From Thermoplasmata archaeon (GTDB lineage: Archaea; Thermoplasmatota; Thermoplasmata; Lutacidiplasmatales; SKW197), in assembly GCA_026414225.1 (NCBI GenBank), contig JAOAJK010000013.1:16536-40535 (forward strand): a stretch of DNA of 24,000 nt. Reading direction: 5' to 3'. Each line of letters begins with the position of its first letter. Positions within the stretch are counted from its first letter, which is position 1. Below the pieces are notes generated by a model. It made no database searches. It saw only the letters and a list, made by a program, of their open reading frames with translations, and was not told the origin of the DNA. This document shows positions 1-24,000 of the stretch, piece after piece. The translations under genes were made by a program, and so were the position numbers.

Positions 1-703
1 CGGTGCTCATATACATGTTTGAGTTCCATATCTGGGGAAGGCTTATGTCAAGGTTGTGGAGGACATCCAGAATGAAGGGGAGATTCGGTGTAGGGTCCCC
101 GCCTACCCAGTTCACATTGAGCGAGACCGTGTGTCTTGCCCTCACAATTGCCGCCATTTTTTCCGGTGAGAGATAAACTCCGTTTTCTGGATACTGACTT
201 ATGTCCCAGTTCTGGCAAAAAACGCATTTGAAGGTGCAGCCAGCAAAGAAAACTGTGTGGGAGGGCACAAGCATGGGTTCCTCGCCAAAGTGGAGAAATT
301 CGGAGGCAATTCTTGTGCCAAGGACTCCGCAGACACCGCGCTTTCCAGCTTTTCTGTCCGCCCTGCACCGCCGCTCGCAAAATTCGCAGGATGCAAGCAT
401 CTTCCACGCAATCTCTCTCTTCAAATCCAGAAGGCAGGATTTCCCCTTTTCCTGAAATTTTCCGCATTTCAAATTCTCGACTGCCTCACCGTGAATTTGC
501 CAGAGTTCTTCAAGAGTAAAATCTTCTTCGAAATCCAGGCGGTAATTTTTTGCTTCTAGAAATTTTGCCTTCTTTTCTCCTGAAAGAATACCCTCGTAGT
601 TCTCCAGCTGCATTTCAGCGCCAGCCCTAAATACATGGATATTTGGTTGGGTGGGATGCAATGCGCATCTAACCAAATAAACCTGCACGCTGGACGCATG
701 CAT
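1..703 (-). CDS. Radical SAM protein, PflX/COG1313-like (activating-enzyme family); 3' end lies beyond the left window edge
   Basis: Not in the supplied ORF track because there is no stop codon inside the window. Manual minus-strand translation is open from a TAG near 737 to base 2: ...MQLENYEGILSGEKKAKFLEAKNYRLDFEEDFTLEELWQIHGEAVENLKCGKFQEKGKSCLLDLKREIAWKMLASCEFCERRCRADRKAGKRGVCGVLGTRIASEFLHFGEEPMLVPSHTVFFAGCTFKCVFCQNWDISQYPENGVYLSPEKMAAIVRARHTVSLNVNWVGGDPTPNLPFILDVLHNLDISLPQIWNSNMYMST. It has the radical-SAM CxxxCxxC cluster (CTFKCVFCQNW, about 205-240 on +) plus an upstream CEFCERRC cluster and the VGGDPTPNL and WNSNMYMS blocks I associate with the PflX family. The start is ambiguous (ATG at 703 or 613). 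Confidence 0.8.
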   Translation of the reverse strand, partial: MHASSVQVYLVRCALHPTQPNIHVFRAGAEMQLENYEGILSGEKKAKFLEAKNYRLDFEEDFTLEELWQIHGEAVENLKCGKFQEKGKSCLLDLKREIAWKMLASCEFCERRCRADRKAGKRGVCGVLGTRIASEFLHFGEEPMLVPSHTVFFAGCTFKCVFCQNWDISQYPENGVYLSPEKMAAIVRARHTVSLNVNWVGGDPTPNLPFILDVLHNLDISLPQIWNSNMYMST

Positions 704-753
704 TCCATGAGGCTGGTTTCGCCATACAGCCCTTGAAATCTATAACTCAATAA

Positions 754-803
754 GGATATAAAAAGGTTACTGAGGACTTTTGAAATAACTGATAAATAAC
801 TGA
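754..803. promoter_or_regulatory. Divergent promoter region between the radical-SAM gene and thrC: TATA-like box plus a tandem 10-nt repeat
   Basis: ggatataaaaagg at 754-766 is TATA-like on both strands. aaataactga occurs twice in tandem (783-792 and 794-803), ending about 17 nt before the thrC ATG (820). The second copy is AT-rich and sits where a TATA box for a leaderless or short-leader thrC transcript would be. Confidence 0.35.
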
Positions 804-819
804 ATGCTTTTCAAGAACC

Positions 820-2019
820 ATGCAGAAGTATAAACTCGTATGTGAGAAGTGCGGCAAGGAGTATGGGGCTGAAAAAATCTACACCTGCTCCTGCTCTGGA
901 CGCCTTGAGGTGAGCATTAATATTGATGCCATTGAGGTTTCAAAGGAGGAGATAATGGGAAGACGCGGAAATGTGCTTGCAAAATACTTTGAGTTTTTGC
1001 CATTGCTGGCTACCAGTCCCAAAACGCTGGGTGAAGGATACACTCCGCTGATGAAATCCGAGCGATTGTGTGAGAAACTCGGGCTGAAAAACCTCTACCT
1101 GAAGAATGAGACGGTGAATCCGACTGGGAGTTTCAAGGACAGGCCAATTGTAGTGGGTGCAAACAAAGCTGTGGAGTTCGGTGCTGAAGTGTTGGTAAGC
1201 GCGTCCTCTGGTAATGCTGCAACCTCTCTTGCGGCATGGTGTGCCAGATTCGGGTTGAAATGCGTTACATTTGTGCCAGTTGACGCTCCGAAGTCAAAGT
1301 TGGCCCAACTCCAGATGCTCGGTGCGTTGGTTTACCGTGTCGTGCTGCACGAGAAGGGGAAGGACCCGACCGCCGAGATGCTCGCGTTCTGTGTGAGAAA
1401 GTTTGGCTGGCATCCAGTGCCGAGTTTCGGGAGTTTCAACCCTTACCAGATAGAGGGTGCGAAGACCGTAGCCTATGAAATCGCCGAGGAAATTGATGCG
1501 GATGCGGTCGTCGTGCCCGTTGGTGGTGCAGGGCTTCTGCTCGGGACACTGAAGGGTTTTAAGGAATACAGGGAATTGGGCTGGATAGAAAAGGAGCCGA
1601 TAGTTCATGCTGTGCAGTCCGAGGGCTGTGCACCCCTTGTGAGGGCGTGGAAGGAGAGAAGCGAAATCCGTGCATGGGCGAATCCGCGGACTGTGGCAGG
1701 AGGAATTGCAGACCCCTACACCTGGGATGGAAATGCGGCGTTGAAGCTGATGTACAGAAACGGGGGCACAGCGGTGGCAGTTCCTGATTCCCTCATTTTG
1801 GAGGCCCAAGAGTCACTTGCGAAGTATGCTGGCATTTTTGCGGAACCGACCGGGAGCGCATCGCTGGCGGGTATTATCGCATTGAGGGATGCTGGAGTAA
1901 TCCAATCTTCGGATAAGGTTGTTTGTCTGGTTACGGGGACAGGATTCAAGGACCTGGATATCGTTGTGACCAGAATGCCAGAGGTGCCCGTGATTGAGGT
2001 GGGGAGGGGGTGGATATAG
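820..2019 (+). CDS. thrC: Threonine synthase (PLP-dependent, archaeal type with N-terminal zinc ribbon)
   Basis: 399-aa ORF. The N-terminus CEKCGKEYGAEKIYTCSCSG is a zinc ribbon. The PLP-lysine motif NPTGSFKDRP, the SSGNAA block and the glycine loop VPVGGAGLL are typical of the Trp-synthase beta-like fold and threonine synthase. Confidence 0.9.
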   Translation: MQKYKLVCEKCGKEYGAEKIYTCSCSGRLEVSINIDAIEVSKEEIMGRRGNVLAKYFEFLPLLATSPKTLGEGYTPLMKSERLCEKLGLKNLYLKNETVNPTGSFKDRPIVVGANKAVEFGAEVLVSASSGNAATSLAAWCARFGLKCVTFVPVDAPKSKLAQLQMLGALVYRVVLHEKGKDPTAEMLAFCVRKFGWHPVPSFGSFNPYQIEGAKTVAYEIAEEIDADAVVVPVGGAGLLLGTLKGFKEYRELGWIEKEPIVHAVQSEGCAPLVRAWKERSEIRAWANPRTVAGGIADPYTWDGNAALKLMYRNGGTAVAVPDSLILEAQESLAKYAGIFAEPTGSASLAGIIALRDAGVIQSSDKVVCLVTGTGFKDLDIVVTRMPEVPVIEVGRGWI

Positions 2020-2030
2020 GGGAATAAAAC

Positions 2031-3023
2031 TCACAGCACCCCAAGTTCCTCAGCCCTGGTGTTTCCCCGCTCCATCTCCTCCTCCCGCGCCTTCATCGCC
2101 CGTTCCACGATGCTGTTAGTACCCCTGTTCCTCTTTCCCCTGACTGGTCTCCTGTCCTCCTCTCCACCCCTTTCAACCTCTTCGACTGGCTTCGCCTTCC
2201 CGAGGATGTAGTATTCATCGTCCGAAAAGGTCCCGGGTTCCTCCTGCCTCTGGAGCTCAACATCCTTTTTCTGGATTCTCTTCTCCTTTTTTTCTGGACT
2301 TTTCCTCACGACCACTGGCTCATCCTCGATCTCCAGGGTTTTAACTGGCCTGCTCACATAGTAGGTTTCCCTCTCTGGCTTTTTCGCTTTCACATAGTAG
2401 TATTTCTCTGGCTCATACCTTGCCCTGGAGTTGAAAAACCTCCATGCATGCCCTGGCTTAGATTCGTGGCTGTGAAAATGCTGCTCCCTGGCACCTGCCT
2501 CCCTGTACCTCTGGGCTGCAATCGCCCCGCCAACATAGCCGAAAACCACGAGAATCACGAGATTTCCCGGCTCTGTTATCAGGAAGCTTCTGAAGATTGC
2601 AGAAATTATCTCAGCCCACTGGCTCACGAGGACACAGTAACTTGCAAACACGGGGTTTGCTCCCTGAATCCAGCTCCACACAGCGTTCTGGCAGGTGTGC
2701 AGCACTGTGCCCGCACCAAAAATATCCAGCACAAGAATGTAACCAACGATAAACAGGACGAGCCCGGCAATCAATCCGCAGGCCGCACCCTTCAGGGCGG
2801 TACCCGCCCGCCTTCCGCACACATAACCGGCAATCATTGTGCCAAAAATCGGGAGCCAGTAAAGCAGGATTGAGAGCACGAACGCAAGCCCGATGGCCTG
2901 GGGAACGCTGAACGGTGCATGGTCCTTGAAGGTTTTTGCTTCTCTATCATGGTGCCTTCTGGATACCGAGAATACACCTCTTCGCATCAGCTTCTTTGTG
3001 GTTTTATCTTCATAAACATGCAT
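2031..3023 (-). CDS. Hypothetical integral membrane protein (about 4 TM helices) with a long charged C-terminal tail
   Basis: The ORF track gives 2031..3077. I prefer the internal ATG at 3023 (MHVYEDKTTKK...) because it is preceded by GGGGTGGG (minus strand, + coordinates 3027-3034) and a TATA-like box at 3054-3068. Hydrophobic segments include AIGLAFVLSILLYWLPIFGTMIAGYV, LIAGLVLFIVGYILVLDIF and LVILVVFGYVGGAIAA. The C-terminal ~140 aa are K/E/R-rich with YY repeats. I recognise no family. Confidence 0.6.
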   Translation of the reverse strand: MHVYEDKTTKKLMRRGVFSVSRRHHDREAKTFKDHAPFSVPQAIGLAFVLSILLYWLPIFGTMIAGYVCGRRAGTALKGAACGLIAGLVLFIVGYILVLDIFGAGTVLHTCQNAVWSWIQGANPVFASYCVLVSQWAEIISAIFRSFLITEPGNLVILVVFGYVGGAIAAQRYREAGAREQHFHSHESKPGHAWRFFNSRARYEPEKYYYVKAKKPERETYYVSRPVKTLEIEDEPVVVRKSPEKKEKRIQKKDVELQRQEEPGTFSDDEYYILGKAKPVEEVERGGEEDRRPVRGKRNRGTNSIVERAMKAREEEMERGNTRAEELGVL

Positions 3024-3035
3024 TTTCCCACCCCT

Positions 3036-3068
3036 TCTGACATTCGTCAGACAATTATAATATATAGT
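3036..3068 (-). promoter_or_regulatory. TATA-like box plus a perfect 6-bp inverted repeat upstream of the membrane-protein gene
   Basis: The minus strand reads ctatatattataatt (3054-3068), followed by the inverted repeat tctgac-attc-gtcaga (3036-3051), which lies between the TATA box and the Shine-Dalgarno site and ATG (3023). This could be an operator or a 5'-UTR hairpin. Confidence 0.35.
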
Positions 3069-3129
3069 CATACACATATATAAATGTTTCGGCGAAATCT
3101 GGCTAATACTGGCTGAAATTTCTCTAATT

Positions 3130-4497
3130 TCAACCCCTCAAATTCCCCCTCTTCAGCGACGCAAGAATCCCGAAGAAGCAGAGCCCTGCAAAAATAAGCA
3201 GCACCGTCTTCATTGCAATAATCAGGTTCGGAATCCGGGCAGCAGTAATTTCAACCTTTCCGATAAAAATCGCAACGGCCAGCATCGTGATGGCTAAACT
3301 TGACATCTGCCCGATGATCCGCATCGTGGCAATTGTGGCTGATGCCACCCCATACTCCTTTTTCTCCACGGAACTCATTATTGCATTTGCATTCGGGGAG
3401 GAGAAAAGCCCGAGGCCCACACCAAGCATCACAAGTGCTGGCACCACCAACAGGAGTGGCGTGGAAACCTCAACGAGTGAGAGAAGGAGAAGGGCAAGGA
3501 AGGTGAGCCCCATACCGGCGGACGATATCAATCTCGGCTCGACCCTGTCAGAAAGCCGCCCTGCGACAGGGGCAACCGCGGTCATGACAATGGCCTGGGA
3601 AACAATGATGAAACCTGCGCTCTGGGGTGAGAGCCCCTTTCCATACTGCAGATAGAGGCTCATCAGAAAGCCAACGCCGGCAGTGGCTGCATAATTTATC
3701 AGTGTAGCTAAGCTGGAATACATGAACACCGTGTTCCTCCTGAAGAGACGGAGGTTCAGCAGCGGGCTCTGAGTCCTCAGCTCAAAGATTCCGAAACCAA
3801 CGATCCCAGCTATTCCAGCAGTGAGAAAGTAGATGCCATTCCCTTCAGAAAGCTCGGAAAGGCCGACGAGCAAAAAAACGAGTGAGAAACCATATATCAC
3901 AGAGCCAGGCACATCAAATTTTTCCCCTTGGGCCGGTTTTAATTCAAATTTCAGGTAGATGAGGGTGAGCACAGCCACAACAATGCCAAGCACAACATTA
4001 AAGAAAAAAATGCTTCTCCATGTGAAATGCTGGGTGAGCACCCCTCCGAGCACGGGTCCGAGCGATGCACCCAGATAAACCGCACCGGTGTTTATCCCAA
4101 GAACCTTGCCCCTTTCCTCGATGGGGAAAACGGATGAGAGGAGTGCCACACCAGTGCCAAAAACCATCGCACCGCCAAAGCCCTGGAATACCCTGAAGAT
4201 GAGAAGAACTTGTGTTGTGGGGGCAGCGGCACACAGAAAGGAGCCGGTCGTGAATATGATTATCCCCGCAACAAAAAACTTTCTTCTCCCGTAGATGTCC
4301 GCAAGTTTTCCGAGCGGCAGGAGGAATACCGCGGCTGCAAGCAGATAGATAGTGGGAATCCAGGTTAAGGTAATCGCATCCGCAGCAAAATCTTTTCCGA
4401 TTGACGGGAGTGCCAGATTTATCGAACTTGCCATGAAGGGTGTGAGGAAAGATGAAAGGGTGGTCGTGAGAAGCAGGACTTTTTTGTTTGGCTGCAT
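3130..4497 (-). CDS. MFS transporter, 14-TM drug:H+ antiporter (DHA2/EmrB-QacA-like)
   Basis: The ORF is 3130..4509 with a TTG at 4509; the first ATG is at 4497 (MQPNKKVLLL...). It has many TM helices. MFS signatures include LGKLADIYGRRKFF (motif A-like G-x-L-a-D-x-x-G-R-R) and GPVLGGVL. The length fits a 14-TM DHA2 family member. Confidence 0.85.
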   Translation of the reverse strand: MQPNKKVLLLTTTLSSFLTPFMASSINLALPSIGKDFAADAITLTWIPTIYLLAAAVFLLPLGKLADIYGRRKFFVAGIIIFTTGSFLCAAAPTTQVLLIFRVFQGFGGAMVFGTGVALLSSVFPIEERGKVLGINTGAVYLGASLGPVLGGVLTQHFTWRSIFFFNVVLGIVVAVLTLIYLKFELKPAQGEKFDVPGSVIYGFSLVFLLVGLSELSEGNGIYFLTAGIAGIVGFGIFELRTQSPLLNLRLFRRNTVFMYSSLATLINYAATAGVGFLMSLYLQYGKGLSPQSAGFIIVSQAIVMTAVAPVAGRLSDRVEPRLISSAGMGLTFLALLLLSLVEVSTPLLLVVPALVMLGVGLGLFSSPNANAIMSSVEKKEYGVASATIATMRIIGQMSSLAITMLAVAIFIGKVEITAARIPNLIIAMKTVLLIFAGLCFFGILASLKRGNLRG

Positions 4498-4537
4498 CAC
4501 AGCATCCAAAACCGATGGTAGATTAAAGAATTTCTAA

Positions 4538-5695
4538 TCATTTCAACCGCACACCATCCTTCTTTATCTCTTCCACCTGCCAGTCCTCAAGAATGGAGGG
4601 GTTGAAAGAGCAGATTATCCTCGCATTGTACCTCTCTGCGCATCTCCGGAGTTCTCCAAACATCTCAGGAACCGATATTGTGGAATAGAAATAGTGTGCC
4701 AGCAACTCATCAAACCCCTCAATAAGCACCACCGACCTTTCCTCCTGGGAAACAAATTTTTCAATCAGGAATGTGAACATCCGCATTTTATCCTCGTCCA
4801 TGGGATTGATGTCACCGTTCTTTCCGAGAACAATCACCTTTGCCACCTTGTGGATTTCATCGGGAATTTGCGGGTCTGTAGTAACAAAGAGTCCACTTCC
4901 TACCTGCTGGACCATCTCAAGGAAATGTTTTCTTCCGTAATTTATATCGCTGCACCAGTAGTACCCCTTCTCAATTTTTTTACCATCCAGTAGTTTTACA
5001 GGAATCCAAGTAACCTGGTGATACTTGAGGAAGGCGTGGAGCATGAGCAGGCCAGTAATTGCAAAAGGGATCGTAGTCAGCGGGTAAATGTCTTCAACCC
5101 CAAGGAGCGGGGGCACATACCCGGTAATGGCAGCAAAGCATAGTGAAATTGCGAGGGCAATTCCTACAATTCTCGCCTGGCTCCTTCCAGCACTTGACTG
5201 CAGTTCAAACGAACTCTTTTCCAGTATCGCTATGGAAGCTATTGTACCTGCAATCATGTAGGTTCCCCAGACAAGCATTCCTGCCCCGAAGTCAGCTCCC
5301 CATCCCGGTTCATAAACTATCAACCCTTCAACCAGAAAGTCTGTACCTGCGGAGACAAATGCTATGACCCCGCTCACCCCGTAAAGAATCCCGAACACGA
5401 TATCTGGGACCTTCCTCTGAGTTACAGGGAATTTGCAGGCAAAATGCACGAAAGTAGCCGGTAAAAATGCACCAGCGATCGCAATAATCTTCAGTCCGAG
5501 AACGGCAATTTCCCTATCTGCGGGCGGTGGCCCAGCGATCCTCTCTATAAATTCGCCTAAACTCCAGAGAAAGAACAGAAAGGCATAAAGGAATGCTGAA
5601 TAGTGGATACTTTTCCGTAATCTGGCAAAGCATACAAGGAGGATGGCAAATATAAATACCGCTACCACTGGCGGCACTGAATACCATGTCAGCAT
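4538..5695 (-). CDS. 7-TM (HisKA_7TM-like) membrane protein with a C-terminal DUF835 domain
   Basis: The ORF is 4538..5707 (GTG start). The ATG at 5695 (MLTWYS...) is preceded by GGGTGTGG. I count seven hydrophobic helices in the first ~230 aa. The C-terminal ~150 aa (GYYWCSD...GLFVTTDPQIPDEI...INPMDEDKMRMFTFLIEKFVSQEERSVVLIEGFDELLAHYF...RIICSFNPSILEDWQVEEI) follow the DUF835 pattern. A paralogous domain occurs in the 14275..15345 protein. Confidence 0.7.
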   Translation of the reverse strand: MLTWYSVPPVVAVFIFAILLVCFARLRKSIHYSAFLYAFLFFLWSLGEFIERIAGPPPADREIAVLGLKIIAIAGAFLPATFVHFACKFPVTQRKVPDIVFGILYGVSGVIAFVSAGTDFLVEGLIVYEPGWGADFGAGMLVWGTYMIAGTIASIAILEKSSFELQSSAGRSQARIVGIALAISLCFAAITGYVPPLLGVEDIYPLTTIPFAITGLLMLHAFLKYHQVTWIPVKLLDGKKIEKGYYWCSDINYGRKHFLEMVQQVGSGLFVTTDPQIPDEIHKVAKVIVLGKNGDINPMDEDKMRMFTFLIEKFVSQEERSVVLIEGFDELLAHYFYSTISVPEMFGELRRCAERYNARIICSFNPSILEDWQVEEIKKDGVRLK

Positions 5696-5784
5696 CAATT
5701 TATCCACACCCTTTTAGACCTGCCTCTACTCTGCAGCACTTCCTATATTGCATCCGGATATTTGTTAGTTTCCTTTCTCCACCA

Positions 5785-7470
5785 TTACAGCACCAGCGGG
5801 AGCAACAGGAATGAGAATAGCAGTCCCAGTCCCGTCACGACCGCCGCAAAGGCAATATAGAGATAGGAGGTATAAATCTTTCTGCTTTCTCCACCATCCA
5901 AAGGATACATTCTGTAGAGCTCGAGATAGGGGATTATTCTCCGGCGATACCATCCCTCGACAACAACTGTTTTACCAACATGTTTCTCAGTGCCGAAGAT
6001 TCCCACGAAGAAGTCAATCAACTTTGAAATCTGGTGATAGTCAATCAGCAAGAGACCGGTTCCATCGTCAATCTTCAGATCTTCGGAATAGAACAAGCCC
6101 GGGATTCCACGCCCTATGATTCTCCCCTGCAGCCGGACCGGGATACCCTTTATCGGCGACGCCTTCGGATTTTCCAGCAGAGTCACCACTTCACTGTCCT
6201 TAAATCTAAACGGATACGCATAGCCGAGAAGGTAAACGAGACCCCAGGCACCTGTGACCACCATGAAAAATGCACAGCTGAACAGGAATGTCCAGGCAAA
6301 TTTCTGCTCCGTAAAACCATGGGTCCAGCCATACCACATCAGCAGAATCCCGGTTACGAATCCGAGGATTAAACCTCCGTATTTCGCAAATATGTCCTTC
6401 AGAAAGTCGTCCCAGTAGCACTCTGGCTTTTTCAGTTTAAACTGCACAAGGGGTTTCTGCCCCATTTTTTCCGCGATTTCTCCGAGTTTTTTAAGCCGTT
6501 TTGCAGGCAGTGGATGGGTTGACTGAATCTCCAGCCACCATGCCCACGGATTCCAGAGGTCCCATGCCATTGCCTTCTGTATCGTTTCAACCGAGTAATT
6601 TCCATACGCATCTGCACTCATTGCTGCAAGGGCTCGTGCACTATCTGCATTGAAAATTCCCAGGGAAGAAACATGTTTCAGGTGTCCTTTCTCAGAAGCC
6701 TCTCCGAGCCCCTGGGTTGCCATGCCATACGCAATTTTTAGAAGGGCTGAGGCGAGGGCGTTGGGTTTTCTGGTGCTTTCCGCAGCATACTCATCCGCAT
6801 AGTACTCCCTGTACCTGCTTATAAGGAGCGCAACAAACTGGGAGAGAATGTAAATCAGGTAAGAAAAGGCTGCGGTGATGAGAAAAACAAGCGCGGCCTG
6901 TCCCCCGCTCTTTTTCCCCTTTGGCATATACCTCAATACCTGGATGGACACCCTCGCGATTATGTAGAAAATCAGGGGAATTGCAGAGACAATTGTCATC
7001 AAAACAAAATCATCATGGACTATGTGCCCCATTTCATGGGCAATAACCGCCTTGGCTTCATCCGTGTCACAGTATTCCAGAACCCCTCTCGTAATGGCAA
7101 CCCTGGCATGGTTCTTTGTCCAGCCAAATGTAAACGCATTCGGGTTCAGGTCATCGATGATTCCCACTCTCGGAAGGTTTATTCTCTCCTTCGCACACAC
7201 ATCTGTGATGTAGGTGGCAATCGCGGGTGGAAGTGCCTCAAGTGAGACCCACTCAATCTTGTAAATCCAGGAGAGGATGAATGGTGAAATTGCCCACTGG
7301 AGAAAGACCACGAAGATTGCAAAGCATAGCGGGATAATCAGCAGCCAGATACCCTGGATAAGCCCAAAGTATTCCAGAACAGCAATGAACCCCATTCCCA
7401 CAGCAAACACGAGCCCGAAGAGGAGGGCAAGTGCTATTGCCATTCTCGTCTTCAGCCCCATCTCCATCAC
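5785..7470 (-). CDS. M48-family (HtpX/Ste24-like) zinc metalloprotease, membrane-bound, with an extended C-terminal region
   Basis: The HExxH motif is HEMGHIVHDD. There are N-terminal TM helices, additional TM helices, and a ~130-aa C-terminal domain after the peptidase core (HPLPAKRLKKL is typical of the M48 C-terminal helix). The start is uncertain within three codons (GTG 7470, ATG 7467, ATG 7461 with an upstream GGTGA). Confidence 0.8.
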   Translation of the reverse strand: MMEMGLKTRMAIALALLFGLVFAVGMGFIAVLEYFGLIQGIWLLIIPLCFAIFVVFLQWAISPFILSWIYKIEWVSLEALPPAIATYITDVCAKERINLPRVGIIDDLNPNAFTFGWTKNHARVAITRGVLEYCDTDEAKAVIAHEMGHIVHDDFVLMTIVSAIPLIFYIIARVSIQVLRYMPKGKKSGGQAALVFLITAAFSYLIYILSQFVALLISRYREYYADEYAAESTRKPNALASALLKIAYGMATQGLGEASEKGHLKHVSSLGIFNADSARALAAMSADAYGNYSVETIQKAMAWDLWNPWAWWLEIQSTHPLPAKRLKKLGEIAEKMGQKPLVQFKLKKPECYWDDFLKDIFAKYGGLILGFVTGILLMWYGWTHGFTEQKFAWTFLFSCAFFMVVTGAWGLVYLLGYAYPFRFKDSEVVTLLENPKASPIKGIPVRLQGRIIGRGIPGLFYSEDLKIDDGTGLLLIDYHQISKLIDFFVGIFGTEKHVGKTVVVEGWYRRRIIPYLELYRMYPLDGGESRKIYTSYLYIAFAAVVTGLGLLFSFLLLPLVL

Positions 7471-7479
7471 CGGATTTTA

Positions 7480-8910
7480 TTAATCGATCGTTTTATTTAA
7501 ACCTTTCCTGATGACTTCTGGCAGCTGGTCAATTATGTCGGTGGGGAGGAGGGAATACCCGTATTTTTCAAAGGCAGCATCCCCGGTTAGCCCTGAAATG
7601 AACGCACCGAGCCGCGCTGCCTGGTAAGGAGTGCAACCTTTCGCAATCAGGGCAGCACAGATTCCTGCCAGCACATCGCCAGTCCCCCCGACGGTCATGC
7701 CAGGGTTTCCAGTTCTGTTTATTTTTGCACGGACTCCATCCGAAATCAGGTCCACCGCTCCCTTGAGAAGAACCGTACAACCGAGATTTTTCGCCGCCTC
7801 CTTCACAATTTCAACCCGCTCCTCCAAATTCTCCGGAACTTTTCTTCCAGTGAGCTCAAAGAATTCTCCAGCATGCGGAGTAACCAAGGCATTAGATTTA
7901 GGTCTCACATCCCTGAGAAGAGATATCGCATCCGCATCCACAACAATCGGCTTTTCAGCAGCCGAGATAAATTCCCTGCATGTCTCCATTATTTTCCCTG
8001 CCTTACCAAGCCCGGGCCCTACAACAACCACATCAAATTTTTTGTGAAGGTTGAGCAAAAACTCTATCCTCCTTTCAGCATCCTCAGGCATCTGGTGCAC
8101 TATGAATAGGGGTGAGTAGTTCCTGAGAATCTCATAAGCTTCTGGCTGTGTAGCCACATGCACAAGGTCAACTCCTGTTCTATATGCTGCCATTGCCACG
8201 AAATACGGTGCGCCTGTATAGGGGCCTCCACCCACAACCAGTACGCGGCCATTATCGCCCTTACGGGAATTATTATCTGGCACCTTGTAAAGCACAAATT
8301 CGCCGAAATTGGTTTCTGTTTCTGCCTCTGGAGGGATTCCGATTGGCATCACAACAACTTCTCCAGAATTCGCCGGGTTCATCCCTTCCTTCATATCATG
8401 GAAGGTTACCGTTAGTGTTGGTTTCACGGCCATCTCGTATGGAAAGCCACTTGGCACATCTACGGACACCACGGGCTTGCCTGCTTCGTTAATCTTCTCA
8501 ATCACCGCTGCATACTTCCCCTCGGGCATCCTGGTCAACCCTGTACCAAAGATCGCATCCACGACAATTTCCGTTCTTTTCAGCATACCATCTATCTTGT
8601 CCCACATCTCCACATTGCAGTTCTTTCTGCAGTTTCTGAACTGCTTTTTTGCAATCTCTGTTTTTATCCTTTCAGGTCTCTCCATGAGACAGACGGTCAC
8701 ATCGTGGGTTTTTCCAAGCAATCCCGCCATTGCAAATCCGTCGCCTCCGTTATTGCCAGTACCGCAAACAACCAGGATTTTTCTTACATCGAACCGCTGC
8801 TGGATAACCTCGGCGACAGCTCTACCTGCATTTACCATCAACCTTTCCCTGCTGACTCCTAGACACTCCGAATTGATATCTAAAACACGGAATTCAATCA
8901 AAGGAAGCAT
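7480..8910 (-). CDS. nnr: Bifunctional NAD(P)H-hydrate repair enzyme Nnr (YjeF_N epimerase + YjeF_C ADP-dependent dehydratase)
   Basis: 476 aa. The N-terminal half has VVCGTGNNGGDGF (YjeF_N). The C-terminal half has VLVVGGGPYTGAPYF, VVGPGLG and GTGDVLAG (ribokinase-like YjeF_C). Confidence 0.9.
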   Translation of the reverse strand: MLPLIEFRVLDINSECLGVSRERLMVNAGRAVAEVIQQRFDVRKILVVCGTGNNGGDGFAMAGLLGKTHDVTVCLMERPERIKTEIAKKQFRNCRKNCNVEMWDKIDGMLKRTEIVVDAIFGTGLTRMPEGKYAAVIEKINEAGKPVVSVDVPSGFPYEMAVKPTLTVTFHDMKEGMNPANSGEVVVMPIGIPPEAETETNFGEFVLYKVPDNNSRKGDNGRVLVVGGGPYTGAPYFVAMAAYRTGVDLVHVATQPEAYEILRNYSPLFIVHQMPEDAERRIEFLLNLHKKFDVVVVGPGLGKAGKIMETCREFISAAEKPIVVDADAISLLRDVRPKSNALVTPHAGEFFELTGRKVPENLEERVEIVKEAAKNLGCTVLLKGAVDLISDGVRAKINRTGNPGMTVGGTGDVLAGICAALIAKGCTPYQAARLGAFISGLTGDAAFEKYGYSLLPTDIIDQLPEVIRKGLNKTID

Positions 8911-8923
8911 GATAGTAAAAGGT

Positions 8924-9283
8924 TTAAGGTGCTTTTACTGCGTCCGCTGCCTTCTGCATTTCCGAAAGCACCATGTTCGTATCCTTCGCACTGTCCACAA
9001 CGCAAATCAATAGCGCCTTCTTCCCGGCACCCAGAATTATGGTCCTGGTGTCGGAACTCTCAATCACTATCCTCTCCGGTGTTGCCCTCTTCAGCTCAGA
9101 TGTAGCAGTTATGCTCGCTCCCAGAATTGTGGCGCACATTATTGCGAAGGTTTCCGTGTATACCCCTGGCGGCATCTCTGCAGCAATAACAAGACCGTCC
9201 CTGCTCACCACCGCCACTGCAATTGCCCCAGTGCTTATTTTCAGATTCTTCACAACTTCATTCATATTCACTGGCATTTTCAT
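8924..9283 (-). CDS. Roadblock/LC7 (MglB-like) domain protein
   Basis: 119 aa. GAIAVAVVSRDGLVIAAEMPPGVYTETFAIMCATILGASITATSELK...IVIESSDTRTIILGAGKKALLICVV matches the Roadblock/LC7 pattern. Confidence 0.75.
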   Translation of the reverse strand: MKMPVNMNEVVKNLKISTGAIAVAVVSRDGLVIAAEMPPGVYTETFAIMCATILGASITATSELKRATPERIVIESSDTRTIILGAGKKALLICVVDSAKDTNMVLSEMQKAADAVKAP

Positions 9284-9289
9284 TCCTCC

Positions 9290-9691
9290 CTATATCGCCT
9301 CAATCTTAAACACGCATTTATCTTTCCCTGTGCTTTCACATTCGACCTCGACACAATGGACCTTTGTGTTGTAATATACTTCATAGACCTGTCTTATCAG
9401 TCCCCTGAGTCTATGACATGTAGGTATCTCCGAAGGTGTGATTTCTATAGATCCCTTCACAACGACCTCGTGCTCCTTGAAAGAAATCTCATCCGCCCAG
9501 CCCCTGTTCTTTATCAGCATCTCCACAATCTTGAAGTAGTTTCCCTTGTCCTTCATTGCTTCATTTGCAATTTCTGCGCCGAATATTGAACCCTCTCTGA
9601 AGAATAGCCCATGACAGGCATGGGACATCACGCCTTCGTAAAGTTCCTTGATTTTCACCAGTTCCGCCTGTGATATCCTGACGAACTTCAT
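9290..9691 (-). CDS. V4R (4-vinyl reductase-type) small-molecule-binding domain protein
   Basis: The ORF is 9290..9709 with a TTG start. The ATG at 9691 (MKFVRISQAEL...) lies ~25 nt downstream of a TATA-like box (minus strand ctttatattt, + coordinates 9713-9722), consistent with a leaderless mRNA. The sequence FFREGSIFGAEIA...CHRLRGLIRQVYEVYYNTKVHCVEVECESTGKDKCVFKI has the V4R hallmark C...G..G...ExxCxxxGxxxCxF. Confidence 0.7.
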   Translation of the reverse strand: MKFVRISQAELVKIKELYEGVMSHACHGLFFREGSIFGAEIANEAMKDKGNYFKIVEMLIKNRGWADEISFKEHEVVVKGSIEITPSEIPTCHRLRGLIRQVYEVYYNTKVHCVEVECESTGKDKCVFKIEAI

Positions 9692-9864
9692 GCTACCATG
9701 AAATCGCAAATCAAATATAAAGTTTTGCTTTCATTTTGAAGGCTTCTCTCCTAAATGCCGCAATCCCGAATAAGGGGTAGGCAGAGGTTTCCTGATGGAA
9801 AGGTTAGATGCTGCTAGCCCTGTGAACCAATAAGAAATAAATATTGCAAGAGTATTTCCTCACC

Positions 9865-12579
9865 ATGGCTACAAAAAATCTATGGTATGCCATGGAAACG
9901 AAAGAAACACTGGCACTTTTAAAGACCTCTGCTGAAAAGGGGCTTACATCTGAAGAAGCGCGGCGGAGATTGTCAAAAGGAAAAAATGTGCTTGCCGAGA
10001 AAAAAAAGGAACATCCAGTGATTAAATTTTTAAATCAGTTCAAGAGCATTCCAATTATTATGCTTATTGTTGCTGCGATAATAACTGTTATTTTAACAAT
10101 TTTTACTGAAGAAAATCATCTATCTGATACGGTCGCGATTCTGATAGCGATAACAATCAATGCGGTGATGGGCTACATGATGGAGGCAAGGGCGGAGAAG
10201 GCCATGGAAGCCCTGAAGAGAATGACTGCACCCAAAACAAAAGTGGTAAGAGATGGAACCTGCCAGGAAATTCTCGTGGAAGATGTGGTCCCAGGCGATA
10301 TCGTGCTCCTGGAGGAGGGGGACAAGGTTCCTGCAGACATTCGCCTTATAGAAACCACAAATCTGGAAGTGGATGAATCTATGCTCACAGGGGAGAGTGT
10401 TACGGTGCAGAAGGATGCCCATGCATGTCCAGAAGACGCTGAAAAGTGGGAGAGAACGAATCTGGTATACATGGGCACAATTGTGGCAAGAGGACGGGCG
10501 AAAGGAGTCGTTTTCCACACGGGGATGGAGACAGAACTTGGAAAAATTGCAAAACTTGTGCAGGAAAGTGAAGGCGAGGAAACTCCCCTCCAGAAAAGCA
10601 TCGATACACTCGGCAAACAAATTGGCTACATTGCAATAGCGATTTCTACCTTGCTCTTTTTCACAGCCACCGCAATTTCCCAAACCCATCTTTCCCAGAA
10701 CTTTCTGCTTGCAATTAGCTTGGCAGTCGCAATAATCCCAGAGGGGCTTCCAATCGTGCTCGTGGTTACCCTCGCAATCGGAATGCAGGTGATGGCAAAG
10801 CGGAACGCAATCGTTCGCCGCCTAATGTGCGTGGAAACCCTAGGATGCACCTCTGTCATCTGCACTGATAAAACTGGCACGCTTACGAAAAACCAGATGA
10901 CTGTAAAAGAAGTGTTTGTGGACGGTGAAATTCTTTCGGTAAGTGGCACTGGCTATGAACCAAAAGGTGAGATTGAAAACGCCGGTGAGCATAAGGGAAG
11001 CATTGACCTTCTAACAAGGATTGGAATTCTCTGCAACAATGCAAATCTACTTGAGGAAAATAACGCCTGGAAGGTCATTGGAGATCCGACCGAGGGGGCG
11101 CTCCTTGCGCTCGCCGGAAAGGTGGGTGCTGTTCCGAAGCAGTTCCACACCAAATACAGGCGAATTTACGAGAAGGTGTTTGATCCTAAGAAAAAGATAA
11201 TGAGCACGATAAATGAGGTGGATGGAAAGAAGGTGATCCACATCAAAGGTGCACCTGAGGTTATTCTCTCGCTTTCTGGGAATTTCTGGCACAACGGAAA
11301 AGTTTTGCCGCTATCCCACCAACACCGCACGGCAATTGAGATTGCAAACAAGAGAATGGCATCGATGGGATACAGGGTGCTGGCTCTCGGATACAAAGAG
11401 ATAGAACAAATCCCAGAGAATGTGGAGGACATGGAGAAAAACATGACCTTTGTTGGCCTTGTGGGTATAATAGACCCGCCAAGACCAGAAGTAAAGAATG
11501 CAATCAAAACCTGTCATGAAGCAGGCATAAAGGTTGTAATGATCACCGGCGACCAGAAGGACACAGCAATAGCAATTGCAAAGCAGCTCGGAATCTGGAG
11601 CGGGAAGATTCTTACAGGTAGCGAACTTGAAAAGATGAGTGATGATGAACTGGCTAAAATCGTGGAAGAAGTGAGCGTTTATGCTAGGGTCCATCCCGAG
11701 ATGAAGTTAAAGATTGTGCGGGCTTTCAAGAAGAGGGGGCATGTGGTCGCAATGACTGGCGATGGCGTGAATGATGCACCTGCCCTTGCAAATGCGGATA
11801 TTGGAATTTCCATGGGAATTACCGGCACAGATGTGGCTAAGGATGCCAGTGGAATCGTGCTTGCGGACGACAATTTTGCAACTATTGTAAAAGCGGTTGA
11901 AGAGGGAAGAAAGATATATGAGAACATACGGAAATTTGTGAGATACCAGATAACCACGAATATCGGGGCGACCACACTGGTATTTCTTGCAATATTCACC
12001 GTACCTGGTGTGATCCCTCTCTACCCCGTACAAATTCTCTGGGTGAACATACTAATCGACGGTCCGCCTGCCCAGGCACTCGGACTTGAGCCCGCTACAA
12101 GGAAGATAATGAAGAACAAGCCCAGAAATCCGAAGGAACACATCCTCTCGAGGGAAATGGTATCCGCAATTCTTGTGAATGGACTGGCAATGGCGTTTCT
12201 CACACTCCTCGTGTTCTGGTATTCCTACAATTTTGCACCTGGTGAGTTTATGGATGCTCCTGCTGAAAGAGAGGCGTATGCCCAGACAATGACATTCACT
12301 ACATTTGTGGTATTCCAAGTGTACAGCGTCCTCAACTGCAGAAACCTGCGGGAGTCCCTGTTCAGTTTAAAGATGAATAACCGTTTGCTTTTAATTACAA
12401 TAGTTCTGGCGCTGCTTCTCCAGCTTTTTGCAGTTTACATGCCATTCATGAATTCAACCTTCAGAACAATTCCAATCAGAGCTGTTGACTGGCTTACGAT
12501 ATTCCTGCTGGGCATCATCCTGATTTGTGTGGATGAGATACGGAAGCTTGTGATGCGCCACCGCAGGGGTGATGTATGA
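9865..12579 (+). CDS. P-type ATPase, type IIA (Ca2+/cation-transporting, SERCA/PMR1-like)
   Basis: Motifs are TGES (LTGESVTVQK), PEGLP (IIPEGLPIVL), the phosphorylation site ICTDKTGTLT, KGAPE, MITGDQ and GDGVNDAPALANADIGISMG, with 10 predicted TM helices. The ORF track starts at a TTG (9844). The ATG at 9865 (MATKNLWYAMETKE) lies ~20-25 nt downstream of the TATA-like aaataaatatt (9834-9844). Confidence 0.9.
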   Translation: MATKNLWYAMETKETLALLKTSAEKGLTSEEARRRLSKGKNVLAEKKKEHPVIKFLNQFKSIPIIMLIVAAIITVILTIFTEENHLSDTVAILIAITINAVMGYMMEARAEKAMEALKRMTAPKTKVVRDGTCQEILVEDVVPGDIVLLEEGDKVPADIRLIETTNLEVDESMLTGESVTVQKDAHACPEDAEKWERTNLVYMGTIVARGRAKGVVFHTGMETELGKIAKLVQESEGEETPLQKSIDTLGKQIGYIAIAISTLLFFTATAISQTHLSQNFLLAISLAVAIIPEGLPIVLVVTLAIGMQVMAKRNAIVRRLMCVETLGCTSVICTDKTGTLTKNQMTVKEVFVDGEILSVSGTGYEPKGEIENAGEHKGSIDLLTRIGILCNNANLLEENNAWKVIGDPTEGALLALAGKVGAVPKQFHTKYRRIYEKVFDPKKKIMSTINEVDGKKVIHIKGAPEVILSLSGNFWHNGKVLPLSHQHRTAIEIANKRMASMGYRVLALGYKEIEQIPENVEDMEKNMTFVGLVGIIDPPRPEVKNAIKTCHEAGIKVVMITGDQKDTAIAIAKQLGIWSGKILTGSELEKMSDDELAKIVEEVSVYARVHPEMKLKIVRAFKKRGHVVAMTGDGVNDAPALANADIGISMGITGTDVAKDASGIVLADDNFATIVKAVEEGRKIYENIRKFVRYQITTNIGATTLVFLAIFTVPGVIPLYPVQILWVNILIDGPPAQALGLEPATRKIMKNKPRNPKEHILSREMVSAILVNGLAMAFLTLLVFWYSYNFAPGEFMDAPAEREAYAQTMTFTTFVVFQVYSVLNCRNLRESLFSLKMNNRLLLITIVLALLLQLFAVYMPFMNSTFRTIPIRAVDWLTIFLLGIILICVDEIRKLVMRHRRGDV

Positions 12580-12941
12580 GCGTTGGGAGCATGGGGGTGG
12601 ACATTTACTTCGTTTTGATAACTCTAATCCTTTTTTTTGGCTTTTTTGTCAGCCCTTTCTTCTCCGCATTTGCAGGTGCTGGCCAGGGAAGAAACACTGA
12701 ATCGCCAGGAATCATGGGGGTCTTCATGAGAAACGTAAGGCGGAGAAAGGAGGCCCTGTTTGTATGGGGAATCCTGGCCCTCGCAGATGCAGTTCTGGCA
12801 ACAGTTTTTCTCCAGATGCTGCCGGCAATCCCCTTACCTCTCGCTTTCCTCTGTGTCGGCGCGATAATCTTCATTTATGTGGTTGAAATTCACGGGATCA
12901 ACAAAATGTTTGGAAGGGGAGATGTAGAAAATGGAAATTAA
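12576..12941 (+). CDS. Small hypothetical membrane protein (about 3 TM helices), translationally coupled to both neighbours
   Basis: 121 aa. The ATG overlaps the ATPase stop (ATGA at 12576-12579) and is preceded by AGGGGTGAT. The 3' end overlaps the EndoQ start by 11 nt. Hydrophobic helices include VDIYFVLITLILFFGFFVSPFF, LFVWGILALADAVLATVFLQML and LPLAFLCVGAIIFIYVV. I recognise no family. Confidence 0.5.
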   Translation: MSVGSMGVDIYFVLITLILFFGFFVSPFFSAFAGAGQGRNTESPGIMGVFMRNVRRRKEALFVWGILALADAVLATVFLQMLPAIPLPLAFLCVGAIIFIYVVEIHGINKMFGRGDVENGN

Positions 12942-14202
12942 TGCAGACCTCCACATTCACAGCCGTTACTCGGGTGGGACGAGCGATGTCATGAATATGC
13001 GCAATCTATCCAAGGGTGCAAGCCAGAAAGGAATAAACTTGATTGGTTCCGGAGATTGCCTTCATCCCAGATGGCTTGAGGAAATAAAGGCACTGGAAAA
13101 GGTGGATGAGGGAACTTTCGAAATTGGGGGTCTGAGAGTGATTTTAACCTGTGAGGTAGAGGACTGCGACAGGGTACACCACCTGCTTATGTTCCCTTCA
13201 ATTTCAAAGGTAGAGGAATTTTCAGAAAAGATTCTCTCGAAGGTATCAGACCTCACAACCGATGGCCGGCCCAGGTTTCATGGAAATGGGGCGGATCTCG
13301 CAGCGATCGCAAGGGACTGTGGGGTCCTTATCGGCCCCTGCCATGCGTTCACTCCCTGGACATCCGTATATGCTGCGTTTGATTCGCTGAAAGAGTGCTA
13401 TGGGGAACTTGTGGGATATGTGGGTTACATAGAACTCGGGCTGAGCGCGGACACCTCTTATGCGGACAGAATTGCAGAACTCCATGACCTTACCTTCCTT
13501 ACAAATTCCGATGCCCATTCTCCCTGGCCTGTACGGCTTGCCAGGGAATTCATGCGGATGGAAGTTGAGGAGGCAATTTTCGAAGAAGTGGCTATGGCTA
13601 TACTTCGAAGGAAAGGGAGACAGGTAGTGCTGAATGTGGGTGTGCCACCAGAAGAGGGAAAGTACAATGAGAGTGCATGCATAAAATGCTACGCCCATTA
13701 CACCCTGAATGATGCGGTGAGAAATGGCTGGAGGTGCAGGTGCGGGGGCAGAATAAAGAAAGGGGTCCGGGATAGAGTTGAGGAACTGGCAGACTATCCG
13801 GAGCCGAAAACACCTTCCCACAGACCAAGATACATCCACATCATCCCTCTCACGGAAATAATTGCGAAAGCATTGGGCAGCTCTCCAAATAGCAAAAAGG
13901 TTCTTGAAATCTGGGATGGTCTCATCAACAAATTCGGTAATGAGGTGAGAATTTTAATCGATACCGAGATTGAGGAAATCAGCAAGGTAGCACCTCCAGA
14001 GGTCATTAGGGCAATCGCCGCCTTCAGGGCCGGGAAGGTTTTAGTGAAGCCAGGCGGTGGCGGGCAGTATGGAGAAATTGTGATTCCTGACGGCGGTTTA
14101 GAAACGTCCAACATTTCCAGGAATGCCAGTACACCATCAATGAAAAAAGGGGAAAGCGGAAGGGTGAATAGGCACCAGCCAACCCTGGATAGCTTTAGTT
14201 AA
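12931..14202 (+). CDS. Endonuclease Q-like PHP-domain nuclease (TIGR00375 family) with an internal zinc finger
   Basis: 423 aa. The N-terminal PHP motif is ADLHIHSRYSGG. Conserved blocks are LTCEVEDCDRVHHLLMFP, GPCHAFTPWTSVY, ELGLSADTSYAD and NSDAHSPWP. The zinc finger is CIKCYAHY...WRCRCGGRIKKGVRDRVEEL, and the C-terminal block is KPGGGGQYGEIVIP. Length and block order match what I recall of archaeal EndoQ, which cleaves 5' of deaminated bases. Confidence 0.7.
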   Translation: MEINADLHIHSRYSGGTSDVMNMRNLSKGASQKGINLIGSGDCLHPRWLEEIKALEKVDEGTFEIGGLRVILTCEVEDCDRVHHLLMFPSISKVEEFSEKILSKVSDLTTDGRPRFHGNGADLAAIARDCGVLIGPCHAFTPWTSVYAAFDSLKECYGELVGYVGYIELGLSADTSYADRIAELHDLTFLTNSDAHSPWPVRLAREFMRMEVEEAIFEEVAMAILRRKGRQVVLNVGVPPEEGKYNESACIKCYAHYTLNDAVRNGWRCRCGGRIKKGVRDRVEELADYPEPKTPSHRPRYIHIIPLTEIIAKALGSSPNSKKVLEIWDGLINKFGNEVRILIDTEIEEISKVAPPEVIRAIAAFRAGKVLVKPGGGGQYGEIVIPDGGLETSNISRNASTPSMKKGESGRVNRHQPTLDSFS

Positions 14203-14213
14203 AATGTTGGTCC

Positions 14214-14265
14214 AACGCTTAGCGTTAGTTATATATTTGAGTTTTGTTATATTGGTTAGAAGGTG
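14214..14265 (+). promoter_or_regulatory. Putative promoter and leader of the Ubl-E2-JAMM-E1 operon: palindrome, TATA-like box, Shine-Dalgarno site
   Basis: A perfect palindrome aacgct-t-agcgtt lies at 14214-14226, immediately upstream of the TATA-like ttatatat (14229-14236). aggtg (14261-14265) sits ~10 nt before the ATG at 14275. The 72-nt gap after the EndoQ stop contrasts with the gaps and overlaps of 20 nt or less inside the operon. Confidence 0.4.
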
Positions 14266-14274
14266 CACCTCTAA

Positions 14275-15345
14275 ATGTCACCCGAAACTTCAGAAACCAC
14301 GAAATGTCCTTATTGCGGCAAAAACATTCCAAAGGACTCTACAATCTGCTCCTCATGTGGGAAGGAACTGTTTGAGGAGGTGTTCCTCTGTCCTAAATGC
14401 AATGAAGAAGTCGGGGAACTGGATGAAGTGTGTCCTCACTGTGGTGCTAGATTTGCCTCCTCAAAACCCACAAGTTTTCTGGAGACGGGTGGAAGTTACA
14501 TTGCAGAGGATGAAAACCTTGCCTACAGATTGTTCAAGGACCTGCTGGATGCTGGTTTTGCAGGACTGTGTCTGACTAAAAGCAATCCTAGAAAAATCAG
14601 AAAGAGGTACAATGTCAACATCGATGAGATATACTGGCTCACCTCCACCCTGACAAAGGAGAAAACCCTTGACCCCCAGCGGCTGGAGTTTGAAATGACC
14701 TACATCATTGGAGAATTCGTTAAAAATAACTCAAAGCCGGCAATCATTCTGGATGCAATCGGGCTTCTCATAACTGCAAACGGTTTTGAGAAGGTAATTG
14801 ATTTCGTGAAGGGCGTAGTTGACATGGTGTCAGTCAATAACGGTGTGTTCATTGTCCATGTTTCCCCGATTGTTCTAAGCAAGAAGGAAATTGAAACGCT
14901 TAAGCAGTATCTTGAGGTCATAGATTATAAAAAAGCTGGAATAAGCGAACCGGAGAGCATGGAGGAAGAGGAGGGCGAAGAACTTGCAGAACCAGAGGAA
15001 ACCAGAAAGGAGAGTTTTGAACTCATCATGCAGAAATTCAGGTTACTTTCAAGTGAGGCAGAAAAGGAAGAAACTACAAAAAAGAAAAAGGTGGTGGAAG
15101 AAATGTCGATAAGAGTGAAAGTGCGCGATGCTGAGACAGGTGCTTCGCTGGACATGGAACTCGAGCCAGACAATACAATAGACGAGATCATAGAAAGTGT
15201 GGGTACCTACTGGGAGAAGAACATAGGCGTGTATGTGCTCCGTAAGGGAAAGCGCATACTGCGAGGCGAAACCAAAGTGGAGGAAGCAGATATAAGAGAT
15301 GGGGACTTAATGGAGCTCATCCCTGACCCAGAAGGCGGAATTTGA
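14275..15345 (+). CDS. Double zinc ribbon + DUF835 + acidic linker + C-terminal ubiquitin-like (beta-grasp) domain ending in GG-I
   Basis: 356 aa. Residues 11-56 carry four CxxC pairs with regular x10 spacing (CPYC-x10-CSSC-x10-CPKC-x10-CPHC). Residues ~70-217 follow the DUF835 pattern (GGSYIAEDENLAYRLFKDLLDAGFAGLCLTKSNPRKIRKRY...IYWLTS...LDPQRLEFEMTYIIGEFV...PAIILDAIGLLITANGFEKVIDFVKGVVDMVSVNNGVFIVHVSPIVLSKKEIETL). An E-rich linker follows. The last 80 aa are MSIRVKVRDAETGASLDMELEPDNTIDEIIESVGTYWEKNIGVYVLRKGKRILRGETKVEEADIRDGDLMELIPDPEGGI. They show a beta-beta-alpha-beta-beta pattern and a diglycine one residue from the end, as in Ubl precursors. Confidence 0.8.
   Translation: MSPETSETTKCPYCGKNIPKDSTICSSCGKELFEEVFLCPKCNEEVGELDEVCPHCGARFASSKPTSFLETGGSYIAEDENLAYRLFKDLLDAGFAGLCLTKSNPRKIRKRYNVNIDEIYWLTSTLTKEKTLDPQRLEFEMTYIIGEFVKNNSKPAIILDAIGLLITANGFEKVIDFVKGVVDMVSVNNGVFIVHVSPIVLSKKEIETLKQYLEVIDYKKAGISEPESMEEEEGEELAEPEETRKESFELIMQKFRLLSSEAEKEETTKKKKVVEEMSIRVKVRDAETGASLDMELEPDNTIDEIIESVGTYWEKNIGVYVLRKGKRILRGETKVEEADIRDGDLMELIPDPEGGI
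15103..15342 (+). other. Ubiquitin-like beta-grasp module (80 codons) with a possible internal translation start
   Basis: An in-frame ATG at 15103 is preceded by ggtggtggaag, a Shine-Dalgarno-like sequence. The module ends GGI immediately before the TGA (15343-15345). It is located directly upstream of the E2, JAMM and E1 genes. Confidence 0.6.
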
Positions 15346-15360
15346 GAGGGGGAATCAGAT

Positions 15361-15903
15361 GTGCCGCTTCCTATCGAAGTATTGAGGCAAAGGTTGTATA
15401 ATGAAATCCTTACATGCAAAAAAGAACTGAGGCACATACTTTCGGTCTCGGATAGCAGTCTGTCCAACTTTCCGATAGAAATAGACCTCACATTTGTAAA
15501 AACGCCTGGACCGTTTCTCTGGGAAGGAAAGGTGACCACCAGGTACACGCACAAGGTAAAAATAATCATCACTGCCCAGTATCCCTATCAGAAGCCAATA
15601 GTAAGATGGCTCAGCCCGATATTCCATCCCAATATAATGCCACCGCATGAAGGTGGTTATGTCTGCACCAAGCTTTTTGATACCTGGACACCCCAGTCGA
15701 CACTCCTGATGTTTATCAAGGGACTTGAGGCCCTGCTTTCAAATCCAAACCCTGGAAACCCTCTCGGGAGCGAGGCATGCCAGAAAGCTGCGGAGTATTT
15801 TGAAAAGCATCCGTACAAACCACCAGTTATAGTAGAAAAGACAAAGACAGAGCATGCTCCGAAGATTGTTGGAGGAGCAGAAGATGGCGAGGGAAAAACC
15901 TAA
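15361..15903 (+). CDS. Ubiquitin-conjugating enzyme E2 (UBC fold)
   Basis: 180 aa. The GTG start is preceded by GAGGGGG (15346-15352). The UBC core is ITAQYPYQKPIVRWLSPIFHPNIMPPHEGGYVCTKLFDTWTPQSTLLMFIKGLEALLSNPNPGNPLGSEA. It contains the HPN triad (res 89-91), the catalytic Cys102 (tgc 15664-15666) about 11 residues after it, a W-x-P after the Cys, and the LL..PNP..PL helix. Confidence 0.85.
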   Translation: MPLPIEVLRQRLYNEILTCKKELRHILSVSDSSLSNFPIEIDLTFVKTPGPFLWEGKVTTRYTHKVKIIITAQYPYQKPIVRWLSPIFHPNIMPPHEGGYVCTKLFDTWTPQSTLLMFIKGLEALLSNPNPGNPLGSEACQKAAEYFEKHPYKPPVIVEKTKTEHAPKIVGGAEDGEGKT

Positions 15904-18508
15904 GATTGTTGGCGAAAGCAAAAAGGAGATTTCGAATAAAGAACCACCACAATACGAGTATCTAGCACCCCATGAATGGTCATCTAAAGAGGGGTTTGAA
16001 CTTTTTAAAAAGACAATAGAGTCGTCAAAAATTTTTGATGTTTACATTTCTAAAAATGCGGAAGAAAAGATTCTCCTCCATGCAATGAAGTACAAATCCC
16101 AGAACCTCGAAGTGATGGGATTCCTTCTGGGCGATGTGTACAAATACGACGGAAAGGTGTACACAGTTGTCCGGGACATTGTGACCTCAGACCTTGATGC
16201 CAGTGCCGTTCATGTGAAATTTGACAAGGAGGGTTATGAGAAACTGTTTGAACAGCTGGATGAAATTCCATTTGATTACATTCTGGTTGGCTGGTATCAC
16301 TCACATCCCGGCCACACATGTTTTCTCTCCAGCACCGACATTTCAACCCAGACCAAGATGTTTCCGCATGAATATCACTGTGCAATCGTAGTAGACCCGA
16401 TAAACGAAGAGTTTGCGGTCTTTGGTGTCAGGAACATGGATTATTACTCCCGTCCCTATGCAATTTTCTGGGAGGAATTGCAGAAACCATATGACTGCGG
16501 AAAATGGAAACCGGAAATGGGAAAAATTCAGTATCCTGTCAAAAAGAAAAAGATGCTGAAGAAGAAGGAGCACTCTGATGAGGATTCCAAGGTGTGTCCC
16601 AGATGCAAGGCAGAAGTGAGTTTTGCAGAAGCCATCTGCCCGAACTGCAAGTATGAGTTTGAGATGCCTAGCATAGAGGATTCCCTCGCTACCCTTAGCG
16701 AAAAGTACAGAGAACTGGAAAACCTGAAAAATGAGCTTGCTGCAAGGGAGGAAGCCCTCAAAACCAAAGAAAGTGACCTTTATGTCTGGGAAGAGGACCT
16801 TAAGATGCGGGAAAACAAACTCCAGGAAAACTATTCGGATATTAACAAGAAAATTGCGGAACTCACAGAATGGGAGAACTGGTTGAAGGCAGAGGAAGAG
16901 AGAATTAAACAGATTGGAATTGAGTTAAACGCAAAGGTGCAGGCGTTTGATGCAATGTCCCAGGACCTCAGGAAGCGCGAAGAAAACCTGACAGTCCAGA
17001 TGTACCAGCTCGAGATGGAACGGAATGCATTGAATGCAAAGTTTGAAGAACTGAGGCAATGGGAGGAGCGTTTAAAGGAAGCCCAGGAATACCCGCAAAA
17101 CATTGCAACCATGCCTGAGGAGATGCGGAAGAAGATAGAGGCGGATTTAAAGGAGCTGAGACAGATACGGGAGGAACTGCGGATAAAGGAGAAGGAGTTG
17201 AATTTAAAAGAAAAATGGATTCTCGATGCAATCCAATCCCTTAAAGAAGAAACAGGGGAGAAGGAAAAAGTTGAGAAATTTATAAAACTAATGGAGGAAC
17301 TGGAAAGAGAAAAGAGAGAAGTTGACACCAAGGCAACAGAGCAGGCAGCGATGGGGGCCATGCTGGCTGAGAAGGAAAAGCTATTCAAGGAGAAGGAGGA
17401 ATGGCTCAAGGCGGAGGAGGACCGCGCCCGTGTGCTTGCTGCAGAGCTGGAAGAAAAGGAAAGACAGCTCAATCAGATGCTTGCAGAAACCTCCGAAAAG
17501 AACGAAGAAATAGACCGTATGAAGATTGCACTTTCCAAGGCAATCGAGCAGACAAATGCAAAAGCCATTGAACTGAACGAAGCCAAGGAAAGATTGAAGA
17601 AGGAAGAAAACGATGTGATCCGTGTCAAGCAAGAACTGGAAACTCGCAGAGTCGCAATAGAGGATAAGGAAAAAGTGCTTTATGAGAAGGAAGAATTTAT
17701 CAGAAGCGAGGAGGAAAAACTGAAGGCAATGAACCTGAGATTGATGGAAAAAGATAGGGAGTTGCGGGAAAGAGAGGCCTTGGTTTCAGAACAGGAAAAA
17801 GTCATGGCGGAAGAGCGTGCCCGGATGGAGGAAGCGAGGAAAGAATACAATCAGCGTGTGGATAAAATCACAAGGTATGAGGCGACGCTCACCGAACGGG
17901 AGAGAACTTTTGCAGAGAAAGAGGAGTATATTGAGAGAAAAATTGTGGAGCTGGAAGGACGGGAGCGGGAGTTAAATGAGCGAGAGGAAAATGTGAAGAA
18001 GAAGGAGGAGGAGATTGCGAAAGACCTTGCTGTTATCGATGAGATGGGAAAGGAATTTGCTACCAGAAAGAAACAGATGGATGAACTTGAAGCAACGATC
18101 ACTGCGAAAAAAGAAGAGGTGGAGCAGGAAAAGAAGAATGTGGATGCCATGCTTCACGAAATAGAGCTAAAGACCCAGGCGGTTATTGAGGAAAAGAGCA
18201 ATATTGAAGCGGAAAAGGAGACCCTCAAACGGATGCGGGGAGAACTCGAAACTGCAATTGTTGATCTGGCCGGAAAAAAACTACCGCCAGATGCTCTTAA
18301 AGCTGAAATTGTGAGGGAAGTTGTGGAGAGGGTAGAGAAGGAACTCGCACCAGCAGTCAAGAAATTCCTGGAAGTAAAATCCAATGCTGAAAAGGTAATG
18401 GAGAAACTGAAGAAGCAGAAGGAAGAAATTCTCAAGGAGAAAGAGGAAGCCGAGGAAATTCTGAGAAAGCTTGAGAAAAAGGGATTTAAAAAGACCCAGG
18501 GAGGTTAA
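15884..18508 (+). CDS. JAMM/MPN+ metalloprotease (Rpn11/Bil JAB-like deconjugase/Ubl-processing enzyme) fused to a zinc ribbon and a ~600-aa coiled coil
   Basis: The ORF track starts at 15854. The ATG at 15884 has GGAGGAG 6 nt upstream and overlaps the E2 stop by 20 nt. The MPN+ motifs are Glu in NLEVMGFLLGD and the exact JAMM signature HSHPGHTCFLSSTD (HxHx7SxxD; cac tca cat at 16298-16306). The zinc ribbon is CPRC-x10-CPNC (16595-16648). Roughly from 16680 to the stop, the sequence is continuous E/K/R/L-rich heptad-like sequence. Confidence 0.85.
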   Translation: MAREKPKIVGESKKEISNKEPPQYEYLAPHEWSSKEGFELFKKTIESSKIFDVYISKNAEEKILLHAMKYKSQNLEVMGFLLGDVYKYDGKVYTVVRDIVTSDLDASAVHVKFDKEGYEKLFEQLDEIPFDYILVGWYHSHPGHTCFLSSTDISTQTKMFPHEYHCAIVVDPINEEFAVFGVRNMDYYSRPYAIFWEELQKPYDCGKWKPEMGKIQYPVKKKKMLKKKEHSDEDSKVCPRCKAEVSFAEAICPNCKYEFEMPSIEDSLATLSEKYRELENLKNELAAREEALKTKESDLYVWEEDLKMRENKLQENYSDINKKIAELTEWENWLKAEEERIKQIGIELNAKVQAFDAMSQDLRKREENLTVQMYQLEMERNALNAKFEELRQWEERLKEAQEYPQNIATMPEEMRKKIEADLKELRQIREELRIKEKELNLKEKWILDAIQSLKEETGEKEKVEKFIKLMEELEREKREVDTKATEQAAMGAMLAEKEKLFKEKEEWLKAEEDRARVLAAELEEKERQLNQMLAETSEKNEEIDRMKIALSKAIEQTNAKAIELNEAKERLKKEENDVIRVKQELETRRVAIEDKEKVLYEKEEFIRSEEEKLKAMNLRLMEKDRELREREALVSEQEKVMAEERARMEEARKEYNQRVDKITRYEATLTERERTFAEKEEYIERKIVELEGRERELNEREENVKKKEEEIAKDLAVIDEMGKEFATRKKQMDELEATITAKKEEVEQEKKNVDAMLHEIELKTQAVIEEKSNIEAEKETLKRMRGELETAIVDLAGKKLPPDALKAEIVREVVERVEKELAPAVKKFLEVKSNAEKVMEKLKKQKEEILKEKEEAEEILRKLEKKGFKKTQGG

Positions 18509-18509
18509 G

Positions 18510-19343
18510 ATGACAGCCAATAAGGTATTGAAGGTGGGAATGCATGACGAGGACATGTTTGATAGAGAAAAGAGAATTCCATGGATCAAATTCAATTTAC
18601 TCCAGAAAAGTAAGGTGCTTGTGGTGGGTGCAGGTGCCCTTGGCAATGAGGTGGGGAAAAACCTGGTTCTCTCAGGTTTCAAGAATATCTCAATAGTGGA
18701 CATGGATAAAATTGTGAAATCCAATTTAAGCAGATGTGCTCTTTTCCGAATTGAAGATGCAGAGAAAGGGCTGCTCAAGGCAGAAGTCCTTGCCAGAGAG
18801 CTGAAAAAACTGGATAAAACCGTGAGGGTTTCCTGGTACTCCAAACCAATTCAGGAACTCCCAGAGGATTTTCTCAAGGAGTTTGACATTATCTTCGGAT
18901 GCCTGGACAACATCATGGCGAGGTTATACATCAACTCCCACGCATACTATTACGGAATTCCCCTGGTAGATGGAGGCACACTCGGTACATCTGGAAAGGT
19001 TCAGGTGGTACTGCCTCCCAGAACCGCATGTATAGAATGCGGAATGAACAAAACCCATTTCAAAAATCTGGAGCAAATCTTTTCTTGCTCGGGAAGGGAG
19101 GATGTGACAATCTACTCTCCGAAGCTGCCAGCGGAAATTACTACTACTGCTGTGATTTCAGCGCTCCAGGTACTCTCAGGAATAAAGATAATCTCAAAAC
19201 AGTATGACTCCCTCCCCTACAACCTGATTTACTATGATGGATACCGGAATGTGTTTGAGGTCCTTGAAGTTCCCCTGAATAGTCACTGTCCCAACCACAT
19301 AACCCAGCCAACAAAACCAAAGAAGGAGAAAAAGAGGAAATAA
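18510..19343 (+). CDS. E1-like Ubl-activating enzyme (ThiF/MoeB/UBA family adenylation domain)
   Basis: The ORF track starts at 18471. The ATG at 18510 sits 1 nt after the JAMM gene stop and is preceded by GGGAGG (18499-18504). It has the Rossmann ATP loop VLVVGAGALGNEVGKNL, the IVDMDKIVKSNLSRCALF block (D-x-D...NL-x-R), FGCLDNIMARLYIN, DGGTLGTSGKVQVV, and the zinc-site pairs CIEC ... CPNH. Confidence 0.85.
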   Translation: MTANKVLKVGMHDEDMFDREKRIPWIKFNLLQKSKVLVVGAGALGNEVGKNLVLSGFKNISIVDMDKIVKSNLSRCALFRIEDAEKGLLKAEVLARELKKLDKTVRVSWYSKPIQELPEDFLKEFDIIFGCLDNIMARLYINSHAYYYGIPLVDGGTLGTSGKVQVVLPPRTACIECGMNKTHFKNLEQIFSCSGREDVTIYSPKLPAEITTTAVISALQVLSGIKIISKQYDSLPYNLIYYDGYRNVFEVLEVPLNSHCPNHITQPTKPKKEKKRK

Positions 19344-19360
19344 AATTTTTAAATTTATTC
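19337..19360. terminator. Possible bidirectional terminator between convergent genes (AT-only imperfect inverted repeat with oligo-T)
   Basis: Only 11 nt separate the E1 stop (19343) from the convergent stop (19355). The sequence gaaataaaatttttaaatttattc contains a T5 run on + and a T4 run on -, and an imperfect inverted repeat (gaaataaaattt / aaatttattc). Archaeal termination commonly uses oligo-T tracts. Confidence 0.3.
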
Positions 19361-21100
19361 AAACCCTGGTGGGAGATATTCGCCAGGTTTCTGGTGCCAT
19401 GCGACGCTCTTCCCTTTCTTCTTCTTCCTCTTCTCTTTCCACTCTGGAATCTTGTGTCTTAGATAGAAATACCAGAGCAGGAAGACCACGAGGACTGTAA
19501 TAACCACCGCTGCAACGATGTATGGCGTGTAGTCGGGCGGTGGCGGCGGCACCTCGGTCATTTTCTGCTTTACCTGTGAGTCAGCATATAGCTCTGTTAT
19601 GCATATGACCCTTAGCTTGAAGAAGTATGTGGTCCCTGGCTGAAGTCCGCCCACTTCTTTATATGTGGTGTCTTTATTGGTAATTACATACCTTTTCTCT
19701 GCATTCTGGGGGTTAGTGGAAATTGTATTGAGATTAGAATCGCAGTAGAGTTCGTATCTCGCGAAGTCGGGTGCAGTGGATGCAGACCAGGTCACATTCA
19801 TCGATGTGGTTGTGACATCAAAAAAGCCAAAAATTTCACAGGGCTGGGGTTTGATTGCCTTTGGATTGTCAAACATGTAAACTCCAGCCGGATTATCTGT
19901 TACTCTGTATGCTGCACCCAGCGCTATGCGACTTCCATCATCGCGGCTCATATCTATGCTGCTCACCAGATCGAAGTCAGTGGAAAGTTCGATGCTGCGG
20001 AACGGTTTATGCACAGGCACATAAATCAGCCACATGTTCTTTGCAGTGGCGACGACAATGTAATTTCCGTCTTTGTCCATGAACGCATTTACAATTGTGT
20101 TGTTATCAGGTGTGGTCCAGTTCCATTTGAACCTCTTCGAGAATTCCATTGTGGAAAAATCGAGGAATGTAATCTGTTTTCCGACCGCCACAAAGCCCTC
20201 ACTGCCCGAATAATTCATAGAAGTGGCTACTGCGTCTCTGATTCCATCAACCCTCCATACCTCCTTGTTCTGGGTCTGGATGAATTTCAGAATTGCATTA
20301 TTGGTGCAGACCATGATAACGGTGCCATCATCGGACATCTTCATTGCGGTAATTCTAGAAAGATAACCTGAACCAAGGATGTCTCTCAAGCGGTCTGTCT
20401 GCCACTTCGGGCCATAAGGGCTATCCCTCTCGTAGAGTTCAAGCCGCACATAGGTGTCTGACTCGGAGACACCGACCACAAAGAATTTACCATCGTAGGA
20501 AGCGGAAAGTCCGTACTTGGCTCTCGCATCGGAAAAACCTGTCTGGTAGTTCCAGAGTTCAGTGCCTGTTTCTACATTGTACATTGAGACATTGTATTTC
20601 CATGTGTTCGACCATCTGTAATAGTAAGTGACCATCAGCAGTTTGCCATCCGCAGAAATATCAAAACCAGTTATATTGCCAGGTCTCGGCTGGGAGACAT
20701 TCCATCCATATTGAGGCGGTTGATTCGGGGAGTAGATGCGGAAAGGTGTCTGCATATCCTGTCTGTAAATCCTGACTGCTCCTCTATCGGAAACGAATAG
20801 CAGCGGCGGGTCTGCCTTCTTTGCAATCTTTATGCCCGTAATGTCAGCACCGTACAACCATGTTCTCACGAGGCTACCCGTGTCCGCCTCAAACAGATAT
20901 ACATTGTTTGCGTAATCGTAGGCACCAATGTATTTGGCGTCATCAGTGATAGAAATCCCTTTTACAGTGCTGTTTGTCTCGTACTTCCAGGTCCATTCGA
21001 GAGCATAGCCACCTTCTGCATTTCTGGGGGCACTATGGGGGTAAACCCCGCTTATCATTATCCAAATCAGCATAAGAACTACGATTCTGCCCGCTTTCAT
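19355..21100 (-). CDS. Secreted, C-terminally membrane-anchored beta-propeller (WD40/PQQ-like repeats) + fibronectin type III domain protein
   Basis: 581 aa. The N-terminal signal or anchor is MKAGRIVVLMLIWIMISGV. There are about 7-8 blade-like repeats of the form I(T/S)x(I/M)xxSxDGxxΦΦΦ (e.g. ITGFDISADGKLLMV, ITAMKMSDDGTVIMV, VNAFMDKDGNYIVVA, VSSIDMSRDDGSRIAL). An FN3-like segment follows (TSMNVTWSASTAPDFARYELY...GLQPGTTYFFKLRV), then a PPPPP linker, the TM helix YIVAAVVITVLVVFLLWYFYL and a basic tail. A GGTGAT Shine-Dalgarno site lies 4 nt before the ATG, and the TATA-like gttataaatacc is at 21130-21141. Confidence 0.7.
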   Translation of the reverse strand: MKAGRIVVLMLIWIMISGVYPHSAPRNAEGGYALEWTWKYETNSTVKGISITDDAKYIGAYDYANNVYLFEADTGSLVRTWLYGADITGIKIAKKADPPLLFVSDRGAVRIYRQDMQTPFRIYSPNQPPQYGWNVSQPRPGNITGFDISADGKLLMVTYYYRWSNTWKYNVSMYNVETGTELWNYQTGFSDARAKYGLSASYDGKFFVVGVSESDTYVRLELYERDSPYGPKWQTDRLRDILGSGYLSRITAMKMSDDGTVIMVCTNNAILKFIQTQNKEVWRVDGIRDAVATSMNYSGSEGFVAVGKQITFLDFSTMEFSKRFKWNWTTPDNNTIVNAFMDKDGNYIVVATAKNMWLIYVPVHKPFRSIELSTDFDLVSSIDMSRDDGSRIALGAAYRVTDNPAGVYMFDNPKAIKPQPCEIFGFFDVTTTSMNVTWSASTAPDFARYELYCDSNLNTISTNPQNAEKRYVITNKDTTYKEVGGLQPGTTYFFKLRVICITELYADSQVKQKMTEVPPPPPDYTPYIVAAVVITVLVVFLLWYFYLRHKIPEWKEKRKKKKGKSVAWHQKPGEYLPPGFE

Positions 21101-21195
21101 TTAATCACCACTGAGAGGATTACTTATGGGTATTTATAACTTTCTTGGATTGACTTCAGAAAGGAATTAATAGTTTTCGGGATTATCATTGTTTG

Positions 21196-23766
21196 ATGAG
21201 TGTATCCCTTAATCTACCGCCAGCATTCGTGGACAGAAAGAGAGAAATATCTCACCTGGATAAATTCGTAGAGAATGTATTTAGTGGTGCGGGGAGTGTG
21301 CTGCTGATTCAAGGAGAGGGAGGTGTGGGAAAAACCCGATTGCTGGAAGAAGTGAAAAGGATGGCCGGGGAAAAAGGGTTTTATGTTTTACCCTCCAAGT
21401 GTTTACCTGGCACCACCTCCCCCCTCTCCCCTTTCTACGAGGCCCTCAAATTTGTAAACCTGGAACACCTTCTTGTAGAAAGCTCCCCGAATTTGGATGC
21501 CCTTTATGTTGTGAACAAGGGGGGCATAATCCTCTCGAAATACGAGAAGACAGTGAAGAACATAGACCCCGACATCTTTCTTGGAATGGTCACAGCGGTG
21601 GAGAACTTCATAAGGGATTCGATGACCCAGATTGCCGGAAAAGAGCAGGTCGAAATTGAAGAAAAGCTGGGAGTGATGAGGCACGGAGAATTCACAATCG
21701 TGAACATGCCTGGCAAAAACATAAACCTGGTTGCCCTTGTTGAGGGCGTTGAAAACGAGTACCTGCTGGATGACATGGGCCGCCTGATTGAGAGAATAGA
21801 AGCAATCTCGGATGCCTCCGAGGGGATGCACGCTGAACTGGAAGAAATGCTCAGGGCACTCGTGGAATCTGATAAGTATACGCGGATTGCTCTGGAAACG
21901 GTGGACAGAAGGACTGGCATTTTTGAGAATGTGCTCCTAGGAATCAAGAGAATCTCCTCGAGAAAACCAGTCCTGCTGGTTATCGATGACCTGCAGTGGG
22001 CGGACAGTTCATCGCTTTCCCTGCTCAATTATATAGGGCGAGACATTGCTGCAGAAAGGGTGGGTATAATATGTGCTGCAAGGTCAGATGAAATTCCAAC
22101 GGCTAGCATGCTCCCAGACATGATAGATGCAATGAGAACGGAGAACATATTGGAACTGCTCAATCTCGCGCCACTGGATAGGGGGGGTGTGGAGGAGTTG
22201 ATAGAACGTGTGCTGGGCGGGCATGTGGACGCTGGCTTCAAGGAAAGGGTCTACATCGAAGCTGAGGGCAATCCCCTATTTGTCATCGAACTTTTGAAGT
22301 ATCTTACGGATAAAGGGTTGCTCCGCAGAGAGGCGGAACTCTGGGTCTATGAGAAGGAAGAAATAAGGATACCCGAGAGAATTTATGAAATAATAAAGGA
22401 AAAAATCACCAGGTTGAATGCGGACGAGTTTGAGGTGCTTGAGACCGCTAGCGTGCTAGGAACCGAGTTTATAACTTCGTTGCTGGAAAAAATGGTGGAT
22501 ATGGACAGGATAAAACTGCTTAGGGCCCTCTCAAGAATCGAAAAAATTCACGGGTTGATAAAACAGGAAGGGGGCAAATACAGATTCGATCCCACCAAAA
22601 TCCGGGATGTGATATACGATGAGATGGGGTCGGAACTCAGGCAAGCCCTGCACGAAATGGTGGGGAAAATCCTGGAGGAGGAGTACAAAAAAGGAGACGA
22701 GGAAAAGATTCTTGGAGCCATTTATCACTACAGAAAAGCCGGATGTCTGGATAAATTAAAGGACTACGGACTCGTGGTTGCGGACAAACTCGCCGGGAGA
22801 TTTGCATATGATGAAGCTGTAGAGGTTTTAAAGGCACTTTATAATTCCCTTAACAGACACGATTTAAAGGAAAAAGAGATAGCAATGGCTGCCCTTGAAA
22901 AGATGATTGAAGTTTTGCTCTCGTCTGGACTTTATGAGGATGCAATGAAAGCGCTGGAGGAAAAAATTTCCCAGTCGGGAGATGGAGATGATAAAGCAGT
23001 CCAGACCCATGTAACACGTTCTGAGATATACTTAAAAATGGGTGAGCATGAAAAGGCGATGGAGAGCATAAACAGGGCGTTTGAATTGCTGGCTCGGACC
23101 CGTGGGACTTGCGCGCCTGAAATCGCAAGGATGCTCAGCATCAAGGGGTACATTCACGAGAGGGCAGGCAATTACCAGAACGCAATTGAATGTCAGGAGA
23201 AAGCCCTGGAGTTGTTCAGTAAGGAGAGAAAAGAAAAGGAGATTGCAACCTGCTATACCAGAATCGGTTCTACCCATTACTATCTGGGGAACTACGACGA
23301 GTGCATTGCGTGTTTAAGAATCGCTGAGGAAATTTTTGCCAGAAACAATGACAAGTATGGACTCTCCCAGGTGTATAACAATCTAGGAATGGTATACTAT
23401 GAACTGGAGGATTTCAGGAATGCAGAACGGTATCTCGAGAAAACTGTAGAACTGAAGGAAACGGTTCATGATATGGCAGGAATTGCAATTGCAAAAAACA
23501 ACCTTGGAAATGTTCATTTCGAAATGGGAAACCTGGAGAAGGCAATAGGGCTCTACATCGAAGCCAGGCGCCTCTGCAAGAAAACTGGAGATAAATGGAT
23601 GTTTGTTTACAACCAGATAGACCTTGCGGAGGCGTTTGCTGAAAAAGGAGACGAGATAAAATTTCGGTCAGCTATCGAGGAAGCCCTGAATGTGGCTTCA
23701 CAAATTGGGATGGAAAAAGAGGTAGTAGAGGCAAAAGAAGAAATGGAAAAAAGGTTCAGGCGTTGA
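21196..23766 (+). CDS. STAND-type AAA_16 P-loop ATPase with C-terminal TPR array and a ~100-aa insertion in the NTPase domain
   Basis: TTG at 21193, ATG at 21196. Walker A is LLIQGEGGVGKTRLLEE and Walker B is PVLLVIDDLQWADSSSLSLL. A helical arm follows, then at least 6 TPR-like repeats (e.g. IATCYTRIGSTHYYLGNYDECIACLRIAEEIF, LSQVYNNLGMVYYELEDFRNAERYLEKTVEL, IAKNNLGNVHFEMGNLEKAIGLYIEARRL). About 225 aa separate Walker A from Walker B, noticeably more than I expect for AAA_16. Confidence 0.8.
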   Translation: MSVSLNLPPAFVDRKREISHLDKFVENVFSGAGSVLLIQGEGGVGKTRLLEEVKRMAGEKGFYVLPSKCLPGTTSPLSPFYEALKFVNLEHLLVESSPNLDALYVVNKGGIILSKYEKTVKNIDPDIFLGMVTAVENFIRDSMTQIAGKEQVEIEEKLGVMRHGEFTIVNMPGKNINLVALVEGVENEYLLDDMGRLIERIEAISDASEGMHAELEEMLRALVESDKYTRIALETVDRRTGIFENVLLGIKRISSRKPVLLVIDDLQWADSSSLSLLNYIGRDIAAERVGIICAARSDEIPTASMLPDMIDAMRTENILELLNLAPLDRGGVEELIERVLGGHVDAGFKERVYIEAEGNPLFVIELLKYLTDKGLLRREAELWVYEKEEIRIPERIYEIIKEKITRLNADEFEVLETASVLGTEFITSLLEKMVDMDRIKLLRALSRIEKIHGLIKQEGGKYRFDPTKIRDVIYDEMGSELRQALHEMVGKILEEEYKKGDEEKILGAIYHYRKAGCLDKLKDYGLVVADKLAGRFAYDEAVEVLKALYNSLNRHDLKEKEIAMAALEKMIEVLLSSGLYEDAMKALEEKISQSGDGDDKAVQTHVTRSEIYLKMGEHEKAMESINRAFELLARTRGTCAPEIARMLSIKGYIHERAGNYQNAIECQEKALELFSKERKEKEIATCYTRIGSTHYYLGNYDECIACLRIAEEIFARNNDKYGLSQVYNNLGMVYYELEDFRNAERYLEKTVELKETVHDMAGIAIAKNNLGNVHFEMGNLEKAIGLYIEARRLCKKTGDKWMFVYNQIDLAEAFAEKGDEIKFRSAIEEALNVASQIGMEKEVVEAKEEMEKRFRR

Positions 23767-24000
23767 TTATTTCCTTCACGATTTCGTATCTTAGCGGGCA
23801 GCCCCAGTCCACGCCTGGACCACTTGGATGCCATATGAAATCGGGATGGGCCTGTGCATCTGCATTCGTGTTTTCGCTCCCGCCTTCCCAGGCGCCATCA
23901 GTTATTCCGTTGGCACTGAATTTTAGCCAGTATTTGTAGGTGAGTGTGAATGACTTTGTGCCCACATAGTCCTTCCAGACACCGTCATCTGCGAACCAGA
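23756..24000 (-). CDS. C-terminal end of an unidentified protein (gene continues beyond the right window edge)
   Basis: The minus-strand frame is open from the window edge: WFADDGVWKDYVGTKSFTLTYKYWLKFSANGITDGAWEGGSENTNADAQAHPDFIWHPSGPGVDWGCPLRYEIVKEIINA*. The ORF track shows only the GTG-initiated 69-aa tail. The gene is convergent with the STAND gene and overlaps it by 11 nt. I recognise no family; the W/Y/G-rich beta-like sequence hints at a carbohydrate-binding or Ig-like module. Confidence 0.4.
   Translation of the reverse strand, partial: WFADDGVWKDYVGTKSFTLTYKYWLKFSANGITDGAWEGGSENTNADAQAHPDFIWHPSGPGVDWGCPLRYEIVKEIINA

Follow-up and report, generated by a model that had tools for sequence, protein, structure and literature searches.

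The window, the whole 24,000-nucleotide stretch of Thermoplasmata archaeon DNA that was analysed, contains four open reading frames that run in one direction between positions 14275 and 19343, all on the + strand, as are the features of the cassette and its immediate flanks described below. Gene 1 (14275..15345) encodes a 356-aa fusion of a zinc ribbon, a DUF835 domain, a disordered linker and a ubiquitin-like (Ubl) domain. This is followed by gene 2 (15361..15903), which has a GTG start and encodes a 180-aa E2 of the UBC fold, and by gene 3 (15884..18508, with an alternative ATG at 15854), an 874-aa JAMM/MPN+ metalloprotease that continues into a zinc ribbon followed by a long coiled coil. 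Gene 4 (18510..19343) encodes a minimal E1 of 277 aa with a single adenylation domain. Genes 1 and 2 are separated by 15 nt with GAGGGGG 5' of the GTG, genes 2 and 3 overlap by 20 nt with GGAGG 5' of the ATG, and genes 3 and 4 are 1 nt apart, again with GGAGG. On reading the flanks, a TATA-like box, TTATATAT (14229..14236), is found about 40 nt 5' of the gene 1 start and is a putative promoter element for this gene; a Shine-Dalgarno-like GAAGGTG (14259-14265) also lies 5' of gene 1, and DNA similarity to the relative L017 starts at 14222. After the gene 4 stop, between convergent genes, there is a T-rich stretch, AATTTTTAAATTTATT (19344..19362), that is a possible terminator. Judged by its predicted proteins, the cassette appears to be a complete, working-looking conjugation set of the eukaryotic ubiquitin-like type that has no E3.

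Predicted proteins of the cassette

The N-terminal part of the gene 1 protein is made up of a double zinc ribbon (14293..14448; aa 7-58) with CxxC pairs at C11, C25, C39 and C53, which matches Pfam Zn_ribbon_3, Zn_Ribbon_1 and DZR and in which 8/8 cysteines are invariant across five fusion homologues. The α/β DUF835 domain comes next (14476..14919; aa 68-215), identified by Pfam over aa 78-211 (E=2.7e-26) and modelled by AF2 as alternating strands and helices with a pLDDT of 84-92. Related domains form the cytoplasmic part of 7TM or propeller receptors, and DUF835 has been described as an inactive KaiC-like output domain under the label 'iKaiC' (PMC5847659). An acidic and lysine-rich linker (14920..15102; aa 216-276) is predicted to be disordered, with pLDDT <50 at aa 224-247 and 252-276, and its sequence and length differ among lineages through in-frame indels. 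Full-length homologues of the gene 1 protein (P0108-P0112) are 42-100% identical to it.

The Ubl domain occupies the C-terminus (15103..15339; aa 277-355) and ends in ELIPDPEGG, with G354-G355 encoded at 15334-15339 and a single residue, Ile356 (15340..15342), as a cap. AF2 models aa 277-356 as a β-grasp fold (pLDDT 91), and the model matches Hub1, SUMO, Caldiarchaeum ubiquitin and ubiquitin at TM 0.81-0.85 as well as NEDD8 in Foldseek; against Caldiarchaeum ubiquitin (6fnn_C) the TM score is 0.84 with an rmsd of 1.2 Å. The Ubl family profile matches di-ubiquitin at 7e-4. The fused domain is homologous to the free Ubls of related loci, with 50-71% identity, and retains all residues that are invariant in them, ELIPDPEGG included. 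In 58/71 free Ubls the GG is the exact end, while 5/5 fused versions have a tail after it. In Caldiarchaeum, Rpn11 trims the propeptide after GG and the E1 can act only afterwards (PMC5654768); by analogy, the Ile356 cap would need to be removed before activation.

The E2 matches UQ_con at E=8e-14, with 51.8 bits against a Pfam cut-off of 27, and matches eukaryotic E2s in the PDB directly at 2e-12 with HPN and the cysteine aligned. HPN (residues 89-91; 15625-15633) and the catalytic Cys102 (15664-15666) are invariant among 37 relatives, and a C-terminal tail motif, PKIVG (15859-15873), is found in 74/82. Against 80 genome loci the protein is 47-97% identical, the family signature FHPNIM...GGYVCTKL is present, and across the family H89, P90, N91, C102, W109, P129 and N130 are invariant, with P131 nearly so (at least 90%).

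The catalytic domain of the gene 3 protein (16037..16408; aa 52-175) is recognised as Pfam JAB (E=3.8e-14), and its profile matches are Rpn11 (6e-14), the Caldiarchaeum Rpn11-like protein 6fjv (3.3e-13) and CSN5 (1e-12). It contains E76 in EVMG (16109-16120) and an intact H139-S-H-x7-S-x2-D152 motif (16298-16339). A zinc ribbon (C238xxC ... C252xxC; 16595..16648), whose matches to Pfam UPF0547 and DZR do not reach the cut-offs, is seen in the window, L005 and L017 and is missing from L021 and L004. The remaining 612 residues (16670..18505; aa 263-874) form a coiled coil in which 48% of residues are charged and just 5 are proline, with hydrophobic periodicities of 3.5, 2.33 and 7 residues and weak matches to the coiled coils of SMC, Rad50 and ASRP. 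The architecture is common to L017, L005, L021 and L004.

The gene 4 protein matches ThiF over aa 31-261 (Pfam E=6.6e-51) and contains the GAGALG loop (18627-18644) and both halves of a zinc site, C174xxC177 (19029-19040) and C260xxH263 (19287-19298). Its cysteine and histidine residues are invariant among 56 relatives, and Cys193 in FSCSG (19080-19094), in the crossover-loop region, is a candidate for the catalytic cysteine. Its nearest matches are eukaryotic (UBA1 1.5e-32, UBA3 1e-27), and it falls below the cut-offs of the NCBIfam ThiF, MoeB and UbaA models. The protein terminates 14 residues past the CxxH zinc ligands, and the stretch that leads from the crossover CxxC to the next helix is only some 25 residues long.

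The preliminary description of this DNA had proposed four co-directional genes with these junctions, a β-grasp Ubl with GG plus one residue, a genuine UBC-fold E2, a JAMM protease with an intact HxHx7SxxD site and a ThiF-type E1 with a GxGxxG loop and a CxxC...CxxH site, and the coordinates, profile matches and models above bear it out on each of these points. Its remark that no RING or E3 gene is present also agrees with the search made here, in which no C3HC4 or C3H2C3 pattern occurred in ORFs of at least 45 aa in the window and 84 related loci; this search used regular expressions alone, and atypical RINGs could therefore be missed.

A widespread Thermoplasmata family and its derived subclade

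E2 relatives are found in 192 species-level Thermoplasmata genomes, and the clade has been mentioned as 'Ca. Thermoplasmatota E2' (bioRxiv 10.1101/2023.07.25.550441). The usual layout is made up of an E1, a free Ubl of 62-82 residues ending in ...ELIPDPEGG, an E2 and a short JAMM. About 70 loci out of the 80 surveyed combine a free Ubl with an E2 and a short JAMM, the E1 lying immediately 5' in about 50, and no locus lacks the canonical E2 or the Rpn11-like JAMM. The family often adjoins the rpL18e-rpL13-rpS9-rpoN cluster (about 40-47 loci), and the parent family looks vertically inherited in a housekeeping neighbourhood. All of these sequences are derived from MAGs or metagenomes. In the neighbourhood survey the four genes are found together again in dozens of independent genomes, much more often than chance would allow, and the expectation that homologues are co-located is upheld. 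In contrast, the notion of this E2 cassette as a lone archaeal rarity has to be given up: the window lacks the canonical layout but is nested in the family tree and is therefore a derived member. By sequence comparison, the Thermoplasmata E1-Ubl-E2-JAMM operon is a widespread, uncharacterised family of which the window is a rare offshoot.

The window and the standard operon have four orthologous proteins in common (E2 identity 47-62%, Ubl identity 50-68%), along with the ELIPDPEGG end of the Ubl, its position directly 5' of the E2, a P[KR]I[VL]xE motif at the JAMM N-terminus and the invariant E1 cysteines and histidines, and neither has a RING gene. They differ in that the free Ubl of 62-82 aa is replaced in the window by one fused behind a zinc-ribbon-DUF835 protein (356 aa), the JAMM of about 205-222 aa by derived versions of 629-881 aa with a coiled coil, and the E1 before the Ubl by one after the JAMM. 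The standard operon also often adjoins SIS and the ribosomal-protein cluster, whereas the window cassette has no such neighbour. The derived layout recurs in L005, L017, L021, L004/L042 and L085/L086, with proteins 42-97% identical, and is confined to a handful of related MAG or metagenome lineages. In these, the Ubl-DUF835 fusion, the JAMM coiled coil and the 3' E1 always occur together, and the predicted modifier gene continues the reading frame of the zinc-ribbon-DUF835 gene at its 3' end. In the tree the derived loci form one clade nested among standard operons, and the derived layout evidently has a single origin in a monophyletic subclade. Window and L017 are 75% identical in DNA and 88-96% in protein, a sign that the fused reading frame is under purifying selection. 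The flanking genes are not alike among derived loci. As the preliminary description had suspected, no account of a DUF835-Ubl or a JAMM-coiled-coil fusion was found in the literature that could be searched.

Candidate mechanism and alternative readings

The explanation we favour, if by a modest degree, is a lineage-specific remodelling of the Thermoplasmata operon in which the whole fusion protein would be conjugated without an E3. The JAMM would cut off Ile356 and expose the Gly-Gly, after which the E1, probably a homodimer, would adenylate this end of the gene 1 protein and form a thioester with it at Cys193. The thioester would be handed to Cys102 of the E2, and the E2 would place the protein directly on target lysines. 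Because the β-grasp domain is C-terminal and the JAMM would cleave solely after GG, the modifier would be the entire 355-residue zinc-ribbon-DUF835-Ubl protein, so that conjugation would link the DUF835 module covalently to targets. Removal of the modifier would fall to the coiled-coil JAMM, which presumably acts as a dimer, either localised or scaffolded. Among the ORFs of the window and the loci compared, no second Ubl gene lies within the cassette, which makes the fused Ubl the only substrate encoded there for the E1 and E2. Counting against transfer from E1 to E2, the gene 4 protein has neither a ubiquitin-fold domain nor a separate Cys domain. Additions at the N-terminus of a Ubl have precedents in bacteria, namely coiled-coil and DUF1508 domains (PMC11601603). 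The disordered linker, 55 residues long, could be cut by another protease to free the Ubl, which is a point against conjugation of the whole protein.

A small free Ubl could also function as in the standard operon, either through such linker proteolysis or through an internal start, with the DUF835 part serving as a regulator made alongside it or as the 'pro-domain' of a precursor. An in-frame ATG at 15103 is found at the exact N-terminus of the Ubl domain, where the free Ubls begin, with GGTGGTGG 7-14 nt upstream, and a free Ubl may therefore also be translated; this Met is retained in the window clade and L004, and the linker is variable and predicted to be disordered. However, L021 has Ile (ATA) at this position and lacks a start codon, so internal initiation is not a general mechanism, and the cassette encodes no protease that would cut specifically on the N-terminal side of the Ubl. 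The fusion also stays in frame across lineages of 42% identity despite linker indels, which is unexpected if the link is purposeless, and we regard this reading as rather unlikely. It is improbable that the Ubl is instead an integral, non-conjugated domain of the Rad23/Dsk2 type that docks the DUF835 protein to the E1, E2, JAMM or a proteasome/Cdc48 receptor while the enzymes use a Ubl encoded elsewhere. The N-terminal part of gene 1 is indeed large, and zinc ribbons and DUF835 resemble interaction or signalling modules, but integral Ubl domains usually have no GG terminus, and here the exact conjugation-type end ELIPDPEGG is retained with a removable cap in a Ubl that takes the operon place of the free Ubl gene, directly 5' of the E2.

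Antiviral defence, in which virus proteins would be tagged with a bulky Ubl as in bacterial BilABCD, is suggested by the Ubl-E2-JAB-E1 order as in Bil (10.1101/2023.09.26.559546), by the N-terminal domains on some Bil and Bub Ubls, by the varying neighbours of derived loci and by a STAND-like AAA_16-TPR gene downstream (21193-23766). This role is quite improbable, as the AAA-TPR gene has no synteny in L017, the E2 has no sequence similarity to BilB, the E1 architecture is unlike that of BilD, and PADLOC yields generic E1, E2 and JAB matches, none of them system-specific. Moreover, the parent family adjoins rpL18e-rpL13-rpS9-rpoN at about 40-47 loci and has the look of vertical inheritance, and no relatives of the cassette were found among 2.9 million viral contigs, which together are evidence against a mobile defence island. 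Hardly credible is a ThiS/MoaD-type sulfur carrier, with no protein conjugation at all. The E1 does have the fold and size of ThiF/MoeB, and in L004 the cassette is followed by an aminotransferase class V gene (cysteine desulfurase family). Against this, the E1 scores 1e-32 to 1e-23 with UBA1, UBA3 and SAE2 and far more poorly, 1e-13, with ThiF/MoeB, all three NCBIfam models named above stay below cut-off, the β-grasp domain is like Ub, SUMO and Hub1, and the E2 and Rpn11-like JAMM accompany it at every locus.

Comparison with known conjugation systems

The operon of Caldiarchaeum subterraneum and Asgard lineages is made up of Ub, E1, E2, a small RING finger E3 and an Rpn11 homologue (PMC3082918, PMC5654768). 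The window resembles it in its ubiquitin-type β-grasp modifier with GG and a removable tail, its UBC E2 with HPN and catalytic Cys, its Rpn11-like JAMM and an E1 nearest to eukaryotic E1 adenylation domains. It differs in having no RING E3, in its Thermoplasmata host, in the extra fused domains on modifier and DUB, and in its 277-aa E1, which is without the C-terminal Ubl/UFD found on the E1s of Clusters I and II (PMC5654768).

Bacterial BilABCD (Type I/II) and Bub operons (10.1101/2023.09.26.559546; 10.1101/2023.09.04.556158; PMC11601603) likewise have no E3, a Ubl that requires C-terminal trimming, an E1 without a UFD whose zinc site comes from the crossover loop and C-terminus, and, on some Ubls, N-terminal coiled-coil, DUF1508 or low-complexity domains, among which DUF835 is not reported. 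The preliminary description had called the cassette Bil-like, and for BilABCD gene order this stands. Descent from Bil is rejected: BilB carries CEHH (10.1101/2023.09.26.559546) where the window E2 carries HPN, the BLASTP alignment of this E2 with E. aridi BilB spans 6 residues at E=1.4, and the E2 family profile aligns to the same BilB with an hhalign probability of 0.2%. BilD is a fused IAD+AAD protein of about 500 aa with a helical Cys domain, whereas the window E1 is a single domain of 277 aa, and PADLOC matches are generic. BilABCD serves in phage defence in bacteria, while the parent family of the window occupies a housekeeping neighbourhood.

Sampylation (SAMP1-3, UbaA and the desampylase HvJAMM1) has in common with the window a GG-ended β-grasp modifier, a single-domain E1 of MoeB size and a JAMM isopeptidase, but it has no E2. 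The window proteins reach 73 bits against the NCBIfam UbaA model (cut-off 450) and 28.1 against that of the desampylase (cut-off 130), and the modifier is closer to Ub, SUMO and Hub1 than to MoaD or ThiS. In eukaryotes, the last repeat of polyubiquitin is capped by a single residue, and NEDD8 and SUMO are made with short tails. The Ile356 cap resembles these post-GG extensions, which block activation until a protease removes them. Where eukaryotic ubiquitin is made as a fusion, it precedes its partner and is cleaved from it, whereas in the window the partner comes first and would remain joined to the Ubl.

The four genes and their products

The cassette is made up of four co-directional open reading frames, present exactly where the preliminary description had placed them: g1 (14275-15345, 356 aa), a DUF835-Ubl fusion; g2 (15361-15903, GTG start, 180 aa), the E2; g3 (15884-18508, 874 aa), a JAMM protein with a long coiled coil; and g4 (18510-19343, 277 aa), the E1. 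The junctions claimed there, a 15-nt gap between g1 and g2, a 20-nt overlap between g2 and g3, and a 1-nt gap between g3 and g4, were confirmed in the junction sequences, in which a GGAGG- or GAGGGGG-type motif is found 5' of each downstream start (g2, g3, and g4). Upstream of g1 lie a TTATATAT element at 14229-14236, which may serve as a promoter, and GAAGGTG at 14259-14265. The g4 stop is followed by a T-rich run that could act as a terminator, with a convergent gene opposite.

The g1 protein begins with two zinc ribbons made up of four CxxC pairs (aa 7-58) and contains a DUF835 domain (Pfam, E=2.7e-26), while its last 80 residues gave a weak YukD match and nothing else in a Pfam scan. A profile of the Ubl-tail family gives a full-length match to di-ubiquitin (E about 7e-4) and also reaches Rub1/NEDD8 (E 0.03). 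The AlphaFold2 model of the tail, made from an alignment of 33 homologues, is a beta-grasp with a mean pLDDT of 91, and Foldseek matches it to Hub1, SUMO, Caldiarchaeum ubiquitin (6fnn_C; TM 0.84, rmsd 1.2 Å), ubiquitin, NEDD8, and ISG15. The beta-grasp Ubl proposed for the g1 C-terminus is thus upheld, and it ends in ELIPDPEGG-I. In the full-length model, a confident alpha/beta DUF835 domain (aa 68-215) is joined to the beta-grasp by a disordered linker (aa 224-276). An alignment row from the window's second DUF835 protein was left out because it misaligned onto the Ubl. The fused Ubl is genuinely homologous to the free GG-ended Ubls described below, and the cassette encodes no other Ubl gene.

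In the literature, DUF835 is listed among the output domains of archaeal response regulators, as an inactive KaiC-like one (PMC5847659). Full-length relatives of g1 fall into five database clusters, 42-100% identical and all annotated only as 'DUF835 domain-containing protein', and a metagenome scan for DUF835-Ubl fusions added one further close relative on a single contig (L087); the remaining metagenome matches cover the zinc ribbon only or, in L088, a distant DUF835 segment only. In a library of 1.84 billion proteins, g1 had 2,515 matches, and none of the best 150 representatives combines DUF835 with a Ubl; most of the DUF835 relatives among these 150 form the cytoplasmic part of receptors of the 7TM or beta-propeller kind.

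The g2 protein matches Pfam UQ_con above the curated cut-off and directly matches eukaryotic E2s including UBE2A/Rad6 and UBE2N (2e-12), with its FHPNI...GGYVC segment aligned to their active site. Across 37 E2 relatives, HPN 89-91, Cys102, Trp109, Pro129, and Asn130 are invariant and Pro131 nearly so, which bears out the claim of a genuine UBC-fold E2 with HPN and Cys102. Around the g2/g3 overlap, a 14-nt direct repeat, CC[G/T]AAGATTGTTGG, occurs twice (15859-15872 and 15899-15912, 40 nt apart), and both copies encode PKIVG in two different frames, at aa 167-171 of the E2 tail and aa 6-10 of the JAMM N-terminus. Family-wide, [PIV][KR][IV][IVL] is present in 74 of 82 E2 tails and P[KR][IV][VL]xE in 58 of 77 JAMM N-termini; the E2s of L004 and L021, two related loci, have no tail motif. 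In many E2 tails, the motif takes the form [IV]R[IV][IV]G and acidic residues come next, a pattern that we take to resemble a SUMO-interaction motif. The PKIVG-type motif in E2 and JAMM may be a shared docking motif.

The N-terminal domain of g3 is closest to Rpn11 (6e-14), a Caldiarchaeum Rpn11-like protein (3e-13), and CSN5, and its active site is intact (E76 plus H139-S-H-x7-S-x2-D152), in agreement with the JAMM protease and HxHx7SxxD site first proposed. The 612 residues after a zinc ribbon (aa 238-255) form a coiled coil, with 48% charged residues, five prolines, and hydrophobic periodicities of 3.5, 2.33, and 7 residues. The protein ends in ...KKTQGG (18497-18505), where the counterpart in the related locus L017 ends in ...ASGGSS and those in L021 and L004 in TVWKKAAK, a different end conserved between the two. 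Because it is not conserved in L021 or L004, the terminal GG was dropped as a meaningful feature and is probably coincidental.

The g4 protein is a ThiF-fold enzyme (E=6.6e-51) whose closest counterparts of known structure are the active adenylation domains of UBA1 (1.5e-32), UBA3 (1e-27), and SAE2 (8e-24), with far weaker matches to ThiF and MoeB (1e-13) and Cap2 (1e-7). It falls below the NCBIfam cut-offs for ThiF, MoeB, and UbaA. At only 277 residues, it has no room for a ubiquitin-fold domain (UFD) or a separate Cys domain. The zinc site claimed for it (CxxC...CxxH) is made up of C174, C177, C260, and H263, all invariant among 56 E1 relatives, as are H183 and C193. The last of these, part of an FSCSG that comes after the crossover CxxC and before the following helix, is a candidate thioester cysteine.

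A Thermoplasmata operon family and its derived branch

Relatives of the E2 form more than 100 database clusters, for which every source name given is that of a Thermoplasmata, Thermoplasmatota, or Euryarchaeota MAG. When one genome per GTDB species was scanned, 192 had an E2 relative, and 80 loci were kept, onto which five domains were mapped; the record titles of these loci name Thermoplasmata, Thermoplasmatota, Methanomassiliicoccales, Methanobacteriota, or unclassified archaeal MAGs. The usual layout comprises an E1 of about 265-280 aa, a free Ubl of 62-82 aa, an E2 of about 173 aa, and a short JAMM protein of about 205-222 aa, so the four-gene association recurs across archaeal genomes. 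The preliminary description had assigned the cassette to a rarer archaeal class; the operon with a UBC E2 is real, but a family spanning 192 species-level genomes is not rare. The terminus is exactly ...ELIPDPEGG in 58 of 71 free Ubls, and in the other 13 it is extended by 1-14 residues. Unusual members include a tandem JAMM-JAMM protein with C-terminal transmembrane helices (L082, 8844-10376), two tandem E2 genes with no adjacent Ubl or JAMM (L067, 7405-8510), and an E2 with a C-terminal zinc ribbon (database protein P0083).

A SIS gene and the rpL18e-rpL13-rpS9-rpoN cluster, whose gene identities were verified, are found a few kilobases from the operon in about 40-47 loci, and no further conserved gene was found to accompany it. 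The absence of a RING/E3 gene noted for the cassette extends to the family, as a regular-expression search for RING-type patterns was negative in every ORF of the window and 84 loci. A viral origin was rejected, since none of the 2.9 million viral contigs of IMG/VR holds an E2 relative. The operon looks like a vertically inherited cellular system and not a mobile defence module. Within the searchable literature (subscription journals not included), it is mentioned once, in a phylogeny that includes its E2 clade (bioRxiv 10.1101/2023.07.25.550441). The family as a whole is common yet uncharacterised, and evolutionary interest attaches to its minimal E1.

The Ubl is fused at L004/L042, L005 (where the contig end cuts the cassette), L017, L021, and L085/L086, all of which share the order zinc-ribbon-DUF835-Ubl, E2, JAMM with a long C-terminal extension (629-881 aa), and E1. 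Besides the assembly of the window itself, MAGs with the derived cassette are JBMFNP01, JAWACX01, JAMCUS01, and JBMFVL01/GCA_049967995.1; the source sites are hot springs and hydrothermal sediments. In a neighbour-joining tree of E2, JAMM core, and Ubl, these loci form one clade nested among standard operons, indicating that Ubl fusion, JAMM extension, and E1 relocation arose once and stayed together. The window and L017 share 75% DNA identity over 14222-21147, to which similarity is confined, while their g1 proteins are 88% and their E2s 96% identical; together with in-frame indels between lineages in the g1 linker, this indicates that the fused frame is real and under selection. The DUF835-Ubl and JAMM-coiled-coil fusions appear to be undescribed, as had been supposed, with no description in the same searchable literature. 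In the sister clade (L006, L008, L026, L070, L072, and L079), Ubl-E2-JAMM has no E1 within 8 kb, and residues already follow the GG in the free Ubls (I, N, Q, QAA, or longer). Unlinking of E1 and acquisition of a C-terminal cap may thus predate the fusions, and the post-GG tail was rejected as a fusion-specific trait. Standard and derived forms co-exist in one community, as JGI sample 3300031749 contains both a standard operon (L003, 1.1-Mb contig) and L087 (4-kb contig), which is 85% identical to g1; the two presumably come from different organisms.

No conserved extra genes were found beside the derived cassette, except a convergent beta-propeller and FN3 protein with a C-terminal TM segment (19355-21100, minus strand), which is the only flank syntenic with the cassette in L017. 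Directly downstream on the plus strand is a large AAA_16 and TPR NTPase of STAND/MalT-like type (21193-23766), not syntenic in L017. Upstream, the plus-strand genes at 9844-14202 encode a P-type cation ATPase, a small membrane ORF (12576-12941), and a 423-aa protein with no Pfam match, a homologue of which carries MJ0043_C in precomputed annotations; this gene order is kept in L085/L086 and not in L017. The second DUF835 protein (4538-5707, minus strand) combines a 7TM region at its N-terminus (HisKA_7TM) with a weak match to DUF835. This is the receptor-type arrangement typical of the family, and the protein is conceivably a partner or target of the DUF835-Ubl protein.

A large modifier as the proposed product

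In the reconstituted Caldiarchaeum system, an Rpn11 homologue removes the post-GG propeptide, and E1 activates ubiquitin, for transfer to E2, only once it is trimmed (PMC5654768). In the cassette, all catalytic signatures are intact, and every functional reading is inferred from MAG sequences. By analogy, we judge it somewhat probable that the g1 protein is likewise trimmed by the JAMM enzyme and conjugated by E1 and E2, without an E3. The JAMM enzyme would remove Ile356, the E1 would adenylate Gly355 and form a thioester on Cys193 (as assigned here), and E2 Cys102 would receive the protein and pass it to target lysines unaided. As JAMM enzymes cut only C-terminally of the GG, the zinc-ribbon-DUF835 part would stay attached, giving a modifier of 355 residues. 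The coiled coil of the JAMM protein probably dimerises and positions this eraser. A bolder version, which we hold only tentatively, is that the whole 355-residue protein, in place of a small tag, is covalently and reversibly stapled onto targets as a signalling module through its inactive KaiC-like DUF835 domain, with a spatially fixed coiled-coil JAMM eraser and a minimal, UFD-less, homodimeric E1 near the ancestor of eukaryotic E1s, forming an archaeal signalling or assembly switch. One example of possible targets is the group of 7TM receptors with DUF835 that are common in these archaea.

If the reading of a large conjugated modifier is right, a eukaryote-type system of Ubl, UBC E2, Rpn11-like JAMM, and E1 is widespread in Thermoplasmata, outside Asgard and TACK, with a bearing on the origin of the eukaryotic ubiquitin system. 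It would have no RING E3, yet its 277-residue E1 is most similar to the adenylation domains of eukaryotic UBA1, UBA3, and SAE2, making it a natural minimal model for E1-to-E2 transfer before UFD and Cys domains. The subclade would show that a very large modifier and a scaffolded deubiquitinase can become the core of such a system, in parallel to recent findings on the Ubls of bacterial Bil and Bub systems, with an independent origin and an archaeal signalling domain. It would also give the first concrete biochemical handle on DUF835. Apart from the coiled coil, the components are small and soluble-looking, so these predictions are directly testable in vitro.

Alternative readings and known systems

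In one alternative reading, a free Ubl would be set loose by internal initiation or linker cleavage. An in-frame ATG at 15103 (region 15085-15105) stands exactly at the N-terminus of the Ubl domain, preceded by GGTGGTGG, so a free Ubl could be translated from within g1; this Met is kept in the window's clade and L004, but L021 has Ile and no start codon at that position, and we consider this route unlikely. That the beta-grasp is a docking domain, never conjugated, is distinctly unlikely. Least credible is a sulfur-carrier system made up of E1 and Ubl, for which we see hardly any chance. Sampylation was ruled out by the presence of an E2 and by failure against the UbaA and desampylase models.

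A Bil-like defence system is highly unlikely. The gene order does match BilABCD, as the preliminary description had pointed out. Other features common to the cassette and BilABCD are a missing E3, an E1 with no UFD, and a need for C-terminal trimming, and N-terminal domains are also found on some Bil and Bub Ubls. However, direct comparison revealed no similarity between g2 and the E. aridi E2, BilB, and the E1 architecture is different, so membership in Bil was rejected. PADLOC, like PHROGs, returned generic E1, E2, JAB, or zinc-ribbon matches only. On the whole, the preliminary interpretation is supported in part. The cassette has in common with Caldiarchaeum and Asgard systems a ubiquitin-type modifier, a UBC E2, an Rpn11-like JAMM, and an E1 close to eukaryotic E1s, but differs from them in having neither a RING E3 nor the C-terminal Ubl domain of the E1. 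By descent, the cassette belongs to the Thermoplasmata operon family as one of its derived members.

Follow-up and report, generated by a model that had tools for sequence, protein, structure and literature searches.

The gene at the center of this analysis joins a double zinc ribbon (DZR), a DUF835 domain and an acidic linker to a C-terminal ubiquitin-like (Ubl) module. Judging from its sequence, it is rather likely to be a two-product gene with a conjugatable modifier, which would yield both a full-length DZR-iKaiC-Ubl protein, where iKaiC denotes the DUF835 domain, and free Ubl. The free form would probably be made beside the 40-kDa protein from a conserved Shine-Dalgarno (SD) motif and ATG that lie inside the reading frame. 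In the following, the window is the whole stretch of 24,000 nucleotides that was analyzed.

Domain Organization of the Fused Gene

As shown in Table 1, the reading frame has the layout described in the initial annotation, with a DZR, a DUF835 domain, an acidic linker of about 60 aa and an 80-aa Ubl, which was confirmed by an ORF check, Pfam and AlphaFold2 (AF2). NCBI contains a protein identical to the 356-aa product. The DZR contains four CxxC pairs (CPYC 11–14, CSSC 25–28, CPKC 39–42 and CPHC 53–56), every cysteine of which is invariant among the fused orthologues, and the zinc-ribbon and DZR models of Pfam span aa 7–57. The comparison of the DZR with RING and zinc-finger chains in the PDB gave insignificant matches only (E 0.05–0.7).

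The DUF835 domain matches PF05763 with 92.4 bits relative to a cut-off of 33.1, and with 95.2 bits when the domain is isolated. The region shows an alternation of strands and helices in the AF2 model and has no Walker A motif, the equivalent stretch being GLCLTKSNP. A sequence search of the PDB using the profile of the fused protein gave no DUF835 relative. DUF835 has been labelled 'iKaiC' and classed as an inactivated, KaiC-like domain that serves as output module in archaeal response regulators (Galperin 2018, PMC5847659).

The linker (aa 217–276) contains 20 D and E residues versus 11 K and R residues, and AF2 predicts one helix (246–265) in an otherwise disordered segment. The protein ends with PDPEGG-I-stop.

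Table 1. Coordinates of the fused gene, its internal features and the adjoining genes.
Feature	Position	Strand	Basis or remark
Fused gene, DZR - DUF835 (iKaiC) - acidic linker - Ubl	14275..15345	+	ATG start, 356 aa
Double zinc ribbon, aa 10–57	14302..14445	+	DZR 1.3e-7, Zn_ribbon_3 5e-11 (Pfam)
DUF835 domain, aa 78–211	14506..14907	+	Pfam E 2.7e-26
Linker, aa 217–276	14923..15102	+	acidic; disorder predicted (AlphaFold2)
Internal Shine-Dalgarno-like motif AGGTGGTGGA	15089..15098	+	AGGTGG core 8 nt before ATG 15103
In-frame ATG (M277)	15103..15105	+	aligns with stand-alone Met1
Ubl module M277–G355, 79 aa, C-terminal ELIPDPEGG	15103..15339	+	AF2 model, Foldseek, profile match to ubiquitin
Lone Ile codon 3' of GG, variable tail	15340..15342	+	read from sequence, orthologue comparison
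E2, UBC fold, HPN...C active site	15361..15903	+	UQ_con E 8e-14; GTG start after GAGGGGG
Rpn11-like JAMM (EvmG...HSHPGHTCFLSSTD) with zinc ribbon and ~600-aa coiled coil	15884..18508	+	JAB/JAMM E 4e-14
ThiF/MoeB-type E1, 277 aa	18510..19343	+	ThiF E 8e-51

The Ubl Module as a Ubiquitin Homologue

When the last 80 aa were modelled alone using AF2 with a 24-sequence alignment, the model reached a pLDDT of 90.4 and showed the order beta-beta-alpha-beta-beta-beta. Among PDB entries, the full-length model comes closest in Foldseek to the ubiquitin of Caldiarchaeum (6fnn_C, E 1.7e-6, TM 0.76), where 6fnn is the complex of Caldiarchaeum subterraneum ubiquitin with its Rpn11 homologue. The next matches are SUMO, Hub1, NEDD8 and ubiquitin, and the TM values of the top matches range from 0.76 to 0.87. 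By sequence alone, the profile made from the family finds single ubiquitin chains with E of about 1e-6 to 3e-5, where profile positions 10–79 are aligned with Ub 7–76 and the GG falls on G75-G76. In Pfam, aa 279–348 give a sub-threshold match to YukD, a beta-grasp family. The model, the Foldseek matches and the profile indicate that the beta-grasp fold assigned to this region in the initial annotation is of the ubiquitin type.

The terminal GG, on which the proposed activation depends, is retained. G354 and G355 are invariant throughout the fused orthologues, and GG is found at the aligned position in 80 of 80 related loci, a count that is partly biased because the search pattern contained the first G. 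The protein ends exactly at GG in 40 of these loci and carries a tail of 1–15 residues in 40. Among the fused orthologues, the tails that follow GG differ (I, M, IREGE and LGWQNLYLL).

A Ubl of this kind might also act as a docking domain, i.e., a type-2 domain that recruits the E1, E2 and JAMM or other partners and is never ligated. Members of the same Ubl family without GG do occur inside larger proteins, as in the Ubl-FHA fusions P0017, P0022 and P0034 and in P0033, which is described below. However, PDPEGG is invariant at the extreme C-terminus of the fused protein and is followed by short, unconserved tails, which is typical of a C-terminus that is processed for activation. Moreover, the fused gene is the only Ubl gene of the cassette, leaving the E1, E2 and JAMM no other. 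A docking domain that is never ligated is thus very unlikely.

Stand-Alone Relatives

An exhaustive phmmer search with aa 277–356 gave 64 cluster representatives, most of them 76–87 aa long and ending in ...PDPEGG. A profile search of a set of 5.8 billion proteins gave 341 matches, where the best 120 of 341 are 77–121 aa long, mostly 79 aa, and most of these 120 are unannotated or called 'EsaB/YukD family'. In the Thermoplasmata family as a whole, nearly every member carries a hypothetical-protein label or, wrongly, an EsaB/YukD label. Genomes, one per species, were also scanned with an 8-sequence alignment, and the Ubl was present in 191 species, all of which are Thermoplasmata, Methanomassiliicoccales or related MAGs. 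Among the 80 loci retained for mapping, about 70 have the Ubl in a small ORF of its own, and the usual gene order is E1-Ubl-E2-JAMM with a JAMM of about 215–270 aa.

The lengths of the best 120 matches and the separate ORFs at the mapped loci agree with the premise of the initial annotation that such a Ubl is normally a stand-alone protein. The comparison of fused and separate homologues, which had been proposed there as a check, places the Ubl in a gene of its own in nearly all relatives, with Met1 of the stand-alone proteins at M277 of the fused protein. In the closest stand-alone relatives (L014 and L015), Pfam gave no DUF835 or other informative domain for the genes upstream of the Ubl. 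An Rpn11-like JAMM in Methanomassiliicoccus luminyensis was noted earlier (Fort 2015, PMC4453063), which means that the general system was already known in part.

The E2, JAMM and E1 Cassette

Pfam matches on the same strand confirm that genes for an E2, a JAMM protein and an E1 adjoin the fused gene, as the initial annotation had it. The JAMM ORF is open from 15854 and its ATG at 15884 has GGAGGA-N7, while the E1 ORF is open from 18471 and its ATG at 18510 has GGAGGT-N4; the start at ATG 18510 gives 277 aa, which is the length called for its homologues. The active-site motifs, HPN...C in the E2 and HSHPGHTCFLSSTD in the JAMM, are intact in the translations. The best PDB relatives are Rad6/UBE2A and UBE2N for the E2, and Rpn11, CSN5 and CsRpn11 for the JAMM. 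No RING match was obtained with Pfam in any protein of the cassette.

The Ubl profile that matches ubiquitin, the E2 close to Rad6/UBE2N and the JAMM close to Rpn11 together indicate a eukaryote-like ubiquitin cassette. On the basis of its predicted proteins, the cassette is a form of the eukaryote-like ubiquitin system of archaea that belongs to Thermoplasmata.

Two other identities were considered for the cassette. A SAMP/MoaD/ThiS-type system is ruled out by the UBC-type E2 and by the Ubl profile, which matches ubiquitin and not MoaD or ThiS; Pfam likewise gave no ThiS/MoaD match. A Bil/Bub or CBASS defense system is unsupported by PADLOC, which gave no match for the Ubl protein and the E2, a match of the E1 only to the generic ThiF core of Cap2-type E1-E2 fusion models, and a weak JAB match (4.8e-7).

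Distribution and Maintenance of the Fusion

The DZR-DUF835-Ubl fusion is found in about six lineages that fall into three deep branches, in comparison with hundreds of stand-alone genes. The fused lineages are that of the window, P0002/L009, P0003/L002-4/L010, P0004/L005-6/L089, P0005/L001/L011 (42% identity) and L013 (37–45% identity in the N-terminal part), where L007 and L008 are fragments of the L013 sequence. A metagenome scan with a DZR-DUF835 alignment gave at least one further fused contig, L089, which equals L005.

In the fused clade, the gene order is fusion, E2, JAMM with zinc ribbon and coiled coil (634–900 aa) and E1, and the flanking genes differ. The long coiled-coil JAMM and the position of the E1 are derived changes common to the clade. 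Between the window and L001, the identity is about 39% in the DZR, about 46% in the DUF835 domain and about 71% in the Ubl, and the linkers of the deep branches cannot be aligned.

The linker frame contains no in-frame stop in five lineages, whereas the other five frames contain 1–16 stops. Even in L001 and L013, where the linker comprises 74 codons at 30% GC, the frame is still open. This indicates that the full-length fusion is under selection and is no artefact, and the idea of a full-length product in the initial annotation is strengthened by the open frame in all five lineages compared.

The rarity of the fused genes might suggest a neutral or artefactual read-through, in which a recent loss of a stop codon or an error of assembly or annotation produced a fusion with no function of its own. 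Four observations run counter to this. The same fused ORF is present in independent assemblies; orthologues at about 42% identity keep both the fusion and an open linker of 60–74 codons despite 30% GC; the coiled-coil JAMM and the downstream E1 are derived features found throughout the clade; and P0033 joins DUF835 with the same Ubl family independently. A read-through is accordingly the least probable of the explanations considered, and we give it hardly any weight.

A Probable Internal Start at the Linker/Ubl Boundary

The initial annotation had pointed to an in-frame ATG at 15103 with an SD-like stretch just upstream, and both were confirmed in the sequence. The stretch directly 5' of this ATG is aAGGTGGTGGAagaa at 15089–15102. 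The internal site reads aaAAGGTG-N9-ATG, and the own start of the fused gene at 14275 reads agAAGGTG-N9-ATG. In L001, AGGTGG-N8-ATG is found at M292, and in L013, GAGGAGGT-N10-ATG is found at M291. Thus, an SD motif 8–10 nt before an in-frame ATG is present at the linker/Ubl boundary in three of the three deep branches. The background for an in-frame SD and ATG in long ORFs of the same loci is about 0.001 per codon, which corresponds to 4–5% of internal ATGs.

The codons AAA AAG GTG GTG GAA before the ATG are identical across the four close lineages of the window's branch. Of the 79 codon columns that encode the same amino acid in these four lineages, only 29 (37%) also use the same codon throughout, and the codons differ in each of the six Val columns within the Ubl. 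The SD motif of the internal site can also be compared with those of ordinary genes. All operon-internal genes in the window have an SD (12576, 12931, 15361, 15884, 18510 and 8924 on the minus strand), and the first genes of transcription units in the window have none. In motif and spacing, the internal site looks just like an operon-internal start minus the preceding stop codon. The idea of an internal start thus gains comparative support from the SD-ATG in all three branches and from the synonymous invariance of the SD codons in the window's branch. The survival of an old ribosome-binding site and start codon inside the fused gene suggests that both products are probably made.

The local RNA structure was also considered. 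The accessibility of the mRNA was dropped as support because the internal site is little structured in the window's branch but not in L001 and L013, and true gene starts show no lack of structure either.

It is possible, though on balance unlikely, that only the full-length DZR-iKaiC-Ubl is made and serves as the sole modifier of the clade, where the internal SD-ATG would be an inert remnant of the start used before the fusion, or the result of an amino-acid constraint. The open linker frame in all lineages, which shows selection for the fusion protein, fits this explanation, as do the N-terminally extended Ubls described in bacterial Bil operons. Chance sites also exist, since a second SD-like motif with an ATG, at M294, is explained by amino-acid conservation, and the internal ATG is not in the same place in every branch. 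On the other hand, the SD codons are synonymously frozen while 63% of the comparable codon columns vary, and the SD-ATG persists in three branches within a linker that is otherwise unalignable. The agreement of its motif and spacing with real operon-internal starts of the organism also favors two products over a single one.

Proposed Mechanism

For the two-product gene, the following sequence of events is proposed. An upstream DZR-DUF835 gene has merged in frame with a formerly separate 79-aa ubiquitin gene. Translation from the first ATG would give the 40-kDa DZR-iKaiC-linker-Ubl protein, and initiation at the retained SD and ATG (15089–15105) would give a free 80-aa Ubl. On either product, the JAMM would trim Ile356 to expose Gly355, which the E1 would adenylate; the E2 would then carry the thioester, and ligation to lysines would follow. 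We infer three of these steps: that ribosomes initiate at the internal site, that the JAMM trims the C-terminus and that the products are conjugated.

Adenylation by an E1 requires a free C-terminal Gly carboxylate, and both E1 and E2 tolerate N-terminal fusions to ubiquitin. Because there is no GG before M277, the JAMM would be unable to release the Ubl from its N-terminal partner. In that case, the full-length form would be conjugated whole, and free Ubl would come from the internal start only.

The initial annotation had taken the single residue after GG to imply obligatory processing by the adjacent JAMM enzyme. This claim holds in part. A precedent is given by the Rpn11 of Caldiarchaeum, CsRpn11, which cuts the ubiquitin precursor precisely behind GG and is active in deconjugation as well (PMC6043591). 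The processing is not family-wide, since half of the relatives end at GG, which indicates a lineage-specific need and no family rule.

Possible Role of the DUF835 Domain

In this cassette, which has no E3, the DUF835/zinc-ribbon part could be a cargo or targeting module. A second protein that combines DUF835 with the same Ubl family is P0033 (1684 aa), which consists of an FYVE-like zinc finger, TPRs, a long coiled coil, the Ubl and a C-terminal DUF835 domain. Its DUF835 match has an E of 7e-16, and its Ubl shows 43% identity and ends with ELIPDPKPE, i.e., without GG. The gene is located away from any E1, E2 or JAMM genes. The independent co-occurrence of both domains in P0033 points to a functional link between DUF835 and the Ubl. 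No paper joining DUF835 with ubiquitin was found in the literature search.

A zinc finger, a coiled coil, a Ubl and a DUF835 domain are all contained in the single protein P0033, and in the window they are spread over two proteins, the fusion and the JAMM.

More speculatively, DUF835 might be a dedicated partner of this archaeal Ubl family, and the gene a deliberate two-in-one device for free and iKaiC-loaded ubiquitin. The E1 and E2 would attach the loaded form covalently, either as cargo or for targeting that replaces an E3; the ratio of the two forms would be set by internal initiation, and the coiled-coil JAMM would serve as the matching eraser or scaffold. We put this forward as a doubtful idea, a little less probable than the single product discussed above.

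Comparison with Known Systems

Among prokaryotes, eukaryotic ubiquitylation has its closest relatives in archaeal operons with an E1, an E2 and an Rpn11 homologue. To our knowledge, neither their targets nor their physiological role is known. What is new is the DZR-iKaiC-Ubl architecture, its occurrence together with a coiled-coil JAMM, and the conservation of the ancestral start within the fusion. The joining of the modifier to a signalling-type iKaiC domain, together with P0033, is a concrete lead to the partners of the system and offers a natural setting in which to test if a folded domain can be cargo of a ubiquitin.

The operon of Caldiarchaeum subterraneum reportedly comprises CsUb, an E1, an E2, a small RING E3 and CsRpn11 (Nunoura 2011; Hennell James 2017; Fuchs 2018). 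The present cassette resembles it in a ubiquitin fold nearest to CsUb, an Rpn11-like JAMM, a UBC-type E2 and a ThiF-type E1, and also in the residues after GG in the ubiquitin precursor, which are removed by CsRpn11 in that system. In contrast, the present cassette has no RING E3, and its host belongs to another phylum (Thermoplasmata). Its Ubl forms the C-terminal part of a 356-aa zinc-ribbon/iKaiC protein, and its JAMM is extended by a zinc ribbon and a coiled coil of ~600 aa.

The stand-alone Ubls of Methanomassiliicoccales and other Thermoplasmata belong to the same family, with 57–70% identity, the terminus ELIPDPEGG and the same E2, JAMM and E1 partners. The operons of the Methanomassiliicoccales type have a separate Ubl of ~79 aa, an E1 upstream and a JAMM of about 215–270 aa, whereas in the window the Ubl is fused, the E1 is downstream and the JAMM has 874 aa.

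The bacterial Bil (BilABCD)/Bub systems are similar in their cassette of E1, E2, JAMM and Ubl, where the DUB pre-processes the C-terminus of the Ubl. Some Bil Ubls have extended N-terminal domains that were proposed to alter the targets on conjugation (Chambers 2023/2024; Hör 2024), and Bil Ubls with N-terminal extensions are thus a precedent for a fused Ubl. The present system differs from Bil/Bub in its archaeal host, in the DZR and iKaiC as N-terminal module and in showing no sign of a defense-island context. The SAMP/MoaD/ThiS systems share the beta-grasp fold, the C-terminal GG, activation by a ThiF-family E1 and deconjugation by a JAMM, but they operate without an E2, whereas a UBC-type E2 is present here.

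In-frame internal initiation that gives two isoforms is known from CheA-L/S, IF2 alpha/beta and ClpB. As in these genes, an SD and an ATG inside the ORF would give a short C-terminal isoform in addition to the full-length protein. Unlike in these genes, the short isoform predicted here would be the complete ancestral protein with a function of its own, and a gene fusion gave rise to the arrangement. If two products are made, the retained internal start would be a clean case of a fused gene that still produces its ancestral stand-alone protein.

Gene Order and Composition of the Cassette

In loci L017–L088, the usual gene order is E1-Ubl-E2-JAMM, with the E1 gene directly upstream of the Ubl gene, whereas in the clade carrying the DZR-DUF835-Ubl fusion, which includes the window, the E1 gene is located downstream of the JAMM gene. 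The DZR-DUF835 gene therefore holds the slot that E1 normally occupies. The JAMM protein of this clade also differs: it carries a zinc ribbon and a coiled coil, found in the fused-Ubl clade only, and has a length of 634–900 aa, compared with approximately 215–270 aa for the JAMMs of the other loci. Its zinc ribbon resembles the DZR of the Ubl protein, with 44% over 27 aa in L005.

Coordinates of the features discussed here (window positions unless a locus is named)
Feature	Position	Strand	Remarks
Roadblock/LC7 gene and adjacent V4R-domain gene	8924-9709	(-)	
P-type cation ATPase	9844-12579		
TIGR00375-family PHP-like protein, upstream gene	12931-14202		E 3e-104
ATG (M294) with second SD-like sequence	15154-15156		AGGTG-N11; inside the Ubl
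Rpn11-like JAMM	15884-18508		zinc ribbon and ~600-aa SMC/Rad50-like coiled coil
E1	18510-19343		
581-aa protein	19355-21100	(-)	beta-propeller, fn3, C-terminal TM
P0033	L099 8001-13055		JGI Ga0452210_000044; 1684 aa

The flanks of the cassette vary within the clade, since the TIGR00375-family gene also adjoins the cassette in L005/L006 but is absent beside it in L001 and L002. On the other side, the beta-propeller/fn3 gene is convergent with the E1 gene, and it is adjacent in L002/L003 as well. The Roadblock/LC7 and V4R pair lies upstream of the P-type cation ATPase gene and is unrelated to the Ubl-fusion finding.

Start Codons within and before the Ubl

In 14 of the 80 genomes (L018, L020, L031, L035, L037, L039, L041, L042, L064, L075, L077, L078, L080 and L084), Met1 of the Ubl aligns with a CTG codon, located near position 6001 or its equivalent. 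A GGTGG motif precedes this codon by 4–5 nt, and there is usually no better start nearby; these sites may reflect either CTG initiation or mis-projected starts. The M294 site arises from conserved ETGA...M residues and occurs in some lineages only, which is a caution that combinations of an SD and an ATG can occur by chance.

Other Architectures of the Same Ubl Family

In P0018 and P0065, a Ubl of the same family is fused to E2, and the junction keeps the GG (PDPTGG, followed by the UBC domain), so that release of the modifier would need cleavage after the GG. Tandem copies of related Ubl domains are found in P0025 (1200 aa), which has about 12 repeats that lack GG, and in P0031 (289 aa), which has two copies, the first with a PDPVGG end, and then a membrane segment. 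In P0017, P0022, P0034 and P0064, a Ubl of the same family forms an N-terminal fusion with FHA domains, or with a VWA domain plus zinc ribbon. GG is missing from these forms, which are presumably adaptors that cannot be conjugated.

DUF835 itself recurs with this family in the giant protein P0033, which consists of a FYVE-like zinc finger, TPRs, a coiled coil of ~400 aa, the Ubl, a PE-rich acidic linker and, at the C-terminus, DUF835. No E1, E2 or JAMM genes adjoin its gene in L099, and its Ubl, a member of the same family at 43% identity, is without GG. P0033 is an independent case in which DUF835 is associated with the Ubl family of the window.

Follow-up and report, generated by a model that had tools for sequence, protein, structure and literature searches.

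A JAMM protease with a putative zinc ribbon and a ~600-residue coiled coil in a ubiquitin-type operon from Thermoplasmata

Archaeal ubiquitin-type systems are models for the origin of eukaryotic ubiquitin signalling. In Candidatus Caldiarchaeum subterraneum, the protease CsRpn11 (6FJU/6FJV/6FNN) is a soluble MPN+ protein that is encoded beside Ub, E1, and E2, and it both processes pro-Ub and deconjugates (PMC5654768, PMC6043591). In eukaryotes, Rpn11 is anchored in a larger assembly by added C-terminal helices (PMC6043591). Building a free Rpn11-like protease into larger assemblies in this way was a central step in the history of ubiquitin signalling. Here we describe an archaeal relative of these enzymes whose C-terminal extension is itself a coiled coil of about 600 residues.

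The operon and its protease

The window (the whole 24,000-nucleotide stretch of Thermoplasmata DNA that we analysed) contains a tightly packed operon of four genes:

14275-15345, + strand: ZnR-DUF835-Ubl partner, with two zinc ribbons, DUF835, and a C-terminal ubiquitin-like domain ending PDPEGG-I (Pfam)
15361-15903, + strand: eukaryote-type E2 partner (Pfam UQ_con, E = 8e-14)
15884-18508, + strand: JAMM-zinc ribbon-coiled coil gene, 874 aa (open reading frame and translation, orthologue starts)
18510-19343, + strand: ThiF-type E1 partner (Pfam ThiF, E = 8e-51; orthologue length 277 aa)

A ubiquitin-like protein with a C-terminal Gly-Gly, a ThiF-type E1, a UQ_con E2, and an Rpn11-like gene are encoded together, which is the operon core of the Caldiarchaeum/Asgard type. 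The 3' end of the E2 gene overlaps the start of the JAMM gene by 20 nt, and E1 starts 2 nt past the JAMM stop codon. We did not find a RING E3 in the operon: the four genes are contiguous from 14275 to 19343, so that a further gene would not fit between them, and Pfam finds no RING in any of the four. Across the genome, a search with zf-RING_2 gave sub-threshold matches alone, in an ORF of 1132 aa that is unrelated and lies on a different contig.

The open frame around the JAMM gene spans 15854-18508. The ATG at 15884 is the likely start codon because orthologues open with MAREKP or MAKEKP and because GGAGG lies upstream. Orthologues in two related genomes (G112 and G236) are 874-876 aa from the same start (their open frames are 879-881), and the coordinates given in the initial annotation (15884-18508) are borne out. 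The protein has three parts: a JAMM domain, a putative zinc ribbon with the pattern C-x2-C-x10-C-x2-C, and a coiled coil of ~604 residues. Its features are:

15914-16498, + strand: Rpn11/CSN5-type MPN+ (JAMM) domain, residues about 11-205 (Pfam, PDB search, AF2, Foldseek)
16109-16111, + strand: catalytic Glu76 (aligned to yeast Rpn11)
16298-16339, + strand: zinc-binding catalytic motif HSHPGHTCFLSSTD, with H139, H141, S149, and D152 (yeast Rpn11 alignment)
16517-16570, + strand: basic stretch MGKIQYPVKKKKMLKKKE, residues 212-229, the counterpart of the basic C-terminal tail of short forms
16595-16648, + strand: zinc ribbon CPRC-x10-CPNC, C238-C255 (read from the sequence; weak Pfam hits)
16670-18481, + strand: heptad coiled-coil rod, residues 263-866 (periodicity statistics, AF2 helices, free of indels and low in dN among congeners)
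16874-16885, + strand: motif copy 1, ENWL, residues 331-334 (enrichment and self-match tests)
17396-17407, 17690-17701, and 17921-17932, + strand: further motif copies EEWL, EEFI, and EEYI (same tests)
17084-17122, + strand: QEYPQNIATMPEE, residues 401-413, a conserved break containing Pro that separates the first long helix from the second (AF2 break at 402-411)
18482-18508, + strand: basic C-terminal tail KGFKKTQGG and stop codon (read from the sequence; tail kept in the genus)

The JAMM domain, which includes a conserved N-terminal extension, matches Pfam's JAB family (PF01398; E = 3.8e-14, 52.9 bits, versus a gathering score of 22.5), and a search of PDB sequences finds Rpn11 at E = 7e-14. 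AF2 models built with an alignment have pLDDT above 90 over most of the domain, and Foldseek matches the model to CSN5, Rpn11, and CsRpn11 with a probability of 1.00 (TM up to 0.77; Rpn11 5u4p_B, 0.73; CsRpn11 6fjv, 0.77). The active site had been described as intact, and we agree: the E...HxHx7Sx2D motif is present, and in an alignment with yeast Rpn11 its catalytic residues have their counterparts in E76, H139, H141, S149, and D152, all five invariant across an alignment of 63 sequences from this JAMM family. The label "Rpn11/BilC-type" needs correction. The best structural matches are Rpn11 and CsRpn11, and neither the E2 nor the Ubl of the cassette has a hit in PADLOC. The protease of this cassette belongs to the eukaryote-like Rpn11/CSN5/CsRpn11 class, not to the BilC class.

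Short homologues end in a tail of ~19 aa with a mean net charge of +5.9 (n = 119), and the basic stretch lies at the corresponding place. We also considered whether the KGFKK at the end of the long protein is related to "KFKK" tails of short forms, but an aromatic residue flanked by basic residues occurs in only 4 of the 119, so we dropped this link and kept the general basic tail.

The CPRC-x10-CPNC zinc ribbon noted earlier is confirmed as a pattern, and its cysteines (C238-P-R-C241-x10-C252-P-N-C255) are invariant in three congeners. Pfam matches to zinc ribbons are below the cut-offs (UPF0547, E = 2.9e-4; DZR, E = 5e-3), and AF2 models the region as short strands with pLDDT of 53-72.

The coiled-coil rod

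The region behind the ribbon is rich in E (23%), K (14%), and L (10%), and residues 263-874 include just 5 Pro and 10 Gly. It is 48% charged, and opposite-charge i, i+4 pairs are enriched (z = 5.6), as would be expected if it were a single alpha-helix spacer or low-complexity disorder. However, core hydrophobic residues make up 27% of the rod, or about 2/7, no stretch longer than 9 residues lacks one, and occupancy at a/d positions is 0.5-0.88. Shuffled sequences fall far short of the rod in both heptad a/d contrast (z = 13) and 3.5-residue periodicity (z = 15). We think it extremely improbable that this region is a single helix or disordered. The coiled coil of ~600 aa in the initial annotation is upheld: the periodicity, the core hydrophobics, and a Viterbi register assignment with just 8 breaks over 612 residues exclude disorder.

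AF2 predicts that residues 264-872 are helical, as 4-6 long helices. The Pro-containing break QEYPQNIATMPEE is kept in three species. If fully extended, the rod would be about 90 nm long by residue count, and the earlier estimate of "tens of nm" applies to this extended state alone; because of the helix breaks, a folded-back form of about 20-35 nm is possible. The helices could form intramolecular antiparallel hairpins or bundles, giving a compact interaction platform, much as C-terminal helical bundles bring Rpn11 or BRCC36 into their complexes. This would fit with the lengths of the AF2 helices (138 vs. 124 residues on the two sides of the loop at 402-411, and 145 vs. 102+71), with the pLDDT of the rod, which is highest beside this loop, and with a weak fold match to a coiled-coil chain of Rad50 (6zff_B, E = 0.58), the best that the single-sequence AF2 model had. 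On the other hand, monomer AF2 is biased to fold long helices back, and pTM is low in these models (0.27-0.37). The fold search with the single-sequence model gave generic coiled-coil hits alone, none of them significant (E above 0.5). Also, the register breaks of the candidate partner helices are not mirrored: helix 264-401 has an unbroken register, while its possible hairpin partner (412-535) has three breaks. We consider a folded-back rod possible but unlikely. We rejected an SMC/Rad50-type antiparallel arm, in which a coiled coil joins the N- and C-terminal halves of a globular head: the last helix is followed by just 8 residues, too few for a globular domain at the C-terminus, and the Rad50 hits are not significant.

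A parallel in-register homodimer is the simplest form of self-association that we can propose for the rod. Irregular register breaks would match automatically in such a dimer. A parallel dimer is not specifically indicated, because g-e' charge pairs are not enriched (16 attractive vs. 12 repulsive).

The rod was also thought to have recurring module boundaries marked by EE, an aromatic residue, and L or I. The recurrence goes beyond chance: E[EN][WFY][LI] occurs four times versus 0.3 expected, although the P value is optimistic, given that the pattern was defined with the sequence in view. Three of the four copies have the aromatic residue at g and the L/I at a. The best internal self-matches of the rod (503 vs. 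601 and 331 vs. 505) beat register-preserving shuffles; the top match was equalled in about 1% of 200 shuffles and the top five in 0 of 200. Self-BLAST with composition correction found no off-diagonal repeats, while an ungapped window scan, compared to register-preserving shuffles, shows two or three related segments. "Module boundary" is the wrong description, because the copies are not at helix breaks but inside continuous predicted helices.

Distribution and evolution of the long form

This JAMM family is present in 105 of the 301 Thermoplasmata genomes that we sampled. The usual member has 208-225 aa and is found in an E1-Ubl-E2-JAMM cassette. The rod form is found in just two small families (f1 and f3) of one order (6 of 186 genomes), and among the 150 nearest representative clusters from 1.84 billion proteins, just three lineages have at least 100 coiled-coil-like residues. 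The earlier claim of atypical length is correct. Long coiled-coil JAMM fusions did not turn out to be common, and our search of the literature found no paper that describes or characterises the JAMM-zinc ribbon-coiled coil architecture. The combination of a JAMM domain, a zinc ribbon, and a ~600-residue coiled coil in a few Thermoplasmata archaea is a rare, uncharacterised architecture.

All four long-form loci that we read have a Ubl fused to a zinc-ribbon/DUF835 protein, and E1 has been relocated to the downstream side. Free Ubl orthologues elsewhere have 79-82 aa and end in ELIPDPEGG. The co-occurrence of the DUF835-Ubl fusion and the long form may reflect one evolutionary event, so that effectively n = 1.

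Rods from the same genus align over 612 residues without an indel, at 73-87% identity (87% for the orthologue in G112 and 73% for that in G236). With dN of 0.07-0.18 and saturated synonymous sites, substitution patterns indicate that the rod is under purifying selection. The exact length of the rod is not conserved between lineages. In f3, the rod is ~200 residues shorter and the zinc ribbon is missing. The JAMM domains of the long forms cluster in the tree (support 71/90), which allows a single origin of the f1 and f3 extensions, but homology of the rods is unproven because the f3 rods are not colinear with the rod of 15884-18508. We also asked if the C-terminal Gly-Gly of the long protein might mimic a Ubl tail. 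We rejected this idea: the Gly-Gly codons GGAGGT (18500-18505) are the Shine-Dalgarno sequence for the E1 ATG at 18510, and f3 proteins end differently.

As to where the rod came from, we found no paralogue in its own genome (there was one weak 115-residue match), no homologue outside the genus among 5.8 billion proteins (word-seeded search with 8000 candidates scored), and no free coiled-coil gene beside the standard cassettes in 8 loci. The first two results bear on whether the rod is a filament-forming element, like coiled-coil-rich proteins of the intermediate-filament type, which would form a cytoskeletal or cortical scaffold bearing JAMM heads. The layout of head, rod, and short tail, the long heptad rod with few stutter-like breaks, and the basic tails at each end of the rod are all reminiscent of such proteins. 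But besides the lack of paralogues or of homologues outside the genus, the gene lies within an operon and is translationally coupled to E2 and E1, and we saw no sign of polymerisation, so we regard a filament as improbable.

Another explanation is that the cassette is a Bil-like antiviral system whose rod places the JAMM on virions or other viral assemblies. The gene order Ubl-E2-JAB-E1 is that of bilABCD, a STAND NTPase is encoded two genes downstream, and a relative (P0005) fuses a JAMM of the same family to a STAND NTPase. However, E1-Ubl-E2-JAMM is the order ancestral to the class, many Thermoplasmata families have the cassette in almost every member (38/39, 7/7, and 5/5), and the neighbours of the cassette are housekeeping genes in the relatives that we inspected. 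The E2 is of the eukaryotic UQ_con type and, like the Ubl, has no hit in PADLOC. The window's STAND is only 20% identical to the STAND part of P0005, which is similarity at the level of the family, so we do not use the fusion to link it to the cassette. An antiviral role of this kind seems quite improbable.

Proposed role and comparison with known systems

We put about even odds on the protein being an active processing and deconjugating protease, carried on a self-associating rod that serves as a spacer or docking arm; this proposal draws on sequence, structural models, and analogy. In an archaeal ubiquitin-type system of eukaryote-like make-up, the gene product would be the enzyme that matures the Ubl and takes it off its targets. 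Because the Ubl ends in ELIPDPEGG-I, it would need trimming. By analogy with CsRpn11, the JAMM head would remove the residue past Gly-Gly and would cut isopeptide bonds between the Ubl and lysine. In one small lineage of Thermoplasmata, a ~215-aa enzyme seems to have been extended behind its ancestral basic tail by a long canonical heptad coiled coil, and in the genus of 15884-18508 by a zinc ribbon as well. If the rod forms a homodimer, this would be an elongated, two-headed deconjugase, with the rod setting how far the protease can reach from anything bound at the rod's surface or far end. The rod probably has to do with the switch in modifier, in which a ZnR-DUF835-Ubl fusion of 40 kDa took the place of a free 79-aa Ubl.

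A scaffold, ruler, or tether had been suggested for the rod. The argument for such a role is circumstantial, from the co-occurrence with DUF835-Ubl and from membrane anchors in relatives: tethering is a recurrent feature of the clade, as many relatives of this JAMM have C-terminal TM hairpins or are located behind TM segments. The rod might replace the membrane anchors of its sister JAMMs. The distance of the head from an anchoring surface, or from a hub of multimeric DUF835-Ubl, would then be fixed at up to about 90 nm, and deconjugation would be spatially gated. We view this specific version as doubtful. Should the rod tether or oligomerise the protease, the four-gene system would offer a simple, tractable example of how deconjugation is controlled in space. 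Otherwise, the protein is still an unusual lineage-specific architecture.

Bacterial BilC (BilABCD) and the CBASS Cap3 JAB are, likewise, JAB proteases from Ubl-E2-JAB-E1 operons with a pre-processed Ubl. In contrast to these, our protein has a weak match to the PADLOC JAB model (E = 5e-7) and is under the cut-off for Prok-JAB, and a BilC structure is absent from the top 50 fold hits of its model. Unlike BilABCD, the cassette has a eukaryotic UQ_con E2 and a distribution that looks vertical and not defence-island-like.

The short-form JAMMs of Thermoplasmata, which are annotated as "proteasome lid subunit RPN8/RPN11" or "Mov34/MPN/PAD-1", are members of its orthologous family, with 40-55% identity in residues 1-205, and share the N-terminal extension and the basic tail. 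They stop after this tail, at 208-225 aa, and have a free Ubl of 79-82 aa and an upstream E1.

CsRpn11 has a catalytic motif that is identical in kind, the predicted JAMM fold superposes on it at TM 0.75-0.77 (31-32% identity), and it too serves a Ubl precursor with residues past Gly-Gly. Unlike our protein, CsRpn11 has ~200 aa, is monomeric in solution, and lacks a zinc ribbon or coiled coil, and its operon includes small RING E3s, which we did not see in this cassette.

The best matches by sequence and structure are eukaryotic Rpn11/PSMD14 and CSN5 (E = 7e-14; for Rpn11, TM 0.73 and rmsd 2.8 Å over 152 columns), in which added helices that follow the MPN domain fix the enzyme in a larger assembly. 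Those helices are short (tens of residues) and lie in a multi-subunit helical bundle with an MPN- partner, whereas here the extension is a heptad rod of ~600 residues with no gene for an MPN- partner. The rod lineage is an independent and extreme C-terminal elaboration of the same enzyme, coupled to the replacement of a free Ubl by a 40-kDa fusion. As a tether, the rod would be a prokaryotic, single-polypeptide counterpart of the anchoring of Rpn11 in the proteasome lid.

The JAMM gene and its operon

Both the enzyme encoded here and its type of operon are already known; this variant of the enzyme is rare, conserved and uncharacterised. The window lies on contig 4 of a metagenome-assembled Thermoplasmata genome (1.9 Mb), and the operon has four genes.

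Genes of the operon, with the basis for each
14275-15345, + strand: gene 1, two zinc ribbons, DUF835 and a ubiquitin-like modifier (ZnR-ZnR-DUF835-Ubl); Pfam
15361-15903, + strand: gene 2, UQ_con-type E2; Pfam
15884-18508, + strand: gene 3, JAMM protease with rod (JAMM-rod), 874 amino acids; open frame and orthologue starts
18510-19343, + strand: gene 4, ThiF-type E1; Pfam

The open frame of JAMM-rod spans 15854-18508. Because orthologues of the protein begin with MAREKP or MAKEKP, and because GGAGG lies upstream of the ATG at 15884, this ATG is the likely start, which agrees with the limits in the initial annotation. The 5' end of the gene overlaps the 3' end of the E2 gene by 20 nt, and the ATG of E1 is 2 nt past the end of JAMM-rod. 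The final two codons of JAMM-rod, GGA GGT (18500-18505), are also the Shine-Dalgarno sequence of E1 (ATG at 18510). This accounts for the conserved Gly-Gly end of the protein, so there is no need to invoke a Ubl-like tail.

Two genes downstream of the operon is a STAND gene (AAA_16+TPR; 21193-23766, + strand). P0005, a relative of 912 amino acids, is this JAMM fused to an AAA_16+TPR STAND NTPase; as judged by sequence (20% identity only), any link between the two would be weak. DUF835 is strongly expanded in the 1.9-Mb genome (33 domain matches, several in tandem within one ORF), and there is a weak match inside the window (4538-5707, - strand). The RING-like signals found in the genome were two adjacent sub-threshold zf-RING_2 matches in a 1132-aa ORF (G000:C13:21667-21966, - strand, G000 being the window's genome), with no others. 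A second JAB gene (G000:C6:6586-6891, + strand) encodes a 156-aa Prok-JAB protein, which is probably a SAMP-type JAMM existing alongside the Rpn11-like enzyme.

The protease domain, the putative ribbon and the rod

JAMM-rod matches Pfam's JAB at 52.9 bits (cut-off 22.5) and Prok-JAB slightly under the cut-off. By sequence, the closest solved structures are Rpn11 (7e-14), the Caldiarchaeum Rpn11-like protein, and CSN5. As the initial annotation had it, the active site is intact: E76, H139, H141, S149, and D152 align with the catalytic residues of Rpn11 and are invariant across a 63-member family alignment. With this alignment, AlphaFold2 gave pLDDT above 90 over most of residues 11-210; residues 101-130, where the flexible Ins-1 loop is expected, were modelled less confidently. 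Using Foldseek, the model matched CSN5, Rpn11 (5u4p_B; TM 0.73, rmsd 2.8 Å, 33% identity), and CsRpn11 from the ubiquitin operon of Candidatus Caldiarchaeum subterraneum (6fjv; TM 0.77); Bil and CBASS JAB structures were absent from the best 50. Outside the minimal MPN core, an N-terminal extension (residues 1-50, window 15884-16030; K-I-V-G-E-x-K-K-E-I...E-P-P...P-H-x-W) is conserved family-wide, with P6, P21, P22, H30, and W32 nearly invariant and pLDDT of 85-96 over residues 11-50.

Short-form members, which lack the rod, have a basic C-terminal tail of about 19 residues (mean net charge +5.9). This tail is kept in JAMM-rod, with ribbon and rod added behind it; a basic stretch at residues 212-229 precedes the putative ribbon. 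The cysteines first described there, with 10 residues between the CxxC pairs, are present and do not vary among three species of the genus (C238-x2-C241-x10-C252-x2-C255). Pfam zinc-ribbon matches were sub-threshold, and AlphaFold2 modelled short strands with modest confidence.

From the start of the rod to the end of the protein (residues 263-874), E makes up 23%, K 14%, and L 10%, and there are 5 Pro and 10 Gly. Core hydrophobics make up 27%, near the 2/7 expected for a/d positions, and the longest stretch without one is 9 residues. Heptad contrast gave z = 13 over shuffles and windowed power at period 3.5 gave z = 15. The Viterbi register has 8 breaks over 612 residues, with 263-399 unbroken. 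AlphaFold2 predicted helix from 264 to 866-872 in both single-sequence and alignment-based models, with breaks near 402-411, 457, 536-539, 685-694, and 797-801. Disorder is ruled out by the z scores, the core, the few breaks, and the predicted helix, and a single alpha-helix by the same core, periodicity, and register evidence. The proposed coiled coil of about 600 residues is thus borne out, and with it the overall observation of a JAMM, a putative ribbon, and a long coiled coil. If fully extended, 604 rod residues would span about 90 nm (computed from residue count); the rod might also fold back on itself at the predicted helix breaks.

The motif E[EN][WFY][LI] occurs 4 times in the rod (0.3 expected), and segments near residues 331, 505, and 603 resemble one another more closely than register-preserving shuffles do, so there is some internal duplication or repeated functional motif. 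The initial annotation took a recurring aromatic motif to mark module boundaries. It is indeed enriched above chance, but the copies are not boundaries: they lie inside continuous helices (aromatic at g, L/I at a in 3 of 4) at irregular spacings of 174, 98, and 77 residues.

Rods from the three species align without indels (73-87% identity), and conservation of the first helix equals that of the catalytic domain. With synonymous sites saturated, rod dN is 0.07-0.18, which implies strong purifying selection. We found no rod paralogue in the window's genome, and a protein database search detected no homologue of the rod beyond the genus.

Short and long forms among relatives

Of 301 genomes sampled from the class, 105 have a homologue of the N-terminal 262 residues, including nearly all members of many families (38/39, 7/7, 5/5), and the open frames of these homologues are mostly 207-240 aa. 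Searching 5.8 billion proteins yielded 314 clusters of the JAMM family, and almost all of the 120 listed are 208-225 aa, so 874 aa is atypical, as supposed. Nine loci outside the window's order have the context E1, free Ubl, E2, JAMM. The free Ubl is 79-82 aa and ends in ELIPDPEGG plus 0-2 residues; on one of the nine contigs we found no separate Ubl ORF.

Within the order, every genome of family f1 (four: the window's own and those of three congeners) and of family f3 (two) has the gene, which is present in 0 of 180 f2 genomes. Of these six, five have long open frames (636-890 aa); the sixth (G302, 538 aa) appears incomplete. At the four loci that we read (the window, its congeners G112 and G236, and G200), the Ubl follows two zinc ribbons and DUF835 in a single fused protein, and E1 is downstream of JAMM. 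The f3 proteins (629-636 aa) have the coiled coil and lack the zinc ribbon. They share a basic C-terminal end (...KTVWKKAAK; L024:10400-10484; P0013), with rods only 31% identical. No colinear alignment is possible between f3 rods and those of the window's genus. In a maximum-likelihood tree of catalytic domains, a moderately supported branch (71/90) has all long forms on the same side. Among the best 150 representative clusters from 1.84 billion proteins, at least 100 coiled-coil-like residues occur only in the window's genus, f3, and P0131, an unrelated architecture. Literature searches, within the library used, found nothing relevant on coiled-coil JAMM fusions, and no paper that combined DUF835 with ubiquitin or Thermoplasmatota with ubiquitin and Rpn11.

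The cassette might be read as a defence system like BilABCD, the bacterial anti-phage Ubl system. We argue against this: the ancestral gene order in the class (E1, Ubl, E2, JAMM) is unlike bilABCD, PADLOC matches neither the E2 nor the Ubl, the pattern across the sampled Thermoplasmata genomes looks like vertical inheritance of the cassette, and housekeeping genes surround it in the relatives inspected.

A proposed role for the rod

Relatives in this JAMM clade are often membrane-tethered. P0012, P0004, P0007, and P0046 have one or two JAMM domains, then an acidic/Pro-rich linker and a C-terminal TM hairpin; in P0006, P0008, P0041, and others, the JAMM follows a TM segment, at the C terminus of proteins 1000-2000 aa long whose N-terminal regions are large. 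CsRpn11 acts both in pro-Ub trimming and as a deconjugase (PMC5654768, PMC6043591). From the retained basic tail, the tethered relatives, these activities, and the lid helices of Rpn11, we infer that the rod may self-associate and set the reach or valency of the protease. Its oligomeric state, orientation, and partner would all be part of this same proposal. The scaffold, ruler or tether function first suggested would likewise be a candidate role, and the initial interpretation as a whole is partly supported. Eukaryotic Rpn11 anchors in the proteasome lid by extra C-terminal helices (PMC6043591).
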